Below the pieces are notes generated by a model that had not been told where the DNA came from, ran no database searches, and worked only from the letters and a program-made list of their open reading frames with translations. From the NCBI GenBank assembly GCA_034521735.1, contig JAXHLX010000021.1, forward strand, positions 24,714 through 88,713: a stretch of 64,000 nt of DNA, given 5' to 3'. The translations under genes and the position numbers were made by a program. This DNA is from Bacteroidales bacterium. Its GTDB lineage: Bacteria > Bacteroidota > Bacteroidia > Bacteroidales > VadinHA17. Shown piece by piece: positions 1 through 64,000 of this stretch (positions are counted from its first letter, which is position 1; each line of letters opens with the position of its first letter).

Positions 1-1106
1 TTTTTCTTTGCTGAGATAAAAACCGTTTCAGCATGTTTATTATCAGCCATCCAGCTTCGGCCCAGTTCCTCCAGGGTATAGTTCTCCTTATCCCTTGGAC
101 TGAGGTCATCTTCATCCTTCTGCTTATGGATGAAAGCATCTATCTTATTAAAAACCATTAATGTTTTCCTGTTATCAACCTTCAGTTCATGTAATGTTTC
201 ATTCACTACAGTAATCTGCTCTTCAAAATTGGGATGTGAGATATCCACCACATGGCAGAGGATATCTGCCTCCCTTACCTCATCAAGAGTGGACTTGAAG
301 GATTCCACCAGTCCGTGCGGCAGCTTTCTTATAAAACCAACCGTATCGGAAAGCAGGAAAGGCAGGTTTTTTATCACCACTTTCCTCACCGTTGTATCAA
401 GGGTCGCAAAAAGCTTATTTTCGGCAAAAACATCGGATTTACTGAGCATATTCATGATAGTCGACTTCCCCACATTGGTATATCCTACCAGTGCCACCTG
501 AACCATCTTCGACCTGTTCTTGCGCTGCACAACCATCTGCTTGTCTATTTTTTGCAGCTGCTTTTTAAGCCTGGCTATCTTATCACGTATTATACGCCTG
601 TCAGTCTCTATCTCCGTTTCACCCGGACCACGCATACCTATTCCACCTCTCTGCCTTTCAAGGTGAGTCCACATCCGGGTTAGCCTGGGCAGGAGATATT
701 CATATTGTGCCAGCTCCACCTGCACCTTTGCATGTGCGGTTCTGGCCCGGCGGGCGAAAATATCGAGTATCAGGTTAGTGCGGTCAAGCACCCTGCACTG
801 AAGCGCTTTCTCAATATTCCTGAGCTGGGTGGGGCTAAGCTCTTCGTCAAATATCACCAGGTCAATATCATTATCACTGACATAACTGCTAATCTCAGCA
901 ATCTTACCCGAGCCCACAAAGGTTTTTGGGTTTGGTGCGTCCAGTTTCTGGACAAAGGTTTTCACCGGCACAGCCCCTGCCGTATCAGTCAGGAAAGCCA
1001 GCTCATTAAGATATTCGTTTATCTCATCTTCACTCTGCCCGGGTAATATAATACCTGCAAGCACGGCACGCTCTTTAAGCGTATCCGTTTCAATCATTTT
1101 TGCCAT
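1..1106 (-). CDS. hflX: GTPase HflX (N-terminal ~368 aa; 3' end runs off the left window edge)
   Basis: Absent from the ORF track because it has no in-window stop. My minus-strand translation from ATG 1106 (alt. ATG 1097) reads MAKMIETDTLKERAVLAGII..LDIFARRARTAHAKVQVELAQYEYLLPRL..GPGETEIETDRR..VALVGYTNVGKSTIMN (G1)..DTVGFI (G3)..NKID (G4). The + strand ORFs at 130-1046 are antisense shadows. Confidence 0.85.
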   Translation of the reverse strand, partial: MAKMIETDTLKERAVLAGIILPGQSEDEINEYLNELAFLTDTAGAVPVKTFVQKLDAPNPKTFVGSGKIAEISSYVSDNDIDLVIFDEELSPTQLRNIEKALQCRVLDRTNLILDIFARRARTAHAKVQVELAQYEYLLPRLTRMWTHLERQRGGIGMRGPGETEIETDRRIIRDKIARLKKQLQKIDKQMVVQRKNRSKMVQVALVGYTNVGKSTIMNMLSKSDVFAENKLFATLDTTVRKVVIKNLPFLLSDTVGFIRKLPHGLVESFKSTLDEVREADILCHVVDISHPNFEEQITVVNETLHELKVDNRKTLMVFNKIDAFIHKQKDEDDLSPRDKENYTLEELGRSWMADNKHAETVFISAKK

Positions 1107-1171
1107 ACACGAATAATCAATTAATAAAAAATGTCATGTCATGACGGCGGACCCGAAAGTGGCGAATATCC

Positions 1172-2344
1172 CTAATTAATAAATCGCCGGTTGCGCTCCA
1201 TGGCCTCCCGTATTCCCATCTTCAGGGCTTCGGAACACCTCATGACCATTTCAATATCTGAAGGGAAGGGTACAGGCTGGCTCTGTGTCTTAGCCAGCTG
1301 AGCAGGAAGCAGGGCTTCCGTATCACCTATAGCCCTGGCTGATATATGTTCAAAGTAAGAGTCTGCAGCCAGGGGATCCTTCTTCAGCACCCTGTTGGGG
1401 TTGAGAGTAATAATCTCAACATCACCCTCAATGCGGCATTCCTTTGTCTGCACCGTCTCGATAAGTGCACACTGCACATTCTTATACTTTTTCACCTTAA
1501 TATCATTACCCAGGGTGTCTTTCATCACATTACCGCTGGCATCAAGCACATACTGGAATCCGTCTTGAATCTCCCTTTTGATAAGTGTGTCCTTTTCAAA
1601 TGAATTATCAGGAGAAACCATAACAGCTTTAACCAGCACCGAAACAATATAATCGAATTCGGTATTCTCATCCAGCTGCCTGGTGTGGTATTCCACCCAA
1701 TCACGATCAAGCCTGGGCAGGTCAAGAGCCAGCAGATCTGCTTCAAATTCAGGCGGGAAGTTAACGCTTGAACGATTGTCAACCTGCACAAGCACCCTGC
1801 TTATACCAAGGTACCTCGTCTCTTCAAGCAGGCGGTCTATTCCTTCATAATCACCAACATATTCCTTTGCCCTGGCAAATTCAGCATAAGCCTGCCTGTA
1901 TCCTTCCTTGGTACCGTTTTCCATTAGCTCCATTCCATGAGCGTAATAATAATCGGCAGCTTTGGTTTTTGCAGTCACCATCTCCTCCATATAGTCGACA
2001 TAAGGAAAATCAACAGTCCTGTTACCCGATTTCAGTGGCAACACTGTTCTTACCAGCGACTGCCTGTCATGCATCTTTTTATATATAAGGTATATCTCAT
2101 CCCAGTTCTGCGGCTTCCCTTCCATCTTAAGCAAGCGGATTCTCTCATTATCCTGCTCAAGAGCAATATTATATGCCTGTGCAAGGATATCAATATTCTG
2201 GGTATCATCCCTGTCTTTGCGGAGTTTCTCAACCGACTTGGTTATGGCAGCATCGTAATTGCCTTTTTGCATCTGCTTTTTGGGAGATGAGCAGGAAGCA
2301 ATAAGCACAGTAATAATAAGTGAACAGAGGATAAGCTTTTTCAT
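1172..2344 (-). CDS. hypothetical lipoprotein (390 aa)
   Basis: Long ORF with a lipoprotein signal, MKKLILCSLIITVLIASCSS. No family recognised. Confidence 0.8.
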   Translation of the reverse strand: MKKLILCSLIITVLIASCSSPKKQMQKGNYDAAITKSVEKLRKDRDDTQNIDILAQAYNIALEQDNERIRLLKMEGKPQNWDEIYLIYKKMHDRQSLVRTVLPLKSGNRTVDFPYVDYMEEMVTAKTKAADYYYAHGMELMENGTKEGYRQAYAEFARAKEYVGDYEGIDRLLEETRYLGISRVLVQVDNRSSVNFPPEFEADLLALDLPRLDRDWVEYHTRQLDENTEFDYIVSVLVKAVMVSPDNSFEKDTLIKREIQDGFQYVLDASGNVMKDTLGNDIKVKKYKNVQCALIETVQTKECRIEGDVEIITLNPNRVLKKDPLAADSYFEHISARAIGDTEALLPAQLAKTQSQPVPFPSDIEMVMRCSEALKMGIREAMERNRRFIN

Positions 2345-2398
2345 TATTATAATATAATTGGTTAACAGTGATAAAGATAAAATAATATAAGTATCCGG

Positions 2399-2432
2399 AA
2401 AAAAAGCCGCCTCATTTACCAGGGCGGCTTTT
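2399..2432 (-). terminator. rho-independent terminator downstream of the TonB-like gene
   Basis: Stem GCCGCC (2406-2411) pairs with GGCGGC (2423-2428). On the minus strand it is followed by a 7-nt T run (A run 2399-2405 on +). Confidence 0.6.
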
Positions 2433-2461
2433 ATATTTCTTAGGATTATTGTTTCTCCTGA

Positions 2462-3151
2462 TTATTGTAACTGGAAATTTACCGTAATTGAGAATCGAAC
2501 CCTTACCGGGGCTCCCCTCTGTTTTCCGGGAGACCAGTTCGGTGAGCTCTCAACAACCCTGATAGCTTCATTATCCAACGCCGGGTCAACACCCCTCATA
2601 ATCGTTACGTTACTGACAGAACCATCCGGCTCAACAACGAACATAAGGAAAACCTTACCCTGTATACCGTTTTCAGCAGCTATCTGGGGATAATTAACCC
2701 TTCTCTGCACCCAATCGCGGAATTTATTTACATCGCCACCCCGAAATGTGGGCATATCTTCAACAACGACGAATATCTGTTCCTCTTCTTCTTCTTCCTC
2801 CTCACCGACTTCAAAATCATACATCTGTACCTCATCATCGAAATCAGCCTCATCATCTTCGAATAATATCTCGTTTTCGATGGAAACATCATCCTCAACG
2901 ATCTCAAATATCTCAGTCACCTTGGGTACCTCAGGCGGCGCCTCCGGTTGCTGCTGTTCCATCTCGGTAATAGGGATCATCTCTTCCTCTATTACTTCTT
3001 CATCGCCTGCGTCAAAACGATTATCCTTTTGTGCACCTGATGTCCATTCAAAAGCAATAAGGCATAGTGACAACACTATTACCAGTCCCAGTTGTAAAAA
3101 TATACCTTTACGCTTTTCCAGATTTACCTTGTCGTTTTTCTTTACTTCCAT
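2462..3151 (-). CDS. energy transducer TonB family protein
   Basis: N-terminal TM segment, an acidic/Pro-rich linker (PEAPPEVPKV, poly-E), and a C-terminal TonB domain: FRGGDVNKFRDWVQRRVNYPQIAAENGIQGKVFLMFVVEPDGSVSNV..SPGKQRGAPVRVRFSITVNF. Confidence 0.85.
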   Translation of the reverse strand: MEVKKNDKVNLEKRKGIFLQLGLVIVLSLCLIAFEWTSGAQKDNRFDAGDEEVIEEEMIPITEMEQQQPEAPPEVPKVTEIFEIVEDDVSIENEILFEDDEADFDDEVQMYDFEVGEEEEEEEEQIFVVVEDMPTFRGGDVNKFRDWVQRRVNYPQIAAENGIQGKVFLMFVVEPDGSVSNVTIMRGVDPALDNEAIRVVESSPNWSPGKQRGAPVRVRFSITVNFQLQ

Positions 3152-3341
3152 TTTGTTTCAATTTTGAGTGCTTAAAAATAAGTATTAAATAGAATAATGT
3201 CAAATTTTATTTAAATACTTCCATAATTCCCACATATTTCCACTGCTTGCTCTTTTCACGCTTCAAAAATACCCTGACTGATTAAATTAAAAAATACCGG
3301 GCTCTTTTAAAAACATACTTTGCAGATAATAATTTTTAATA

Positions 3342-3349
3342 TATTTTTG
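3342..3349 (+). promoter_or_regulatory. Bacteroidota -7 promoter box (TATTTTTG) upstream of tRNA-Ala
   Basis: Exact match to the TAnnTTTG consensus, 13 nt upstream of the tRNA 5' end. Confidence 0.5.
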
Positions 3350-3361
3350 CAAAGTCATCAT

Positions 3362-3436
<75 letters not shown>

Positions 3437-3454
3437 GTTAACTCAAAAACAATC

Positions 3455-3476
3455 AACCTCCGCCAGGAGGTTTTTT
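3455..3476 (+). terminator. terminator hairpin after tRNA-Ala
   Basis: AACCTCC-gcca-GGAGGTT followed by TTTTTGTTTTT. Confidence 0.6.
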
Positions 3477-3538
3477 GTTTTTAGCGGGGCTCGATCGGAG
3501 CTTGCTCCGGAGAGAGCCTCGGTGAAAACAAAAAGTGA

Positions 3539-3593
3539 TCGCGCAGCGATTGATTGTTTTTTGAATCTGCTCGCGCAGCGATTGATTGTTTTT
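3539..3593 (+). repeat. two direct copies of TCGCGCAGCGATTGATTGTTTTT (32-nt spacing) in the tRNA-Ala trailer
   Basis: Copies lie at 3539-3562 and 3571-3593. AAAAACAATCAA at 3445-3456 is the exact reverse complement of the TTGATTGTTTTT part. Confidence 0.7.
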
Positions 3594-3905
3594 ATTTTCA
3601 GTACTGAAGGTAAGGGGACGGTGAGCGAAGCGAACACCCCCCTGTCAGTTCTCCACCCCCCGTTTCAAAGAACATCTCTGTTTTTATATATGAAACTTGA
3701 TTAATCTGTTTTATATAAAACATATGTAATCAATCGCAAATATTATGCCGGTTTATTCAAAAATCGTATAACATTATTATAATCCATAAATTAAATTTAA
3801 CTTTTACTATAAAATTTCTTATTGCCGGCAGCTATTGGTCCCGGCTTAAGTTGAGGAGATTTATTATCTTTACCTCTTTCATCTAAAACAATAATCATAT
3901 TAATA

Positions 3906-6608
3906 ATGAAGAAAACAATTAGCCTGGCACTGCTGATAATAATATCAATATCACAGCTTGCCGCACAGAAAAAAAATCTTACGCGTGAAGAATATGACAA
4001 ATGGGAGAACCTCCGATCATATAGCATCTCAGATAACGGAGAATGGATAGTCTATACCATATCCCCCGTTGAAGGCAATGATACACTTTTTATTATCTCA
4101 TCAGATAAAAAGACAGAGTATAGTCTTGCCCTTTGTTCGTCACCTGCCTTCTCTGACGATTCAAGGTGGCTGGTAGCCAGAAAGGGTTACAGCAAGGAGG
4201 AAACGGAAAAAATGAGGGAACAGAAAAAAGAGATACACAATAAAGCTGTGCTGCTGAACCTCGAAAACGGGGAAAAAAGAATATTTGACGATATACGCCG
4301 GTTTAGCCTTAGCAAGGATAGTAAACATCTTATTATGAACGGTTATGCAGCAGAAAAAACAAAAAGATCGGATATATATATCTATAAGCTGGCCGGTGGT
4401 GTAATGAAGAATATTGGCAATGTTGCAGAATATGCGTTAAACAAGAAAGGCGACAGGCTGGCCTATATTATCGATGCCGAAGGGATGAAAGGGAATGGCG
4501 TGGAATTGTTTAACCTTAACAACTATTCCATTAACATTATTGATACTGACACAAGCTCTTATACTGGTCTGGCCTGGGAAAAGGAGGGTAATGCCTTCAG
4601 CTTCCTGAAAGCTTTCCCGGACAGCGGCTATATTGAAAAAAATCATAAGCTGTATGCAGTGCGTGATATTTATAATAATATCGATATTAAGACACTGGAT
4701 CCCCTTCCACAGGATATTATCCCGGAGGATATGAGGATAAGGGAGAATTATACACCCAAATTCTCAAAGAACCTGGGCATACTGTATTTCGGAATTTACG
4801 ACTGGCACGTGAAAGAGGAAAAAGACAAAAAGGAGAAAGACAAAAAGGATGAAAAGATACCCGATGTTGATATATGGCACTGGAAAGATGATCCCATAAA
4901 ACCGGCACAGGAAAAGATCTACGAGAGGTCTGACAAGGATTTTGTATACCTCTGCGCATGGAACCTGGATGATGATAAGGTCAACAGGATAAGCAATGAA
5001 GAGTTCAGGGATTATAATATCACGGCAGACGGCAGGAATGTTGTTATCAGAACAGACCTCCCTTACCGTCCGGCCTTCAGGCAGAACCATTATGACCACT
5101 ATCTGGTGGATGCCGCCAGCGGTGAGAGAGAGCTGATAATCAAAAACTTCACCCGCCTGGGCAGCTCTTCACCCGATGGAAAATACATCCCCTATTTCAA
5201 AGATAAAAACTGGTGGGTCTATGACATCGGAGAAAGCGAAAACAGGAATATTACATCAGCCATTGATACTGAGCTCTGGAACACAAGGGATGACAGTCCC
5301 AAAGATATCAAACCACCCTTCGGAACAGGAGGCTGGTATGAGGATGACAGCCATATGCTGGTATATGATGAATATGATATATGGAAGGTGTCACCCGGTG
5401 AAGCAGATGCTGAAAAGCTTACAAACGGACGCGATGATAAGATAATATTCAGAACACTGCGGCTGGATTATGAGAATAACTATTATGAAAGGGACCGGGA
5501 CATCTATCTTTCTGCCAGAGGCGATAAAACAAAGAAAAGCGGTTTTTACAGGATAAAGCCGGATGTCAAAGCGGAAAAGCTGGTCTATGATGATTATTTT
5601 ATATCCGGACTGAGAAAGGCAAAATCGGCCGATAAACTGGTTTACCGCTCTGAAAGCTATTCCGATTCACCCGACCTTTTCCTTACAGACAGCCGCTTCA
5701 GGAAGAAAGAACAGCTGACCATGACCAATCCTCAGCAATCTGACTATTACTGGGGAAAGAGTGAGCTTGTAAACTATACCAACAAGGATGGCAAGGAATT
5801 GCAGGGTGCCCTCTACTACCCTGCTAATTATGAGGAAGGGAAGGAATATCCCATGATAGTGTATATCTACGAGATAAGATCAACAGGTGTCCACAGGTAT
5901 GTCAGCCCCTCGCCCAAAAGCGCATATAATACAACAAACTATACCACCGATGGATTCTTTGTCTTCCAGCCGGATATAGTATATAAAACCAACCAGCCCG
6001 GGGAGTCGGCAGTGGATTGCGTGGTGCCTGCAGTGGAGAAAGTACTGGAAACAGGAATGGTTGACAGGGATAAACTAGCTCTTATGGGCCATAGCTGGGG
6101 AGCTTACCAGACCAGTTTTATTATTACTCAGACCGACCTCTTTGCAGCAGCAATAGCCGGTGCCCCACTGATAGATATGATAAGTATGTATAACGAAATA
6201 TACTGGAATACAGGCAGTCCCAACCAGCAAATATTCGAAACATCCCAGGGACGGCTCAGGGAACCCTGGTGGAATATTATGGATGAGTATATGGATAACT
6301 CACCAATGTTTAATGCTGCAAATATCACAACACCTTTGCTTGTTACCTTTGGTAACCAGGACGGTGCAGTGGACTGGCACCAGGGGATAGAAATGTTCAC
6401 AACCATGCGCAGAATGGAAAAACCTTATATCATGCTTGTGTATGAAGGCGAGAATCATGGTCTGAGAAAGGAAGAAAACATGCTTGACTATTCTCTGAAG
6501 GTAAAGCAATTCATTGATCATCATGTCCTGGGCAAGCCCGCTGAGAAATGGATAAAAGAAGGAAGGACTTTTATAGAAAAAAAAGAGGAAGAAATATTGA
6601 AAAAATAA
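3906..6608 (+). CDS. S9 family (prolyl oligopeptidase/acylaminoacyl-peptidase-like) serine peptidase, exported
   Basis: 900-aa ORF with a signal peptide. Long beta-propeller-type N-terminal part and a C-terminal alpha/beta-hydrolase triad context: GHSWGAY (Ser), QDGAVDW (Asp), GENHGL (His). Confidence 0.85.
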   Translation: MKKTISLALLIIISISQLAAQKKNLTREEYDKWENLRSYSISDNGEWIVYTISPVEGNDTLFIISSDKKTEYSLALCSSPAFSDDSRWLVARKGYSKEETEKMREQKKEIHNKAVLLNLENGEKRIFDDIRRFSLSKDSKHLIMNGYAAEKTKRSDIYIYKLAGGVMKNIGNVAEYALNKKGDRLAYIIDAEGMKGNGVELFNLNNYSINIIDTDTSSYTGLAWEKEGNAFSFLKAFPDSGYIEKNHKLYAVRDIYNNIDIKTLDPLPQDIIPEDMRIRENYTPKFSKNLGILYFGIYDWHVKEEKDKKEKDKKDEKIPDVDIWHWKDDPIKPAQEKIYERSDKDFVYLCAWNLDDDKVNRISNEEFRDYNITADGRNVVIRTDLPYRPAFRQNHYDHYLVDAASGERELIIKNFTRLGSSSPDGKYIPYFKDKNWWVYDIGESENRNITSAIDTELWNTRDDSPKDIKPPFGTGGWYEDDSHMLVYDEYDIWKVSPGEADAEKLTNGRDDKIIFRTLRLDYENNYYERDRDIYLSARGDKTKKSGFYRIKPDVKAEKLVYDDYFISGLRKAKSADKLVYRSESYSDSPDLFLTDSRFRKKEQLTMTNPQQSDYYWGKSELVNYTNKDGKELQGALYYPANYEEGKEYPMIVYIYEIRSTGVHRYVSPSPKSAYNTTNYTTDGFFVFQPDIVYKTNQPGESAVDCVVPAVEKVLETGMVDRDKLALMGHSWGAYQTSFIITQTDLFAAAIAGAPLIDMISMYNEIYWNTGSPNQQIFETSQGRLREPWWNIMDEYMDNSPMFNAANITTPLLVTFGNQDGAVDWHQGIEMFTTMRRMEKPYIMLVYEGENHGLRKEENMLDYSLKVKQFIDHHVLGKPAEKWIKEGRTFIEKKEEEILKK

Positions 6609-6722
6609 ATAAATAGCCTGAGATCCGAATAGAAATTTATATCATTGAACCTTATTACTATTGACCGGTAATAATTATTAATTAATTTTATCTGTTAATA
6701 GAGTTCCACAATATCATTCTTT

Positions 6723-9700
6723 ATGAGTGAAGAGATCCTGAAGGCACTGATGCAACTTTTCGCCCTGATAATCAAACAGGACGGAGGTGTGCTGTCAAGT
6801 GAAAGGGAGTATGTTGTGACCTTTCTGAAGAAACAGGTGAGTCATGACACTGTCAATGATTATCTTGAGCTTTTCGACAGGGATGTAGGACCTTTGATGG
6901 ATCATGCCCCCGACACCGAAAATAAGCCCCCCTCTGTTAAAGACTCGGTAAAGATATTCAGCATATGCAAGCAGATAAACCGCACCCTTAACCAGTCACA
7001 AAAGGTTGTGGTGCTGATGCGCCTTTATGAGCTGGTTAACGCCGACAAAAGGTTTACCCTGCAGCGCATGAATATTATCAATACGGTTGCGGAGGTGTTC
7101 AGGATACTGCCTGAAGAGTTTAAGAGCATAGAGAGATTTATCAAACAGGACACTGATGAAGATCCCGGCGACAGCTCAATACTCGTTCTCAGGCAAAAGT
7201 CAAAGTGCGCCGACTGCGATCAGGATAAAGGAGATGACAAAATGGTGTCCGACCTTATCCTGGTGCTGTGGATAAAAAGTGTGGACCTGTATTTTATTAA
7301 ATATTATTCCGTCAACCAGCTGTTCCTTAACGGCCTGCCCCTTGACCCAGGTAAGATATACACTGTGGCCAAAGGCAGCTCATTAAGATATCAGCATGGT
7401 CAGCCTATCTATTACAGTGATATATCCTCCCATTTCCTGTCAAAAGAATCAACCAACAGGATCAGCCTGGTGGCTGAAGATATCGTTTATAAATTCCCGG
7501 GAGGAGAGATCGGGATAAATAATATAAACCTTGCAGAGAGGGAAGGCAACCTTATTGGTATTATGGGCAGCAGCGGAACAGGTAAAACCACGCTCCTTAA
7601 CCTCCTCAGCGGTATTCATAAGCCGGATAAGGGATCGGTAAGGATTAACGGTATAGACCTGAAGGATAAGCCCGAATCCATGGATGGTATTATTGGCTAT
7701 GTTCCGCAGGACGATATGCTGCTGGAGGACCTCACTGTATTCGGTAACCTTTATTATGCCGCCAGCCTGTGTTTTAAGAACCTTAAGAACGAGGAACTGA
7801 ACGAGCTGGTAGATAATATGCTGGGCACACTCGGCCTGTATGAAAAAAGGGATCTTAAAGTGGGATCCCCACTGAAGAAAGTGATCAGCGGCGGACAGAG
7901 AAAAAGGCTGAATATTGCCCTTGAGCTTATACGCGAGCCGTCGGTGCTTTTCCTTGACGAACCTACCTCCGGACTGTCATCAAGAGACTCAGAGAATGTG
8001 ATAGACCTACTAAGGGAGCTTACCTTCAAAGGCAAACTGATATTTTCAGTTATACACCAGCCCTCTTCGGAGATATTCAAGATGTTTGACAGGATAATAA
8101 TCCTTGACCATGGCGGCGAGATGGTCTATTACGGCAACCCCGTGGAAGCACTCATACATTTTAAAACCATCGATGCGCAGATAAACAGCAATATTGGCGA
8201 ATGTCCCACATGTGGCAATATAAACCCTGAAAACATTTTCAATATTATTGAAACACAGGTTGTGGATGAATTTGGACGCTATACCGGGGTAAGAAAGCGC
8301 AGTCCCAGCGACTGGTCCAGCGAATTCAATGCCATGCACCCTCCCAAACCACTGAAAGAGGTAAAAACAAAACCATCATCCAACCTTAACAGACCGAACC
8401 TGCTCAGGCAGTTCCTGATCTTTTTTAAAAGGGACATAAGCAGCAAGGTATCAAACCGCCAGTATGTATTGCTCACCCTGCTTGAAGCACCGGTGCTGGG
8501 ATTTATCCTCTCATATATAATAAGATATATTGCTGATCCGGGTTCGCGCATATACATATTCAGGGAAAACGAGAATATCCCGGTATTTATCTTTATGGGG
8601 CTTATTGTAGCTCTCTTCCTGGGCCTCATCACCAGCGCGGAAGAGATATTCAAAGACAGGAAAATAAGAAGCAGGGAACAGTTCCTTAACCTGAGCAAAG
8701 GAAGCTACCTTTTTGCAAAGGTCATAATGCTGCTATCCATATCAGCCCTGCAGGCATTTTTGTTTATCATTGTGGCTAATCCCATACTGGGAATAAAAGG
8801 ACTGACCTTTTACTACTGGTTTGCCCTCTTTACAACAGCAGCCTTTGCCAGCATCCTTGGACTTAACATCTCCAGTGCCTTTAACTCTGCCATAACCATA
8901 TACATTGTTGTTCCCATGCTGATGATCCCAATGATGGTGCTCAGCGGGGCCATGTTCCCCTTTGATAAACTTAACCGTTCAATAGGCAGTGTTGACAAAG
9001 TGCCGTGGGTTGCCGAAATAATGCCAACCAAATGGACATATGAAGCACTTATGGTAACACAGTTCAAAGATAATGAGTATGATAAGCTGGTATATGATAT
9101 TAACAAGACAATACGGCAGGCGGAATATAATACTATCTACCGCTTGCCGGCACTTGAGGATGCCCTCAACACAACAGTTATCAGTTACCGAAGGAAAGAA
9201 CTTGGCCCTGAAAACCCGTCAAAACTGCCTCTCTTAAGTAATGAAATGCATGAACTATCGGCTAATGAGAGTCTGTATGAATTCGATGAGCTGGAAAAAC
9301 TCAATGTTGATGACTTCAATCATTTTGTGGCAGAAAAGCTATCCATATATATTGATTCAGCTGATAATATATTCCGGAAAATCAGTAATTCGGCTGATAT
9401 AAGAAAAGATAAATTTATCAATGCCAACAGGGAAGGGCTGAATACATTATATGACAACTACCATAACGACAGGCTGGAAGAGATAGTAAGGAGGATATAT
9501 GAGAAAAATAAAATACTGGAATACAAAGACAGGCTTATACAGAATTACGATCCCATTTACCGCGATCCCACAGGAAACGAATTCCCTGCATTCCGAAGTC
9601 ACTTTTTTGCTCCTACAAAGGTTTTTTTGGGCTTAAGACTGAATACTTTCACATTTAATATGCTGTTTGTATGGATAATGACAATATTTTTATATCTTTT

Positions 9701-9752
9701 ACTGTATTTTAACATTTTTGAGATGGTCATTCGTTCTTTATCAAAAAAATAA
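6723..9752 (+). CDS. ABC transporter, fused ATP-binding domain and ABC-2-type permease, with long N- and C-terminal extensions
   Basis: Walker A GSSGTGKTTLLNLLSG, signature ISGGQRKRLNIALELI, Walker B VLFLDEPTSGLS. These are followed by about 6 TM segments, a ~230-aa soluble region and a final TM. Confidence 0.85.
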   Translation: MSEEILKALMQLFALIIKQDGGVLSSEREYVVTFLKKQVSHDTVNDYLELFDRDVGPLMDHAPDTENKPPSVKDSVKIFSICKQINRTLNQSQKVVVLMRLYELVNADKRFTLQRMNIINTVAEVFRILPEEFKSIERFIKQDTDEDPGDSSILVLRQKSKCADCDQDKGDDKMVSDLILVLWIKSVDLYFIKYYSVNQLFLNGLPLDPGKIYTVAKGSSLRYQHGQPIYYSDISSHFLSKESTNRISLVAEDIVYKFPGGEIGINNINLAEREGNLIGIMGSSGTGKTTLLNLLSGIHKPDKGSVRINGIDLKDKPESMDGIIGYVPQDDMLLEDLTVFGNLYYAASLCFKNLKNEELNELVDNMLGTLGLYEKRDLKVGSPLKKVISGGQRKRLNIALELIREPSVLFLDEPTSGLSSRDSENVIDLLRELTFKGKLIFSVIHQPSSEIFKMFDRIIILDHGGEMVYYGNPVEALIHFKTIDAQINSNIGECPTCGNINPENIFNIIETQVVDEFGRYTGVRKRSPSDWSSEFNAMHPPKPLKEVKTKPSSNLNRPNLLRQFLIFFKRDISSKVSNRQYVLLTLLEAPVLGFILSYIIRYIADPGSRIYIFRENENIPVFIFMGLIVALFLGLITSAEEIFKDRKIRSREQFLNLSKGSYLFAKVIMLLSISALQAFLFIIVANPILGIKGLTFYYWFALFTTAAFASILGLNISSAFNSAITIYIVVPMLMIPMMVLSGAMFPFDKLNRSIGSVDKVPWVAEIMPTKWTYEALMVTQFKDNEYDKLVYDINKTIRQAEYNTIYRLPALEDALNTTVISYRRKELGPENPSKLPLLSNEMHELSANESLYEFDELEKLNVDDFNHFVAEKLSIYIDSADNIFRKISNSADIRKDKFINANREGLNTLYDNYHNDRLEEIVRRIYEKNKILEYKDRLIQNYDPIYRDPTGNEFPAFRSHFFAPTKVFLGLRLNTFTFNMLFVWIMTIFLYLLLYFNIFEMVIRSLSKK

Positions 9753-9825
9753 TCATTTCTTTCATCATCTTTTATTATAGTAATATTTTTTTATTTTTGT
9801 ATTATAAAGTCAATTTGCCCGAAAA

Positions 9826-10740
9826 ATGAAGAAAATCCTTGCATTCATTCAGATTCTTTTATTAATCTTAACTGTTTCCTCATGCAGGAACACAGGAAAC
9901 AAAGGGTCAGAATTCACCTTCCCTGAATCAGATTCCATACCAATAAAGGAATCCGAGAAGCTCAGCCATGAAGCTATAGATGATATAGTGCAGAATATTG
10001 GTTCGCCCGTTGAAATCGCTTCACTGCTGATCGATCTTGAAGTGCCTTTCATATCAGAGCACCTCGCCTCTATTGACCAGGCCGAAAATCTCAGTACAAA
10101 TTTTCAGAAAGCACTCAGGCTTGGTATCTACGGTGCAGACCTGGGCTACCTGAATATCTATGATAAAACAGGTGACGCCGTTGAGACCCTGACCACAATC
10201 AACAGGCTGGCAGATGGCTTAAGGGTAGGACAGTTTTTTAATTTCGAGACCCTGAAAAAGCTGGCAGTGAACAAAAGCAATATAGATTCACTGCTGTTTA
10301 TGTCCGTTCATTCATACAACCAGATAGATGAATACCTGCGTGAGAATGACCGCGGATATTTATCTGCACTTATGATAACCGGTGTATGGCTTGAAGGTCA
10401 GTACCTGGCATGCCAGGTTGTGAAGGATTATCCGCATATGGACCTTAAGAACAGGATAGCGGAACAGAAAATTATTATAAATGACCTGCTGATGTTATTG
10501 AGACCATACAATGAGTCAAGTGATGAATACAGTGATCTGTATGACAGTATCGAGCAGCTGAAACGCGAATATTCAGATGTAGATATTACATACACACCCG
10601 GTGAGCCTGAGACAGTAGAAAAAGATGGCAGGCTTGTTGTAGTACAACATGAAGAAAGTAATGTAAGGTTCAGTGATAAAGTGCTGGAAAGGATAATCAT
10701 GAAAACCGAAGAGATAAGAAACAAAATAGTATCACTTTAA
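9826..10740 (+). CDS. hypothetical lipoprotein (304 aa)
   Basis: Lipoprotein signal ILLLILTVSSC. Same strand as the ABC gene and closely spaced behind it. Confidence 0.75.
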   Translation: MKKILAFIQILLLILTVSSCRNTGNKGSEFTFPESDSIPIKESEKLSHEAIDDIVQNIGSPVEIASLLIDLEVPFISEHLASIDQAENLSTNFQKALRLGIYGADLGYLNIYDKTGDAVETLTTINRLADGLRVGQFFNFETLKKLAVNKSNIDSLLFMSVHSYNQIDEYLRENDRGYLSALMITGVWLEGQYLACQVVKDYPHMDLKNRIAEQKIIINDLLMLLRPYNESSDEYSDLYDSIEQLKREYSDVDITYTPGEPETVEKDGRLVVVQHEESNVRFSDKVLERIIMKTEEIRNKIVSL

Positions 10741-10749
10741 CTCCTGGAT

Positions 10750-11184
10750 ATGAATAAGACAATATTAATTTTTATCAGCTTTTTACTGTCGGCTTTCTCT
10801 CTGAATGCCCAGGATCAGCAGGAGATGGTTAGTGATTGTGCACTCAGCATAGGAGGAAACACCACTTACCTGAAAGATTATGTGATTAAACTGCCGGAAG
10901 CCACAGATCCTGATAATATTCCCGTATATAAAGAGAATATTTACCTGATGAAGAAACAGACATATCTGTTCACCCAGTGCAACGCTGAGAGTTCCGGTGG
11001 CGAGCTGCTTATCCACTTATATGATAAGCAAAAAATTATTACAGGCTCACTGAATGAGAAAAACGGTAAAGTATATTCATCTGTTGAGTTTTCCTGTAAC
11101 AAAACAGGCCTCTATACCCTCTGGTATTCATTTAAAGAAGGAGAGAAAGGAATGGGAGTTGGTATTGTCTCACTTGTTAAATAA
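10750..11184 (+). CDS. hypothetical secreted protein (144 aa)
   Basis: Signal peptide MNKTILIFISFLLSAFSLNAQ. Starts 9 nt after the previous gene. Confidence 0.7.
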   Translation: MNKTILIFISFLLSAFSLNAQDQQEMVSDCALSIGGNTTYLKDYVIKLPEATDPDNIPVYKENIYLMKKQTYLFTQCNAESSGGELLIHLYDKQKIITGSLNEKNGKVYSSVEFSCNKTGLYTLWYSFKEGEKGMGVGIVSLVK

Positions 11185-11239
11185 TCCGCCGGTCAGAATC
11201 TGTAATTCCGCTCCATCATAAGGCCTGAAATTATTTCCT

Positions 11240-12238
11240 TTATTTTATTAATATACCGCTTAGCTGCAGAAATAACACCGACAGGAAAATAACAGCAAAT
11301 ATATAGTTTGCTATCTTTTTCTTTTTCATCATAACAAGGTAATGTGTCAGAATATATGTCAGGGGAATAATAAAAATATACATCATCTCAACCGAGATGG
11401 CAGGTATAATAAAATAGATAGCTGCAGTAAGTAAAAGCATCCAGGTAAAAAGTGAAAATATCTTTCTTGATCTAATCTTTTTTGTGTTGAATAAAGACCA
11501 TAGATGAAGCAGGGCGACGATAAAAATCAGGAGGTTGACAGAGGAAACAATGATAAACTCAGGCGACCAGTGGTAATCAGCAACATCAGTCATTATGCTG
11601 TCAATAAAAAAACGGTTGAGCCCCGGTATATCGCGCCCGGTCAGATAGTAAACGGAATAAAGGATGATTACCGGTGTAAGAAGGCCTGCCAGGGCAATAA
11701 ATATCTCCCGCAGGTTAAAAGAACGAAACAGGGTAATGCCGATTATTATAAGCAGGAAGAACCATATCATATTGGTGTATAACAGGGCAGCAACACCAAT
11801 AAGCAATGAAGCATCAAAAAGGTTATAGGCTATTCCCGGTTTCCTGTATGACACTACCAGCCTGTCAAAGGATAATAAAAGCAGCAGTGATGCCGGCAGA
11901 ACAGGGTTCAATACCTGGTTGGTGCTGATATATCCGCTCAAAAGGACATACAGGGAAGCCGGCAGAAAAGTCCTCTCATTAATAAAGAAAAGTCGTGTGT
12001 TAAAATTTACCAGGTAGATACTTATTATCATCACCATTATCATTGAGAAGATCGTGCCTGCCAGTGGCCTGCCCTCAAAAAGACTCAACAGCAGTGAATA
12101 TAAAGGGGCAGGGTTGTTATCATGGTACATAGCCGGAGCAGAAGGATTGATCATTGACTGCAGCCATACCAGCACCAGGCTTATTAAAATTACCAGGATT
12201 GTTCCCGGACCTATTCCCCTGTAAATCTTCAACAGCAT
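11240..12238 (-). CDS. hypothetical multi-pass membrane protein (332 aa)
   Basis: About 9 hydrophobic segments. Ends 6 nt upstream of it is purD on the same strand. Confidence 0.75.
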   Translation of the reverse strand: MLLKIYRGIGPGTILVILISLVLVWLQSMINPSAPAMYHDNNPAPLYSLLLSLFEGRPLAGTIFSMIMVMIISIYLVNFNTRLFFINERTFLPASLYVLLSGYISTNQVLNPVLPASLLLLLSFDRLVVSYRKPGIAYNLFDASLLIGVAALLYTNMIWFFLLIIIGITLFRSFNLREIFIALAGLLTPVIILYSVYYLTGRDIPGLNRFFIDSIMTDVADYHWSPEFIIVSSVNLLIFIVALLHLWSLFNTKKIRSRKIFSLFTWMLLLTAAIYFIIPAISVEMMYIFIIPLTYILTHYLVMMKKKKIANYIFAVIFLSVLFLQLSGILIK

Positions 12239-12244
12239 ATTTTC

Positions 12245-13513
12245 CTATAAATCAAATCCAATATCTTTCCTGAAATATTTCCCTTTAAAATCGATTATTT
12301 CCGCATTGGCATATGATTTGCCAAGCGCCTCCCTCATATCCTGTCCATAAGAACTGATGGCCATAACACGCCCGCCGGCAGTCAACAGCCTGTCGCCCTC
12401 AGCCCTTGTCCCTGCCTGAAATATAATGCTCCCCGCGGTCTTATCCATATTCCTTATCTCCATTCCCTTTTCATATGCACCCGGATAACCTCCCGACACA
12501 AGCATTACCGTTGCTACCGTATCATCAGATATCAGCAATTCCCTGCTTTTCAGATCGCCTTCAGTTACACCCAGCAGCAATTCCACCAGGTCACTTTTTA
12601 TCCTCGGTATCACAACCTCTGCCTCAGGATCGCCCATACGTACATTATACTCAATAACATATGGATCACCGCCCACATTCATAAGACCAAAAAAGACAAA
12701 TCCCCTGTACTTTATACCTTCCCTCTTAAGCCCTGCCATAGTAGGCTTAATGATCCTGTCTTCCACCTTCCTCATAAAAGTCTCACCGGCAAAAGGCACC
12801 GGCGAAACGGCCCCCATCCCCCCTGTATTTAGTCCGGTATCCTTTTCTCCTATCCTCTTATAATCCTTTGCTTCAGGCAGTATCTTATAATCATTCCCGT
12901 CTGTCAGTATAAATGCCGACAATTCTATTCCCTCAAGAAACTCCTCTATCACAACAGTGCTTCCTGCATCCCCGAATTTACCCGAAAACATATTTTTCAG
13001 TTCAGCCACCGCTTCATCGTAATCATCCAGTATAAGCACTCCCTTACCTGCAGCCAGACCGTCAGCCTTCAACACATAAGGTTTCTTCATCTTTTTCAGG
13101 AATTCACATGCTTCCTTAAACTCATCCCCGCTGAAGCTACTGTAGGCAGCAGTCGGAATATCATTATCCATCATAAACCTCTTGGCAAAATCCTTGCTGC
13201 CCTCCAGCATGGCAGCCTTCCTTTCCGGTCCTACCACAGCAATATGCCTGTATTTTTCGCTGCCAAGGAAAAAGTCATGTATCCCCTGCACAAGCGGCAC
13301 CTCCGGGCCTACAATAACCATGCTCACATTATTGCTAAGCGCAAAATCAGCCACCGAGGCAAAATCAGCTGTATCCAGACTGACATTTATACCTTCCTTT
13401 GCTGTTCCGGCATTACCGGGTGCAATAAATACTTTATTAACCTTATCGCTTTGTGAGATCTTCCATGCAAGGGCATGCTCCCTTCCACCCGAACCAAGAA
13501 TCAGAATATTCAT
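12245..13513 (-). CDS. purD: phosphoribosylamine--glycine ligase
   Basis: MNILILGSGGREHALAWK N-terminus, an ATP-grasp core, and 422 aa collinear with PurD. Confidence 0.92.
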   Translation of the reverse strand: MNILILGSGGREHALAWKISQSDKVNKVFIAPGNAGTAKEGINVSLDTADFASVADFALSNNVSMVIVGPEVPLVQGIHDFFLGSEKYRHIAVVGPERKAAMLEGSKDFAKRFMMDNDIPTAAYSSFSGDEFKEACEFLKKMKKPYVLKADGLAAGKGVLILDDYDEAVAELKNMFSGKFGDAGSTVVIEEFLEGIELSAFILTDGNDYKILPEAKDYKRIGEKDTGLNTGGMGAVSPVPFAGETFMRKVEDRIIKPTMAGLKREGIKYRGFVFFGLMNVGGDPYVIEYNVRMGDPEAEVVIPRIKSDLVELLLGVTEGDLKSRELLISDDTVATVMLVSGGYPGAYEKGMEIRNMDKTAGSIIFQAGTRAEGDRLLTAGGRVMAISSYGQDMREALGKSYANAEIIDFKGKYFRKDIGFDL

Positions 13514-13686
13514 ATTATCCGCTTTTCAATAAAATTATAAAAATAGCATATCCATATAAGAAAAAAAAGCTCTGTCTCTTACTGCGATTACCTGATATAA
13601 ACCTAAGCACAGCTGCCAGACACACAGCAGATGGGACAAATGCCTGTTATCCAGTATAGATACCACCATAGCCACAGCCCCTGCAT

Positions 13687-14307
13687 TCAATCTGTTATAT
13701 CACCAAAGCCATATCCTTTCTGCATGCATATACCAATAAGTTTTTCAAGTACAGTAAGTGAACATCTGTCTTTTCTGTCATGCAGGACTATAACAGAACC
13801 CGGGCGGATCAGTTTTTCCGCCTTCTGCACTATATAATCCCTGCTGAGAGATAAATCGAAATCATATAGGAGCAGGTCCCAGAAAACTATCTTCACCCTG
13901 TCCTTAAGTCCCCTATACTGCGGCAGGGTAAGCCGGCCATAAGGAGGCCTGAAGAAAGATGAACCACTTAGCTCCGACCCTTTCAGGCAGTTATCGATAT
14001 AATCTTTTCTCCGGCTCTTCCACCCGTCAATATGATGATAGCCATGGTTTGCCACAGAAAAGCCATGGTCCCTTATCATCTCAATACTGCCGGGGTAATC
14101 AGGCATCTTCGAGCCCGTACAGAAAAACACGGCTTTACTGACACCAAAAGCAGAAAGAATATTTATTATCTCTTCAGTGCCCTTTTCAGTGGGCCCGTCA
14201 TCGAATGTAAGGTATACCTTTTTTTCATCACCTTCTGTCTGCCTGAATACAGCATCATTGTACAATAATCTCGCTACCCCGGGGTACCTAAAAAACCGTG
14301 GCTTCAT
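13687..14307 (-). CDS. polysaccharide deacetylase (NodB-type) family protein
   Basis: NodB motifs YLTFDDGP and HGYHH. 4-nt overlap with the upstream DUF2723 gene. Confidence 0.8.
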   Translation of the reverse strand: MKPRFFRYPGVARLLYNDAVFRQTEGDEKKVYLTFDDGPTEKGTEEIINILSAFGVSKAVFFCTGSKMPDYPGSIEMIRDHGFSVANHGYHHIDGWKSRRKDYIDNCLKGSELSGSSFFRPPYGRLTLPQYRGLKDRVKIVFWDLLLYDFDLSLSRDYIVQKAEKLIRPGSVIVLHDRKDRCSLTVLEKLIGICMQKGYGFGDITD

Positions 14308-17300
14308 GAAGGTCTCATAAATAACTCGTTATAATATCTGTCTATATCCTGTTCCATCTGTACTGACAACTCCTCTATCCCCATTCCAAGTGAGGTATTG
14401 AAAAGATTTATCAGGGCCTGCATATTCAGTCCTGTCACATAATCCAGATCATACCTCTGTAAAGGTGACAGTGTAAGCACAAAATCAAGATTTTCCTTTG
14501 CATTATTGATAATATCAGTGCCTATCTCAATAGCTTTTTCTTCTTCACCTATCCTGTAAAAGCCCCGGAAGAGGTTAAGTGAATAATAATCATGTCCCAG
14601 CTTTGAAGCCGGTATCACTTCGAGGCTCCTCTGCAGCACTTCCCCTGCTCTCAGGGTATCGCCCTCTTCAATCAGGGCCTCCGCAAGCATGCCGAACATC
14701 CTGCGGAAATTACTGAACATACGCCTGTTATTCTCATCAAGGTAAACATCAGGATCAGAAGCATTGCCCCATTTAAATTTGTTCATCACATTATCATACA
14801 TCGCCCTTGTATCAATAAAGCCTATATCCTGCGACCTGGTGCCTGTTGTATCAAGGGGTGCCACCCTGTATGCCAGTCCCTCCATCTGAAAATAATCATC
14901 GAGTCCCATATAATTGGATGGCGGAACAGTGCTGGCAAAATATATGGGCCGCTCCCACTTATTTGTGCCTATCATATCCATCACGGCAAGGTTATTCTTA
15001 TATAATTCATTACCGCTGTAGTCCCACACCACAAAATCAAGCATTCTGTCGGCCTGGTAATCTTTTACCGTTCCGTTGGATCTGACTTTTGCCGAATCAA
15101 CAGGTATCAGAAACTGGCTGGAGGGGATATAATTATAATAATCGCCCCTTCCGGAAAAATCCATCTTCCTCTGCCTTTCATCCGACCCCGCCCATTTAAC
15201 AAGCTCAATAATATCAAAGGGCCTGTTAACACGGTCTGTTACCGGCAATTGTTCCCTCTTGCCCGGTTCGTATTTTTCAGGCCCAAGAGTAAACTCCACC
15301 GGCTCTGACTCATAAGCTTCCTGTCTCATCATATTAATATACCAGCCGGCTGAAAGGTAGCTCAGGTTAGCCACCCTGACATCTGTTCTGATACCCTCAA
15401 CATCCTGTGCATACCACACCGGGAATGAGTCATTATCACCATATGTATACAGTATGGCATTCTCATCGCAACTGTTAAGATAATTACTGCCTATATCCCT
15501 TGCTGTGTACCTCCCGGAGCGGTCGTGGTCATCCCAGTTCTGGAAGGCCATAAGCAGTGGCACGGCAACAAGACAGACAGGAAAGGCTACAGCCAGCGCC
15601 AGCCTGTGTGAAAATATTTTCCTGAGATTATCCGTTAAGAAGCACAGACCAAGGCCTATCCATACTGAAAAAGCATAGAATGAGCCGGCATAGGCATAAT
15701 CCCTCTCGCGGGGCTGCAGCGGATACTGGTTAAGATATACCACTATGGCTATTCCGGTCATCACAAAAAGCACGGTAATAACCCAGAAGCCTTTACGATC
15801 TCTCTTATACTGCCATATCATGCCCAGTATTCCAAGTATCAAAGGCAGAAAGAAATAAGTATTCCTGCCCGGGTTGCTTTTTAATTCATCAGGCAGGGCT
15901 TTCTGATCGCCCAGCCTTGAGCTATCAATAAAATCAATACCACTGATCCAGTTTCCATGCATCACATTGCCGTTACCCTGTATATCGTTCTGCCTGCCGG
16001 CAAAATTCCACATAAAATACCTGCCATACATATAGCCCAGCTGGTAAGAGAAGAAAAATCTCAGGTTCTCGGCAAAGGTAGGCACAGTAAATTGCTGTCT
16101 GCCACCCGAGCTGTTAAGTGTGATCTTTTTGCCTTTTACCTGTCCCCAGTATTCATATTCGGAGCGGTGCCTGTCCTCCGGACTGTACATCCTCGGGAAT
16201 ACAGTGGTAAAACGGCTGTCAAACTCGTATTTGTTCTTCATGTAGGGCCTGTATTTATCATCCTCCTTGATATATCCCCCTCTCTCCTTCTCTACATCAA
16301 TAACCGGGGCAGAGTAATAATGGCCGGTCAGCAATGGCGTACTGCCATACTGTTCCCTGTTGATATAATATATCATCGAAAAAACATCAGAAGGATCATT
16401 CTGATTCATCGGGGGACTGGCATTTGCCCTTATCGGTATAAGTGCATATGATGAATAGCCCATCAATATAACAGCAAGAATGGTCAGGACATAATTAAGC
16501 AGTACCCTGCCCTTTCTGATGGAATACCTTATACCCCATATCAGCAGGCCTGTAAGCAGTATAATATAAAAATAAAGACCTGAATTAAAGGGAAGGCCCA
16601 GTCCGTTTACGAAAAAAAGCTCAAACCATCCTGCAACCTTTACGGTGTAGGGCAGCAGGATAAACACCAGCAGGATAAGCATGGCAAAGGCAATCAGCAA
16701 TGCCCTGATAATGCCTTTTGTGCTGACCGGGTTGGACCTGAAATAGTATACCAGCACGATGGCGGGCAATGCCAGCAGGTTAAGCAGGTGTACACCTGTT
16801 GACAGACCCATAAGGTAAGCAATAAGCACCAGCCACCGTCCTGTCAGCCTCTCATCCTTTTCATCTTCCCACTTAAGTATGGCCCAGAAAACCATTGCAG
16901 TGAAAAGTGAAGATGTTGCATATACTTCGCCCTCTGTGGCCGAGAACCAGAAAGTATCCGAGAAAGTAAAACTTAGAGCCCCTGTAAAACCTGCGGCAAT
17001 AACTGTAGCTATACCGGTAAACGAAGGGTCAGCCCTGTCGAGGAACACCTTTCGTGCCAGGTGGGTGATGGTCCAGAACAGGAACATAACAGTAAATGCG
17101 CTTGCCATTGCAGACATGAAATTAATCATCAGGGCTGCATTTGATTCATTCCCGAAACTGAACAGTGAAAAAAAGCGGCCGAGCAACAAAAAGAAAGGCG
17201 CACCGGGAGGATGGCCCACCTGCAGCTTCCATGCAGACAGTATAAACTCACCACAATCCCAGAAACTCACCGTTGGTTCAAGGGTCAGGGTATAAACCAC

Positions 17301-17369
17301 CAATGAAACAAGGAAAACCGTCCAGCCCGATATAATATTCGATCTTCTGAAAACCAGATTATAATTCAT
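14304..17369 (-). CDS. DUF2723 / GT-C-fold glycosyltransferase-like membrane protein (1021 aa)
   Basis: The N-terminus TLEPTVSFWDCGEF is the DUF2723 hallmark. About 11 TM segments and a large C-terminal soluble, TPR-like part. Confidence 0.8.
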   Translation of the reverse strand: MNYNLVFRRSNIISGWTVFLVSLVVYTLTLEPTVSFWDCGEFILSAWKLQVGHPPGAPFFLLLGRFFSLFSFGNESNAALMINFMSAMASAFTVMFLFWTITHLARKVFLDRADPSFTGIATVIAAGFTGALSFTFSDTFWFSATEGEVYATSSLFTAMVFWAILKWEDEKDERLTGRWLVLIAYLMGLSTGVHLLNLLALPAIVLVYYFRSNPVSTKGIIRALLIAFAMLILLVFILLPYTVKVAGWFELFFVNGLGLPFNSGLYFYIILLTGLLIWGIRYSIRKGRVLLNYVLTILAVILMGYSSYALIPIRANASPPMNQNDPSDVFSMIYYINREQYGSTPLLTGHYYSAPVIDVEKERGGYIKEDDKYRPYMKNKYEFDSRFTTVFPRMYSPEDRHRSEYEYWGQVKGKKITLNSSGGRQQFTVPTFAENLRFFFSYQLGYMYGRYFMWNFAGRQNDIQGNGNVMHGNWISGIDFIDSSRLGDQKALPDELKSNPGRNTYFFLPLILGILGMIWQYKRDRKGFWVITVLFVMTGIAIVVYLNQYPLQPRERDYAYAGSFYAFSVWIGLGLCFLTDNLRKIFSHRLALAVAFPVCLVAVPLLMAFQNWDDHDRSGRYTARDIGSNYLNSCDENAILYTYGDNDSFPVWYAQDVEGIRTDVRVANLSYLSAGWYINMMRQEAYESEPVEFTLGPEKYEPGKREQLPVTDRVNRPFDIIELVKWAGSDERQRKMDFSGRGDYYNYIPSSQFLIPVDSAKVRSNGTVKDYQADRMLDFVVWDYSGNELYKNNLAVMDMIGTNKWERPIYFASTVPPSNYMGLDDYFQMEGLAYRVAPLDTTGTRSQDIGFIDTRAMYDNVMNKFKWGNASDPDVYLDENNRRMFSNFRRMFGMLAEALIEEGDTLRAGEVLQRSLEVIPASKLGHDYYSLNLFRGFYRIGEEEKAIEIGTDIINNAKENLDFVLTLSPLQRYDLDYVTGLNMQALINLFNTSLGMGIEELSVQMEQDIDRYYNELFMRPS

Positions 17370-17472
17370 GTGATTATATTTTATTTATTTCATTGGCCAC
17401 ATGGAACTTACCATTAAAAAATAATCATACTCTTAATGTGAAATAATGATGATTTTTAAATGGACGTTTCAT
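17370..17472 (-). repeat. conserved leader module, copy A (abuts the ATG of the DUF2723 gene)
   Basis: Minus strand reads ATGAAACGTCCATTTAAAAATCATCATTATTTCACATTAAGAGTATGATTATTTTTTAATGGTAAGTTCCATGTGGCCAATGAAATAAATAAAATATAATCAC, then ATG. It is 100/103 identical to copy B. Confidence 0.85.
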
Positions 17473-17549
17473 AGGTTAAATCTTATTTTTGCCATTACGG
17501 GCGCTGTGCCCTTTTATAACTTCAGGATGTAAATATATTGAAAATGATA

Positions 17550-17816
17550 TTACCTGACATAATACCTCCATTCAATATCCCTCCAGAATGTGCCTGCATA
17601 ATCTATCCCAATACGCCGGCCTTTATCAATATCAACCTTACAGCCCCCGTCTTCGATCCATATCCTCTCTGAAACAGATATGTCTTCACCGTAAAATGAA
17701 CCGTCAATACCAAGATGACGGGTCAGTTTACCCGGCAATAAAGGTGCTATATCAAGCACATCAGCGGTAAAAAAATCCTCTTTTAAGCGTACTGCGGCTT
17801 TCATTTTAACAGTCAT
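17550..17816 (-). pseudogene. DNA-3-methyladenine glycosylase (Mpg/AAG family) remnant with in-frame internal deletion
   Basis: The 88-aa ORF joins the Mpg N-terminus (FFTADVLDIAPLLPGK) directly to the Mpg C-terminus (LTRHLGIDGSFYGEDI..IWIEDGG..RIGIDYAG..EWRYYV). Roughly 100 aa of catalytic core are missing. Confidence 0.65.
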
Positions 17817-19399
17817 TTTTCCGGGCGACCAAAAATAAATAAAGAGTAAAAAAGGGAAAATAATGTTATGCCCGTATGGGTTTCCATGGTGTCTTCGTTT
17901 AACATTGACAGCATAATTATAATAAAGAACACGGCAAACAGATAATCGCGGAATCCCCGCATCTTTATTACCGGATAAAATAATGCATGCATAAAAATAA
18001 TAAAACCAATAAGCCCGAATGTGATCAAAACAGTCAGGTACTGGTTATGCGAAATAAACCTGTGCTCACTGTCAAGCGCCGAGTCATCAGCTTTATATTG
18101 CTTCCTGAACTCATCTTCCAGGTCTCCCGTGCCTGTACCGAAAAGGGGATGTCTTTTAAATACCCGCCAACCGGTAAGAAAAAACTCAATCCGCTGCGTC
18201 ACACTGTGTCCCTGCGGATTACCTCCCTTGAAATAATAATCCAGCTGCCATATAAGTTCATACACCCTGTCATTGATATTTATACCGTCTTTATACCTGC
18301 TGTTTGCATAGCCTGCTTCGATTATGTCAACATCCTTCTCGCTTAAGCTGCTGACACCCAAAGAGTCTTTTTTCAGTCCCAGGGATGTCATATACCTTAT
18401 CAGAGTGTGCTTTATATCCTGTTTCTTCAGATCAACAGCATCATAATCAAGGGTACTTCTCTTATTCCATGCAGGACGCAGCTCACTCTCACAGATATAC
18501 CTCCATACATAATAACCATTCTCAAGATAGTCCTTCCCTGTATCATGAACATAAGGCCTGTTCCCGGCTGTCATGGCAGAATAGTCGGGTTGCCCGTCTT
18601 CCATGATAGTATAAAAATCCTTTACCCTATAGCCTAAGTATGTCGATAAGGCCAGCAAGAGGATAGCTGTGACAGCAATATTAATCCACTCATAATGCCT
18701 GTTCCCCGATCGCCTGGTAATACGGTAGGATGAATAAAACATAACAATTACAAAAATAATGATACCGGTATATGACATCAGCACCAGTAAGAAAAACAGG
18801 AACCACAGGGCAAACTGGACATAGACATATTTAAACCTGAAGTCAAGCTCATCATGTATAAGAGTATAATAAGATGATATAAAAAAGGAAAAGCATACCA
18901 TTAATGATAACCTTATATGAGAAATAAACAGGGAGATATCCCTCCTGTCCGGTATGCCGTCAGCAATAATAAAATAATACACTATGCCTGATACCGAAGC
19001 AACGAACACACCCAGAATGAATGAGCTCAGGATAATACGTTTTTCAAGCATACTTATTGAAGCGCTTGTGGCAACAACAAGCGGGATGGCAAGTAAGGGC
19101 AGCTTAAGTTTCAGCACCATAATCCCCATGTAAGTATCGCCGGTATTAAGCATAAAAATAATATACAGCAGGTAAATTAACAGGAATACCAGTAAGGGCT
19201 TGTTGGAGGGGAGCCATTTCAGGTGTCGCCAGCTATTTTTGTCAAGCAGCCAGTTGATTACAAGGGCTATAATAAAAGCAGAAGTCATAAATACAGATAC
19301 CGGCAGGAAAAAAGCTATCCCCGACAGAAAAAATATATACACGTATCTGTGTATTTTGTCTCCTAACATTATCCTTGCTTTTAAAAACGCAAATATCAC
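17813..19399 (-). CDS. O-antigen ligase / Wzy_C family membrane protein
   Basis: About 12 TM segments, a large periplasmic loop, and the motif RFISHNQYLTVLITFGLIGFIIF. The start could instead be the internal Met 10 codons downstream. Confidence 0.75.
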   Translation of the reverse strand: MIFAFLKARIMLGDKIHRYVYIFFLSGIAFFLPVSVFMTSAFIIALVINWLLDKNSWRHLKWLPSNKPLLVFLLIYLLYIIFMLNTGDTYMGIMVLKLKLPLLAIPLVVATSASISMLEKRIILSSFILGVFVASVSGIVYYFIIADGIPDRRDISLFISHIRLSLMVCFSFFISSYYTLIHDELDFRFKYVYVQFALWFLFFLLVLMSYTGIIIFVIVMFYSSYRITRRSGNRHYEWINIAVTAILLLALSTYLGYRVKDFYTIMEDGQPDYSAMTAGNRPYVHDTGKDYLENGYYVWRYICESELRPAWNKRSTLDYDAVDLKKQDIKHTLIRYMTSLGLKKDSLGVSSLSEKDVDIIEAGYANSRYKDGININDRVYELIWQLDYYFKGGNPQGHSVTQRIEFFLTGWRVFKRHPLFGTGTGDLEDEFRKQYKADDSALDSEHRFISHNQYLTVLITFGLIGFIIFMHALFYPVIKMRGFRDYLFAVFFIIIMLSMLNEDTMETHTGITLFSLFYSLFIFGRPEK

Positions 19400-19520
19400 A
19401 AATTTTATTATTCCCTGCCTGAAATATTAATAAAACCTCCATATTTGCAGTTTTTTGCGACATAAAGCATATGTGTCCCAATTAAATGACCTTATTATTC
19501 TTTTTTTTTAAAAAATATTG

Positions 19521-19528
19521 TACTTTTG
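19521..19528 (+). promoter_or_regulatory. -7 promoter box (TACTTTTG) for the rplM-rpsI operon
   Basis: Exact TAnnTTTG match about 60 nt upstream of rplM. Confidence 0.5.
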
Positions 19529-19587
19529 CACACCCGAAAATACAGGATATTAGGAAAATATAATAGTACAGATTAAAACAAAAGGAC

Positions 19588-20046
19588 GTGAATACCAATA
19601 GCTACAAAACGAAAGCGGCTAATAAAGCAACTGTGAATAAGGAGTGGCTCCTGGTAGATGCTGAAGGAGAAATTTTAGGACGGCTGGCATCACAGGTAGC
19701 AAAACTGATTCGTGGAAAGCATAAACCTGATTTTACACCGCATGTTGATTGCGGTGACTATGTTATCATTATTAATGCCGACAAGGTTAAGATGTCGGGT
19801 AACAAATGGGATGATAAGGAATATATCAGGCATTCAGGATACCCCGGCGGGCAAAAATCCATCGTTGCCAGGGAGCTTTTCAAGAAGCATCCTGAAAGAG
19901 TTGTTGAGAATGCAATAAGAGGCATGCTGCCGGGCAACAGGCTTGGAAGAGCTATGTTCGGGAACCTGCATGTATATACCGGTAACAAGCACGGACATGA
20001 AGCCCAGAAGCCAAGAACAATTGAATTAGATAAAATTAAATTATAA
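19588..20046 (+). CDS. rplM: 50S ribosomal protein L13
   Basis: [40 protein letters not shown] start. Confidence 0.93.
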
Positions 20047-20433
20047 ATGGAAATTATAAATACCATAGGAAGAAGAAAGTCGGCCGTTGCCAGAGTATAT
20101 GTCTCTGAAGGCAAAGGCCAGATAATGGTCAATAATAAGGAATATAAAGAATACTTTCCGGCCAAGACACTGCAGTACCTCGTTATGCAGCCCCTCAACC
20201 TGCTAAGTGTTACTGATAAGTATGATATAAAGGCTGTGCTCGACGGCGGTGGGTCCAGGGGACAGGCAGAAGCCATAAGGCTTGGTATATCAAGGGCTCT
20301 GGTTAAAATCAACAGCGAAGACAAACCGGCACTTAAGGCCGAAGGTTTTCTTACAAGAGATCCGCGCGAAGTGGAAAGAAAAAAGCCAGGCCAGCCAAAA
20401 GCCCGCAAAAAATTCCAGTTCAGTAAACGTTAA
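20047..20433 (+). CDS. rpsI: 30S ribosomal protein S9
   Basis: GRRKSAVARV..GGGSRGQAEAIRLGISRAL..RDPREVERKK. Confidence 0.93.
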   Translation: MEIINTIGRRKSAVARVYVSEGKGQIMVNNKEYKEYFPAKTLQYLVMQPLNLLSVTDKYDIKAVLDGGGSRGQAEAIRLGISRALVKINSEDKPALKAEGFLTRDPREVERKKPGQPKARKKFQFSKR

Positions 20434-20536
20434 AATACTACTATAGAGATACAGGTTTAGTATCTAAATTGCATTGACTTCGGACATCGAACTACTATGC
20501 AATTGATAATTAGAATGTAAACTTTAAATTATTAAA

Positions 20537-21476
20537 ATGCCCAGAACAAATTTCAATGAATTATTAGATGCAGGTGTACATTTCGGTCACCTCAGAAGGA
20601 AATGGAATCCGGCAATGTCTCCCTATATCTTTATGGAGCGTAACGGTATCCATATTATCGATCTTGAAAAAACAGAACAGAAGATTGAAGAAGCGGCATC
20701 TGCCCTGAAGCAGATAGCAAAGTCAGGCAAGAAGATTCTTTTTGTGGCAACAAAAAAACAGGCTAAGGATATCGTTGCTGAAAAAGTAAAGGAGACAAAT
20801 ATGCCTTATGTCACCGAGCGCTGGCCGGGTGGTATGCTTACCAATTTCCCCACAATCAGGAAAGCGGTAAAGAAGATGTCGGCTATTGATAAGATGGCAA
20901 CGGACGGCACCTTCACCAATATGTCAAAAAGAGAAAAGCTTCAGATAACCCGCCAGCGAGCCAAACTTGAAAAAATGCTGGGTAGCATAGCCGACCTTAC
21001 CAGACTGCCTGCAGTTCTTTTCGTAGTAGATATCACAAAGGAATATATTGCTGTAAGAGAAGCTAAAAAGCTGGATATACCCAGTAATTGCAATTGTTGA
21101 TACCAACTCGGATCCCAATGCGGTGGATTTTCCCATACCGGCAAATGATGATGCCTCCAAATCAATATCTCTTATCGTGGATATCATGTGTAAAGCCGTT
21201 GAAGAAGGGCTGAACGAGAGAAAGACGGAGAAGGAAAAAGAATCCTCAGGCAAAGAGAAAAGAGGGTCTAAAGGAACAAAGGCACAGCCTAAAAGGATAA
21301 GATCAGTAAAAGTTGAATCTACTGATAATAATGAAGATGAGGCAATAACAGCAGAAACATCAAGCAAAGAGGAGAAGGCAAAGGAAGAGAGCGGACAGAC
21401 AAAAGAAGAGAAGACAAAAGACGAGGGCGAAAAAACAAAGGAAGAGAAGTCCGACAACGAGTCAGACGATAAATAA
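20537..21476 (+). CDS. rpsB: 30S ribosomal protein S2, interrupted by a 1-nt insertion near 21080-21082
   Basis: ORF 20537-21100 (GVHFGHLRRKWNP..ERWPGGMLTN..EAKKLDIP) continues in the +1 frame as VIAIVDTNSDPNAVDFPIPANDDASKSI (ORF 21123-21476). The span is 940 nt, which is 3n+1. A long Lys/Glu-rich C-terminal tail follows. Confidence 0.88.
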
Positions 21477-21507
21477 TTCAGAATATTAATAATAAAAAAT
21501 ATATAAG

Positions 21508-22339
21508 ATGGCTGCAATAAGTGCTGCTGAAGTGGCAAAACTCAGAAAAATGACAGGAGCAGGGATGATGGACTGTAAAAAAGCCCTGCAGGAAGCTGAA
21601 GGTAATTTTGATAAGGCTGTGGAAATAATCAGGAAGAAAGGCCAGGCTGTGGCCTCCAAACGGGCTGACCGCGAGGCAGGTGAAGGAGTTGTGCTTGCAG
21701 GGGTATCAGGTGATGGCGGATTCGGTGCTATAATCGTTCTTAACTGCGAAACTGATTTCGTGGCCAGGAATGCCGACTTTGAAAAACTGGCAAATGAAAT
21801 ACTGGATAAAGCACTGGAGAACAAACCCGGAAGTCTTGATGAGCTGAAGGAATATTAAACTCGGTGATCAGACAATAGAAGAAAGGGTGATTGAACAGAT
21901 AGGGATAATTGGAGAGAAACTGGAATTATCTTATTACGACTTTATAAAGGCCGCCTATGTTCATGCTTATATCCACCCTGGCAATAAGCTGGCTACCATA
22001 GCAGGCTTTAATAAATCCGGACTGGACACCCAGGTATATAAAGATGTTGCAATGCAAATAGCGGCAATGAACCCGGTGGCAATCGACAAGGATGATGTTA
22101 CACAGGAAGAAATAGATAAAGAGATAGAGATAGGTAAGGAGCAGGCACGCCGCGAAGGCAAGCCGGATAATCTTCTTGAGAAAATAGCCATGGGTAAACT
22201 GGGTAAATTCTTTAAAGAGAACACCCTGCTTAACCAGGATTATGTAAAAGACAATAAACAAACTATCAAACAGTTCCTTAATTCGGTTGATAAGGACCTT
22301 ACCGTAACCGGTTTTAAAAGGTACACTCTGAACGATTAA
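21508..22339 (+). CDS. tsf: elongation factor Ts, interrupted by a 1-nt insertion at 21848-21856
   Basis: ORF 21508-21858 (AEVAKLRKMTGAGMMDCKKAL..NCETDFVARN) and ORF 21887-22339 (IGEKLEL..HPGNKLA..AMQIAAMNP) are the N- and C-halves of EF-Ts in adjacent frames. The span is 832 nt, which is 3n+1. Confidence 0.88.
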
Positions 22340-22428
22340 GCTGAGTGGAGCTGCTGATCCGGATATCCGGATTTTGTTCCAAGGTTACACTCTGAACGAT
22401 TAAGCTTTACGGGACTGCTGGTCCAGAT
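22319..22428 (+). repeat. 64-bp tandem duplication covering the last codons and stop of tsf
   Basis: ACACTCTGAACGATTAAGCT occurs at 22323-22342 and 22387-22406. The following ~20 nt are also related (GGAGCTGCTGATCCGGAT vs GGGACTGCTGGTCCAGAT). Confidence 0.8.
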
Positions 22429-22445
22429 AAAAAATAATACACTTA

Positions 22446-22480
22446 AAAGCTGCCGGCCTGTGGTCAGCAGCTTTTTTTTT
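22446..22480. terminator. bidirectional terminator between convergent tsf and the deoxyhypusine-synthase-like gene
   Basis: AAAAGCTGC..GCAGCTTTTTTTTT: an A run, a 6-bp GC-rich stem and a 9-nt T run. Confidence 0.65.
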
Positions 22481-22481
22481 G

Positions 22482-23453
22482 TCACCAACCCAGTATATAG
22501 GCAAACATCAAAGGAGCCACAATGGTGGCATCAGATTCTATAATGAACCTGGGTGTTGAGGCAGACAGCTTTCCCCAGGTAATCTTCTCATTGGGTACCG
22601 CACCTGAATAAGAACCGTAGCTGGTCGTTGAATCACTTATCTGGCAGAAATATGACCACACGGGAATATCTTCGAGACCCAGATCCTGGTGCAACATAGG
22701 CACAACACAGATAGGAAAATCTCCGGCAATACCCCCTCCTACCTGGAAAAAGCCGGTGCCTTTATCCGGATTATCACGGTACCAGTCGGCCAGAAACATC
22801 ATGTATTCAATCCCTGAACGGGTAATGGAAGGGTCATACAGTCCCTTCATGCAGTGTGATGCAAAAAAATTACCACAGGTCGAATCTTCCCAGCCCGGTA
22901 CTATCACCGGGATATCTTTCTCGGCAGCAGCCAGCAGCCATGAATCAGCAGGGTCTGCCTCATAATACTGCTCCAGCTCACCACTCCTGAGTATATTATA
23001 AAAATATTCATGCGGGAAATACCTTTCTCCCTTACGGCTCGCCTCTTTCCATTCTTTCAAAAGATACTTTTCTATCCTCCTCATGGCCTCCTCCTCGGGT
23101 ATGCAGGTATCAGTCACCCTGTTAAAATGCTTCCTCAGCAGCTCCGTTTCATCCTCAGCGCTGAGATAACGGTATTCTGGTATCCGCTTATAATGACTGT
23201 GTGCCACCAGGTTAAATACATCCTCTTCAAGATTGGCACCAGTACAGGTAATAATATGAACCTTATCACGCCTTATCATCTCGGCCAGTGACCTGCCCAG
23301 TTCTGCCGTGCTCATGGCACCTGCCAGAGTTATCATCATTCGTGCACCAGCAGCCAGCTGGTCATTATATGCCCTGGAAGCATCAAGCAGGCTGGCAGCA
23401 TTGAAATGCCTGTAATGCTCTTCAATAAAAGTACTTACCGGTCCTTTATCCAT
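22482..23453 (-). CDS. deoxyhypusine synthase family protein
   Basis: 323 aa collinear with the DHS fold (MITLAGAMSTAELG..ITCTGANLEEDV..VGGGIAGDFP..KITWGK). 8-nt overlap with the upstream agmatinase gene. Confidence 0.8.
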   Translation of the reverse strand: MDKGPVSTFIEEHYRHFNAASLLDASRAYNDQLAAGARMMITLAGAMSTAELGRSLAEMIRRDKVHIITCTGANLEEDVFNLVAHSHYKRIPEYRYLSAEDETELLRKHFNRVTDTCIPEEEAMRRIEKYLLKEWKEASRKGERYFPHEYFYNILRSGELEQYYEADPADSWLLAAAEKDIPVIVPGWEDSTCGNFFASHCMKGLYDPSITRSGIEYMMFLADWYRDNPDKGTGFFQVGGGIAGDFPICVVPMLHQDLGLEDIPVWSYFCQISDSTTSYGSYSGAVPNEKITWGKLSASTPRFIIESDATIVAPLMFAYILGW

Positions 23454-24294
23454 AATATTTATAGCTTAACATTTTATAATACAGCTTTACCAGCATAAAA
23501 GCATCGGCCCGCCGGTTTTCCTGCGGAGCAAACTCAACAATATCGAAGCCCCTGACATTGGAAGCCGCAAATACACGCCTCAGCAGTTTAATAACCTGGT
23601 ACCATGTCATGCCGCCCGGCTCAGGGGTGCCTGTTGAGGGCATAACAGAAGGGTCAAAAACATCAATATCAAGGCTGATATACACATCATCCCCCAGAAG
23701 GGATACAACCCTGTCTATCCAGTCATCATTATCCTGCATCTCCCGTGCAAAAACACATCGTGAAGGGTCAAAATAATCCAGCTCACCGCTGTCCATACTT
23801 CTGATGCCCACCTGTATAATCCTGGTGTTACGGGAGGCATCATGCATGGCACAGGCATGGTTATATGCCGAGCCATGGTAATCAGGTCTGAGGTCAGTGT
23901 GGGCATCAAGCTGCAATACCGTCAGGTCCTTATACTTCTCGTAGAAGGCTTTTATTATGCCAATGCTCACCGAATGTTCCCCGCCAATGAAAGTAAGAAA
24001 TTTATCATGACTGAGAAGCTCTTTTGTTTTGCTGTATATCTGCCGGAAAACCTCTTCCGGATCACCTTCCGGCCTGAGCTCGGGCAATATATGTATACCT
24101 TTCCTGTACACCTCCGAACCTGTCTCGATGTCATACAGCTCCATATGGTCTGATGCTTCCATGAATGCGCCAAAGGCCTTATCGGAACCCTTACCCCATG
24201 TGCTTGTACCGTCCCAGGGATAAGACTGCAGGAATATAGCGGAATCCTCAAATCCCGAATACTCTTCTTCTATCTTACCAAAAGTCATCATCAT
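23446..24294 (-). CDS. speB: agmatinase (arginase/ureohydrolase family)
   Basis: Mn-binding motifs GGEHSVS, LDAHTDLR and SLDIDVFDPS. Confidence 0.85.
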   Translation of the reverse strand: MMMTFGKIEEEYSGFEDSAIFLQSYPWDGTSTWGKGSDKAFGAFMEASDHMELYDIETGSEVYRKGIHILPELRPEGDPEEVFRQIYSKTKELLSHDKFLTFIGGEHSVSIGIIKAFYEKYKDLTVLQLDAHTDLRPDYHGSAYNHACAMHDASRNTRIIQVGIRSMDSGELDYFDPSRCVFAREMQDNDDWIDRVVSLLGDDVYISLDIDVFDPSVMPSTGTPEPGGMTWYQVIKLLRRVFAASNVRGFDIVEFAPQENRRADAFMLVKLYYKMLSYKYYG

Positions 24295-25700
24295 TTTTCT
24301 ATATAACCAAGAATATTAAGCATATCATCTACCGTTTGTTCATTCCTGTAGACATAATCCCTGAAATTACCCGTTGAATCCCGGTCAATAATAACATGCC
24401 TGGGAGCGGGTATAAGGCAGTGCTTAATGCCACCGTAACCGCTGAGTGAATCCTGGTAAGCCCCGGTATGAAAGAACCCTATGTAAAGGGGTTCCTTATC
24501 ACTTTCAGAATATTCCGGCAATAATATCTGCTGGTTAAAATCCTCTGAATTATAATAGTCCGAATGATCACAGCTTATACCCCCTATATTCACCCTGGTA
24601 TAGTCATTATTCCACTTATTAACCGGAAGAAGGATGAATTTTTCATGCATTGACCATGCATCGGGTATGGTATTCATCAGGCTGTTATCTACTATATACC
24701 ATAATTCATTATCATTCTGCTGCTTCTGCTCAAGCACCTTGAATATGATGGCCCCGCTCTCGCCTACTGTGAATTTTCCGAATTCAGTGTAGATATCAGG
24801 TTCACTGATACCTGCATTAACAGATGTCTCTTTGATATTCCTCACTATCTCAAGTATCATATATTCATAATCATACTCAAAGCCCAGGTGGTTACGGATG
24901 GGAAAACCTCCGCCCAGGTTGAGGGAGTTCAGGCTTTCCGATTCTTTCTTCAGCTCAACATACAGCCTTAAGGCCTTATGAAACTCGCCCCAGTAATACA
25001 AACTGTCCTTTATCCCCGAGTCAACAAAGAAATGGAGCATTTTAAGGTCAAACCGGGGATTGTCCTTTATCTTTGTCCTGTAAAAATCCATTACCTCAGA
25101 ATATGGCAGTCCCAGTCTTGATGTGTAATAGCTCGACTGCGGCTCCTCATCAATGGCCATACGTATGCCAATCTTTACCTTGCTATCGCCCAACTCCTTG
25201 TTTATCCTGTTTAACTCCTCCTCGCTGTCAAGAATTATCACCGAATTTACAAAACCGCTGTTTTGCAGTTTCAGTATCTTTTTAATGTACTCCGGACTCT
25301 TATACCCGTTATGGATAATTATCCTTTCCCTGTCAATCTCCCCGTCTTTATACAGTCTCTCTATCAGGTCAATATCAAACGAAGAGGATGTTTCAAGATT
25401 AACATTATGCTTTAGTGCGGCCCCCACAACATGGTGAAAATGGCAGCATTTGGTACAGTAACAGAAATGATATGCCCCCTTATAACCCGTTTTTTTGATC
25501 GCCCTGTTGAACAGGTTTCTTGATTTCTTTATCTGGTCTCCTATCCTTGGCAGGTACATTAACCTGAAAGGGGTACCGTATTTTTCAATCAGGTATTTAA
25601 GTGATACACCATAGAAAGTGAGATAACCGTCAATAAGGTCAAAGCCCTCCTGGGGGAAATAATATGTCTGTTCTACAAGGTTAAAATATGTATTTTTCAT
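24291..25700 (-). CDS. type III PLP-dependent decarboxylase, probable arginine decarboxylase
   Basis: Alanine-racemase-fold decarboxylase features (FCYCTKC Lys region, LGGGFP, GGISCDHSD). Lies in an operon with agmatinase. I chose the start at MKNTYFNL (25700); the ORF-track start is 25730. Confidence 0.75.
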   Translation of the reverse strand: MKNTYFNLVEQTYYFPQEGFDLIDGYLTFYGVSLKYLIEKYGTPFRLMYLPRIGDQIKKSRNLFNRAIKKTGYKGAYHFCYCTKCCHFHHVVGAALKHNVNLETSSSFDIDLIERLYKDGEIDRERIIIHNGYKSPEYIKKILKLQNSGFVNSVIILDSEEELNRINKELGDSKVKIGIRMAIDEEPQSSYYTSRLGLPYSEVMDFYRTKIKDNPRFDLKMLHFFVDSGIKDSLYYWGEFHKALRLYVELKKESESLNSLNLGGGFPIRNHLGFEYDYEYMILEIVRNIKETSVNAGISEPDIYTEFGKFTVGESGAIIFKVLEQKQQNDNELWYIVDNSLMNTIPDAWSMHEKFILLPVNKWNNDYTRVNIGGISCDHSDYYNSEDFNQQILLPEYSESDKEPLYIGFFHTGAYQDSLSGYGGIKHCLIPAPRHVIIDRDSTGNFRDYVYRNEQTVDDMLNILGYIEK

Positions 25701-25979
25701 TCGTTTATTTAATGACTGACCTGAAAGCAAAGAATGAGCCGGTAATTAATTACAAAGAAATACAAATTTTCATTTTACTCTTACACTCACAGTTATTATT
25801 CCAATATAAAAAATTATAATTAAAATTACTATTTTTGATGCTGGCTGATCTGCATCTCAGTGATTAATCATCCCTGTCAGCAGACAGCTAATGATTATTA
25901 TTATCAGCATTTATTAAGACAGAAAGGTCAGAAGCCTGGCCTTAAATCCCCCTGAACGGGGTGAATAAATTTTAAACTT

Positions 25980-26684
25980 GTGAAATATAAAAGAATATTA
26001 CTTAAACTAAGCGGCGAGTCCCTGCAAGGCAATGACAACTATGGTATCAATAACAAGATGCTTGAATACTACAGCCACCAGGCAGGACAGCTCGCCGACC
26101 AAGGTATTGAAACAGGCATTGTAATAGGAGGAGGTAATATCTTCAGGGGATTCAAAGGTGCTGAAGAAGGCTTCGACAGGATGAAGGGCGACCAGATGGG
26201 TATGCTGGCAACAGTGATCAACAGCCTTGCACTTGAAAGCAGGCTGCAGGCTGACGGCTATAAGGCAAAAGTTTTTACTTCTATCAGGATGGAGCCTGTT
26301 GGCGAGCTGTATAACAGGGATAAGGTGCTTAATAATATGAAGCAGGGTGTTATATGCATACTGGCAGGAGGCACCGGCAATCCTTTCTTTACCACCGATA
26401 CCGCTGCAGCACTGAGGGCGGTTGAGACAGGCTGTGATGCCCTTCTTAAAGGGACAAGGGTAGACGGGGTCTATAACGAAGATCCGGAAAAATCAGATAA
26501 GGCTGAAAAATATGACCGTATATCTTTCGAACAGGTGATAGCCAAACAGCTGAAGGTGATGGACCAGACAGCTTTTACCATGTGCCGCGAGAATAATATG
26601 CCCGTAATAGTTTTTAACATAAACACGCCGGGCGCCCTGCTTGATGTGGTTAAAGGGAAAAAAGCAGGAACAATTGTTAAATAG
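25980..26684 (+). CDS. pyrH: UMP kinase
   Basis: RILLKLSGESL..IVIGGGNIFRG..GGTGNPFFTTDTAAALRA. GTG start. Confidence 0.92.
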   Translation: MKYKRILLKLSGESLQGNDNYGINNKMLEYYSHQAGQLADQGIETGIVIGGGNIFRGFKGAEEGFDRMKGDQMGMLATVINSLALESRLQADGYKAKVFTSIRMEPVGELYNRDKVLNNMKQGVICILAGGTGNPFFTTDTAAALRAVETGCDALLKGTRVDGVYNEDPEKSDKAEKYDRISFEQVIAKQLKVMDQTAFTMCRENNMPVIVFNINTPGALLDVVKGKKAGTIVK

Positions 26685-26760
26685 TAGCTAAAAGCGGGTT
26701 TTTACATATTTTTTTTAAATTTGCTGAAAAGCAAACAATCATAACCTTAAAACTAGCGGT

Positions 26761-27324
26761 ATGAATGAAGAGATAGAAATTATAATGGAAGAGACCACCG
26801 AAAGGATGGAGGACACCATTAACCACCTTGAAGCAGAACTGTCAAAACTAAGGGCAGGGAAAGCAACACCTACCCTGCTGGATGGTATTACAGTTGATTA
26901 TTACGGTGTTAACACACCACTCAACCAGGTGTCAAACATAAATACACCGGATGCCAAATCAGTTATTGTTCAACCCTGGGAGAAAACAATGCTGGGACCT
27001 ATAGAAAAAGCTATCCTTGCAGCAAATATTGGTCTGACACCTATCAATAACGGTGAGATCATAAGGATCAATGTGCCTCCGCTGACAGAAGAAAGAAGGA
27101 CACAGCTGGTTAAAATGGTTAAGAACGAGGGTGAATCGGCGAAAATCAGTATACGTAATTCACGTAAGTGGGCCAATGATGAACTCAAGAAACTTCTCAA
27201 GGAAGGACTGCCCGAAGACGATGAAAAAACAGCCGAAGATAATGTACAGGAACTAACCAATAAATACATTGAAAAGGTTGATGAAGTAGTGGAGTCCAAA
27301 GAGACTGATATAATGACCGTTTAA
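26761..27324 (+). CDS. frr: ribosome recycling factor
   Basis: LRAGKATPTLLDGITVDYYG..PPLTEERR..IRNSRK. Confidence 0.92.
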   Translation: MNEEIEIIMEETTERMEDTINHLEAELSKLRAGKATPTLLDGITVDYYGVNTPLNQVSNINTPDAKSVIVQPWEKTMLGPIEKAILAANIGLTPINNGEIIRINVPPLTEERRTQLVKMVKNEGESAKISIRNSRKWANDELKKLLKEGLPEDDEKTAEDNVQELTNKYIEKVDEVVESKETDIMTV

Positions 27325-27611
27325 TACAGTCATATTAAAACTTTGCAAACCTGCCCCTGCTTTAGCTCTCTTTCCCGGTAATGCCGCCAGATAAATATCT
27401 GTTTCCTGCCGGCATCTGCCACCGCTGTACAGCTCCCCGCAAATGTCTTCATGCGTTTATTTTCCAGAGCTGTACTGCCTGCAAAACGAAAAGCTGCGTT
27501 CGCATTTAATTTCTTTCCAGGTAAATCATTAAACAAATAGGGTATATTGATGATAAACGGTCATACATGTGAAAACAGATTTTAAATGAAGTATAACAAA
27601 AACATTAAGCC

Positions 27612-28904
27612 ATGAAAAGATTTATTGATATCACAATGATTGCGCTGATACTGTTTACAATTATTTCAGTAGTCACTGCATCGGCAGCAGACAATACCGG
27701 AATGAACGTAAAAGATCAGCAAGCATACCTTACTGTAAAGGGGAAAATAATTGATAACGAAACGGGTGAGCCCCTGATATTTGCTACCATCGGCGTTAAA
27801 GGGACCAATATTGCAACAGTGTCCAATATAGACGGCGAATTCCTCCTTAAGATTGATAAGAGGATCGATAACCCTTATATAGAAGTGATGTATATAGGTT
27901 ATAAGAACAAGGAGATGCCTCTGACCAATCTCTCAACAGGCGATACCGAAAATATCATTGATATGAGGGCGGCAATCATACCCATTGCAGAGGTTGTGGT
28001 TAAGCCAATTACAGCAGAAGAGGTCATTGAGGCAGTGATAAGGAATATAGGGAACAACTATCCGGATGAGCCCAATCTGATGACAGCTTTTTACCGCGAG
28101 ACAATAAAGAAAAACAGGTCTTATGTATCTATTGCCGAAGCGGTGGTGGAAGTTTTTAAGGCACCTTATAATAATGACTTCCGCTTTGATGCTGCACGCA
28201 TCTACAAGGGACGTAAAAATATCGAAACATCAAAGATCGATACCGTATTATTCCGCCTGCAGGGAGGTCCGGCCACTACCCTTCAGCTTGATATAGTAAA
28301 GAATCCATGGAACATACTTACCCTTGATGCCATGGAATCGTATAACTACAGCCTTGAAAATATAGTGGTCATCGATGAGAAGCCTCATTATGTGATTGAG
28401 TTTTCACAGGTTGAAAATATGGAGATACCCCTGTTCCTGGGTAAACTGTTCATTGATATCGACAACTATGCTATTACCGAAGCCGAATTCAGCATTAACC
28501 TTGAGAATAAAAACCGTGCAGCTTCATTATTCGTACGAAAGAAGCCCTTCGGCATGAAGATTACTCCCGAATCAGCGAGCTACAGGGTGAGATTCCGCGA
28601 AACAGACGGATTGTACCACTTTGCCTATGCAAGGGCCGAGGTTGAATTTAAGGTAAACTGGGATAAGAAACTCTTTAATAAGACGTATATCACCATGTCA
28701 GAAATAGCTATTACTGACAGGACCGAGGAAGAAGTTATTAAATTTGCCTCCAGGGAAAGAATCAGGAAAGGTGATATCTTTACAGAAGAATTAAGCGCCT
28801 TCAGCGATCCTGACTTCTGGGGCGACTATAACGTTATTGAACCAGATCAGAGCATTGAGTCGGCTATAAGCAAGCTTGGTCGCAAATCATGGTGGAACAG
28901 ATAA
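27612..28904 (+). CDS. exported CarboxypepD_reg-like domain protein (paralog of 30436-32010 without the STN domain)
   Basis: Signal peptide, then LTVKGKIIDNETGEPLIFATIGVKGTNIATVSNIDGEFLL (carboxypeptidase-regulatory-like fold). A ~320-aa C-terminal domain aligns with the paralog (MTAFYRE.., IYKGRKN, PDFWGDYNVIEPDQSIESAISKL). Confidence 0.75.
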   Translation: MKRFIDITMIALILFTIISVVTASAADNTGMNVKDQQAYLTVKGKIIDNETGEPLIFATIGVKGTNIATVSNIDGEFLLKIDKRIDNPYIEVMYIGYKNKEMPLTNLSTGDTENIIDMRAAIIPIAEVVVKPITAEEVIEAVIRNIGNNYPDEPNLMTAFYRETIKKNRSYVSIAEAVVEVFKAPYNNDFRFDAARIYKGRKNIETSKIDTVLFRLQGGPATTLQLDIVKNPWNILTLDAMESYNYSLENIVVIDEKPHYVIEFSQVENMEIPLFLGKLFIDIDNYAITEAEFSINLENKNRAASLFVRKKPFGMKITPESASYRVRFRETDGLYHFAYARAEVEFKVNWDKKLFNKTYITMSEIAITDRTEEEVIKFASRERIRKGDIFTEELSAFSDPDFWGDYNVIEPDQSIESAISKLGRKSWWNR

Positions 28905-28924
28905 GATAAGAAGTCCTGTAGACA

Positions 28925-29458
28925 ATGGCAGCTGACAAACAAATTATCAGAAGGATAAGGAACGGGGATATCAAAGAATTTGAAACCCTGTTCCGTTCTT
29001 CTTATAATCCGCTGGTTGCCTATGCACGGACCATACTAAAGGATACAGACACCTCGGAAGAGATTGTACAGGAGTTGTTTTATGTCTTGTGGCGCGACAG
29101 GGAAAAAATAGAAATAAAAACTTCGGTCAATGCCTATCTTTTCCGTTCAGTATATAACAGGTGTATGCATTATATAGATCATAAAAAGGTGATGGGAAAA
29201 CATGAGAATGAGGTAAAGAAAAGCCTGCAAAGAAACTACCAGGATCCTGAAGATGAGTACCATTATAAGGAACTGCACGAAAAAGTGGCCGGTATAATTG
29301 AAAGGCTGCCCGGACGCTGTGCAAAGATTTTTTGTATGAGCCGCTTTGAAGGGCTTAAATATGCCGAGATAGCAAAAGAAATGTCCATATCTGTCAAAAC
29401 GGTAGAGGCAAACATGAGTAAAGCATTAAAAGAGTTCAGGAAAGAATTATCAGCATAA
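28925..29458 (+). CDS. RNA polymerase ECF-type sigma-70 factor
   Basis: Region 2 (YNPLVAYARTIL..EIVQELF) and region 4 HTH (CAKIFCMSRFEGLKYAEIAKEMSISVKTVEANMSKAL). Confidence 0.88.
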   Translation: MAADKQIIRRIRNGDIKEFETLFRSSYNPLVAYARTILKDTDTSEEIVQELFYVLWRDREKIEIKTSVNAYLFRSVYNRCMHYIDHKKVMGKHENEVKKSLQRNYQDPEDEYHYKELHEKVAGIIERLPGRCAKIFCMSRFEGLKYAEIAKEMSISVKTVEANMSKALKEFRKELSA

Positions 29459-29460
29459 AG

Positions 29461-30420
29461 ATGAAAACACAAAAAGAAAAAAACAGTAACAGTGGCAACA
29501 TGGAAAGGATGATGACTGAGGAATTCCTTTCCGGGCAAAAGCAATCAGTTCAGAAATACTGGAAGGAAATGGATGAGATAAAAGAAAAAAGTGAAAAAGC
29601 AGATGTTGATATAGCATGGGGGAAGCTTTATAACAGGCTTGACAGGGAAAAACTCATTAAGGGAAGGAAACGGAATATACTCACTGAACCTGCATTCAGG
29701 ATTGCCGCATCAATAATCCTTATTATAGGTCTTTCACTTACAGGTATATATTATCTAACAGGAGGCTTTGACAAGGGTAAAAACATGATTATAACCGCAG
29801 GTGCTGACCGTAAAAATGTAAGGGTTGACCTGCCTGACGGAAGCGTGGCCTTCCTTAACAGGGAGTCAAGTCTGGAGTATCCTCTCAGCTTCGGTAGAAC
29901 GAACAGAACGGTAAAACTGGAAGGAGAAGCATTCTTTGATATAGGACCCGAGGCAGACAGGCCTTTTATTATAGATGCCGGTAAAGCAAATATAACAGTG
30001 CTTGGAACATCCTTTAACGTGAATACCAGCGATAACAGAGTGGAGGTATTTGTTACTGACGGCAAAGTGGCCCTTAAAAGCAATGATAACGAGCATGCAG
30101 TCACTCTTGAACCGGGAGATATAGGATCACTAACTGATAACGCAGCCTCGAAAGACATAAATACTGATCCCAACTACCTGTCATGGAAAACAGAAATACT
30201 GAAATTTGACGGTGACAGTCTGGGTAAAGTATTTTCAGACCTGCAGAAAGTGCATAATATAAGTATTGAACTTGAGGATGAGAACATAAGTGAACGAAGG
30301 CTTACCTCAACATCCATCTTTAATAAACAATCGCCGGAAACAATAATACGTATTATTTGTACTACCTTCAACCTTGAATATGATAAGCAAGGAAACGTTT
30401 TTTACCTGTATACTAATTAA
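29461..30420 (+). CDS. FecR family anti-sigma factor / transmembrane sensor
   Basis: Single TM (FRIAASIILIIGLSLTGIYYL), a FecR domain (GEAFFDI..ITVLGTSFNV) and a C-terminal STN-interacting-type domain. Starts 2 nt after the sigma gene. Confidence 0.85.
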   Translation: MKTQKEKNSNSGNMERMMTEEFLSGQKQSVQKYWKEMDEIKEKSEKADVDIAWGKLYNRLDREKLIKGRKRNILTEPAFRIAASIILIIGLSLTGIYYLTGGFDKGKNMIITAGADRKNVRVDLPDGSVAFLNRESSLEYPLSFGRTNRTVKLEGEAFFDIGPEADRPFIIDAGKANITVLGTSFNVNTSDNRVEVFVTDGKVALKSNDNEHAVTLEPGDIGSLTDNAASKDINTDPNYLSWKTEILKFDGDSLGKVFSDLQKVHNISIELEDENISERRLTSTSIFNKQSPETIIRIICTTFNLEYDKQGNVFYLYTN

Positions 30421-30435
30421 CGCTTGAATAATTGA

Positions 30436-32010
30436 ATGGATGTATTAAACTATGTCAAGAAAAATAATACACCAAAGAAGATTGTTATAACTCTTATCCT
30501 TATAACAGGCTTTTCCTTTGCCACGGCACAGGAGGGTAATGTTCTTGAAAGCAGGCTTACACTCAGGCTGAATAATGTCAGCATTTCAAACATCCTTAAA
30601 ACCATATCCCGCCGCACAGCTTACCATTTCACTTACGACACTGACCTTATTGAACCCGGCAGGATCAGTACCGTCAGAATGACTGACAGGCCACTTAAAA
30701 ACATCCTTGACACTCTCTTTTCTGACAGGAAGCTGGACTATTCAATTATTGATAACCACATAATAATATACCGACCGGTAAGCGATTCAACCCCCCTGAT
30801 CAGGGAAGAAGGAAGAAAACCGGTTTATACACTTTCAGGGGTAGTCACAGATGCAGATAACGGTCAGCCCCTGCCATATGCAAGCATAGGCATTAAATCC
30901 AGGGGCCTGGGTACCGTCTCAAATTACGAGGGGGAATTTGACCTTAACCTGTCAGGGGATTTTCTCGATGACACCCTCGTCATATCATATATGGGATTCT
31001 ACAACCGCATGATACCTGTTAACCAGGCCATAAACAGCCACTATAATATTGAGCTCACAAGGAAATATGTTCCCATACCCGAGGTAATAATAAGAAACCG
31101 ACAACCCCTTGAACTGATAAGGTATGCAAAGGAACATTTAACAGATAACTACGGTAGCAGCCCGGTACGGATGACAGCTTTTTACCGCGAATCGGTGTCA
31201 AAAAAAGATAAAATACTTCTCTACTCAGAGGCCGTTCTTGAACTGTATAAAAGCTCATATGCAGCCACCCTGTTAAACGACCAGGTAAAAATATATAAAA
31301 GCCGCAAGATCAATAACCTGGATCAATCCGACACACTCACCTTTAAGTTAAAGTCAGGGCTGGACGGCTGCCTTTCCCTTGACGGGGTAAAAAACACATT
31401 CGACTTTCTCAGGGAAAAGAATTTTAATGATTATGATTATAATATGACTGATATTATCAATATCGGAGACGAAGCGGCCTTTGTTATTGAATTCGAACAG
31501 AAAGAAACCGTTAATGACCTGGCACTGCTCAAAGGTGTTATATATATCAATACAGCTAACTACGGAATACATGGGGCTGAGTTTGAAATTAACAGGGAAC
31601 ATATCGATAAACTTGAGAGAACAGTGATACAGCGAACAGCCCGCGGGTTCAGGGTAAAAGCACGCTCAATCAGGTACAGAGTTAATTACCGGTATATCAA
31701 CGGCCGGTATTTCCTGAACCACGTAAGAGGGGATCTTGAATTCTTTGCAAGGAAAAAAGGCAGCCTCTTCGGAAACCAGTACAGTATATTCTTTGAGATG
31801 GCAGTTAACGATATCGATACTGTTAATGTTGAGCGTTTCGACAGGGAAGAGCGGGCCCCCGTACATTCAATCTTCTCGGAGACCATAGACGGCTATGACC
31901 CTGAATTCTGGGGCACGGATAATTTTGTGGCACCGGAGGAAAGCATCAGGGAAGCGCTTTCAAGAATAAATGCCCGGCTGGGCGAATACACCACTAATAA
32001 CTTCCAATAA
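30436..32010 (+). CDS. STN-domain plus CarboxypepD_reg-domain protein lacking a TonB-dependent-receptor plug/barrel (524 aa)
   Basis: Signal peptide; an STN-like segment (LTLRLNNVSISNILKTISRRTAYHFTYDTDL..LKNILDTLFSDRKLDYSIIDNHIIIY); a CarboxypepD_reg segment (LSGVVTDADNGQPLPYASIGIKSRGLGTVSNYEGEFDL); then the domain shared with 27612-28904. Confidence 0.75.
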   Translation: MDVLNYVKKNNTPKKIVITLILITGFSFATAQEGNVLESRLTLRLNNVSISNILKTISRRTAYHFTYDTDLIEPGRISTVRMTDRPLKNILDTLFSDRKLDYSIIDNHIIIYRPVSDSTPLIREEGRKPVYTLSGVVTDADNGQPLPYASIGIKSRGLGTVSNYEGEFDLNLSGDFLDDTLVISYMGFYNRMIPVNQAINSHYNIELTRKYVPIPEVIIRNRQPLELIRYAKEHLTDNYGSSPVRMTAFYRESVSKKDKILLYSEAVLELYKSSYAATLLNDQVKIYKSRKINNLDQSDTLTFKLKSGLDGCLSLDGVKNTFDFLREKNFNDYDYNMTDIINIGDEAAFVIEFEQKETVNDLALLKGVIYINTANYGIHGAEFEINREHIDKLERTVIQRTARGFRVKARSIRYRVNYRYINGRYFLNHVRGDLEFFARKKGSLFGNQYSIFFEMAVNDIDTVNVERFDREERAPVHSIFSETIDGYDPEFWGTDNFVAPEESIREALSRINARLGEYTTNNFQ

Positions 32011-32065
32011 TCGTAATTAAGGCCTTCAGGCACTCAGGCCGCTATTTCCTGAGGCGTTTAAGCCG

Positions 32066-33076
32066 CTAATAACTCTCAAGAATCCTGTACAGCTCTGTAA
32101 GGTCCGGTGTCAGTATTATTTCGGTACGCCTGTTCTTCCTTCTTGCCTCCGCTGTTTTAGCATCCTCAACAGGCAAATATTCACTCCTCCCTGCTGCCGT
32201 CAGCCGCCGGGGATTAATACCGGTGCCGTCAAGCAACACCCTCACAACGGTTGTGGCCCTTTTAACACTTAAGTCCCAGTTATCCTGTATGGGTCCGCCC
32301 GAAGAGATATACGGTACATCATCAGTGTGACCCTCGATGGTTATCTGTATGTCAGGATTATTTTTCAATACAACAGCCAGCTTCTTCAGTGCATCACGGC
32401 CATTGGCATCAATATTATAGCTACCGGTCTGAAATAGCAGTTTCTCTTCAAGAGAAACATATACCTTCCCGTTTTTCATCGATACGCTAAGCCCGTCCCC
32501 TTCAAAACCAAACAGGGCATCTGACACCTTGTTCTTCAGGTCTTTCACTATCCTTGTCTGGTCCTCCAGTATCTGCTCCAGCTCGCTTAGCCTTTCATCC
32601 CTCTTCTCCAGCTCATAGGCCAGCTCATCAAGGGCAGCCCTCTTGGCCTCCATATTCATCTCCAGCTGGCGCATCAGATCCTCCTTGTTCTGAAGATTCT
32701 CCTGGGCCACCTGCAGTTCCCTCAGCAGACGCCTGGTCTCGGCAACATTACCACGTATAAGATCTTCCTGGGCTTTCTGCAAATCGGAATAGCGCTTGCT
32801 GATATCATTATATTCAGCCATAGCCCGGTCAAGCTCCTCCTGCAATGACTCCTTCTCCTGACCCATACCGGACAGCTCTTCCTCCAGCGACCTAATCTTT
32901 TCCTTCATCTCCCTGTTGCTCATAGAAAGATCAAGATTCTCCGTCTTAAACTCATCACGCTCATTCATATACTGAACACTCTTGTCATGCAGGGTCTTAT
33001 ACCTTCCCCCGGGAACACATGACACAAAAGCAAAAACGGTTAACAGAAAAAATATCAGGTATTTTATATTATTCAT
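32066..33076 (-). CDS. OmpA family lipoprotein with long coiled-coil region
   Basis: Lipobox FAFVSC, a ~170-aa heptad-rich region, and a C-terminal OmpA domain (GHTDDVP..NWDLSVKRATTVVRVL..NRRTEIIL). Confidence 0.85.
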   Translation of the reverse strand: MNNIKYLIFFLLTVFAFVSCVPGGRYKTLHDKSVQYMNERDEFKTENLDLSMSNREMKEKIRSLEEELSGMGQEKESLQEELDRAMAEYNDISKRYSDLQKAQEDLIRGNVAETRRLLRELQVAQENLQNKEDLMRQLEMNMEAKRAALDELAYELEKRDERLSELEQILEDQTRIVKDLKNKVSDALFGFEGDGLSVSMKNGKVYVSLEEKLLFQTGSYNIDANGRDALKKLAVVLKNNPDIQITIEGHTDDVPYISSGGPIQDNWDLSVKRATTVVRVLLDGTGINPRRLTAAGRSEYLPVEDAKTAEARRKNRRTEIILTPDLTELYRILESY

Positions 33077-33179
33077 GTGATTTTATTTAATTTATTTCAT
33101 TGGCCACATGGAACTTACCATTAAAAAATAATCATACTCTTAATGTGAAATAATGATGATTTTTTAATGGACGTTTCAT
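33077..33179 (-). repeat. conserved leader module, copy B (abuts the ATG of the OmpA-like gene)
   Basis: 100/103 identical to copy A. Flanks on both sides are unrelated. Confidence 0.85.
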
Positions 33180-33315
33180 GGCAGTCCTTTTTAAACAATT
33201 ATCAGTAATCTGCGATAACTTATCGCTTAATGATACAAATATACATCAATCACAAAAATAACAATTTCCCTGTTCCTGCACATAAACCAAATGTTAATTG
33301 TATTTATATCTTTTA

Positions 33316-33323
33316 TATCTTTG
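33316..33323 (+). promoter_or_regulatory. -7 promoter box (TATCTTTG) for dxs
   Basis: Exact TAnnTTTG match, 30 nt upstream of the ATG at 33353. Confidence 0.5.
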
Positions 33324-33352
33324 CAAGAGCTCAAAAAATATTAATCTACATA

Positions 33353-35245
33353 ATGTACGATCTGCTCAACACAATTTCTTCCCCTGATGATCTGAAAAAA
33401 CTTAAGCCCGAAGAGCTGATAACATTAAGTAAAGAGCTGAGGGAGTTCATCATTGATGTTTTAAGCTGCAATCCAGGCCATTTCGGAGCAAGCCTCGGGG
33501 TTGTGGAACTTACTGTTGCCCTGCATTATGTATATAATACTCCCTATGACAGGATAATATGGGATGTGGGCCACCAGGCCTACGGGCATAAGATATTAAC
33601 CGGACGTCGCGATAATTTCCACACTAACCGCAAATACAAAGGCGTCAGCGGCTTCCCCAAACGTGAAGAAAGCGAGTATGATGCATTTGGTGTGGGTCAT
33701 TCATCAACATCCATATCCGCTGCACTGGGCATGGCCAATGCGGCCAGACAAAAAGGAGAGAAGAGGCAGATAGTGGCGGTGATAGGCGACGGGGCCATGA
33801 CAGCCGGCATGGCCTTCGAGGGACTCAATAATGCGGGTTCTGAAAACTCAAATATCCTGGTTATCCTTAATGATAACAATATTGCTATCGACCCTAATGT
33901 GGGAGCATTAAAGGAATACCTGCTTGACGTCACAACCAGCAAGACATATAATAAGTTCAAGGATGAAGTATGGCATATCCTGGGTATGATAAGTAAGCTG
34001 GGACCCAATGCCCAGTCGCTGGCCAGCAAGCTGGAGACAGGAATAAAGAGCACCATCCTGAAACATTCGAATCTGTTTGAAGCCATGAATTTCAGGTATT
34101 TCGGTCCTGTGGACGGTCATGATATACTGCACCTCACAAGGGTGCTTGACGACATGAAAAGGATACCGGGCCCAAAGCTTCTGCACTGCATAACAAAAAA
34201 AGGCAAGGGATTCCTTCAGGCTGAGCTGAACCAGACAACATTCCATGCACCCGGACTCTTTGACAGGGTAACAGGTGAGATAACAGCATCTGACGACAAC
34301 AAAAAACCGCCGCGCTTTCAGGATGTGTTCGGACATACTGTCCTTGAGCTGGCAAGGCAGAATGACAAGATCGTGGCTGTTACACCTGCCATGCCTACAG
34401 GCTGCTCACTGAATATTATGATGGAGGAAATGCCGGACAGGGCATTCGATGTGGGTATAGCAGAGCAGCATGCCGTAACCTTCTCAGCCGGTATGGCTGC
34501 CGAAGGGATGATACCCTTCTGTAATATTTATTCCACCTTTATGCAGAGAGCCTATGACCAGGTGATACATGATGTGGCACTGCAGAAGCTGCATGTGGTT
34601 TTCTGTCTGGACAGGGGCGGACTGGTAGGTGCCGACGGGGCTACACACCACGGCTTCTTCGACCTCTCATATATGCGTACACTGCCTAACATGGTGGTGT
34701 CAGCACCGATGGATGAGATAGAGCTGCGCAACCTTATGTATAGCGCCCAGCTGGAAAAAAACAGGGGCCCCTTCAGCATACGCTACCCCAGGGGGGTGGG
34801 ACTGTTTGCAGACTGGCAAAGGCCTTTTGAAGAGATACCTGTAGGTAAAGCCAGGCAGCTGGCCGAAGGAGAAAAAGTGGCAGTGCTGACAATAGGCTAT
34901 CCCGGTAACGGGGCACTGCGCGCCGTTAAAAGGCTGGCCAAGGAAGATATAAGGGTCAGCCATTATGATATGCGCTTTGTGCAACCACTGGATGAAGAAG
35001 TGCTGCATGATGTGCTGAAAAAGCATAAAGCCATTATTTCAGTGGAAGACGGGATGATAAAAGGCGGCTTCGGATCAGCCATACTTGAATTTATGGCCGA
35101 TAATAACTATAATGCCACTGTCAGGAGGCTTGGCATACCTGACTACTTCATTGAACAGGGAACACAAATAGAGCTTAAAAAGGAATGCGGCTTCGATACT
35201 GACAGCATTTATGACAAAATAAAGGAAACATTTCTCTCTTTATAG
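33353..35245 (+). CDS. dxs: 1-deoxy-D-xylulose-5-phosphate synthase
   Basis: MYDLLNTISSPDDLKKL..GHFGASLGVVELTVALHYV..WDVGHQAYGHKILTGRR..GDGAMTAGMAFEGLN. The ORF-track start at 33230 adds a 41-aa AT-rich extension that covers the promoter box, so I rejected it. Confidence 0.92.
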   Translation: MYDLLNTISSPDDLKKLKPEELITLSKELREFIIDVLSCNPGHFGASLGVVELTVALHYVYNTPYDRIIWDVGHQAYGHKILTGRRDNFHTNRKYKGVSGFPKREESEYDAFGVGHSSTSISAALGMANAARQKGEKRQIVAVIGDGAMTAGMAFEGLNNAGSENSNILVILNDNNIAIDPNVGALKEYLLDVTTSKTYNKFKDEVWHILGMISKLGPNAQSLASKLETGIKSTILKHSNLFEAMNFRYFGPVDGHDILHLTRVLDDMKRIPGPKLLHCITKKGKGFLQAELNQTTFHAPGLFDRVTGEITASDDNKKPPRFQDVFGHTVLELARQNDKIVAVTPAMPTGCSLNIMMEEMPDRAFDVGIAEQHAVTFSAGMAAEGMIPFCNIYSTFMQRAYDQVIHDVALQKLHVVFCLDRGGLVGADGATHHGFFDLSYMRTLPNMVVSAPMDEIELRNLMYSAQLEKNRGPFSIRYPRGVGLFADWQRPFEEIPVGKARQLAEGEKVAVLTIGYPGNGALRAVKRLAKEDIRVSHYDMRFVQPLDEEVLHDVLKKHKAIISVEDGMIKGGFGSAILEFMADNNYNATVRRLGIPDYFIEQGTQIELKKECGFDTDSIYDKIKETFLSL

Positions 35246-35306
35246 GTGTTTATTAAGAGAATACAAAAATTATGCTTATCTTGCACCCATTAAACAAATA
35301 CACATT

Positions 35307-35498
35307 ATGAACAAAGGAACAGTAAAATTTTTCAACGAGTCCAAAGGATTCGGATTTATTAAAGACGCAGATTCCTCAGAGGAATATTTTGTACACTCTT
35401 CAGGATTATTAGATAATATCCGTGAAGATGATGAAGTAACTTTCGAATTAAAAGAAGGTAAAAAAGGATTAAATGCAGTAAACGTAAAGCTTGCTTAA
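35307..35498 (+). CDS. cold-shock protein (CspA family)
   Basis: MNKGTVKFFNESKGFGFI..FVHSSGL; 63 aa. Confidence 0.9.
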   Translation: MNKGTVKFFNESKGFGFIKDADSSEEYFVHSSGLLDNIREDDEVTFELKEGKKGLNAVNVKLA

Positions 35499-35530
35499 CT
35501 GAACTGATACATTTTATCACCTTTAATCAA

Positions 35531-35558
35531 AATCCCGCCATTAAGCGGGATTTTTTTT
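35531..35558 (+). terminator. rho-independent terminator after the csp gene
   Basis: AATCCCGC-catta-GCGGGATT followed by a T run of at least 6. Confidence 0.7.
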
Positions 35559-35661
35559 ATTCTCTGCAATATCACCGAACCGGCAGCATGTACCTATTTA
35601 GGATGCCTCTGCACTATCCCTTCTTCCACTACTGTAAGGGTTGCACGCCTGCATCATTTTC

Positions 35662-37875
35662 CTATTTAAGATGCCTCTCAAGGTAATCAGTATATTGACT
35701 CATCAGCAGCATATAGGTTGTCATATCGGTTGCCAGCCCGTGTGCCCCCGGCGGGTATATCTTAAGATCAAAATCCTTACCCGCCATATTTAAGGCATTG
35801 ACCAGCTGAAAGGTATGCTGAGGGTGTACATTCTCATCCATCAGTGAATGGGCCAGCAGCAGGTGCCCCTGAAGGTTTGCCGCATGTGTTATTACCGCAC
35901 TCTGCTTATACCCTTCCGCATTATCATCCATCAGTCCCATATACCTCTCCGTAAGTATACAGTCGTAATACAGGTGGTCGGTTACCGGGGCGGCGGTAAT
36001 CGACACCTTGAAGACCCCCGGATGTGTCAGCATTGTGTAGCTGGACGTATAACCGCCGTAGCTGTGGCCACGTATAGCCATATTATCGCCGTCAATCCAG
36101 GGTTTGGACGCCATGTATCTGGCTGTCTCAACAAAATCATTCGACTCCCATTTGCCCAGCTGCCTGTGAACAATCTTTTCAAACTCGTAGCCATAGCCGC
36201 CATTACCCCTGTTATTCACAGATGCAATAAAGAAGCCCTGCTGCGCCAGCCACTGGTGCCAGCCGTTAGTTCCAAAGGTATTGAACACACCCTGTGATCC
36301 GGGACCTCCATATATGTCAAGAACCAGCGGGTATTCTTTGGTTTTGTCAAAATCAAGAGGTTTTATCAGATAGCCGTCCAGCTTCTGACCATCAGTTGTT
36401 ATAAAGCTGAACATCTCCCTGGGAGCATACTCATGAACATCAAGATACCTCAGCACTTCGCTGTTACCGGCCAGCTCCTCTATCTCTTCTCCTTCTGTGC
36501 TCATCAGCGAAACCACTGCAGGTGTATTAACATCCGAATAAGTGTCAATATAATATTTGCCATTATCCGAAACATTCACCCTGTGGTTACCTGCAGCTGT
36601 TGTAAGCCGCTTCTTCCTTTTACCCTTGAAATTTATGCTGTAAAGATTCTGTTCAGTGGGAGCCACCTCAGTAGATACATAATAGATAATTCCCTTATCC
36701 GTATCTATTGCTTCTATACCTTTCACCTCCCACTCGCCTTCCGTTACCTGGTTTATTATATTTCCGCTGTAATCGTAACGGTAGATATGTGCCCAGCCAT
36801 CACGCTCCGATATCCAGAAAAACTCCTGCAGATCTTCCGGGAAATAGATAAGGTGCAGGTTGCCGGCAAAGAAATCAAAAATGTCGATCCATGCATCTGA
36901 TTGCTCTTCCATCACCAGCTCACTGCTGCCACTGTTAACATCATAAAAGCGTATGGTCATCTTGCTCTGTATACGGTCCATCCACATAAGGGCAAGGGTA
37001 TTGGGCTTTGATGTCCAGTAGATACGGGGTATATAGCCTCCGTTTATATCTGTATCAAGCCATTTTTTCGTGTTATCCTCTGTATCTATCACTCCTATCT
37101 TAACCTGTGGCGGGTTATCTCCGACCTTTGGATACGGTACCTCCATATATTCCGGGTGGTGACCGGAAAAATCAGTAAGTTTATATATCGGCACCTCTGT
37201 TTCATCTGATTGCCAGTAGGCTATATACCTGCTGTCGCCCGACCATGACCATCCCTGTACCAGGCCAAACTCCTCCTCCTGGGCCCAGCCGAAACGGCCG
37301 TTATAAACCTGATCACGGGCATCGCTTGTAAACCTTTTATGCTCACCGCTTTCAAAGACAAAGCCGTAAAGATCACCCTCCTTGCCATAACCCAGCTTCT
37401 TGCCGTCAGGCGAGATCTCAGCACTGAAGGCCTGCTCAACTATCAGGTCAAGACTCTTGTCTTCAAGGGAATAGACATAATAGTCAGAGTTGCCTGAATA
37501 CCTCCAGATGGGATTGAAATTACACTGGAACAGGATACGGCTGAAATCAGTGGTCCATGCAAATGACACATACCTGAAAGGCTCTTCGCTGCCCGGGAAT
37601 TTAAGGTTTTCACTTGTAAAAACCATTTCTTCCTCCCCGGTATCCACCGTTCGTATCCATATCTCCTGTGCATTCTGGGAGTTACGGGTAAAGGAGAATC
37701 TATCTCCACCCTCAATCCATGTTATATTTGAAGGAGTCCCGCCAGTCCTAAGCTGCCCGGCAGAGGAGAGAGCCTCCTGCAGGCTTGAGTAAAGCTCTTT
37801 TTGCGCCTGTACTGATGCAGGTGCTGTCAGTAACAGCGACAATACAATAATGATAAGACCTTTAATGTTTTTCAT
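35662..37875 (-). CDS. dipeptidyl-peptidase IV-type S9 family peptidase, exported
   Basis: Signal peptide, a DPP-IV-like N-terminal propeller, and the triad context GHSYGGY, MDENVH and PGAHGL. Confidence 0.85.
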   Translation of the reverse strand: MKNIKGLIIIVLSLLLTAPASVQAQKELYSSLQEALSSAGQLRTGGTPSNITWIEGGDRFSFTRNSQNAQEIWIRTVDTGEEEMVFTSENLKFPGSEEPFRYVSFAWTTDFSRILFQCNFNPIWRYSGNSDYYVYSLEDKSLDLIVEQAFSAEISPDGKKLGYGKEGDLYGFVFESGEHKRFTSDARDQVYNGRFGWAQEEEFGLVQGWSWSGDSRYIAYWQSDETEVPIYKLTDFSGHHPEYMEVPYPKVGDNPPQVKIGVIDTEDNTKKWLDTDINGGYIPRIYWTSKPNTLALMWMDRIQSKMTIRFYDVNSGSSELVMEEQSDAWIDIFDFFAGNLHLIYFPEDLQEFFWISERDGWAHIYRYDYSGNIINQVTEGEWEVKGIEAIDTDKGIIYYVSTEVAPTEQNLYSINFKGKRKKRLTTAAGNHRVNVSDNGKYYIDTYSDVNTPAVVSLMSTEGEEIEELAGNSEVLRYLDVHEYAPREMFSFITTDGQKLDGYLIKPLDFDKTKEYPLVLDIYGGPGSQGVFNTFGTNGWHQWLAQQGFFIASVNNRGNGGYGYEFEKIVHRQLGKWESNDFVETARYMASKPWIDGDNMAIRGHSYGGYTSSYTMLTHPGVFKVSITAAPVTDHLYYDCILTERYMGLMDDNAEGYKQSAVITHAANLQGHLLLAHSLMDENVHPQHTFQLVNALNMAGKDFDLKIYPPGAHGLATDMTTYMLLMSQYTDYLERHLK

Positions 37876-37995
37876 GTGATTATATTTAATTTATTTCATA
37901 TGGCATGGAACCGCTCGTTCCTCGCTCTCACAAGAAAACTTTAAGCATTCTTGTTTGCGAAAATTTAATTCTTAAATTTTTAATAGACGTTTCAT
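37876..37995 (-). repeat. conserved leader module, copy C (abuts the ATG of the DPP-IV gene)
   Basis: Minus strand reads ATGAAACGTCTATTAAAAATTTAAGAATTAAATTTTCGCAAACAAGAATGCTTAAAGTTTTCTTGTGAGAGCGAGGAACGAGCGGTTCCATGCCATATGAAATAAATTAAATATAATCAC, then ATG. Same terminal boxes as the other copies, different core. Confidence 0.8.
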
Positions 37996-38204
37996 GATAC
38001 CTGGATTAGAATATTTCGTAACGGAATTTTTTATAAAGCTATTAAAAAGAAAAGAACGGCGAAATGAGAATGAAAGAAAAACAGTTTATGTCGCTAACTG
38101 TGAATGTGAACAAATGTCAATGTTTCTTTTTTGAAACTTTACAACTATATACCCGTATAATACGTCTTATCTAATTAAGGTTAACCGGACAAAAATATCC
38201 CTGA

Positions 38205-40380
38205 ATGAGATTTTTCAATCTGCTTTTGCTGATACTTTTCTTTTATCCAATACAATTAAGCGGAGAAAATTCCCCGGCAGATTTACTATTAACAGCTGAT
38301 GGAATTAACTGCTCAACAGAGTATTCGGGGAATATCAGGCATGCACCAAATCCATTATGGGACCCGGGAGATTTTATTGACGGGAAGGGGGTTCAAAAAA
38401 GTATTAGTGCAGACTATATAAAGAATCTTAAGGATAAACTTTATGTCTCCTTCCGGCAAGTATATTACAACGGCCGGGTCAGTATTGACAGTCACCCTGA
38501 AAAAGGTTTTTTTGAAAGAAATATTAAACTTTTCCTGTTGCTGGCGGGACTGTTACTCCTTGTTTCGTTGCTGATATTTTCAAACATAAGCATACTGAAG
38601 CAGCAGGTACGTAAAAAAACTGCTGAACTACAGAAAACAGCTATGGCATGAACAATTGACCAGGGCAAAAGAAAAAGCGGAGATAAGTGAGAAAAAATTA
38701 TCTCTTTTAAATGAAATGGTTCTGGAAATTTTAAAACAGCAAAAGCTCGAAGACATCTATAACTATATAAGCGGCAGCCTGCAGAAACAGTTCCCCGGTA
38801 CGATAGTTTTGTGTACCTCGATTAACGAAGCCAGGAATAATTCGAGACTGGAATCGGTATCCGGACTTGACAACAACCTTTTGAACAGGATCATGAAAAT
38901 TTCAGGTTTCAACCCTGTTGGAAAGAATTATAATCTCACCACATTGCACCATAAGTATTTCAAATCAGGGAAACTGGTTGAATTTGAAGGCGGGCTGGCT
39001 GATTTTTCAGCCACTGAATTTCCCAAAGCGGCAGCAAGAACCATTCATAAACTTATCGGCATAAATAAGATATATACAATTGGTATCAACAAAGATGATA
39101 GCCTGTTTGCAGCCATCCATTTCTTTTCACGTAATAAAAATGATAATATACTGGATGATGCTGCTTTCATTGAAACATTCGTCAACCAGGCCGGCCTCGT
39201 TTTACAAAAATTTATGATCAGGGAAGAGTTGATTAAAGCAAAAGATAAAGCAGAAGAAAGCGACAGGCTTAAGTCAAACTTCCTGCAGAATATGTCGCAT
39301 GAAATACGTACACCGCTGAATGCAATAGTCGGCTTTTCTCAATTAATGACCGATCCTCAACTGACAGAAGAGGAACATAAGACATATGCAGACCAGATAC
39401 AAAACGGAAGTGATAAGCTAACCAGTGTGATAAAGGATATTATTGAAATATCCCAGGTGCAGTCAGGACAGGCAGAGCTAAGCAAAACTGAATTTGACCT
39501 TGTCGGTTTAATCACTGAGCTAACATCATCAGTGTCTGAAAAGGCGAAAAACAAAAACCTTGAATTAACGGTTCATCAAAAAATTGCACAGGAGAAATTT
39601 AACATTGAAACAGACAGGGAAAAGTTACGGGCAATACTAATTCATTTAATGGACAATGCTGTTAAGTTTACATCCGAAGGATCCGTTAAGATAATTACTG
39701 ACATCAGGGATGACAATCTGCATTTCTCCATTTCAGATACCGGTATTGGGATATCCCCGGAAACACAAAAAGTCATTTTTAAACCCTTCCGTCAGAGTGA
39801 TACGGATACCCGCCGCAAATTCGGAGGTAACGGACTGGGACTTTCACTGGTCAGGGCATATGCGGACTTACTCGGCGGTACCATAAAACTTGAATCAAAA
39901 ATCAATAAGGGAACAACAGTTACTGTCTCTTTACCCATAAGCGCAAAGACCGCAGGTGAAACGGCAAAAGTGCCTGAGAGCAGCAATGTCAGGGCTGCTT
40001 CGAATGATAATAATAAAAACACTGTTATCATTGCTGAAGATGAATATGCCAATTTCCTGTATCTGAAGCAATTGATAAAGAAAGACAATGTAAATGTGCT
40101 GCATGCAAAGGATGGATACGAAGTCATTGATCTGTGCAGGAATGACTCCGCAGTAAATCTCATCTTTATGGATATAAAAATGCCGAATATGGATGGTCAC
40201 ACAGCGGCTAAAATGATAAAGGAATTCCGGCCTGAACTGCCTATAATTGCCCAGACAGCTTATGCGCTGGAATCCGATAAGAAGAAATTCGCTGATGTTT
40301 TTGATGATTATCTGATCAAGCCAATTGAGAAAGCCAGGGTTCAACAAATAATCAAAAAGTACGGTAGTGCCCTTAACTAG
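38205..40380 (+). CDS. hybrid sensor histidine kinase/response regulator, split by a 1-nt insertion between 38599 and 38651
   Basis: ORF 38205-38651 supplies the signal/periplasmic part and a TM. ORF 38656-40380 supplies the coiled coil, a sensor domain, HisKA (SHEIRTPLNAI), HATPase (GGNGLGLSLV) and REC (DIKMPNMDG). The span is 2176 nt, which is 3n+1. Candidate indel sites are the A7 run at 38613-38619 or the A4 run at 38634-38637. Confidence 0.8.
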
Positions 40381-40503
40381 TAATTTAATAAGCTAATACT
40401 GTCATAAACCAAAAATAACATCCCGCTTGCGGAGCATTATCTTTTTTTCTATTTTCGCAAAGCTTTGTCTAGTCCGGATGGCAGGACCGAGCGAACGGCA
40501 ACA

Positions 40504-40587
40504 GCCCGGATGGCGGAATTGGTAGACGCGCTGGTCTCAAACACCAGTGGCCGCGAGGCCGTGCCGGTTCGACCCCGGCTCCGGGTA
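40504..40587 (+). tRNA. tRNA-Leu (anticodon CAA)
   Basis: Hand-folded: anticodon stem CTGGT/ACCAG with loop CT-CAA-AC; long variable arm GGCC-gcga-GGCC; T arm GCCGG-TTCGACC-CCGGC. Confidence 0.88.
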
Positions 40588-40590
40588 CAG

Positions 40591-40634
40591 AAACGGAAGA
40601 AACGGATTTTTGATCTTGTTCTTCCGTTTTTTTT
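40591..40634 (+). terminator. terminator after tRNA-Leu
   Basis: ACGGAAGAA (40593-40601) pairs with TTCTTCCGT (40619-40627), followed by T8. Confidence 0.65.
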
Positions 40635-40752
40635 GTAAGTGCATTCGGTATTCTTGAATATACATTCAGGGACTTTGTTGTATAATATAAAGACGATACA
40701 TTTAAAAGAAAATAATACCCGGCGTCGCTTCGTAACCTTGTTTCTGTAAAAA

Positions 40753-42042
40753 TCATAATATACAGATGAAAATCTCCCTCTTCAGGCAGCCTATTGGAAC
40801 TACCAACACACCATCAGACCGTCTGTATGCAACATGACCTCCTGTGAGTACCATAAGAAAAGAAGGACTATTCATCTTTGCTTTATCAATTTTTTCACTG
40901 AGCTTTAATAAGTTAGCAGCAGCTTCGTCAATTTGCTTCATGCCAAGTTTAACTTCAACAGCAGCCCACCGACCATCATGAAGTTTTAAAATAAAATCTG
41001 CTTCCAATTCTGATTTATCCCGATAGTGGAATACTTCTCCATCAAGAGCCTGGCTATACACTCTCAAATCACGCGTACACAGGGACTCAAATAAGAACCC
41101 AAATGTTTCAAAGTCCCTTAAAATCCCCTGAGCATTAGTGCGCATTGCAGCTGTTGCTATTGATGGATCAACAAATTGGCGTTTGTGTGACGTGCGTATT
41201 GCCGTCTTTGAGCGAAGTGAAGGTTGCCAGGCAGGGACATCTTCAATAACAAATAATCTGCGGAGGGCATTGAGATATGAAGTCAATGTCTTATTTGTTA
41301 TTGATGTCTCGTTAACCTGCATATCGCCCATAATCGTCTTCGCTGTTGCAAGAGTGGAAACATTTCTAGCCAACGATTGTAACAACACCCGAACTCTTTC
41401 AGGGTCTTTTTCAATCCCATCCACACGCTGAATATCCATGTTTATTATAGCATCGACATAGTTCATTGCTGTTCGTGTAGACTCTTTCCCGGACACAACG
41501 GCAGCGGGCCATCCTCCCCTGCAAATTGCATTTGCTATTTGATCTATTGTTAAAATACTCTTTGCTCCAATCTCCGTTTCTCCATTAAACAAATCTTTGA
41601 GAGATACTTTCCCATTTGATTCTCCAGACTCAAACAAGCTCATGGGCCGCATAAGCATTCTGGCAATTCTTCCCGTTCCAGAATGAGCAACTCCATCGTC
41701 GGTGGGTGTTGCTGAACCGGTAAGAATAAACTGCCCCATCAAGCCTCGTTTATCGACGGCAAATCTTACAGCATCCCGAAATAACCGGGGCCATCTGCCA
41801 CTCATCAAGAAGCAAAGGGGGATTTCCCTCTAACAGCAGCGATGGTTGAGTATCTGCCATAGCCAAATACCCGGGCCCCTCATCAGGATCCTGCATATAT
41901 ACAACACTTTTTGCTTTTTGTAAAGATGATTCTGTTTTACCACACCACTTTGCTCCTTCAATAAGCACTGCCCCTGTGGATTCAGAGTAAACTTTCGAGT
42001 AGCTATATCACTAATACGAGATATGTATTTACCAGTTTTCAC
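40753..42042 (-). pseudogene. AAA-family ATPase (AAA_14/DUF4143-like) with two compensating homopolymer frameshifts
   Basis: Three ORF pieces (41830-42042, 41750-41968, 40753-41808). The frame changes at the C4 run 41971-41974 and the G4 run 41787-41790. The corrected reading gives ..LNPQGAVLIEGAKWCGKTE..LLLDEWQMARLFRDAVRFAVDKRG..FILTGSA. Confidence 0.7.
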
Positions 42043-42097
42043 GACAAATATTAATTATCATTAAAGATACTGATATTTAACAAAATAAAAAATCAAT

Positions 42098-42156
42098 TCC
42101 TAACTTTAGCACTCTTTCACTCCTAACTTTGGCGACTTATTACTCCTAACTTTGGC
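42098..42156. repeat. three direct copies of TCCTAACTTT(A/G)GC at exact 23-bp spacing
   Basis: Copies start at 42098, 42121 and 42144. They lie 55-115 nt upstream of the ATPase start. Confidence 0.8.
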
Positions 42157-42423
42157 TAACAACTACCCTCCAGATCAAATCCAGATCCTTCAAAAATGGT
42201 TCGGAAAAATGTCCGGCTCCGGGCACTCTAACAACAAGTGAAAAGCACTGATAAATATAATTATCGGTGCTTTTCTTTTGTGTTTGCTGATTAAGCAGAG
42301 GACTGTTATGAGTCAACCGTTCAAAAGTCTCCTGTGACTTATATTTCTCATAAAACAAGGCCAGGGCGGCCACAAACCCTGACAATACTATATTTTTTAT
42401 TGTCCCTGCCAGGCAGTGCTGAT

Positions 42424-43629
42424 TTATAGTTTCATCTTGTAAATCAAGAGTATATCGTTATCATCCGTTTTGATAGATTCTGCCAGCATCTCCAGTTTAG
42501 GAATGATATTCATATCTTTTGTATCCTCAATTTTCTTTCTGAGAGCATCGATAAATGTGATAGCAGGGTAGTGGAATATTATGTATTCATTATTATAGAT
42601 GAAAGGTCGTCTGCTTTCTGTAATGTCAAACCGGAAGTCATTGATTATCTCAAAAAAGAAGGCTTCCCCGGAATCTTTATCCACAGCAAGGAGTTTTGTT
42701 GAATGTGCCTTACCGTTTATCGTTACTGAAAGCAAATAATGATTAGCTGTCTCTCCAAGTAATTTGATACTGTAACAGCCCTCTGTTGCTGCAAGGATGT
42801 TTTCAAATCTACCCGGTCCGGTTGAACTCCTGGCTTCCCTGATCTTTGCTTCATCAAACTTATATCTATCTGTGAATACTGTGGCTACAGGGGTGACCTT
42901 CCCCTCCAATGATAAAGAATATATTGTATCAGATTCTCCAATCTTAAAGTGATAATCTTCATCGAATGGGTATACTATACTTGTGTTAGTTGAATATGTG
43001 AAGTAATCTGACGGTATTCTGTTCTTTATCTTAATAACATTTTCATTATCAATAGTTTTTATGACAATCATATTCCTGGAATCAACATTTCCGGGTTTAA
43101 TGACTTTGTTGTTATGTATTAGTACTCTGTTGGCACCCTGATCATCAGATCGTCCGAACGCATTTATCTTTTTAACTAATTCTCCGGAGTTATTGTATAC
43201 GAAAACCCATCCCTCTTTCGGATGCGAATAGTTGCCTCCAAGCTGCAACCATATTGAATTATCATTTTTATCTATATGAGGAGAAACAACTGAAGTGTAT
43301 TCATCCGGGCCAACTCCTATGCTACCAATGTCTCTGATATATTCACCTGTTGTTGTAAAAAGTTTGGCAGGTTTCTGATCCCTGTCGACAATCAGGATAT
43401 ATTCATCATTGAGCGCAAATTCTGTTGGATTATTGAGCAGTGCCGCTTCACTGGATTCAAGTAATACCATCCTGAATTCCCTGGCTATTTCACTCAGATA
43501 TAATTTTCTGGTCTCAATATTGTCGATATTTACTGAGAGATCAACTTCTGTTTCATTAGCCGTGGAGCCCTTTCTTCCCGAGCAACTGCCAACCAGAAGG
43601 ATGATAGCAATAATGATACTTTTATTCAT
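42424..43629 (-). CDS. hypothetical lipoprotein, possibly 6-bladed beta-propeller family
   Basis: Lipobox ILLVGSCSG. 401 aa with repetitive beta-rich segments. The family assignment is from memory of similar Bacteroidales lipoproteins and is tentative. Confidence 0.7.
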   Translation of the reverse strand: MNKSIIIAIILLVGSCSGRKGSTANETEVDLSVNIDNIETRKLYLSEIAREFRMVLLESSEAALLNNPTEFALNDEYILIVDRDQKPAKLFTTTGEYIRDIGSIGVGPDEYTSVVSPHIDKNDNSIWLQLGGNYSHPKEGWVFVYNNSGELVKKINAFGRSDDQGANRVLIHNNKVIKPGNVDSRNMIVIKTIDNENVIKIKNRIPSDYFTYSTNTSIVYPFDEDYHFKIGESDTIYSLSLEGKVTPVATVFTDRYKFDEAKIREARSSTGPGRFENILAATEGCYSIKLLGETANHYLLSVTINGKAHSTKLLAVDKDSGEAFFFEIINDFRFDITESRRPFIYNNEYIIFHYPAITFIDALRKKIEDTKDMNIIPKLEMLAESIKTDDNDILLIYKMKL

Positions 43630-43737
43630 GTGATTATATTTTATTTATTTCATTGGACACATGCCTGTCTGCCGAACAGGCATGCCCGCCTGCAGGTTGG
43701 TTGTGAAATAATGGTAATTTTTTAATGGACGTTTCAT
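43630..43737 (-). repeat. conserved leader module, copy D (abuts the ATG of the lipoprotein gene)
   Basis: Minus strand reads ATGAAACGTCCATTAAAAAATTACCATTATTTCACAACCAACCTGCAGGCGGGCATGCCTGTTCGGCAGACAGGCATGTGTCCAATGAAATAAATAAAATATAATCAC, then ATG. Confidence 0.8.
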
Positions 43738-43808
43738 ATGATTTCAGATTAATTATGCTCAATTTACTACTTTATAATCTCAAAGCCGGATCCTTAAGCA
43801 ATCACCTG

Positions 43809-44147
43809 TTATTTTCTGGCAAAAGATATCCCTATCAGCTTTTCTAAAAAAAAGATGATAATCAGGCAGCTGGCAATTACGGCAACAGGCATTATACTGC
43901 CTGACAGGCTCAGGCCTGATAATACAGTCAAGGATTGTGGTGCAAGGACCAGCGCTATACCGGAGAGCAAGCCAAGAAAGAAAAATATCCATGACAATCT
44001 AATATTCCTGAGAACTGATTTACTCTTTGCCTGTTCCCTGTGTATTCCGGCCATCAGCTCATCCTCAAAATCATTAAAAGGCATCTCGCGGCTGCCATCT
44101 GACAGCAGTTCCCTGAAATACTTATCGTGGTTATTATTATTTTCCAT
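43809..44147 (-). CDS. small membrane protein, candidate anti-sigma factor
   Basis: ATGA overlap with the upstream ECF sigma gene. Cytoplasmic N-terminus followed by two TM segments. No zf-HC2 motif. Confidence 0.6.
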   Translation of the reverse strand: MENNNNHDKYFRELLSDGSREMPFNDFEDELMAGIHREQAKSKSVLRNIRLSWIFFFLGLLSGIALVLAPQSLTVLSGLSLSGSIMPVAVIASCLIIIFFLEKLIGISFARK

Positions 44148-44704
44148 CAGTATAATGTTTTCTTTTCCGTTGATAATAGAAGGTTAAGCTCATGATACAT
44201 ATTCTGCCGGCCGCGGTGCAGCAATACTTTTACCTTTGACACGGTCCACCCTGTCAGCTCCCCTATCTCCTCAATTGAATGTTCCTGTATATAAAAGAGT
44301 GTCAGGGCCAGGGCTTCATTTGAAGAAATATTCGCCATGGCCAGATCGATAAAATATCTTTGCTCTGACTGGCTCAGGCGGTCATGTATTTCCGTATGGT
44401 CTATGCCGGGTACTTCAGCCCTGACGGTGCTCCCCGGGTTTTCCTTTTTAAATTTCCCTGAATATTTTAAAGATTCGTTAATGACAATACGAAAAAGCCA
44501 GGTGGAGAATTCTGAGCTGCCCCTGAATTTGCCCAGCTTGCGGAAGGCAATAATATAAGCTTCCTGTACCGCATCGCGGGCATCATATTCATTTTTCAGC
44601 ACAGACAGGGCAATGGTATATGCCCTGTCCTTATACTGGTGAACAAGATATCTGAAAGCATCAGTGTCGCCATCCAACACTTTTTTAATATACAGTTCAT
44701 CCAT
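44147..44704 (-). CDS. RNA polymerase ECF-type sigma-70 factor
   Basis: Region 2 (FRYLVHQYKDRAYTIA..DAVQEAYI..TWLFRIVINES) and region 4 (ALTLFYIQEHSIEEIGELTGWTVSKVKVLLHRGR). Confidence 0.88.
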   Translation of the reverse strand: MDELYIKKVLDGDTDAFRYLVHQYKDRAYTIALSVLKNEYDARDAVQEAYIIAFRKLGKFRGSSEFSTWLFRIVINESLKYSGKFKKENPGSTVRAEVPGIDHTEIHDRLSQSEQRYFIDLAMANISSNEALALTLFYIQEHSIEEIGELTGWTVSKVKVLLHRGRQNMYHELNLLLSTEKKTLY

Positions 44705-44708
44705 TCAC

Positions 44709-45062
44709 TTACTCCTTATTCCTCCTGTCAACAAAATGTGCAATAATCATTGATATACCACCGAAAATCAGTCCCGAGACTACCATCAGTATTAAAATAG
44801 CGTCCCTGATCTCGGAGTTGTCAGGGGCAGCGAAGAGGATTATTATAACCAGCAACACCCCTATACTAACCCCGGTTATAACAATACCTATCTTCAGCCA
44901 GGGAAACTTTTTCTCCCTGAAGGCATCCGGCGCATCGCTACCTTTTTCGATAAGGGCCAGCCTCTCCCTGTTGCGGGCTCTGATATAATAAATATAAGAC
45001 AGTGTGATGGCTGCAAAAAAGGCTATCCATGGCAGCGCTCTGAAAAGGTAATTAAGGCTCAT
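44709..45062 (-). CDS. small membrane protein (3 TM)
   Basis: 117-aa ORF, 4 nt upstream of the sigma gene on the same strand. Confidence 0.65.
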   Translation of the reverse strand: MSLNYLFRALPWIAFFAAITLSYIYYIRARNRERLALIEKGSDAPDAFREKKFPWLKIGIVITGVSIGVLLVIIILFAAPDNSEIRDAILILMVVSGLIFGGISMIIAHFVDRRNKE

Positions 45063-45190
45063 AATAAAGATTTTTTTGGTTACAACTACCTTTTAGATAC
45101 ACTGAGCCGGAAAAAGGTTACAAATGCTGTTCCTCCTCAATGTTCAGCCTACTCACTGCTCACCGTAAAAAGAAGAGATAAGCGGAAAGC

Positions 45191-45541
45191 TTACTCAAAC
45201 TCCTTTGGCACGCCGCATATTATTTTTAGCTCCTTATCGGCTGATGTGTTCCGGTACTGGTGCTTTTCATCGGGGTCAACCAGGGCAAAGTCACCCTCTT
45301 TCAGTGCACGCTTCTCTCCGGCTTCATTAACCAGTGCGCCCTGCCCTCCTATAATATAATTCATATGTTCATAAGGATGGCGATGATAGGGCGTGTGACC
45401 GCCCGGCTCTACCGTAAAAACCCTGTATGAATAAAGGGGTGCCCCGTCTTTGCTGCCCAGTGGTATCTGCTTAAAGGCACCATCAGCACCTTCCATATTA
45501 ACCCTGGTCTTTTCGACCTTATCAAGTGAAACAATCTTCAT
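45191..45541 (-). CDS. cupin domain protein
   Basis: Cupin motif GGHTPYHRHPYEHMNYIIGG. I chose the start at MKIVSLDK; the ORF-track start is 45607. Confidence 0.8.
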   Translation of the reverse strand: MKIVSLDKVEKTRVNMEGADGAFKQIPLGSKDGAPLYSYRVFTVEPGGHTPYHRHPYEHMNYIIGGQGALVNEAGEKRALKEGDFALVDPDEKHQYRNTSADKELKIICGVPKEFE

Positions 45542-45607
45542 AGCTTTGCTTTTTTGTTTGCATAAAAATATAAAAATTACCTCTGATGATAACATCGGAC
45601 AGGCCAT

Positions 45608-46339
45608 TTAGTTTTCAATAAACTCAAAAAGGTAGTTAACATTGCCTATGACTCCCAGCCTGCCTTCGGCTCCTGACACTATACCTACCAGGTAGCCATT
45701 CGTATCAATCACGGGTGAGCCGCTTAGCCCGCCAGGATCAACATTTTCGGTGAGCGTGTTAACATAATAATAGGGTCCCTCATTGCTGAAAACCTTCATC
45801 TTAACCAGTGAAGGCACTCCTTCTTTTTGCCTGTAGGGCCAGCCCACACAATAAATTATTTCATTTTTTTGTAATGGTCTGGTCCTTATCTTCAGAGGGG
45901 TAAAAGAGTCTGGAATATCTCCGGTTTCAAAAATCAGCCAGTCGCGGCTTTTCAGGGTATTGAAATCATCAACCGCCTCATCCCTGTTCTTGTTTATCAT
46001 TTCCCCGAATATCATGTACCTGTCCTTATCCTCTTTAGTATATGCTTTCCATTCCACAAAGTTCTCTCCAAGGTCAATAACCGGTAATTCTTCATGATTA
46101 AAGACAAGGAATATATGCTTGCATGTAATCCCCAGCGTATCATTGCCTGTGTCTACCAGAAATGAATTTCCCACGCCTTCATATGTAGTTTCCCTGAAAA
46201 TAATATCATTTGTAAACACTATATCAGGCCATTCAGAAACAGTCCTGGCAGCCCATTCCTCATTTTCTTCCGCCTCTTTACTATCACTGCATGCTGTTAA
46301 AAGTAAAAATGACAATAGCATAAAAACTAAATTCCTCAT
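45608..46339 (-). CDS. trypsin-like (S1/S1C-like) serine protease lipoprotein
   Basis: Lipobox LLLTACS. His context GITCKHIF and Ser context GGLSGSPVID. Confidence 0.7.
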   Translation of the reverse strand: MRNLVFMLLSFLLLTACSDSKEAEENEEWAARTVSEWPDIVFTNDIIFRETTYEGVGNSFLVDTGNDTLGITCKHIFLVFNHEELPVIDLGENFVEWKAYTKEDKDRYMIFGEMINKNRDEAVDDFNTLKSRDWLIFETGDIPDSFTPLKIRTRPLQKNEIIYCVGWPYRQKEGVPSLVKMKVFSNEGPYYYVNTLTENVDPGGLSGSPVIDTNGYLVGIVSGAEGRLGVIGNVNYLFEFIEN

Positions 46340-46485
46340 AGGTCTGCTATTTTAGGTCTGTTATTTAATGATCCTGTAAGAAAACCAAAGGTATCAAAAT
46401 TCAAATATTATTTAAAGCTTGCTCCGATGAATTACCCCGGCTTTCGAGGGCAGTTTTAATATTTTGTTTTAGGCACTATTATGAC

Positions 46486-46493
46486 TAATTTTG
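46486..46493 (+). promoter_or_regulatory. -7 promoter box (TAATTTTG) upstream of the dCMP deaminase gene
   Basis: Exact TAnnTTTG match, 33 nt upstream of the ATG. Confidence 0.45.
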
Positions 46494-46526
46494 ATGACCG
46501 TTTTTTTGATATGAACAGGATATAAT

Positions 46527-46997
46527 ATGGGTGAAAAAAAGAAGCTCAGGCCTTATGGCGACAAGCAAAAACAGTTTGACAGGCGTTATCTCAAGATGGC
46601 TGCTATCTGGGCTGATAACTCATACTGCAAAAGGAGGAAAGTGGGTGCACTTATTGTTAAGGGCAAAATGATCATATCCGATGGGTATAACGGTACCCCC
46701 GCCGGCTTTGAGAATATATGTGAGGATGAAAACAATAAAACCAAACCCTATGTACTGCATGCAGAAGCCAATGCCATAACCAAGGTGGCCAAATCAAATA
46801 ATTCAAGTGAGGATTCCACCCTGTATGTTACAACCTCTCCATGCATGGAATGCAGTAAGCTGATCATACAATCAGGCATCAGGCGGGTTGTCTTCAGCGA
46901 TAAGTACAGTATGACCGACGGTCTTGAACTTCTGAAAAGAGCGGGTATTGAACTTATTTACGTTGATTTTGAAAAAGATGAATATGAAATACAATAA
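46527..46997 (+). CDS. deoxycytidylate (dCMP) deaminase / ComEB family
   Basis: Zinc motifs HAEANAI and PCMECSKLI. Confidence 0.88.
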   Translation: MGEKKKLRPYGDKQKQFDRRYLKMAAIWADNSYCKRRKVGALIVKGKMIISDGYNGTPAGFENICEDENNKTKPYVLHAEANAITKVAKSNNSSEDSTLYVTTSPCMECSKLIIQSGIRRVVFSDKYSMTDGLELLKRAGIELIYVDFEKDEYEIQ

Positions 46998-48591
46998 CAG
47001 TCCCAGGAATATAATACTGCCCCTGGTAATAGCAGTATCAGTCATAGGAGGTGTACTTATCGGCATATGGATGCCAGGCAGAACGTCTCACCCGCCACTC
47101 TCGGTTAAACCCCGTACAGACAAGATAAGCAGGATACTCAATTATGTTGAGACAAACTATGTTGACTCAGTAGACCGCAATAAGCTGGTGGAAGCGGCTA
47201 TTCCGGTAATGCTGCATGAGCTGGACCCTCATTCTGTTTATATACCCGCAGAAGATCTGAAAACTTCCAATGAACAGTTACAGGGTAACTTTGAAGGCAT
47301 AGGCATCTCGTTTAATATGCTGACAGATACAGTGTTGATAATAAGCACAATACCGGGCGGGCCGTCCGAGAAGGTGGGCGTAATGGCCGGCGATAAGATA
47401 ATTTATGTAGGCGACTCCCTGATAGCCGGTCAGGGTATTGTTGACGAAGAGATCATAGGCATGCTCAAAGGACCAAGGGGTACGGAAGTGGAGATAAGAG
47501 TATTTAGAAAAGGGGTTGATGAGCTTATCCCTTTTACTATCACAAGGGATAAAATACCCATATACTCGGTGGACGTGTCATATATGATTGATGACAAAAC
47601 AGGTTTTATAAAGATCAACAGGTTTTCCATGACCACCTATGAGGAATTTATGAAAGCCGTAGCAGAGCTTAAGGCTGAAGGAATGGAGAAGTTAATTATT
47701 GACCTCCGGGGCAATGTAGGTGGTGTTATGGAGCCGGCTATCAGGATCTCCGAAGCCTTCCTTCCCGAAGGCAGGCTTATCGTGTACACCGAAGGACGAG
47801 CACGGCCCAGGGAAGAATACCGTTCAGGTAATGACGGTCCGCTTATGGATACTGAACTGGTAATACTGATTGACGAATGGAGTGCTTCGGCCAGCGAGAT
47901 CGTTGCCGGGGCTATACAGGATAATGACAGGGGAACAATAATAGGCAGGCGCTCATTCGGCAAGGGGCTGGTGCAGGAACCTGTAATGTTCAATGACCGT
48001 TCAGCCATGAGGCTTACCGTTGCCAGGTATTACACACCATCAGGCCGCTCAATACAGAAACCCTATGAGAATGGATATGACGACTATATTGCCGACCTGA
48101 ACGAAAGGTTTATGAGGGGTGAGCATCAGAATGCCGATAGTATACATTTTGATAATATCCGGAAATATGAGACAACAGGTGGAAGGACAGTATACGGCGG
48201 AGGAGGTATTATGCCTGATATTTTCGTGCCGGCAGACACCGCAGGTCTGTCAATGTATTTTGCAAAGGTGCGTAACAGCGGACTGATATACAGGTATTCA
48301 CTCAGTTATACAGAGGCTAACAGGGAAGAGCTAAACAAATTCAGCAGCGCAGGTGAAATAAGTAATTACCTTGAAAAACAGTCGGTGCTGGAAAAGTTTA
48401 TTGAGTTTGCCTCTGAGAACGGTGTGGAGCCGGTGAAGCATGACCTGGAAGAGTCGGGCGAGATCATAAACCTGCAGATAAAAGCCTATATAGCAAGGAA
48501 TATTCTTGATAATAAAGGCTTTTACCCCATATGGCAGCAACTGGACAAAACATTGCAGAAAGCCATTGAACACCCTGGTTTAGAACTATGA
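46978..48591 (+). CDS. S41 family C-terminal processing peptidase
   Basis: N-terminal TM, a PDZ region (GPSEKVGVMAGDKI) and the catalytic context DEWSASASEIVAGAIQD..FGKGLVQ. The start is ambiguous (46948, 46978 or 46984). Confidence 0.85.
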   Translation: MNMKYNNSPRNIILPLVIAVSVIGGVLIGIWMPGRTSHPPLSVKPRTDKISRILNYVETNYVDSVDRNKLVEAAIPVMLHELDPHSVYIPAEDLKTSNEQLQGNFEGIGISFNMLTDTVLIISTIPGGPSEKVGVMAGDKIIYVGDSLIAGQGIVDEEIIGMLKGPRGTEVEIRVFRKGVDELIPFTITRDKIPIYSVDVSYMIDDKTGFIKINRFSMTTYEEFMKAVAELKAEGMEKLIIDLRGNVGGVMEPAIRISEAFLPEGRLIVYTEGRARPREEYRSGNDGPLMDTELVILIDEWSASASEIVAGAIQDNDRGTIIGRRSFGKGLVQEPVMFNDRSAMRLTVARYYTPSGRSIQKPYENGYDDYIADLNERFMRGEHQNADSIHFDNIRKYETTGGRTVYGGGGIMPDIFVPADTAGLSMYFAKVRNSGLIYRYSLSYTEANREELNKFSSAGEISNYLEKQSVLEKFIEFASENGVEPVKHDLEESGEIINLQIKAYIARNILDNKGFYPIWQQLDKTLQKAIEHPGLEL

Positions 48592-48746
48592 ATCTGAATA
48601 CCTGACCCGGTACCTCTGTGCCAGTGCAGGTACAAAATCATCCCATATCAGTTTACAGCTTTTACAATTTACCATTTGAATAAGTGCACTGTTAAAAAAC
48701 ATTTTGAATATTATCATTTTTTATTAGTGCGCTAAAAAGATTTAGA

Positions 48747-48754
48747 TATATTTG
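48747..48754 (+). promoter_or_regulatory. -7 promoter box (TATATTTG) for the sdhCAB operon
   Basis: Exact TAnnTTTG match, 40 nt upstream of the ATG at 48795. Confidence 0.5.
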
Positions 48755-48794
48755 TGTGTATTGTACAAAGTTAATCTAAAAACCTTCTTTTCAT

Positions 48795-49439
48795 ATGAAT
48801 AAAGTAATCGCCTCGTCCATATCGAAGAAATTTGTTATGGCTCTGGCGGGATTGTTTCTTCTGACCTTCCTGCCTGTGCACCTGGGAATAAACTTTATGT
48901 TATTGAATCCTGACCCTGAACCGTTTAATTCAGCTGCTCATTTTATGGCCAACTTCGCAGTAATAAAGGTTGTTGAGATGATCCTGATGCTTGCAATATT
49001 AATACATATCATCTATGGTACCATATTGCAGATACAGAACTGGATTGCGAGGCCGGCAAGGTATCAGTCAGGCAACAAAGCCGAAACATCTTTCTTTTCT
49101 AAGTTTATGATATGGACAGGTGGCACTATCTTCATATTCCTGATCATTCACTTTATTAATTTCTATTTCATAAAAATAGGACTTGTGGATGGTGACCCGG
49201 AGGATTTCTACTCGGTGGCTTACCAGCTGTTTGCAATACCGGGATATGTAATTTTTTACTGGATATGTTTTCTGGGACTGGGTTTTCATCTTTATCATGC
49301 CTTCTCATCGGCATTCCAGACAATTGGATTAAACCACAGGATATGGACACCCGTCGTTAATGTTGTAGCCGTGTTTTATGCAATCCTGATACCCGCCGGG
49401 TTTGCATCTATACCCTTAATTATCTGGCTGTTTAAATAA
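48795..49439 (+). CDS. sdhC: succinate dehydrogenase/fumarate reductase cytochrome b subunit
   Basis: About five TM helices with conserved His residues, immediately upstream of the flavoprotein and Fe-S subunits. Confidence 0.85.
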
Positions 49440-49465
49440 TAAGAAAAATCAGAAAATCTATTAAA

Positions 49466-51385
49466 ATGGCAAAATTGGACTCAAAAATACCGGAAGGACC
49501 ATTAACAGAGAAATGGATAAAATATAAAAACACTGCTAAGCTTGTTAATGCTGCCAACAGAAAGAAACTTGATGTTATTGTTGTTGGAACCGGACTTGCC
49601 GGTGCTTCAGCTGCCTCGGCACTTGGAGAGCTTGGCTATAATGTTAAGAATTTCTGTTATCAGGACTCCCCCAGGAGGGCACATTCGGTTGCAGCACAGG
49701 GTGGTATCAATGCTGCCAAGAACTATAAGAATGACGGTGACAGCGTATACCGGCTGTTTTACGATATGATAAAAGGAGGCGATTTCAGGGCGCGCGAAGC
49801 CAATGTCTACCGTGCAGCAGAGGTAAGCAATGATGTTATTGACCATTTCACAGCCATTGGCGTACCCTTTGCGCGGGATTATGGCGGCAATCTCGATAAC
49901 CGCTCATTCGGAGGTGTGCAGGTGTCCCGTACCTTTTATGCCAAGGGACAAACCGGACAGCAATGCCTGCTCGGAACATATTCATCCCTTAACAGGCAGA
50001 TCAATAAGGGTACTGTTGTTATGTACCCCCGCAGGGAGATGCTGGAGCTTGTTGTGGTAGACGGGAAAGCAAGGGGTATAATAGCCAGAAATCTTATTAC
50101 AGGAGAATTAGAAAGACATTCCGCCCATGCCGTGGTGCTCGCTACCGGCGGCTACGGCACTATCTATTACCTGTCAACCCTGGCCGTTCACTCAAATGCT
50201 TCAGCGGCATGGAAAGCCCATAAAAAGGGAGCACTGTTTGCCAATCCCAGTTTTGTACAGATCCATCCCACCAGCATACCACAGTTAAATGATTACCAGT
50301 CCAAGCTGACACTTATGTCTGAATCCCTTCGTAACGACGGACGCATATGGGTGCCTAAAGCCAAAGGGGATAAACGGAAAGCATCCGATATACCTGATGA
50401 GGAACGCGACTATTACCTTGAAAGAAGATACCCGGCATTCGGCAACCTGGTCCCAAGGGATGTGGCCTCCAGGGCGGCAAAGGAAAGATGTGATGCGGGA
50501 TATGGCGTGGGTGATACAGGTCTGGCTGTTTTTCTCGATTTCAGGGATGCCATCAATAAGCTGGGTAAAAAAGCTATTGAAAATAAATACGGCAACCTTT
50601 TTGAGCTGTATAATATAATCACGGGTGAGGACCCATACAGCCAGCCTATGAGGATCTATCCTGCCGGACATTACACAATGGGCGGCCTGTGGGTCGATTA
50701 CGAACTGATGACAACTGTACCCGGACTTTTTGCCATAGGTGAAGCTAACTTCTCCGACCATGGAGCAAACAGACTGGGCGCCAGCTCGCTGATGCAGGCT
50801 TGCGGCGACGGGTATTTTATACTGCCCTACACCATGGGCAACTTCCTGGCAGACGAGATACACACAGCCCGAATAGATACAGGCATTAAAGAGTTTGAAG
50901 AAGCAGAAAAAGATGTAAAGGAAAGAATAGAAAAGCTGCTCTCCATCAAAGGCAAACAGACGGCTGCATCATTCCATAAAAGGCTGGGCAAGATAATGTG
51001 GGATCATTGCGGTATGACAAGAAACGAAGAAGGGCTTAAAAAAGCTTTTGAACTGGTGGGGGAACTGAAAAAAGAGTTCTGGTCAGACCTGGTAGTCCCC
51101 GGCACAGGTGATGAACTGAATATGCAGCTTGAGAAAGCAGGAAGGGTGGCCGACAGCCTGGAGCAGGCAGAGCTGCTGATCAATGATGCCCTCAACAGGA
51201 AGGAGTCATGCGGGGCCCACTTCAGGGAAGAGTACCAGACACCGGAGGGAGAAGCCATGAGAGATGATGAGAACTATAAGTTCGTGGCTGCCTGGGAATA
51301 TACAGGGGATACCGCAAAACCGAAATTCCACAAGGAAGATCTGGTATTCGAAGAAGTAGAAGTAAAAGTAAGGAGTTATAAATAA
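49466..51385 (+). CDS. sdhA: succinate dehydrogenase/fumarate reductase flavoprotein subunit
   Basis: [15 protein letters not shown] fold and [11 protein letters not shown] covalent-FAD His; 639 aa. Confidence 0.92.
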
Positions 51386-51420
51386 ACTGTCATTTTTTTT
51401 GAATTCAAACTGATCATCAT

Positions 51421-52155
51421 ATGAACGTTAAACTAAAGATATGGCGCCAGGAGAATGCTCAGAGTAAGGGGGCATTCCAGGTTTACGATTTTGACGATGT
51501 TTCACCCGAAATGTCATTCCTGGAGATGCTCGATGCCCTGAACACCAAACTTATCACAGAGGGAAAGAAACCTGTTGCCTTCGATCATGACTGCCGTGAA
51601 GGTATATGCGGCTCATGCGGTATGTATATTAACGGGCATCCGCACGGACCGGTAAAAGGTATCACTACCTGCCACCTGTCAATGAGGGTGTTCAGTGAAG
51701 GCGAGACCATAACGGTTGAGCCCTGGAGGGCCAAGGCCTTCCCGGTTATCAAAGACCTGATAGTTGACCGCTCATCATTTGAAAAGGTACAGGTTGCCGG
51801 TGGCTTCATTTCCACAAATGTGGGATCAGCTCCCGATTCACATGCCATACCGGTAAAAAAGAAAAATGCCGATGCTGCCTTTGACAGTGCCGTATGCATA
51901 GGATGCGGAGCCTGCGTGGCCGCATGTAAAAATGCATCTGCCATGCTTTTTGTTTCTGCCAAGGTCAGACAATTCGCGCTGCTCCCACAGGGACGTATTG
52001 AAGCCCGCGACAGGGTCAGGGCCATGGTGTCAATGATGGATGAGGTGGGCTTTGGTAACTGCTCAAATACCGGGGCCTGCGAAGCCGAATGTCCGAAAGA
52101 TATCAAGCTTACAAATATCGCACGGATGAACAGGGAGTATTATAAGGCTTACTGA
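51421..52155 (+). CDS. sdhB: succinate dehydrogenase/fumarate reductase iron-sulfur subunit
   Basis: Cys clusters [22 protein letters not shown] and [12 protein letters not shown]. Confidence 0.92.
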
Positions 52156-52865
52156 TGCTCCACCTTCCTGAACCTTAAGCCCAGGGCAAGGATAGCATAA
52201 ACAATGATCAAAGCACCTGCGGTGAACAATGCCCAGTTGAAACGCCGGGGTATATACCCGGATGCATATTCAAGCAGTGATCCGTTAAGTGGCAGGTTCC
52301 AAAGATCGGCTATCGAATATTCCTCCAGTATATAGGCTGAATAATCCCATGTAAACGCCATTATCACCACCAGCGCTCCAGCTGTAAGAATAATCCATTC
52401 GCGCCCTTTAATACCTGTATCAATACCCCTGTCTGAATAAAATACTATAATCATAGCCAGGCTTATCATCAGTACCGTTATTATCAGGGGACTGATAACA
52501 GGACCGGTCCATGTAAGGGGAAGAAGAAAAAGGATGTCCCATTCAAGCAGTGATCCCGGCCAGCCAATGAGCAGCATAAGGAAAACATAATAAAATATAT
52601 CCCAGACGGCAAAGCAATATATAAACCATGCAAAGCGCATAGAAAAACTCTTACCCGCTATAAAAGCCACTGCCATAAGCATGATCAGAGTGGACAGCTC
52701 CCTTATTATCTCGGTAAGAGCCAGTGCGCCCTCCATCTCTGCCAGGGGGAATGAAAACCCACCGGGATAAAGTAACTCCCTGAGGTATACAACAACGGCA
52801 CTTTCCATGAAAGCCATGGCAACACTGAAAACGGTAAGCCAGATAAGTAATCTCCATGATCTCAT
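52149..52865 (-). CDS. hypothetical multi-pass membrane protein (238 aa)
   Basis: Hydrophobic ORF. Its 3' end overlaps the sdhB 3' end convergently by 7 nt. Confidence 0.65.
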
Positions 52866-52968
52866 AATGAAAAATTACATAATATTATCAGCAATTCAAA
52901 AATTTGTTAAAATATTTTAAATAGCTGCCTTTTTATTCTATTAATTGAATTCAGTTGCAGGTATTTGA

Positions 52969-52976
52969 TATATTTG
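52969..52976 (+). promoter_or_regulatory. -7 promoter box (TATATTTG) upstream of the M28 peptidase gene
   Basis: Exact TAnnTTTG match, 23 nt upstream of the ATG at 53000. Confidence 0.45.
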
Positions 52977-52999
52977 GGACAAATTAAAAAATCCGGCTT

Positions 53000-54364
53000 A
53001 TGAAACGCTATACTGTACTTGCTCTGATAATTATTATCTGCGGATCAACTGCTATTGCACAGGAGATAATTAGGAGGGATCCTGTTATCAGCGATATGGT
53101 TGAACAGATATCGAGAGATAATATAGAAGCATATATTACAAAGCTTGTAAGCTTCCATACCCGCCATAACCTGAGTGCGCAGGATGATCCTGAGAAAGGC
53201 ATAGGAGCATCATGGAACTGGGTAAAGCAGGAGATGGAAAAATATATTCCGCAATCAGATGGCCGCCTGTCAGTTGAATTTGTAAAATACAGCGTTGGAG
53301 GTGAGGGCCAGAGGATAAGTGATGAGACGGAACTAAGGAATGTGGTGGCCACACTTGAAGGTGTTGACCCTGAAGACGACAGGATACTTATGATCAGCGC
53401 CCACCTTGACAGTCGAGTTGAAGATAATTACGACGGCACATCATTCGCCCCCGGGGCCAACGATGACGGCTCAGGTGTTGCTGCTATACTCGAACTGGTG
53501 AGGATTATGTCTGACCATAAATTCCCCGCAACAATAAAATTCATGGTGGTGACAGGTGAGGAACACGGTCTCTACGGTGCCTCGGCTATGGCTGACATTG
53601 CCGAAGAAGAGAACTGGAATATCGTTGCCATGCTGAATAATGATATGATAGGTAACAGCGGATCAAGCGGCACCCTGCTGAATGATAATATGAGGGTAAG
53701 GGTTTTCAGCGAAGGTGTACCGGCTTATGAAACAGAACAAATGGAAAGGCTCCGATCATATACCGCAGCAGAGAATGATGGCAGTGCCAGGCAGCTGGCA
53801 CGCTATGTCAAGGAGGTGGGAGAAAGATATGTTGACCAGCTTGATGTTACACTTATATACAGGAATGACAGGTTCGGTCGCGGAGGCGACCATACACCAT
53901 TCTGCAGGAAAGGCTTCACGGCTGTCAGGATATGCGAATTCAATGAGAATTATAAGCGTACGCATACCACACCCGGTGAAAGGGATGGTATAATGTACGG
54001 CGACCTGCCGGAGGGTGTCGATTATGAGTATGTACGCAAGAATGCAGGCATTAACCTTGCCACTCTGGCTAACCTGGCATCATCACCGCGGCAAGCTCTG
54101 AATGCCGGTATAGTAACGGCCGGAATGAGCAATTTCACAACCCTGCAATGGGAAAAGCCCGACAAAGGCAAAGAACCGGAAGGTTATTATATACTGCTGC
54201 GCGAGACATACCAGTCTATGTGGCAAAAGAAAATATTTGTAAGGGGCACAGAAGTCACACTGCCCTATTCAAAAGACAACTATTTCTTTGCCATACAGAG
54301 TGTTGATGCAGAAGGACATGAAAGTCTGCCCGTTTTCCCTGGACCAGCAAGACGCAGCAGGTAA
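53000..54364 (+). CDS. M28 family metallopeptidase, exported, with C-terminal Fn3-like domain
   Basis: Signal peptide and Zn-ligand contexts SAHLDS, NDDGSGVAAILE, GEEHGLYG and NNDMIG. Confidence 0.85.
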   Translation: MKRYTVLALIIIICGSTAIAQEIIRRDPVISDMVEQISRDNIEAYITKLVSFHTRHNLSAQDDPEKGIGASWNWVKQEMEKYIPQSDGRLSVEFVKYSVGGEGQRISDETELRNVVATLEGVDPEDDRILMISAHLDSRVEDNYDGTSFAPGANDDGSGVAAILELVRIMSDHKFPATIKFMVVTGEEHGLYGASAMADIAEEENWNIVAMLNNDMIGNSGSSGTLLNDNMRVRVFSEGVPAYETEQMERLRSYTAAENDGSARQLARYVKEVGERYVDQLDVTLIYRNDRFGRGGDHTPFCRKGFTAVRICEFNENYKRTHTTPGERDGIMYGDLPEGVDYEYVRKNAGINLATLANLASSPRQALNAGIVTAGMSNFTTLQWEKPDKGKEPEGYYILLRETYQSMWQKKIFVRGTEVTLPYSKDNYFFAIQSVDAEGHESLPVFPGPARRSR

Positions 54365-54450
54365 CACTCAACAAAAATATGCAAAGCTGAGACAGGCTCT
54401 TAGCCTTTACAAAAGAACACAGCTGTGAAAACCCTACAGCCTCTGGAGTA

Positions 54451-55836
54451 CTAGCTGCAAAGATCTTCTATTTCACTTACTGACTTGGGTATATGTTTGC
54501 CCAGCACCTTATGGCCGCTGTCGGTGATAAGCACGTTATCCTCTATACGTACACCTCCGAAATCGAGGTACTTCTCCACCTTCTCGTAATTAATATAATC
54601 GGTGTGCATCTTTTCGGATTTCCACTTTTCAACCAGCTCGGGTATAAAATAGCAACCGGGCTCAATGGTGAATACATGACCAGCCTTAAAAGGAAGACCA
54701 AACCTGAGGAATGCCAGTCCAAACTGGCTGCTGCGTTTCACCTCATCATTATATCCTACAAAATTCTCTCCCAGGCCTTCCATATCATGAACATCAAGTC
54801 CCATCATATGTCCCAGTCCGTGCGGCATAAACAGGGCATGGGCTCCCTGGTTAACAGCTTCGTTAACGTCTCCCTTCATTATGCCCAGTTCTTTCAAGCC
54901 GGCAGCCAGAACCCTGCAGGCCTCAAGATGCAGGTCCTTATTCGACTTGCCCGGTCCGGCATCCTGTATGGCTTTCATATTAGCATCCAGCACAATCTCA
55001 TATATCTCTTTTTGCCTGGAATTAAATTTGCCCCCGACCGGTGTGGTGCGTGTTATATCAGAAGCATAATGCATATTGGTTTCTGCTCCTGCATCTGTCA
55101 CCATCATTCTGCCCTCACGCAGTATATTACCATGATCATGGTTATGAAGGGTCTGCCCGTTTACACTCAGAATAATAGGAAAAGACGGCCCCATACCCTT
55201 GGCCAGCGCTATGCCTTCTATGGTACCGAATATTTCCTGTTCCCTCACACCGGGTTTGCACATCTTCATCGCCGTTGTATGCATATCCCAGGCTATATCC
55301 ACAGCGTTCTCTATCTCTTCAATCTCACAGGGCTCCTTGTATGAGCGAAGGGCAACAACCGCCTTAATCAACTCTTCCGAAGCAGAAGACTGCATCTGGC
55401 AGGGATTCTCCCTCAGCAAAGCACCCAGGGTCATCTTGTTTTCTCCCCTGTAAGGCGGCAGGAAATGGATTTTCCTTCCACCGGACTTTGCCTGGTCAAT
55501 AATAGCGGCCAGTTTACTCACAGGACCGGTATTCTTTATACCCGCTTCCGCTGCCTGCTGCTTTATTGTTGGCTGTGGTCCCATCCATATTATATCATCC
55601 ACATCAAGGTCATCGCCAAAAATATAGTCTTTATCATTATCAATATCCATCACTCCTGTCAGACCCTGTATGTCAAGTCCGAAAAAATAAAGGAAGTCAC
55701 TGTCCTGCCGGAAATGATACGGATTAGCAACATAATTCATCGGGGAATCAACATTTCCCAATATAAGTACCAAACCGCCCGACATTGATTTTCTTAAGGA
55801 TTCTCTCCTGCTTTTGTATACCTCAGATTTAAACAT
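54451..55836 (-). CDS. pepP: Xaa-Pro aminopeptidase (M24B family)
   Basis: AMP_N-type N-domain and metal-ligand contexts VTDAGAE, HGLGHMMGLDVHD, TIEPG and VRIEDNV. I chose the start at MFKSEVYK; the ORF-track start is 55902. Confidence 0.85.
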   Translation of the reverse strand: MFKSEVYKSRRESLRKSMSGGLVLILGNVDSPMNYVANPYHFRQDSDFLYFFGLDIQGLTGVMDIDNDKDYIFGDDLDVDDIIWMGPQPTIKQQAAEAGIKNTGPVSKLAAIIDQAKSGGRKIHFLPPYRGENKMTLGALLRENPCQMQSSASEELIKAVVALRSYKEPCEIEEIENAVDIAWDMHTTAMKMCKPGVREQEIFGTIEGIALAKGMGPSFPIILSVNGQTLHNHDHGNILREGRMMVTDAGAETNMHYASDITRTTPVGGKFNSRQKEIYEIVLDANMKAIQDAGPGKSNKDLHLEACRVLAAGLKELGIMKGDVNEAVNQGAHALFMPHGLGHMMGLDVHDMEGLGENFVGYNDEVKRSSQFGLAFLRFGLPFKAGHVFTIEPGCYFIPELVEKWKSEKMHTDYINYEKVEKYLDFGGVRIEDNVLITDSGHKVLGKHIPKSVSEIEDLCS

Positions 55837-56099
55837 ATTATTGGTTTTAGTTATGCTTATTTTAAATAATAATAAAAGTACGGCTATTATACTGCATTCC
55901 AAAATGTTCTTTAACCGGTGAGACTATTTTTTCACATTGCATATATTATGTTTTACCCCTTAAACAAGCATAAAAGAACAAATATCATTCTTTTTATAAA
56001 AGGTGTTGAAAATCACCGGCGAATACTATTGCTATTTACATCAGTTTTTATATATTCGCATGTGTTATTAACAGCTTATTAACAATTCTGCCATACAAT

Positions 56100-56807
56100 A
56101 TGCCTTACCGCCGATTACCAAACACAGATGCAGCACGTATAAGAGCCATGGAGCAGGCTCTCATAAAGGGAAAAGAGCTTCCCCCTTTTAACCTGGCTTA
56201 TAGTTCCAGAACATTTGTAAGTCTCCAGGCATTTTTGCCCACTTTTATACATAATCATCAACTTCAAAGACAATCATATAATAAACAGGTTGAAAGTAAT
56301 AAGGATTACCAGGAGATAACAAGGAAAGCAAAACTGTATATTAATCATTTCCTGCGTGTCATGAACATGGCGGTACAGAGAAAGGATATAAGACCTGACA
56401 CACCTGAATTTTTCGGTCTTACCAACGGTCATTCCGCACTACCCGCTATAGGGGCTGAGAAAGATATCATTCACTGGGGTAACAGGATCATTGAGGGGGA
56501 GGCTGCCAGGATAAAATCAGGCAGAACGCCCATAAGCAACCCTACGATAGCCGTTGTTAAGGTACATTTCGAAAATTTCCTTGATGCATATCATTTCCAG
56601 AAGACCATGCATAAAAAGACCAGTGATTATTCTGAGAAGATCACCAGGCTGAGACAGCAGGCCGACGAACTGATTGTTAATATCTGGAATGAGGTGGAAA
56701 GCACATTTTCTGACCTGGGTGAAGAAGAGAAAAGATCAAAAGCTGAAACCTACGGCATCGTTTATGTTTTCAGAAAAAGCGAACTTGAGAAAGTTGACGA
56801 AAACTAG
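56100..56807 (+). CDS. hypothetical cytoplasmic protein (235 aa)
   Basis: Clean ORF with no signal peptide. No family recognised. Confidence 0.65.
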   Translation: MPYRRLPNTDAARIRAMEQALIKGKELPPFNLAYSSRTFVSLQAFLPTFIHNHQLQRQSYNKQVESNKDYQEITRKAKLYINHFLRVMNMAVQRKDIRPDTPEFFGLTNGHSALPAIGAEKDIIHWGNRIIEGEAARIKSGRTPISNPTIAVVKVHFENFLDAYHFQKTMHKKTSDYSEKITRLRQQADELIVNIWNEVESTFSDLGEEEKRSKAETYGIVYVFRKSELEKVDEN

Positions 56808-57727
56808 CTGCTACCGGTACTGACACGTCTGATATTTAATAATATAAGCACAGCTATTATTGTCGGAACAATAACAATCAAGCCATCCTGTGCCGAAAAT
56901 TCATCAACCGCACTATTAATATTCTCCCAGCCAAGCAGGTATGCCAGGAAAACAGGAATGGCATTGTTCACAAAGTGTGCCAGCACAGGCAACCATATAC
57001 TGCCCGACCACAGGTACATATACCCGAAAGCAAGTCCCAGGATAAACCTTGGCAGGAAGCCATAAAACTGAAGATGGGTGGCACTGAAAAGGAAAGCTGC
57101 CAGCAGCACTGCCATATGTCCGGATCTGAACCATCCTGTAAATATCTTTTGCAGTACCCCCCTGTATAAAAATTCTTCACCAACAGCAGGAATAATGGCT
57201 ATGATAAGCATATTTACCATCAGACCTCCTATGCTTGTTGTATTAATAAGCAGTCCGGTGAGCTGTCCGGCCTGTTCTTCCTTATTCTGCATCCACTGTT
57301 CCAGCCCTTCGAGCCATCGGGGCAGATCGAGACCTGCATTCAGCCATCCCAGGTAACTGGTCAGGGGAATAAGGAAAAAAATGAAGATAATGCTCAGTAA
57401 TGAGGCAACAGCACCCGGGCTCCTGTTTGCTCCGAGGTACGAGCCAATATCTCTTTTCATAAAAAAAGATATTATAAGGGAGGGTACGAGAAAGATGGAA
57501 AGGTGCTGTAATACCTGGATATATTTGAAGTAATTAATCTCCTTTAATGAATAAGCCTGTTCACCAATACTCACCTCACCGGGCGCAATACCGAAAATAA
57601 GCCATCCCGTCAGCAGTGCAAGCAGCAAGCCTGCCAGTGCAAAAAGAAGTATTATTATCAATGATACAGTAAACTGAATATATGGCTTTTTCGAGCTTAA
57701 AGGTATCAGTTCCGGATAAGCTGACAT
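56804..57727 (-). CDS. CPBP family intramembrane glutamic endopeptidase
   Basis: Motifs EEFLYRG, FSATH and HFVNN. I chose the start at MSAYPELI; the ORF-track start is 57817. Confidence 0.8.
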   Translation of the reverse strand: MSAYPELIPLSSKKPYIQFTVSLIIILLFALAGLLLALLTGWLIFGIAPGEVSIGEQAYSLKEINYFKYIQVLQHLSIFLVPSLIISFFMKRDIGSYLGANRSPGAVASLLSIIFIFFLIPLTSYLGWLNAGLDLPRWLEGLEQWMQNKEEQAGQLTGLLINTTSIGGLMVNMLIIAIIPAVGEEFLYRGVLQKIFTGWFRSGHMAVLLAAFLFSATHLQFYGFLPRFILGLAFGYMYLWSGSIWLPVLAHFVNNAIPVFLAYLLGWENINSAVDEFSAQDGLIVIVPTIIAVLILLNIRRVSTGSS

Positions 57728-57780
57728 TTTATTATTTTTGCTCCGAAGATAATTATTTACAATAAAATAAACATCAGCTT

Positions 57781-58761
57781 GTGAGAATAGGCAATACAGA
57801 ACTGGGCAACAAACCATTATTCCTTGCTCCCATGGAAGATATCACTGATCCTTCCTTCAGGAGTATATGCAAGCATTACGGGGCCGATTTTATGTATACC
57901 GAGTTTATCTCTTCTGACGGCCTGATAAGGGATGGGGTAAAAAGCGTAAGGAAGCTGGCTATTAACGACAGCGAGAGACCGATAGGCATACAGATATACG
58001 GGCATATTATTGAATCGATGGTTGAGGCGGCCAGGATAGCAGAAGCAGCCGGTCCTGAACTGATAGATATCAATTTTGGGTGTCCGGTCAAAAAGATAGC
58101 CAAGCGTGGGGCCGGATCAGGTATGATGAAGAATGTTCCTCTTATGGTAGAGATGACAGATGCCGTCATTAAAGCCGTAAAGCTGCCTGTAACGGTTAAG
58201 ACACGCCTGGGCTGGGACGAAGACAACAAAAATATAGCCGATATTGCGGAGAGACTGCAGGATATTGGAATTGCTGCCATCACCATTCATGGCAGGACAC
58301 GCTCTCAGATGTATAAGGGAAATGCTGACTGGCGACTGATCGGCGAAGTAAAAAACAACCCGAAAATCAATATACCGGTGATCGGCAACGGCGATATCGA
58401 CGGGCCGGAAAGAGCTGAATTTGCCTATAAGAGATACGGTGTGGATGGGGTAATGATAGGAAGGGCAACGGTGGGCAGACCATGGATCTTCAGGGATATT
58501 AAACATTATCTGGAGACCGGTGAGACATTGCCTCCACCCTCCCTTGACGAGATAGTAGACCTTGCCATCCTGCATCTGAAAAAATCAATAGAATACAAGG
58601 AAGGCAACAGGGCTATCTTTGAGATGAGAAGGCACCTCTCCAATTATTTCAAGGGACTGCCTCATTTCAGGGAAACAAGGTTAAAGCTTCTGACTACCAC
58701 CGATGTTGAAGAGATATTAAGCATTCTTGAGTTTATAAGAAAAAACTGGAAAGACCAGTGA
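57781..58761 (+). CDS. dusB: tRNA dihydrouridine synthase DusB
   Basis: LAPMEDITDPSFR..DINFGCP..ITIHGRTR; GTG start. Confidence 0.88.
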   Translation: MRIGNTELGNKPLFLAPMEDITDPSFRSICKHYGADFMYTEFISSDGLIRDGVKSVRKLAINDSERPIGIQIYGHIIESMVEAARIAEAAGPELIDINFGCPVKKIAKRGAGSGMMKNVPLMVEMTDAVIKAVKLPVTVKTRLGWDEDNKNIADIAERLQDIGIAAITIHGRTRSQMYKGNADWRLIGEVKNNPKINIPVIGNGDIDGPERAEFAYKRYGVDGVMIGRATVGRPWIFRDIKHYLETGETLPPPSLDEIVDLAILHLKKSIEYKEGNRAIFEMRRHLSNYFKGLPHFRETRLKLLTTTDVEEILSILEFIRKNWKDQ

Positions 58762-58804
58762 TACCGGTCCCTCCAGTTTAATATTTAATAATTTATATTT
58801 TCTC

Positions 58805-59338
58805 TTACCAGCGACCACGTCCGGGTCCATAACCTGCGCCGCATGGTCCCATGCCGCGTCCGCCATAACTGGCTGCCGCTCTTCCGCGACCAGCGCCCCT
58901 GCCTGCCGGAGCAAAATTACCTTGTCCCCTGCCGGCACCCCTGCCGTAAGCAGGTGCATTACGCAGTCCTTTCGGACCCATACCAAAATAAGTATTATTT
59001 AAATACTCCTTCTGCTCTTCGTTAAGCAAGGCTTTCACCTGCTTGATATGCTCATTATGCTGCAAGAGCATAGTGGCACCAATCTCATTCATCTCTTCAA
59101 AGCTTTCTGCTGACTGCCTCTTAAGACGCAGTTCGTCAAGCTTCTTGCGATGGGCCTCATTCACTTCCATTATTCTTTCTTTCTGCTGTTCATCGAGTCC
59201 GGGTATATCCAGACAGAATCCCGTTGGTTGCTGAACCTGCTGGTTCCTGTTAAACCGTCCGTACTGGGCGCTGCTTATCGTTGTTACTGCAAGCACCAGT
59301 ATTGCTGTAAGTGCTATAAATCTGATTTTGTTTTTCAT
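58805..59338 (-). CDS. periplasmic Spy/CpxP (LTxxQ)-like protein with Arg/Gly-rich C-terminal tail
   Basis: Signal peptide, a helical body (LDEQQKERIMEVNEAHRKKLDELR..LNEEQKEYL), and the tail GRGAGRGQGNFAPAGRGAGRGRAAASYGGRGMGPCGAGYGPGRGRW. Confidence 0.65.
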   Translation of the reverse strand: MKNKIRFIALTAILVLAVTTISSAQYGRFNRNQQVQQPTGFCLDIPGLDEQQKERIMEVNEAHRKKLDELRLKRQSAESFEEMNEIGATMLLQHNEHIKQVKALLNEEQKEYLNNTYFGMGPKGLRNAPAYGRGAGRGQGNFAPAGRGAGRGRAAASYGGRGMGPCGAGYGPGRGRW

Positions 59339-59374
59339 GACTATTATTATTTATTTATTTATTTATATTAAACA

Positions 59375-59935
59375 TCAGTAATTATTAAAATCTCGTTGTA
59401 TCCTTCCTCCAGGTCTTCCCATGCGGCGTCCAGCCCCTCCACGGCCTCTGCCATATATCCTTCCATCAGGATCAAGCATATCCCTGAACATAAAATGCAG
59501 TCTTTCCTTCTGTATGGTGTCAGACACTGATTTAAGATTAAAGTAATAATCCATTGTCAGCTTTTTCATCTCTTCATGCAGGTCCCCGAATTCTGAGGCT
59601 ATATCATTAAGCAAAGCCGTATCCGGATCCTCCAAAGCTATCTCATCCACCATGCGGTGACGCAGCTCCCTCATCTTTTCAGACAGCTCACCGGCTTTCA
59701 TATTGAATTCCCTGTTATACTCATTAAACAGCGGGCGTTGCTCATCACGCAAACCTATCTGATTATGAAAATACCCGACCCTGTTATCCCTGGGAAGCTC
59801 AATCACGGGAGGAACTGTATACTCTTCCGTTTCGCGGTTATTAATGCTTACAGTGGTAATGATGGTTGCTGCATTGGTAACCAGCAGAAAGAGTATCACT
59901 ATTATATATATTGCCGTTTTATTCATTATCCTCAT
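59375..59935 (-). CDS. periplasmic Spy/CpxP-like protein with Arg/Gly-rich tail
   Basis: N-terminal TM/signal, a helical body (LRDEQRPLFNEYNREFNMKAGELSEKMRELRHRM), and the tail GRIYGRGRGGAGRRMGRPGGRI. Confidence 0.65.
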   Translation of the reverse strand: MRIMNKTAIYIIVILFLLVTNAATIITTVSINNRETEEYTVPPVIELPRDNRVGYFHNQIGLRDEQRPLFNEYNREFNMKAGELSEKMRELRHRMVDEIALEDPDTALLNDIASEFGDLHEEMKKLTMDYYFNLKSVSDTIQKERLHFMFRDMLDPDGRIYGRGRGGAGRRMGRPGGRIQRDFNNY

Positions 59936-60356
59936 ATTTTAACAGAAAGAAGCTCTCAATAGGTTCCTGGTACATATCATTAAGGTAATAAACCTCATCA
60001 CTGAACTCACTTACCTTATTTTCACCAGGTACCGTGGTCACCTTTGCTATATTAATCCCTGAAAAAACACCCAGTATGATAATAGCCGCAGCTGCAGCAT
60101 AGCGCAGTATACCTGTTAAGGTGATTGTCTTTGCCTCCTCTTTTTTCATCCCCTCTATCACCCTGTCAGCAAAAGTCTTATCTTCTTCCACCTTTTTTTC
60201 CTGACTTATTACATCAAGGCTGGCCTTCAGCATATCAGCAAAGGCTGAACAATCTTCACATATGAGCAGATGCTCATCCACTGCCTTTCTTTTTTCCTCA
60301 TCGAGACTGCCCTCAATGAAAAAAATCAGATCCTTATGTATTTTGCTGCAATCCAT
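59919..60356 (-). CDS. anti-sigma factor (zf-HC2 type), single TM
   Basis: MDCSKIHKDLIFFIEGSLDEEKRKAVDEHLLICEDCSAF, followed by one TM. The ORF-track start is 60386. Confidence 0.75.
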   Translation of the reverse strand: MDCSKIHKDLIFFIEGSLDEEKRKAVDEHLLICEDCSAFADMLKASLDVISQEKKVEEDKTFADRVIEGMKKEEAKTITLTGILRYAAAAAIIILGVFSGINIAKVTTVPGENKVSEFSDEVYYLNDMYQEPIESFFLLKYEDNE

Positions 60357-60407
60357 TTTTTTGTTCTTTCTATTAATTTGACACAAATGATTATTAAAAC
60401 TTGCGCT

Positions 60408-60986
60408 CTATTGCATGTTTTTTTCATAATAATCGTACAGATGCTTCTGAAGATTCCTTTTTGCCCTGAAAAGCAAGGATTCAACCGATGAAATACTATT
60501 TTTCATGATAGCGGCAATCTCACTATAGCTCATATCTTCATACTTGCTCAACACAAAAGCCGTTCTCTGTGACTCCGGCAGTCTCTCCACGGCACTGTGC
60601 AATGCCATGGCATGATCCTTTTGCATCAGGCGGCTGTCAGCTGAATCATCATTATCCCTACCCTCAATCTCAGCTGTTAAAGCATAATCATCATGATTTT
60701 TTTTAGACCTGTCCCTTACAAAATTGATAGACTTATTAACTGCAATACGATAAATCCATGTGGATAGTGATGAACGGCCTTTAAACCTGCCTACAGAACG
60801 GAAAACCTCAATGAAGACATCCTGTGCCAGGTCTTCAGCATCATCTGCTGATCCGGTAAAACCCCTGCACAGCCTGACAACGGGCTCCCTGTACTTAGCA
60901 ATAATATGCCTGTATGCACTGTCCTCACCATCAATGAGGGCATTGATTATTTGTTTCTCGCTATTATCACTATTTACGATATTCAC
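60408..60986 (-). CDS. RNA polymerase ECF-type sigma-70 factor
   Basis: Region 2 (YRHIIAKYREPVVRLC..DLAQDVFIEVF..TWIYRIAVNKS) and region 4 (RTAFVLSKYEDMSYSEIAAIMKNSISSVESLLFRAKRNL). Confidence 0.88.
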   Translation of the reverse strand: MNIVNSDNSEKQIINALIDGEDSAYRHIIAKYREPVVRLCRGFTGSADDAEDLAQDVFIEVFRSVGRFKGRSSLSTWIYRIAVNKSINFVRDRSKKNHDDYALTAEIEGRDNDDSADSRLMQKDHAMALHSAVERLPESQRTAFVLSKYEDMSYSEIAAIMKNSISSVESLLFRAKRNLQKHLYDYYEKNMQ

Positions 60987-61042
60987 TCAGCCTGTTTTCT
61001 GTATCTATATCACTTTGACACCGGAAACAGAAAAAAATTGCG

Positions 61043-61970
61043 CTAATCCTCGTGTTTAATCTTAAAAATTCCGGTAAAGCACCAACTATTAAGCATCCCC
61101 ATAAGAGCTAAAAAGACGAGGGATATTAAGGTCAGTGATAAAAAATCAGCCCAGGGATACACCTTCTGTTGTTCAAATAATGCGGCTGTCTGCAGGGCCG
61201 ATGACTCCTGGGTCAGGAAGATGGACAGGAAAACATTATTGGCGGTATGTGCCCCCATGGCCAGTTCAATACCGTCATCAAACACTGTCATTATACCGAA
61301 CACAAGCCCGAATATTACATATTGAGGCATCATTATCCAGAAACCGAAGATCCCTTACCTCAGGGTTAAAAGAATGCATCAGCCCAAATAGCAGGGATGT
61401 GAGTATAAGCGGCATCCACTTGTTCCTGAACCATGCCCCTGCGCCCTGCATAAGGTAAGCCCTGAAGAGCAGCTCCTCAAAGGTAGTTTGAACCGGAATA
61501 AGCAATACAGCTATCAATACCAGCCATATCAGTGATGCTGATGTATTGTTAAGTTCGAAATTGCCCGGATCACTCTTTATGCTGAAAAAAAGATATATGC
61601 CCATAAGCAGGAGCCACACCAGTGCACTCAGAAAGAACTTTTTCCATCTTATACTTCCACCCCCGTTAAACAGGCTTAAAAAAGCACGCCCGTGAAGAGG
61701 CCTGATCAAAAGGTAAAAAGTAAGTATCCCTATGATAAAAGGGAAGAGCATCAGTAATAAACCCGTATTGGGATCAATGCCGTATGCTGACAGGTCCAGG
61801 ATATTGGCACCTGCGTTGTCAAGCATCTCCGGGTTATTCAGCCCCTTGAGTATTATTACAATAATCAGGGGCAGAGCCCCGATTGTGTTGGTGGCGGCAA
61901 ACACAATCACAAACATTATCAGATAACGCCAGAATGCGTTTTTGCCCTTTAATGCCGATTCGAAAAACAT
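61043..61970 (-). CDS. CPBP family intramembrane endopeptidase, split by a 1-nt insertion near 61340-61357
   Basis: ORF 61278-61970 carries EELLFRAY and FGLMH. ORF 61043-61333 carries the following TM and HTANN. The span is 928 nt, which is 3n+1. Confidence 0.75.
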
Positions 61971-62052
61971 AAGCTGAAAAATTTATTTAATACTCTTACC
62001 TTTATTTCTGGTTTTTAATTATTCCTCCGGTGGCAACTTTTTTATTCTGTTT

Positions 62053-63630
62053 TTAAAACTCTGACCCTTCCCTGCCCGGGTAATCAATATTGTAATGCAG
62101 TCCCAGGCTCTCATGCCTGTTGGAAGCCATCTTAATAACCAGGTAGCCTACGTTAATAAGGTTACGCAGTTCGCAGAGACGGCGGCTGAGAAAAGACTTT
62201 TTATATAATTCCTCCGTTTCATAATAGATGATCTCCAGCCTTTTCCTTGCACGTTCAAGCCTGAGGTCTGACCTTACAATACCCACATAATTACTCATTA
62301 TCTCCTGCACCTCCCTGTAGTTCTGGGTGACAAGCACCATTTCTTCGGGGTGACTGGTACCCTTAAAATCCCATTCGGGCACTGAATCCATATATCCTGT
62401 CTTAACGATCTGGTCCGAGGCGTGTAACGCCGCCCTGTAAGCATAAACCACTGCCTCCATAAGTGAGTTTGAGGCAAGCCTGTTAGCACCATGCAGTCCC
62501 GTTAAGCTAGCCTCCCCTATTGCATAAAGGTTGTTTATACTGCTTTCACCATCCATACTAACCTTTATACCTCCGCACAGGTAGTGAGCTGCAGGGATAA
62601 CCGGTATAGGGTCTTTTGATATATCAATATTCAGTTTTAAGCACTCACGTGTGATATTCGGGAAATTATCCTTTAGTTCATCAGGATCAAGATGTGTGCA
62701 GTCGAGATATACAAAATCATCCCCCCTCACCTTCATCTCGTTATCAATGGCCCTGGCAACAATATCCCTGGGCGCCAGTGATCCCCTCTCATCATATCGA
62801 TCCATAAACTCCTCATCCTTAGAATTTTTAAGGACTGCACCAAAGCCCCTCAGGGCCTCTGTTATAAGGAAGGAAGGACGCGATCCCGGGTTATATAGCG
62901 AGGTAGGATGAAACTGTATAAATTCCATATTCTCTATTACCCCCTTAGCCCTGTACACCATTGCTATACCATCGCCTGTGGCAACAACAGGATTGGTTGT
63001 GGTCTTATAAAGATTACCTATACCGCCTGTGGCCAGTACGGTAACCTTTGACAATACCGTTATTACTTCATTACTGACGGTATCAAGAACATAAGCCCCA
63101 TAGCACTTTATATCCTGTCTTGACCTGGTTACATTCTCACCGAGGTGATGCTGGGTAATAATGTCAACAGCAAAATGATTTTCATATATCTCAATATTGG
63201 GATGTTCCTTCACTTTCCTGCTCAGGGTCTCCTGTATTACCTCCCCCGTGTTATCCTTATGATGAAGTATCCTGTGCTCGGTATGCCCCCCTTCCCTGGC
63301 AAGATCATACCTGCCGTCATCTTTGCGGTCAAACTTCACACCCATATCAACCATCTCCTGTATCCTTTCGGGTGCTTCAGACACCACCATCCTCACCACC
63401 TCTTCATCACAATAACCATGTCCCGCTGAAACAGTATCTCTTACATGCTTTTCAAAACTGTCAGGCCGGTACATAACAGAGGCTATCCCGCCCTGTGCAT
63501 ACTGTGTATTTGTTTCATTGATATCAACTTTGGAGATAAGTATAACCCTGCCCTTTTCCGCAGCCCTGAGTGCAAAAGATAATCCGGCTATACCGGAGCC
63601 TATCACAAGAAAATCAATTTTTCTTACCAT
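62053..63630 (-). CDS. nadB: L-aspartate oxidase
   Basis: FLVIGSGIAGLSFA FAD fold, with AQGGIA and GLHGANRLASNSLMEA; 525 aa. Confidence 0.9.
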   Translation of the reverse strand: MVRKIDFLVIGSGIAGLSFALRAAEKGRVILISKVDINETNTQYAQGGIASVMYRPDSFEKHVRDTVSAGHGYCDEEVVRMVVSEAPERIQEMVDMGVKFDRKDDGRYDLAREGGHTEHRILHHKDNTGEVIQETLSRKVKEHPNIEIYENHFAVDIITQHHLGENVTRSRQDIKCYGAYVLDTVSNEVITVLSKVTVLATGGIGNLYKTTTNPVVATGDGIAMVYRAKGVIENMEFIQFHPTSLYNPGSRPSFLITEALRGFGAVLKNSKDEEFMDRYDERGSLAPRDIVARAIDNEMKVRGDDFVYLDCTHLDPDELKDNFPNITRECLKLNIDISKDPIPVIPAAHYLCGGIKVSMDGESSINNLYAIGEASLTGLHGANRLASNSLMEAVVYAYRAALHASDQIVKTGYMDSVPEWDFKGTSHPEEMVLVTQNYREVQEIMSNYVGIVRSDLRLERARKRLEIIYYETEELYKKSFLSRRLCELRNLINVGYLVIKMASNRHESLGLHYNIDYPGREGSEF

Positions 63631-63663
63631 TGTATAATAAATGAGAAATAATGATTAGATATA

Positions 63664-63671
63664 CAAATATA
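63664..63671 (-). promoter_or_regulatory. -7 promoter box (TATATTTG on the minus strand) for nadB
   Basis: CAAATATA on the + strand, 33 nt upstream of the nadB ATG. Confidence 0.45.
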
Positions 63672-63722
63672 GGGAATCCCCGCAAGCTTTAAAATCAAAT
63701 TGTAAAAGCAAAGTATTTGGAT

Positions 63723-63730
63723 TACTTTTG
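63723..63730 (+). promoter_or_regulatory. -7 promoter box (TACTTTTG) for glyQS
   Basis: Exact TAnnTTTG match, 25 nt upstream of the ATG at 63756. Confidence 0.45.
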
Positions 63731-63755
63731 CCTGAAATATTGAAAAACAGAAAGA

Positions 63756-64000
63756 ATGGCAAAAGAAGATCTGTTCAAAAACCTCATAGCACACTGTAAG
63801 GAATATGGATTTATTTTTCAGTCGAGCGAGATATATGACGGTCTGAGTGCCGTATACGATTACGGGCAGAACGGTGCTGAGCTGAAGAATAATATCAAGA
63901 AGTACTGGTGGGACAGCATGATACTGCTTAATGAGAATGTGGTGGGACTGGATTCAGCTATCTTCATGCACCCTAAAACATGGAAGGCATCAGGCCATGT
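63756..64000 (+). CDS. glyQS: glycine--tRNA ligase (dimeric class II type), N-terminal fragment running off the right edge
   Basis: My translation reads MAKEDLFKNLIAHCKEYGFIFQSSEIYDGLSAVYDYGQNGAELKNNIKKYWWDSM..MHPKTWKASGH. Absent from the ORF track because it has no in-window stop. Confidence 0.85.
   Translation, partial: MAKEDLFKNLIAHCKEYGFIFQSSEIYDGLSAVYDYGQNGAELKNNIKKYWWDSMILLNENVVGLDSAIFMHPKTWKASGH

Follow-up and report, generated by a model that had tools for sequence, protein, structure and literature searches.

Small bacterial repeats are usually described as intergenic. The Correia repeats of Neisseria (CREE), the RUP and BOX elements of the pneumococcus and ERIC/IRU have inverted repeats at their termini and a duplicated target (TA in the case of Correia), insert in either orientation between genes, and are co-transcribed with the neighbouring genes, with hairpins in the mRNA as a possibility. 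The Rickettsia palindromic elements (RPE) insert in frame inside genes and are translated within the protein. The mycobacterial MIRUs, reportedly described by Supply et al. in 1997, are said to hold small ORFs and to overlap with their ends the stop and start codons of the flanking genes. Elements of the IS200/IS605 kind have two hairpins, one per end, the foot of each being preceded on its 5′ side by a short guide, and IS608 inserts 3′ of a tetranucleotide that is kept in the left flank, its cleavage sites being read by guides that the element itself carries (PMC5934647); further papers relate to IS200/IS605-type and REP/RAYT elements (PMC3201880, PMC3333891, PMC8266576).

The stretch of 64,000 nucleotides of Bacteroidales DNA analysed here (the window) contains members of an element family that inserts at the start codon without damage to the gene, since the 3′ end of the element rebuilds the ATG or GTG plus AA. 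The best explanation overall, which is given a probability of about 0.75, is a non-autonomous mobile family of ~100–120 nt that inserts 3′ of ATGAA and restores the start; that the element is at once mobile, ATGAA-specific and start-restoring, and is not the leader of a regulon, is held with high confidence. Like Correia/CREE, RUP, BOX and ERIC/IRU, it is small, abundant and non-coding, and shows insertion polymorphism between close relatives, but it has no terminal inverted repeats, makes no target duplication, does not insert in either orientation, and lands on a start codon. With the MIRUs it shares the preservation of the adjacent gene’s translation signals and a short ORF in the repeat upstream of the real gene; the MIRUs, however, are tandem minisatellites in operons of Actinobacteria, with no pentamer target, no hairpin-plus-guide and no sequence similarity to the element. 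The RPE are likewise palindromic mobile repeats that are tolerated in contact with coding sequence, whereas the element remains outside the protein and rebuilds the start codon. Landing on and rebuilding start codons is the distinguishing property, of which we could not find a description; a literature search for MITEs that target start codons in Bacteroidetes returned only unrelated MITEs of P. gingivalis.

A sequence-only reading had pointed to four minus-strand segments (A, 17472–17370; B, 33179–33077; C, 37995–37876; D, 43737–43630), each leading directly into the ATG of a long ORF. All four were recovered where it had placed them, the 5′ box ATGAAACGTCYATTWAAAAAT and the 3′ box ATGAAATAAATWAAATAWAATCACATG giving four matches each in the window at up to three mismatches, where 0.03 and 0 would be expected. 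On the minus strand, the copies begin with the common invariant ATGAAACGTC(C/T)ATT(A/T)AAAA and end with ATGAAATAAAT(A/T)AAATA(A/T)AATCAC-ATG-AA, and A and B are 96% identical across 113 nt. Pfam agrees with the gene identities given for all four products, namely a TMEM260-like/DUF2723 protein behind A, OmpA behind B, DPP-IV behind C and a DUF5128 six-bladed propeller behind D, and with their description as exported or membrane proteins. Both boxes are real, but their identity has changed: the 5′ box, rather than a free-standing motif, is the native ATGAA followed by ACGT and the 5′ arm of a hairpin, P1, and the 3′ box consists of the loop and the 3′ arm of a second stem, P2, with the start codon in that arm and the noted ATG-AAA-TAA start-stop in that loop. 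The hairpin-forming core had been called variable, which holds in C and D only; A, B and most copies elsewhere have a conserved hairpin. The cores of C and D had no match elsewhere in the sequence data collected for this analysis.

Features of the four element copies, in window coordinates (position 1 is the first nucleotide of the window)
Feature	Position	Strand	Evidence or relation
Copy A, native ATGAA (original start codon plus 2 nt), left of the insert	17468–17472	-	single ATGAA in the L035 empty site
Copy A, insert of 103 nt, ACGTCC to AATCAC plus regenerated ATGAA	17365–17467	-	absent from the L035 ortholog locus and from L036–L040
Copy A, P1: 5′ arm CCATTTAAAAATCATCAT (17463–17446), loop of 17 nt (17445–17429), 3′ arm ATGATTATTTTTTAATGG (17428–17411)	17411–17463	-	folding
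Copy A, internal segment GTTCCATGTG, complementary to the element’s 3′ end CACATGAA (17372–17365)	17398–17407	-	folding and covariation
Copy A, A-rich P2 loop GCCAATGAAATAAATAAAATATAAT, containing the start-stop ATGAAATAA	17373–17397	-	stops in all three frames
Copy A, regenerated ATG	17369–17367	-	current start of the DUF2723/TMEM260-like gene (14304–17369)
Copy B, native ATGAA (33179–33175) and 103-nt insert (33174–33072)	33072–33179	-	empty sites L044, L045, L046
Copy B, regenerated ATG	33076–33074	-	starts the OmpA-family gene (32066–33076)
Copy C, native ATGAA (37995–37991) and 120-nt insert with a different core	37871–37995	-	empty sites L046, L044
Copy C, regenerated ATG	37875–37873	-	starts the DPP-IV gene (35662–37875)
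Copy D, native ATGAA (43737–43733) and 108-nt insert	43625–43737	-	orthologous filled site in D1M01_35 (L034)
Copy D, regenerated ATG	43629–43627	-	starts the DUF5128 propeller lipoprotein gene (42424–43629)

Relatives of the source genome were identified through searches with the proteins encoded downstream of the copies, and the DNA that encodes the closest homologues was then compared. The relatives with empty sites have nucleotide identities between 87 and 97% (87–90% in DNA for those that bear on window copies), and clean empty sites were found for A, B and C as well as for L005, a copy in another genome; at these sites the gene begins with one native ATGAA and the upstream flank is unaltered. 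The filled site of copy A runs from gatttaacct through ATGAA and the insert (ACGTCC to AATCACATGAA) into TTATAATCTGG, and its empty counterpart in L035, where the encoded protein is 92% identical, reads aaaataaaatttaactaactt and then ATGAATTATAATCTG, with TTATAATCTG directly after the ATGAA. Copy B is flanked by ggactgcc and, after ATGAA and its 103 nt, by TAATATAA, where the empty sites read ctgcc followed by ATGAATAATATAAGA, also read as ctgcc followed by ATGAATAATA. Copy C lies between aggtatc with ATGAA on the left and, beyond its 120 nt, AAACATT, in place of agatatc followed by ATGAAAAACGTT at the empty sites. Within the 7–17 kb of each relative with an empty site for a window copy, no copy of the element was seen anywhere; the genomes GCA_964458625.1, GCA_964529295.1 and GCA_041686415.1 count as element-free relatives. 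Because clean empty sites exist in such close relatives, the module is mobile DNA and not a conserved leader; among the roles that had been proposed for it, that of a small non-autonomous repeat is the one borne out by the insertion polymorphisms at A, B, C and L005.

Copy D is also present at the orthologous site of the MAG D1M01_35 and, since it is common to both genomes yet differently rearranged inside, is older. In the window this copy is without the 3′ arm of P1 and has a GC-rich hairpin in its place, and the GC-rich hairpins differ between the two genomes (TGCCTGTCAGGCGACAGGCA in L034; L034 3512–3591, window 43655–43705). The comparison indicates that secondary insertions and deletions occurred inside old copies.

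In the five filled/empty comparisons (A, B, C and L005) the junctions are exact and fall directly after ATGAA. Most copies have ATGAA on both sides and the empty sites have a single one, which is what a classical MITE moved by a DDE transposase and duplicating a 5-bp target ATGAA would leave behind, and the tandem copies of two genomes (L004 and L029), which have one ATGAA in common, would fit such an origin as well. Against it, the left and right pentamers disagree in six copies, where ATGAA stands on the left and GTGAA on the right. One of these is L005, a near-consensus copy in which ggaaagc is followed by ATGAA, by the element from ACGTCC to AATCAC-GTGAA, and by AATAAAGG; the empty site in L050, a 95–97% identical genome, reads gtaaagc followed by ATGAAAATAAAGG, with native ATGAAA. 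As the empty site has ATG and the right end of L005 has GTG, the right-hand pentamer arrives with the element, and the Nif3 gene at L005 consequently now starts with GTG. From this one discriminating pair and the recurrence of GTG it follows that ACGTCC...CAC+RTGAA is what was inserted, 3′ of ATGAA, and that the 5 bp only look duplicated. A DDE transposase is further disfavoured by the lack of terminal inverted repeats (the ends are ACGTCCATT and ATATAATCAC), by the covariation of the right-hand RTG with the internal segment, and by the polarity relative to the non-palindromic target, which is the same in all copies found independently of the search pattern; such a MITE is considered quite unlikely.

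For an element that inserts 3′ of ATGAA and brings its own right-hand pentamer, the sharing of one ATGAA by tandem copies is expected, because the element’s own end recreates a good target. At L029 (5922–5975), a degenerate copy that has lost its hairpin is found directly upstream of a full copy, and at L004 (6227–6273) a partial copy occupies the same position, the ATGAA being common to both members of each pair. The target may extend beyond the pentamer: C is present at -3 in 22 of 32 left flanks, as compared to 16–26% at native starts (p = 5e-7). Most of the non-window copies were found via a pattern that contains the left ATGAA and would miss reversed or GTGAA-flanked copies; the constancy of ATGAA and the absence of reversed copies are thus partly a matter of ascertainment, only about six copies having been found independently. 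The gene of an M28 peptidase at window position 53000–53007 natively begins with ATGAAACG, the first eight bases of the element’s left junction; this was judged a chance resemblance, as the rest of the element does not follow.

Copies in other genomes were collected by an exact-match scan with the 5′ box in one genome per species, which yielded 34 loci, taken as 8-kb blocks out of fragmented MAGs. About 26 of them carry the element, and some eight were rejected as chance matches in which the rest of the element is missing; several of these (L009, L012, L016 and L022 among them) are genuine N-termini of proteins with MKRLLKI-type sequence, and L013, L018 and L021 were judged to be chance or decayed matches. 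One full copy and one partial copy came in addition from a profile search. Besides the source genome, six or more Bacteroidales or Bacteroidota MAGs contain the element: D1M01_35 (JBKHBA01) has at least 14 copies and Zod_Metabat.1005 (JAFGBD01) has 7, and further carriers are Y22_0dBSd3.bin.43, bin.693, Zod_Metabat.688 and MAG054. A scan of JGI metagenomes with the 3′ box gave only three chance matches, without the element, and no canonical copy, and scans of the IMG/VR viral collection gave 0 matches to the central motif and three chance N-terminal matches to the 5′ box. The canonical subfamily is rare in the metagenome collection, and the family appears to be confined to a narrow lineage, given that neither collection contained a canonical copy. 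Other small repeats were noticed in these MAGs, namely a 40-nt piece that sits inside an element immediately after an internal ATGAA (L010 1375–1414), and a unit GCGATCTCATGAACGAAGTGAATAA that recurs in tandem in Zod_Metabat.1005 and is also found beside a copy in Y22 bin.43 (L028 about 3600–3810, L011 275–296). Other ATGAA-targeting passengers may exist in these MAGs.

The order of parts is ATGAA-ACGT, the hairpin P1, TAA-GTTCCATGTG, a 25-nt A-rich stretch and CAC-ATG-AA. P1 is an AT-rich imperfect hairpin of 18 bp, situated 4 nt from the left end of the element, in which CCATTAAAAAATCATCAT, a 17-nt loop and ATGATTATTTTTTAATGG follow one another, and it is found on folding either strand. Across 19 aligned copies, 91% of the P1 cells are paired, with compensatory changes between subfamilies. 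At L007 (1281–1391), the interior of P1 (the loop with the imperfect inner stem) runs in the opposite direction to that of every other copy, between unaltered flanks, and this looks like a palindrome flip. In stem P2, the internal segment of 9–10 nt (TTC(C)ATGTG) pairs with the 3′ terminus CAC-RTG-AA, the new start codon included, and the right end consists of this stem only, taking in the terminus itself, with no separate subterminal hairpin.

Taken together, P1 and P2 have 88.5% of cells paired, against 40–50% in slid controls. Covariation in P2 rests on two diverged sequences, L029 and L031, which show double changes at pairs 82–115, 83–114 and 84–113: in L029 CACAAG stands opposite CTTGTG, and in L031 CACTTG opposite CAAGTG, TTTCACTTG and CAAGTGAAA forming a perfect 9 bp. 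A GTG start in diverged subfamilies has its G opposite a C of the internal arm. Compensatory changes, for which the sequence-only reading had proposed a check, are therefore present both in P1 (19 copies) and in P2 (L029, L031). The same internal segment of copy A has an alternative partner in the left junction ATGAAAC (17472–17466), and in 13 of the 19 copies the pairing of CNN-ATGAAAC with this segment includes a C(-3)-G pair. Folding energy does not set the whole element apart (thermodynamic z-scores of -0.95 to -1.5); the case for structure is built on conservation and covariation instead.

Where the target ATGAA is the beginning of a gene, whose protein then starts with MK or MN, the last five bases of the element restore the start codon and the two bases after it, which leaves the protein unchanged. 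The original ATG stays upstream and opens a short ORF that stops inside the element. In copy A, the old start opens an ORF of 15 codons (MKRPFKNHHYFTLRV), and in 17 of 21 copies the final 40 nt contain stop codons in all three frames. The short ORF that had been read from the 5′ box (MKRPLKN...) exists in this sense, as the old start codon reading into the insert; as a conserved leader peptide it was rejected, for both its length (14 to 29 codons) and its sequence vary with the subfamily.

Whether copies always abut an ATG had been proposed as a check. Of the 21 independent copies whose 3′ junction could be read, 17 lie exactly against the start of a long ORF (L017 is counted among these through its variant end), but four, L001, L004, L006 and L003:433-323 (L003b), lie next to no gene start, that of L004 being at the 3′ end of a convergent gene. 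By crude gene calls that approximate the start with the longest ORF, 19 of the 53 window genes natively start with ATGAA, and ATGAA sites outside the elements in the window number 189 in genes, 33 between genes and 15 at unoccupied starts. In the window the element occupies 4 of the 19 starts but none of the 33 intergenic or 189 genic sites (starts versus intergenic, p = 0.014). Of the 21 independent copies, 81% are at starts, compared to 37% expected if all non-genic ATGAA were equally likely (p = 4e-5). With ATGAA at the beginning of about one third of genes, and with intragenic insertions being lost, start codons would be safe landing sites where the survivors collect, and because ATGAA is needed and intragenic insertions are lost, starts are the expected major safe site. 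There is an extra preference for starts beyond this neutral expectation, of which an extended target (C at -3) may be a part-cause.

The sequence-only reading had favoured, among other roles, a shared cis-regulatory leader, either a 5′-UTR RNA or a protein-binding site, that coordinates envelope or exported proteins. The exported or membrane products behind all four window copies, the sense orientation that is always observed upstream of a gene, and the conserved stem over the start codon are in line with such a leader. The products behind copies elsewhere, however, include cytoplasmic ones: by their N-terminal sequence they were judged to be rlmH, MurB, a Nif3-like protein (confirmed by the Pfam annotation of homologues), a MinD/ParA-like ATPase, a GH65-like phosphorylase, a DegT-like aminotransferase and several secreted proteins. 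In addition, the orthologs in 87–97% identical genomes do without the element, the four copies next to no gene start have nothing to lead, and Rfam 15 gave no match at gathering thresholds in the window nor at E<=1 in 17300–17560. The envelope bias, which comes from only four window genes, is statistically weightless, and because cytoplasmic genes follow copies elsewhere, the envelope theme is a small-sample accident. The envelope leader was therefore abandoned, and is regarded as very improbable.

The effect of an insertion on the host gene can be considered apart from such a regulon. After insertion, the native promoter and initiation region precedes a short uORF, and the real start is ~100 nt downstream, with C at -3, extra AUGs nearby and a place within a stem of some -5 kcal/mol. 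Translation in Flavobacterium johnsoniae starts more readily where an A stands at -3 and structure is weak, and AUGs are under-represented around its start codons (PMC6847099). The portable expression cassette, another role that had been put forward, is weakened by these same features (C at -3, extra AUGs, stem over the start), and the element looks more like a mild handicap to expression. It could nevertheless be imagined that a mobile element was co-opted as a translational control unit, in which the uORF, the stops in three frames and the start-hiding stem are kept because the tuning is useful. The enrichment at start codons above the neutral expectation, the uORF that always ends before the new start, the inclusion of the start codon in a covarying P2 (about -5 kcal/mol as RNA), and the fact that structure, an A at -3 and AUGs close by influence initiation in Bacteroidetes (PMC6847099) would all suit this idea; but the structure is kept also in the copies without a downstream gene (L001, L004, L006, L003b), the genes are functionally unrelated, the insertions are missing in sister genomes, and a sequence this AT-rich would be expected to contain stops in every frame. 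Co-option is accordingly viewed as unlikely, and in the preferred reading, that of a mobile element that inserts 3′ of ATGAA and restores the start, the influence of the uORF and of a start in a weak stem on the downstream gene would be a side effect and not the element’s reason for being.

Insertion immediately 3′ of ATGAA, a replacement start borne by the element, the lack of terminal inverted repeats, one conserved hairpin, and the conserved pairing of an internal segment with the right terminus are shown by the sequences. This combination comes closest to single-strand transposition by HUH/Y1 enzymes, of the IS200/IS605 kind with its non-autonomous derivatives, and the fit is incomplete. 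IS200/IS605 elements with PATEs, and the REP/BIME mobilised by RAYT (TnpA-REP), resemble the element in having no terminal inverted repeats and an imperfect hairpin near the left end, in inserting 3′ of a short sequence that is kept on the left without true target duplication, and in combining an internal sequence complementary to the end or cleavage region with high copy number and no transposase of their own. The element differs from IS200/IS605 in having one strong hairpin and not one per end. In IS608 the guide is of 4 nt and lies 5′ of the hairpin foot, whereas the putative guide of the element lies 3′ of its hairpin and forms a canonical stem of 6–9 bp, and the left and right cleavage sites of IS608 are TTAC and TCAA, whereas the right end of the element repeats the target pentamer.

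It is tentatively proposed, as a possibility short of probable, that an HUH/Y1-type transposase acting in trans moves the element as single-stranded DNA, in the manner of IS200/IS605 or REP-RAYT, in which case the internal segment would be the guide that pairs both with the target (CNN-ATGAA) and with the right-end cleavage site (CAC-RTGAA). Against this, the internal segment of L029 and L031 matches GTGAA, yet their left flank is ATGAA. By Pfam, no transposase is encoded in the window, which fits a non-autonomous element; a regular expression for the IS200-TnpA motif found nothing in 1139 ORF segments from ~400 kb of related loci, a weak negative, and among the collected loci there was none in which a 5′ box and a 3′ box flank coding sequence, as an autonomous parent would have. 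All four window copies are on the minus strand, compared to 9 of the 19 genes that start with ATGAA (one-sided p = 0.03, with n = 4 and confounded with gene orientation). The GC skew of the plus strand is mostly negative, and the window copies are on the G-rich strand, a placement that agrees with targeting of the lagging-strand template, again on four copies and confounded with gene direction.

Mobilisation by a sequence-specific recombinase and not by HUH, be it of the IS110/IS1111 bridge-RNA type or a tyrosine or serine recombinase, would account for the missing terminal inverted repeats, the fixed polarity at a defined sequence and the lack of a true duplication. The conserved target of ~5–6 bases (C at -3 plus ATGAA) is, however, short for such systems, a bridge RNA would not fit into so small an element, and no gene of this type was seen in the window by Pfam; this route is considered improbable. 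Returning to the single-strand route, the more specific reading is that of an undescribed guide-bearing transposon that targets the start-codon context C-N-N-ATGAA, uses its own 3′ end to repair the start, and puts a uORF and a start-masking stem before dozens to hundreds of unrelated genes. As a whole this is speculative and rated on the unlikely side.

Several other features of the window were recorded in passing. Upstream of copy A, the gene of a 3-methyladenine DNA glycosylase (Pur_DNA_glyco; 17550–17816, minus strand) encodes 88 aa as compared to 172 aa in L035, residues of about 28–111 being missing through an apparently in-frame deletion between two PGK(L/F) microhomologies. Divergent from copy C, a hybrid histidine kinase (38205–40380, plus strand) is split into a 148-aa ORF with no Pfam match and an ORF of 554–574 aa, where L046 has a single GAF-HisKA-HATPase-receiver protein of 899 aa and ~520 nt without counterpart in the window; it may be a decaying gene. 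Between this kinase and copy D, a DUF4143 (AAA-ATPase-associated) gene (40504–41805) is found beside a tRNA (40504–40587), and this could be the remnant of an integrated element. Short direct repeats were seen at 22317–22429, where a 49-nt unit is repeated at a spacing of 64 nt with 80% identity downstream of an ORF, and at 3536–3593, where the 26-nt unit TGATCGCGCAGCGATTGATTGTTTTT occurs twice, ~100 nt after a tRNA at 3362–3435.

If the density of four copies per 64 kb holds genome-wide, a few hundred copies per genome would be expected. Each copy adds a decoy start codon and a short upstream ORF and can switch a gene from ATG to GTG, and for these reasons start-site calls and 5′-UTR predictions in these MAGs are affected; the element may also explain contig breaks in related assemblies. 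If the guide pairing is right, the target of a very small element would be readable from its own sequence, and it is to such readable targeting that IS608 and its relatives owe their use as programmable tools. Should the reading of a start-codon-homing transposon be true, it would mean a new transposition specificity, and a genome-wide rewiring of translation in Bacteroidales, which are SD-less.

Follow-up and report, generated by a model that had tools for sequence, protein, structure and literature searches.

The window analysed here, a 64-kb stretch of Bacteroidales DNA, carries a 103-nt unit (copy B) directly before the start codon of a gene for an OmpA-family protein. A whole-window repeat search pairs it with copy A and recovers two further copies, C and D, which share only the end boxes (Table 1). 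Copies A and B are identical at 100 of 103 positions, with mismatches at module positions 15, 91, and 97, and their flanks show only 23% and 35% ungapped identity over 100 nt per side, confirming the sequence-only reading that the two differ at just three sites within unrelated surroundings. Patterns built from the end boxes match the window 4–5 times against 0–0.09 times expected from shuffles, an unfiltered covariance model run on the 64 kb finds exactly four copies, and all four end exactly at the ATG of minus-strand genes that are mutually unrelated. When scored with covariance model R1, A and B reach 120 and 121 bits and differ from the majority form in the metagenome-assembled genome (MAG) D1M01_35 at one and two positions, respectively, and are young. 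Copy C (27 bits) retains both ends around a degenerate hairpin and is old and decayed. Copy D (45 bits) has lost the hairpin's 3′ arm to a deletion and gained a GC-rich hairpin by insertion; this copy is also old, since a decayed copy occupies the orthologous site in a related MAG contig (L056; loci are cited by L number) within synteny that is 86–91% identical. This is the one syntenic stretch that the window shares with D1M01_35, the MAG to which L056 belongs. Within it, about 700 bp of the window (45724–46440), covering most of a trypsin-like peptidase gene (45608–46339), has no counterpart in the D1M01_35 contig (L056, 1470–1509).

Table 1. Features of copy B and its surroundings, and the other copies in the window (window coordinates).
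Feature	Position	Strand	Description
OmpA-family gene, 336 aa	32066..33076	-	start abutted by copy B
ATGAA, gene-proximal	33072..33076	-	ompA-like start codon + 2 nt; direct repeat of ATGAA at 33175-33179
Copy B	33077..33179	-	103 nt = 5′ ATGAA + 98-nt body; abuts ompA-like gene
P2 3′ strand CACATG	33074..33079	-	last 3 body nt + ATG; pairs with central CATGTG
A-rich 3′ arm GCCAATGAAATAAATTAAATAAAATCAC	33077..33103	-	unstructured; directly before start codon
Central box AATGGTAAGTTCCATGTGGCCAAT	33099..33122	-	best-conserved part of family; hexamer CATGTG at 33105-33110
P1 long AU-rich hairpin	33118..33170	-	CCATTAAAAAAT-C-ATCAT ... ATGAT-T-ATTTTTTAATGG
Upstream ORF MKRPLKNHHYFTLRV (then stop)	33132..33179	-	opens at distal ATG, ends in hairpin 3′ arm; 15 codons
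Two TAnnTTTG matches	33236..33260	-	81 and 64 nt upstream of copy B
Copy A	17370..17472	-	103 nt; abuts TMEM260-like/DUF2723 gene 14304-17369
Copy C	37876..37995	-	abuts DPP-IV (S9) peptidase gene 35662-37875
Copy D	43630..43737	-	abuts DUF5128 beta-propeller gene 42424-43629

Read on the sense strand, the module is ordered as ATGAA, ACGT, an AU-rich hairpin, a central box, an A-rich arm ending in CAC, and the ATGAA with which the gene begins. Its body opens with ACGTCCATT... and closes with ...ATAATCAC. There is no complementarity between the termini ACGTCCATTA... and ...ATAATCAC(ATGAA), so that terminal inverted repeats are lacking. Elements are 98–103 nt long and have no coding capacity, the only ORF being a non-conserved one of 15 codons. 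The long AU-rich stem predicted from the sequence alone does exist (P1; 24% G+C), but the register proposed for it, 6 and 9 bp with a 3-nt bulge, is beaten by one of 12 bp (CCAUUAAAAAAU/AUUUUUUAAUGG), a 1×1 C/U mismatch, and a further 5 bp (AUCAU/AUGAU). The foot of P1 can be extended by AAC/GTT. The hairpin energy is −14.6 kcal/mol in B compared with −10.7 kcal/mol in A, in line with the earlier remark that a substitution in A costs the stem one pair, and the fold z-scores are −3.0 and −1.55, respectively.

Helices were predicted with RNAalifold from an alignment of 15 diverse family members. Two were returned: P1 with its AAC/GTT extension, in which four of the stem pairs carry compensatory changes, and P2, formed by the hexamer of the central box with the last three bases of the element and the start codon. 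In this alignment the P1 and P2 structure has 96.8% of cells paired and seven pairs that change on both sides, values reached by none of 500 shuffles, and shifted registers drop to 30–41% paired. A second small hairpin, ATGG/CCAT, that had also been proposed lacks covariation support and is in competition with the foot of P1; RNAalifold gives CAUGUG/CACAUG instead. P2 occurs in five covarying versions (CATGTG/CACATG, CACAAG/CTTGTG, CACTTG/CAAGTG, CATGAG/CTCATG, and CATCCG/CGGATG). The element's three terminal bases and the ATG or GTG after them are the complement of the central hexamer, CAYNNG, and every element whose hexamer begins with CAC is followed by GTGAA, never ATGAA. The central CAT, with GTT-C before it, can alternatively pair with the distal junction, ATGAAAC.

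The part of the module next to the gene is distinguished by its composition. Its last 25 nt are 64% A, compared with 42% upstream of 49 other genes, and the local folding energy of the 3′ arm is 0 to −1.1 kcal/mol, compared with −3.9 ± 3.5 kcal/mol at other genes. The arm is an exaggerated version of the genome's own start regions, and its composition suggests that it may serve genes as a portable region for initiating translation. Across the family the upstream ORF varies in length between 4 and more than 29 codons and is lost in two members, which carry AGGAA in place of the start. Since neither its length nor its sequence is conserved, this ORF is likely a by-product, and a conserved leader peptide was rejected because of the same spread in length and the two losses.

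Related genomes show what the site looked like without the module. At the ompA-like locus the window reads ...CTGCC/ATGAA[ACGTCC...ATCAC ATGAA]TAATA, whereas the empty site reads ...CTGCC/ATGAATAATA in L057, L058, and L059–L062. The relatives compared include two at 95–96% protein identity (L057, L058) and three at 81–83%, all of which have the same divergent dxs/ompA-like arrangement; their intergenic region aligns through ...CTGCC and then runs straight into ATGAATAATATAA..., where the window adds ATGAA and 98 nt. The closest and the more distant relatives alike have this intergenic region but no module, which is therefore not a leader passed down by vertical inheritance. The suggestion that the 103-nt unit had moved alone is thus upheld by five related genomes that lack it at this locus and by a clean junction flanked by ATGAA, and the comparison of orthologous loci called for in the case of copy B, which finds no inherited module in the relatives, favours mobility over vertical inheritance. 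The DPP-IV locus of copy C has orthologous starts without the module in L063 and L064, the DegT locus is filled in L024 and empty in L074, and the FAH-hydrolase locus is filled in L049 and empty in L075–L079. All four comparisons have ATGAA at the site and no other conserved flank, and no module copies were found in the module-free relatives L057–L064 and L074–L079 (∼70 kb). A cassette encoding a sigma factor, FecR, and a CarboxypepD_reg-domain protein adjoins the ompA-like gene and is kept in all relatives; several ECF sigma factors, some with anti-sigma partners, are encoded in the window at 28925–32010, 44147–44704, and 59919–60986.

The 5′ end of the module, queried against one genome per species, located about 20 module places in MAG D1M01_35, six in Zod_Metabat.1005, and further copies in Zod_Metabat.688, bin.693, Y22 bin.43, and MAG054, all of them Bacteroidales MAGs; the other matches were ordinary genes starting MKRPLK or MKRLLK, or chance. 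A metagenome scan with the central box yielded nine matches that added seven diverse members, and a covariance model added one more, so that family-wide statistics rest on about 40 copies, all from MAGs or metagenome contigs. Copies are near-identical within a genome, and between genomes the hairpin differs in sequence yet stays paired. Insertion is at the pentamer ATGAA in the sense orientation, after which ATGAA stands on both sides; the 3′ neighbour is ATGAA in about 19 of 26 copies and GTGAA in five. Real gene starts, including those of cytoplasmic enzymes, are abutted by approximately 17 of the 22 full copies (∼77%), and the remaining full copies sit behind convergent genes. In the window, ATGAA occurs 17 times at gene starts and 25 times at other non-coding sites, giving an expectation of 40% if insertion were random and intragenic copies were then lost; the observed share exceeds this (binomial P = 5e-4). 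ATGAA is the commonest gene beginning in this genome (Met-Lys/Asn), which accounts for most surviving copies lying exactly at start codons, with the reading frame rebuilt.

Several loci depart from the single full-length form. Tandem arrays sharing one ATGAA are present at L008, L049, L051, L069, and the L065/L072 locus. Hairpin-less short forms of about 45–55 nt stand in tandem before full copies, as the distal copies in L008 (minus strand, ∼6232–6275) and L049; loss of the DNA between GTCCAT and GTTCCAT, which are direct repeats, would account for them. In L011 of D1M01_35 (1264–1391, minus strand), the hairpin interior is the exact reverse complement of the usual one and the flanking parts are unchanged, so that a short segment between the inverted arms has been flipped. 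Nested within the module hairpin is a second family of small repeats (L015, 1327–1493, plus strand; L048, ∼3600–3860, minus strand; Zod_Metabat.1005). It starts just after an internal ATGAA and includes CCGAAATCC..., hairpins of CCCGATTTATCGGG, and AGCGAAGCGATCTCAT-like units in tandem. The nested insertion in L048 was considered as a parent insertion sequence and rejected, as it is another small repeat and not a transposase gene. Module copies also lie at the extreme ends of MAG contigs in L006, L042, L045, L046, L053, and L054, suggesting that the repeat breaks short-read assemblies.

From these features, the module is probably a protein-less mobile element of about 98 nt plus ATGAA, belonging to an uncultured Bacteroidales clade and moved as a single strand under the direction of an internal guide, in the manner of IS200/IS605 elements and PATEs. 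PATEs are gene-less IS200/IS605 derivatives that are mobilised in trans by the Y1 HUH transposase TnpA, and such small, non-autonomous, palindrome-bearing elements are the closest known kind. In IS608, guide sequences adjacent to the hairpin recognise the cleavage sites by base pairing, and IS200/IS605 elements identify both cleavage and target sites in this way (PMC3597680). PATEs lack inverted terminal repeats, target duplication, and coding capacity, and carry near-terminal palindromes (PMC3119063); an IS605-family element alongside which PATEs occur targets the motif TTCAT, which is complementary to ATGAA (PMC10055086). The module similarly lacks terminal inverted repeats and room for a protein-coding gene, places a palindrome near one end, and always lies beside one fixed 5-nt sequence (TTCAT/ATGAA). 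It also forms homogeneous multi-copy families that differ between species, loses its hairpin by deletion between short direct repeats as PATEs do (PMC3119063), and contains an internal sequence complementary to its junctions, where the pairing is indicated by covariation and a role in cleavage would follow by analogy. Complementarity to both junctions and to the 5-nt target makes IS200/IS605-type recognition the most likely mode. There are differences, in that one palindrome of the module (P1) has covariation support where PATEs have two, the same pentamer stands at both junctions, the polarity suggested by the orthologues is the reverse of the IS608 geometry, and the module is strongly tied to start codons, with an A-rich leader and a start codon built in. 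The single palindrome does not exclude descent from PATEs, since single-palindrome “terminal-only” PATEs of 52 bp have been reported (PMC3119063). The two boxes described earlier as the 5′ and 3′ boxes of a leader are the two ends of this mobile element, and a structural requirement of mobility is the simpler explanation for the conserved hairpin.

In the proposed mechanism, the internal guide would base-pair with the element ends and the target, as in IS200/IS605 elements and PATEs, and an HUH-type enzyme encoded elsewhere in the genome would move the element in trans as single-stranded DNA. That the mobilising enzyme is of the HUH type is a conjecture from this analogy; no transposase of any kind is present among the ∼55 ORFs of the window, and no full-length parent element was seen in the examined loci. 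The element would bring the gene-proximal ATGAA with it and leave the native start codon stranded upstream, where it would open the short, non-conserved ORF that always stops inside the element. The gene would then be translated from the new start codon, preceded by the A-rich 3′ arm. Translation start in Bacteroidetes does not rely on Shine-Dalgarno pairing, and an A-rich, unstructured arm may serve as a ready-made translation start region. This would make insertions at start codons tolerable and would explain their excess, although the excess could also be pure selection. Every insertion would turn the old start into an upstream ORF and exchange the ribosome-loading region of the gene, and such elements could retune dozens of genes at once and vary between close strains. 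If the mechanism is true, the transposon would avoid harm to its host, since it restores the start codon and provides a region for translation initiation that suits Bacteroidetes.

Empty sites alone do not show which of the two ATGAA pentamers is native, because the pentamer is repeated on both sides. Comparisons at L024, L049, and L065/L072 suggest that the gene-proximal one is likely borne by the element. The DegT gene, which follows a GTGAA copy in L024, opens with ATGAA in the module-free relative, and the FAH gene behind a GTGAA copy with a CAC guide (L049) starts with ATGAA in five module-free orthologous contigs, which represent three distinct sequences. L065 and L072 are ∼93% identical loci with different, independently inserted copies, and the new copy in L065 has a distal GTGAA, matching the state of the site in L072, and a proximal ATGAA. 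By themselves the empty sites would also fit a 5-bp target duplication, as ATGAA stands on both sides. The flanking pentamers are unequal in both directions in some copies, ATGAA...GTGAA in L009, L024, and L049 and GTGAA...ATGAA in L065, and this pattern of sequences argues against a simple duplication.

The main competing polarity takes the plus strand of the window as the active strand, as in canonical IS200/IS605 elements, and the gene's own TTCAT (ATGAA) as the native left-end target. The element would then run GTGATT...CGTTTCAT, end in its own TTCAT, and slip in upstream of a start codon that is never replaced. On the plus strand the target is followed by a ∼28-nt linker, the guide CACATG 5′ of the hairpin foot, the hairpin, a 9-nt linker, and TTCAT, an arrangement that matches IS608 and PATEs (PMC3597680; PMC3119063, with the longer distance at the 5′ end). 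Measured as linkers on either side of the hairpin, the plus strand has ∼41 nt on the target side against 9 nt on the other, and the sense strand has the reverse: were it active, the hairpin would lie 4 nt from the target-side end and the guide 3′ of the hairpin, opposite to the IS608/PATE geometry. The plus-strand layout fits those elements, but the proximal ATGAA should then be native. Its variability also fits a native target, as the proximal pentamer varies more than the adjoining element sequence (GTGAA in five of 22 D1M01_35 copies, and also ATCAA, GTAAA, and ATGCA), and a GTGAA-flanked copy occurs away from a gene start in L010. Guide-directed choice of GTG starts would further explain why elements with CAC guides are always at GTGAA. 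Against this polarity stand the two GTGAA copies whose module-free orthologues begin with ATGAA and the L065/L072 pair, in which the variant GTGAA is distal, where the element's own ATGAA would be expected. In addition, a CAT guide on a GTGAA target would form a C·A mismatch on the plus strand and not a G·T wobble. We therefore regard the plus-strand polarity as rather unlikely, though it is the strongest of the competing readings.

A more specific form of the mobile-element reading can be put forward only tentatively. Here the module would be a guide-programmed mini-transposon that homes to start sites, with a hexamer that reads CAT for ATG and CAC for GTG. It would insert after ATGAA, carry in a new start codon, and change how the gene it enters is translated, amounting to a portable, self-healing “5′ UTR cassette” with an A-rich leader, possibly moved by an HUH enzyme acting on a single hairpin in a reversed IS608 geometry. 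Our search of the PATE literature returned no description of a tight link to start codons with a built-in A-rich translation start region, and a literature search likewise returned no description of a guide that covaries with ATG versus GTG. Were this mechanism true, it would be a compact natural case of nucleic acid-guided target choice in which guide and start codon co-vary.

The sequence-only reading had treated the module primarily as a regulatory leader whose stem sequesters the 5′ box. In this account, which now appears improbable, the hairpin, the upstream ORF, and the helix at the start codon would exert translational control, the function of the RNA would keep its sequence conserved, and the leader would have spread by duplication or gene conversion. 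The promoter context is compatible with it. TAnnTTTG is the −7 promoter motif of Bacteroidetes, and the first of the two matches upstream of copy B lies within TTGTTATTTTTG, which is invariant in all relatives. With promoter-type motifs 64–81 nt upstream, the element is probably transcribed as part of the 5′ UTR. The module itself contains no sigma-70-like site, no intrinsic terminator, and no TAnnTTTG motif, and a reading of the boxes as ECF-type or sigma-54 promoters was rejected by eye because the spacing is unsuitable. Also in keeping with a leader RNA, the start codon is paired within P2, which changes in step with ATG versus GTG, the ORF begun at the distal ATG stops within the hairpin's 3′ arm, and the non-Watson-Crick pairs are mostly G·U on the sense strand (seven G·U versus two A·C, too few to fix the folding strand).

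The weight of evidence is nevertheless against regulation as the primary role. No Rfam family matches the window at the gathering score, and positions 32950–33300 give only chance-level snoRNA and miRNA matches (E = 0.7–10), leaving no match to a leader RNA even at E = 10. The module is missing from the orthologous genes of close relatives and is thus not needed for their expression, the downstream genes have no common function, and some copies lie away from gene starts, including those behind convergent genes. A regulon of secreted proteins was rejected, as copies precede genes for cytoplasmic enzymes (LpxD-like, DegT, SDR, RlmH-like, and FAH). The upstream ORF is too inconstant in length and presence to point to control, P2 is marginal as an RNA helix (a 25-nt loop closed by 6 bp, which the minimum-energy fold includes for A but not for B), and the old copies C and D have lost the hairpin while their genes remain. 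Finally, dozens of unrelated loci have received a clean insertion at a 5-nt target, which gene conversion does not account for. The element may have an added effect on translation as a side effect, since P2 covers the start codon and the upstream ORF crosses P1. These near-identical “leaders” before unrelated genes are better explained as mobile DNA than as regulation, a caution for the motif-based discovery of regulatory RNAs in MAGs.

A further possibility, which we consider very improbable, is that the element moves as RNA, with a sense transcript copied back or reverse-spliced beside ATGAA under the guidance of the CAT-containing box. All copies at genes are sense-oriented and should thus be present in transcripts, the guide pairs with sequence immediately 5′ of where the element inserts, much like the exon-binding sites of group II introns, and the G·U bias of the sense strand, slight as it is, points the same way. 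At 98 nt, however, the module is far too small for any known self-splicing intron, it matches no ribozyme family, the window encodes no reverse transcriptase, and targeting to ATGAA at gene starts gives the sense orientation automatically.

Other groups of small repeats resemble the module in part. REP/REPIN elements are short extragenic palindromes present many times per genome and thought to be moved in trans by RAYT (TnpA-REP), a single domesticated HUH enzyme that recognises a short motif beside one hairpin (PMC8266576, PMC3333891). To that extent, the module is likewise a short, multi-copy, palindrome-bearing element. It has, however, no GTAG-type motif, its stem is AU-rich and not GC-rich, it forms single units with long asymmetric arms in place of inverted pairs, and it inserts at a defined pentamer and at gene starts, not between convergent genes. 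Membership of the REP/REPIN-RAYT system was rejected on the 24% G+C of the stem, the missing GTAG, and the single units. The Correia repeats of Neisseria, ERIC, and the pneumococcal BOX/RUP repeats are comparable as protein-less repeats of ∼100 nt that end up inside transcripts, and can alter the expression of neighbouring genes. BOX elements share with the module a modular look of conserved ends and a variable middle (PMC3049150). These families differ from the module in having terminal inverted repeats and/or target duplications (TA in Correia) and in lacking a fixed position relative to the start codon, and guide-junction covariation is not known to be described for them. IStrons, which combine a group I intron with an IS605-type element, insert at a pentanucleotide inside genes and limit damage to the host gene (bioRxiv 10.1101/2023.11.20.567912), and the module resembles them in both respects. 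IStrons, however, are kilobase-sized, carry protein genes, and repair the message by RNA splicing, whereas the module repairs the gene at the DNA level by regenerating the start codon.

The remaining candidates can be dismissed briefly: an invertible DNA switch (only the L011 loop is flipped, a single case, and the spacer is far too short for a recombinase), a tyrosine-recombinase cassette (the surroundings of ATGAA lack dyad symmetry and targets are conserved over 5 nt only), an origin in plasmids or phages (neither collection gave a match), and a classical MITE derived from a DDE element (terminal inverted repeats are lacking and the flanking repeat is always the same pentamer, not a variable target duplication).

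Some further features of the window lie apart from the module. A tRNA gene (40504–40587) stands beside a shortened AAA_14/DUF4143 ATPase gene (40753–41808, 351 aa); in the relative L064 the full-length AAA_14/DUF4143 gene (421 aa) adjoins a phage-type integrase, which hints at the remnant of an integrated element in the window. Two 49-nt direct repeats that are 80% identical and 64 nt apart (22317–22365 and 22381–22429) lie between convergent EF-Ts and deoxyhypusine-synthase-like genes, and are unmatched in any fetched locus. The genes for ribosomal protein S2 (20537–21476, plus strand) and EF-Ts (21508–22339, plus strand) are each split into two ORFs by apparent single-base indels; in one example ...KKLDIP is followed by SNCNC and a stop, with PVIAIVDTNSDP continuing in the next frame. 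These splits are either assembly indel errors or real frameshifts in essential genes.

Follow-up and report, generated by a model that had tools for sequence, protein, structure and literature searches.

What is the 120-base segment that precedes a DPP-IV (S9 peptidase) gene in this 64-kb window of an uncultured Bacteroidales genome: a regulatory leader, or DNA that arrived from elsewhere? The window is the whole stretch of DNA analysed, and coordinates given without a contig name are positions in it; the segment, which we call copy C, its parts and the DPP-IV gene all lie on the minus strand. The first-pass annotation described copy C as a leader that retains the two terminal boxes of related segments around a completely different structured core, and read the ends as the functional or recognised parts. 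Retention of both boxes is borne out: the 5' box, ATGAAACGTCTATTAAAAATT (37975-37995), recurs at three other sites in the window with two to three mismatches, and the 3' box, ATGAAATAAATTAAATATAATCAC plus ATG (37873-37899), at three other sites with one mismatch, where shuffled sequence leads us to expect none in either case. All four window copies lie on the minus strand and end exactly at the ATG of unrelated genes, those behind the other three encoding a TMEM260/DUF2723-like protein, an OmpA-family protein and a DUF5128 lipoprotein. Read along the minus strand, positions 37995-37873 are ATGAAACGTCTATTAAAAATTTAAGAATTAAATTTTCGCAAACAAGAATGCTTAAAGTTTTCTTGTGAGAGCGAGGAACGAGCGGTTCCATGCCATATGAAATAAATTAAATATAATCAC-ATG, the final ATG being the DPP-IV start.

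An insertion directly after the first five bases of the DPP-IV gene

The features of the locus are as follows.

37876-37995, minus strand: copy C as first described, 120 bases
35662-37875, minus strand: DPP-IV (S9 peptidase) gene, intact, 737 aa, beginning at the rebuilt ATG
37991-37995, minus strand: native DPP-IV start ATGAA, the target pentanucleotide, severed from its gene and now opening a uORF; the site is empty in G003 and G015
37871-37990, minus strand: inserted element, 120 nt, ACGTCT...ATAATCAC+ATGAA, ending in the five bases of the rebuilt start; orthologs have a clean gap of 120 bp
37972-37995, minus strand: uORF MKRLLKI*, opened by the native start codon
38034-38041, minus strand: TAGCTTTA box inside ttttaatagctttata, upstream of the insert and conserved in most orthologous upstream regions

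The DPP-IV gene is present in 16 of 16 genomes of the genus; its closest orthologs, in G015 (89% amino-acid identity) and G003 (88%), also have conserved upstream DNA. In both of these genomes the sequence runs from ...ccaNatat(c/a)|ATGAAAAA straight into the gene, while the source assembly (G000) has exactly 120 extra bases, with the flanks conserved on both sides of the gap. Because the orthologs show this clean 120-bp gap, copy C can be placed as an insertion 3' of the native ATGAA, giving the order native ATGAA (37995-37991), insert ACGTCT...CAC ATGAA (37990-37871) and remaining gene. Judged from these alignments, copy C is mobile DNA that entered behind the opening five bases of the gene and supplied it with a rebuilt start codon. 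Each gene's original start makes up the initial five bases of the so-called 5' box, and the boxes are the termini of a mobile element. The framing of copy C as a leader with a regulatory role does not survive its absence from the orthologous site in the two nearest species.

The same start region provides a second, independent pair of filled and empty sites: G008 has a related element of about 190 nt after ATGAA, and G009 is empty there. In G012, a 5' remnant of an element, ACGAACATTAACTTTTTTAATCAAAA, is fused in frame with the DPP-IV N-terminus.

The earlier reading of a seven-codon uORF in copy C was correct; its codons are ATG AAA CGT CTA TTA AAA ATT TAA. The TAGCTTTA box upstream of the insert may well be the native Bacteroidota -7 promoter element, from its likeness to a TAnnTTTG consensus. 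Transcription of DPP-IV would still start at the native promoter, and its translation at the rebuilt ATG.

Elements of the family follow ATGAA and carry a start codon of their own

The source assembly (3.17 Mb) contains about 13 near-identical copies of a 103-nt element, which we call canonical, together with variants and partial copies, for about 20 canonical-type copies. Matches number 34 in G003, 5 in G007 and 4 in G012, and most genomes of the genus have none; canonical-type copies of G000 and G003 are 92-100% identical. All genomes compared are metagenome-assembled (MAGs), in which repeats and insertion sequences may be under-assembled, and G000, at 91% completeness and 7% contamination, includes duplicated strain-level contigs. 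Two duplicated contigs, C13 and C32, were compared for presence/absence polymorphism; the element region gave no clean alignment.

The element inserts on the sense strand directly 3' of ATGAA, nearly always the first five bases of a gene. Every copy has ATGAA (rarely GTGAA) on its 5' side, and the flanks are otherwise unrelated, with no target motif beyond (R)TGAA among about 37 of them. Comparison of the ends ACGTCC... and ...ATAATCAC reveals no terminal inverted repeats. In six G003 copies the 5' flank reads ATGAA and the 3' flank GTGAA; the 3' RTGAA is therefore borne by the element and there is no target-site duplication. Tandem arrays in G003 have one RTGAA common to adjoining units.

Each element closes with its own RTGAA, preceded by an A/T-rich unstructured tract, so that the host ORF remains whole and begins at a new start codon; a short uORF now runs from the old start and is closed by the element within 4-15 codons. 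Many canonical copies directly follow an older ...AAAATTTTAAACNN|ATGAA end, meaning that an earlier element had rebuilt the start codon before they inserted there, and 23-nt deletion remnants of elements are also seen. In G000, RTGAA is immediately preceded by an element-type 3' end at about 100 sites, of which about 80 lie at long ORFs; 649 genes of this genome start with ATGAA. Our search for literature on start-codon-rebuilding MITEs found nothing relevant.

We consider it likely, in a judgement that takes in the mosaic origin described below, that copy C belongs to a superfamily of small protein-less mobile DNA elements in a family of uncultured Bacteroidales whose records are labelled Rikenellaceae.

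Copy C combines the ends of one subfamily with the core of another

The core of copy C led us to a second subfamily, C-type, whose elements are about 140 nt long and have the form ATGAA|ACGAACATGAAAATTTTAAGCATT...GAGAGCGAGGAACGAGCGGTTCCATGCCGTGCGAAAATTTTTTGC...GCAAAAAATTTTAAACGT ATGAA|. A degenerate core pattern located full C-type elements at no fewer than six different gene starts, in JGI metagenomes and in MAGs of other uncultured Bacteroidales/Rikenellaceae. BLAST of the C-type element gave hits in 23 of 201 genomes of the taxonomic family and in 12 of the 20 genera sampled. The own genome of copy C has two diverged C-type relics (C34:21805-21948 and C18:48803-48855), the best other match being 79% identical. 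Against the two subfamilies, copy C divides into three parts.

37977-37990, minus strand: canonical-type 5' terminus, ACGTCTATTAAAAA
37902-37976, minus strand: C-type core, 83-86% identical to the G004 and G009 elements (positions 1-102)
37871-37901, minus strand: canonical-type 3' terminus, made up of an unpaired A/T-rich tract and the rebuilt ATGAA, standing in place of the C-type 3' hairpin (HP3)

Positions 1-19 of copy C match the canonical element at 18 of 19 bases and C-type at 14 of 19. The next 75 nt or so are about 95% identical to the C-type metagenome element L088 and align with the canonical element only with gaps, and the last 27 nt are canonical at 27 of 27 bases, having nothing in common with the C-type 3' hairpin. 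The 5' state ACGTC(C/T)ATT and the 3' tail AAATAAAT(A/T)AAATATAATCAC occur only in the four canonical-carrying genomes; in all other subfamilies the 5' ends are of ACGAAC type and the 3' ends read AAAATTTTAAACNN. By sequence, copy C is a mosaic: the canonical 103-nt subfamily, which has expanded locally, accounts for the first 14 nt and the last 27-31 nt, and the C-type 140-nt subfamily for the 75 nt between them. To call its core completely different was too strong, since the core is that of a sister subfamily, itself distantly homologous to the A/B core, with which it has the blocks CATTA.TTT, ATGATTA, GTRAG and GTTCCATG in common.

The mosaic may have arisen by recombination or template switching at short motifs that both subfamilies contain, AAAAAT and GTTCCATG. 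No second hybrid copy was found in its own genome, the 16 genus genomes, GTDB species genomes or JGI metagenomes, the C-type elements elsewhere being pure; copy C may have moved as a hybrid or have formed in situ. A junction made during assembly, where contigs of a co-assembled metagenome bin jump from one repeat copy to another, is a natural concern for a MAG with 7% contamination and duplicated strain-level contigs, but we regard it as highly improbable: exact blocks common to canonical and C-type elements extend to about 10 nt at most, too short for path switching, the assembly holds no intact C-type copy that could have served as donor, and both flanks of copy C are unique and syntenic with relatives.

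Ends and a subterminal hairpin are the constrained parts

We computed the fold of copy C as RNA and as DNA, taking minimum-free-energy structures and z-scores. The z-scores are modest (-1.8 as RNA, -2.6 as DNA), and the three hairpins named in the first-pass annotation are all in the minimum-free-energy fold.

37960-37980, minus strand: local hairpin AAAATTTAA-gaa-TTAAATTTT, in the 5' arm region of a degraded HP1
37930-37954, minus strand: local hairpin ACAAGAA-tgcttaaagtt-TTCTTGT, where intact relatives have the loop and 3' arm region of HP1
37907-37921, minus strand: hairpin HP2, GGAAC-gagcg-GTTCC, conserved in C-type elements

The first two are an alternative to HP1, the one long hairpin that the same stretch forms in intact relatives. 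Across subfamilies the architecture is constant, comprising HP1, a long A/T-rich hairpin that starts about 5 nt inside the 5' junction; HP2, short and G/C-richer; and HP3, A/T-rich and ending about 8 nt before the 3' junction, which canonical copies and copy C lack. Compensatory changes preserve HP1: pairing extends to 94% of cells, compared with 78% in shuffles and 37-57% in slid controls, no shuffle of 500 reaches the observed covariation score, and five of eight pairs show double changes. The cores are not freely replaceable: their hairpin architecture is maintained.

Of the correctly registered rows in an alignment of 18 elements, that of copy C shows the poorest HP1: among its eight outer pairs, two are broken and one is a wobble. 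This damage follows from the subfamily swap, which put canonical 5' bases opposite a C-type 3' arm, and it is why copy C shows two small hairpins instead of one long one. The swap also took away HP3; the 3' tail of copy C is A/T-rich and unpaired in the predicted fold.

Could copy C instead be an evolutionary intermediate, a surviving lineage on the way to the canonical element whose ends had already changed while its core was still C-type? Canonical and C-type elements are homologous and align along their whole length, the canonical one resembling C-type minus AGCGAGGAACGAGCGG and HP3, and a stepwise history would likewise look mosaic. We nevertheless think this unlikely. The canonical 5' bases of copy C mismatch the C-type 3' arm of HP1, where canonical copies have compensating changes, which is the signature of a chimera rather than of a progenitor that succeeded; its 3' box is identical at 27 of 27 bases to the commonest present-day variant; and G003 lacks copy C although G000 and G003 have canonical copies at orthologous sites, so that the insertion is younger than the canonical family. 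As the pattern of HP1 damage is what a chimera gives, recombination or template switching is favoured over a missing link.

Conservation in a larger set of copies points to the same parts. In a set of 22 elements that spans at least 10 genera, the fraction of the majority base is 0.93 at the 5' end (first 16 nt) and 0.90 at the 3' end (last 17 nt), as opposed to 0.68 in the core; the resemblance of the boxes is accordingly not one in which box positions are no more conserved than core positions. The absence of a conserved leader peptide also stands, the uORFs of different subfamilies reading MKRPLKNHHYFTLRV*, MKRLLKI* and MKRT*. Of the proposal that the ends are the functional or recognised parts, the greater constraint on the ends is upheld; recognition for regulation is unsupported, and recognition for mobilisation is favoured. 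Copy C supports the termini and one subterminal hairpin as the parts recognised; what recognises them would be a mobilisation machinery and not a gene regulator.

Carrier genes are unrelated and insertions prefer start codons

Genes that carry canonical copies include those for an HlyD adaptor, a hybrid histidine kinase, a sodium:solute symporter, a radical-SAM/SPASM enzyme, a 4'-phosphopantetheinyl transferase, an OAD gamma chain, a SpoU rRNA methylase and a TatD DNase, in addition to the four window genes. A shared regulon is not supported; the carriers are functionally unrelated and include cytoplasmic enzymes. Rfam searches gave no family at the gathering threshold across the whole window, or at E<=5 for the locus and five relatives, the only hits being tRNAs and noise.

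Starts of long ORFs hold 18 of 20 copies, the few exceptions lying at ATGAA sites some bases upstream of a start. ATGAA stands at about 649 gene starts of G000 and at about 1433 intergenic sites, and if all non-coding and start sites were equally viable, about 31% of copies would be expected at starts under simple survival; the preference is not obviously explained by selection alone. Orientation is also uneven: in 15 of 17 canonical-type copies the sense strand is on the G-rich strand, compared with a 55% baseline for genes that start with ATGAA (p=0.004, with four of the copies clustered in one window), and older S-type relatives have no such bias (16 of 27).

Orthologous canonical copies are 95-96% conserved where their flanks are 80-91% conserved, which could reflect a host-level function or homogenisation among copies. 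This is one of several observations that would suit boxes acting as RNA or DNA signals of a common regulatory leader, read by a regulator, an sRNA or the ribosome, with cores free to vary and the spread by insertion secondary, or the element co-opted. The ends are more conserved than the cores, the 3' box is an unpaired A/U-rich tract before ATG of the kind that Bacteroidota ribosomes use in place of a Shine-Dalgarno sequence, and start codons are preferred beyond the simple survival model. Yet the same gene lacks the element in the nearest species, the carriers have no function or compartment in common, and the first five bases of the 5' box are merely the old start of each gene; near-identical copies, tandem arrays and 23-nt deletion remnants are typical of mobile DNA. 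We therefore hold a regulatory leader to be improbable, and reject its cis-regulatory RNA forms (riboswitch, attenuator or leader peptide) on the missing copy at orthologous DPP-IV genes, the heterogeneous carriers, the lack of an Rfam match and the differing uORF peptides.

Candidate mobilising enzymes

We sought an enzyme that could move such elements. The Y1 transposase domain (Y1_Tnp, PF01797) has no match in the four canonical-carrying MAGs G000, G003, G007 and G012, and Y1 is not associated with element presence, being found in 15 of 23 carriers and in 130 of 201 genomes overall; no element-like ends lie beside the tnpA (Y1) genes of the genus, and no TnpB was found in 10 genomes. With no Y1 match, association or shared ends, and no TnpB in the genomes examined, membership of IS200/IS605 is not established.

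Small GIY-YIG proteins were rejected as partners. In G000, G003, G007, G012 and G015 only long UvrC-type proteins of this fold are present, and in G004, G009, G013, G020, G044 and G050 the small GIY-YIG genes sit inside tRNA-gene duplications, without element ends. An autonomous long form was sought by following 19 left-end matches in G020, G050 and G004 for 2.5 kb; this yielded only short elements, 23-nt remnants and solo ends beside ordinary genes. The multi-copy ORFs of G000 include no high-copy transposase, only ORFs of strain-duplicate contigs.

A putative single-strand route of insertion

The lack of inverted ends and target duplication, the fixed pentanucleotide at the left flank, the subterminal hairpins and the 15 of 17 strand bias, which corresponds to the lagging-strand template, together suggest that insertion would be a single-strand reaction of the IS200/IS605-like 'peel and paste' type. 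The mobilising enzyme would read the termini and the subterminal hairpin. The internal GTTCCATG(TG) block may be an inverted repeat of the terminal (CA)CATGAA, and in C-type elements TTCCATGCCGT could pair loosely with ACGTATGAA; such pairing between an internal block and the terminus recalls, by analogy, the guide/cleavage-site pairing of IS608. More speculatively, the sense strand may be targeted while it is single-stranded in transcribed initiation regions.

A bolder reading, which we advance only tentatively and think has the odds against it, is that the superfamily is a new class of prokaryotic mobile element that homes to gene-start ATGAA with a machinery that is neither Y1, TnpB-assisted nor small GIY-YIG. 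The sense (non-template) strand would here be read where it is single-stranded at translation-initiation regions, and the termini alone would specify mobilisation, so that cores would be exchangeable between subfamilies, as in copy C.

Relation to known systems

IS200/IS605 insertion sequences and their gene-less derivatives (PATEs) move as single strands by 'peel and paste', using a Y1 HUH transposase. The elements described here resemble them in lacking terminal inverted repeats and target-site duplications; in inserting in one orientation, directly 3' of a fixed tetra- or pentanucleotide that is kept at the left flank; in part, as seen in C-type and most subfamilies, in having subterminal hairpins near both ends (HP1 and HP3), which canonical copies and copy C do not fully have, as both lack HP3 and the HP1 of copy C is damaged; and in their many short non-coding copies, with a possible bias to the lagging-strand template. 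Unlike IS200/IS605, they have no Y1 in canonical carriers, no statistical association with it and no TnpB; their right end repeats the target (RTGAA), re-creating both the target and the host start codon and allowing tandem arrays; and about 90% of copies sit exactly on start codons.

Classical bacterial MITEs such as Correia/NEMIS, ERIC and RUP are known to include mosaic subfamilies. Correia/NEMIS (of Neisseria), ERIC and RUP are likewise short, abundant, non-coding and structured, lie beside genes and form part of mRNA leaders, but they differ in their terminal inverted repeats, in their target-site duplications (TA for Correia) and in having no link to start codons, which they do not rebuild. 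A DDE-type MITE is rejected because the copy C family has neither terminal inverted repeats nor a target-site duplication, and REP/BIME elements with a RAYT because canonical carriers have no PF01797 and the elements lie at gene starts, not in 3' intergenic positions. Integron attC sites also combine conserved end boxes with a variable structured core and are recognised as folded single-stranded DNA; the two ends of the copy C family, in contrast, are not inverse complements, there is no integron integrase or cassette array, and the carriers are syntenic housekeeping genes.

Passages of PMC11893778 (refs 50-51) and PMC10055086 cite the IS200/IS605 and PATE literature. The former (Chenal et al. 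2025) describes the Ssn nuclease with its SRM hairpin repeats. An Ssn/GIY-YIG system does not account for our elements: the small GIY-YIG genes are tRNA-associated, neither flanked by nor within the repeat, and canonical carriers have none.

What the elements mean for their hosts

Copy C is a natural experiment in which foreign ends were placed on the core of another subfamily, and it points to the termini and one subterminal hairpin as the constrained parts. For annotation, elements of this kind account for recurrent conserved 'leaders', uORFs and odd N-termini, such as that of the G012 DPP-IV, in uncultured Bacteroidales. If a new enzyme mobilises these elements, it would be an integrase of single-strand DNA, site-specific for a target of 5 nt, and if the start-codon preference is mechanistic, it would link transposition to transcription or to translation start regions. 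By replacing the start codon that it displaces, mobile DNA of this family survives inside essential and housekeeping genes; should the elements prove to be a new class, a sizeable share of the genes in a bacterial family would owe the present form of their translation-initiation regions to them.

Copy number, clustering and orthologous copies

Four element copies, all on the minus strand, lie within a 26-kb part of the window (17370-43737), against about 0.16 expected from the 20 copies in the 3.17 Mb of G000, the assembly that holds it, a count affected by duplicated stretches in this bin. Long stretches of G000 occur in duplicate at a protein identity of 80% or higher (contigs C13/C32, C16/C23 and C4/C35), which suggests that two related strains were binned together. 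The four-copy cluster may reflect local hopping; it may also be what drew attention to this stretch.

Canonical (103-nt) copies at orthologous sites in G000 and G003, genomes of two related species, share 95-96% identity, whereas their 290-nt flanks share 80-91%. That the element is better conserved than its flanks may point to constraint acting on it, to copies homogenising one another or to re-insertion.

Orthologous canonical pairs
G000 C2:305349 and G003 locus L062
G000 C28:152395 and G003 locus L077

Older and nested elements

Several canonical copies are inserted at an ATGAA that was rebuilt by an element of an older and far more numerous family, the S-type, whose ~60-nt members follow the pattern ATGAA-(A/C)CG(A/G)(A/G)CATGAACTTAGCGAAGCGATCTCATGAACGAAGTGAATAAAATTTTAAACNN-ATGAA. 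The S-type 3' end plus RTGAA has 83 matching sites in G000, about 66 of them immediately 5' of long open reading frames.

Examples of S-type elements
Window, about 17473-17530, upstream of copy A
G000 C33:70815, minus strand
G000 C24:98443, minus strand
G000 C29:63200, plus strand

Several canonical variants carry, nested beside their GTTCC block, a short G/C-rich palindrome, CCTGCCTGCC-G-GCAGGCAGG or a variant of it. The same palindrome is nested in a C-type (140-nt) element of another genus (L096, G020:C33); it could represent a second palindromic insertion of very small size.

Palindrome-bearing copies
Window 43630-43737, canonical variant, copy D
G000 C7:40260-40355
G000 C27:168357-168479
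G000 C31 near 25811-25834, in reverse-strand numbering, not plus-strand coordinates

Elements at DPP-IV starts and possible fusions to coding sequence

The DPP-IV gene of G012 (L046) starts with ATGAAACGAACATTAACTTTTTTAATCAAAA... (MKRTLTFLIKIPVLLF), in place of the MKNFRKILVLLF of G007; the G012 signal peptide seems to carry an element 5' remnant fused in frame. In the G008 DPP-IV leader (L040), an independent ~190-nt insertion of a different subfamily follows an ATGAA that precedes the annotated start by 24 nt, just 4 nt past the conserved TAGCTTTA box; in G009 (L042) the same site is empty. A further remnant joined to coding sequence may be present at one G000 gene, which past its box-like start continues as an ordinary open reading frame (MKRPLKHDHFTDRLAAALKK...).

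Box-like gene start
G000 C5:83750-83770, plus strand, ATGAAACGTCCATTAAAACAT, identical to the canonical 5' box at 20 of 21 positions

Small GIY-YIG genes and minimal derivatives

Small GIY-YIG genes (~80-95 aa) are embedded within tandem partial tRNA-gene duplications, the tRNA 5' part being repeated ahead of every copy and the reading frame starting with ATGAA. Such an arrangement suggests a distinct mobile element, of GIY-YIG type, that targets tRNA genes.

Small GIY-YIG loci
L133 (G004:C101)
L135/L146 (G013:C1:3422754-3423291)
L145
L149

Minimal 23-nt derivatives, ACGAACATGAAAATTTTAAACNN-ATGAA, are also located at gene starts.

23-nt derivatives
L131 (G004:C12)
L132 (G004:C41)
L130 (G050:C22)
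L122 (G020:C33)

These look like products of deletion between two direct repeats, one close to the 5' end (GAAAATTTTAA) and one at the 3' end (AAAATTTTAA); if so, such a deletion would rewrite the leader permanently.
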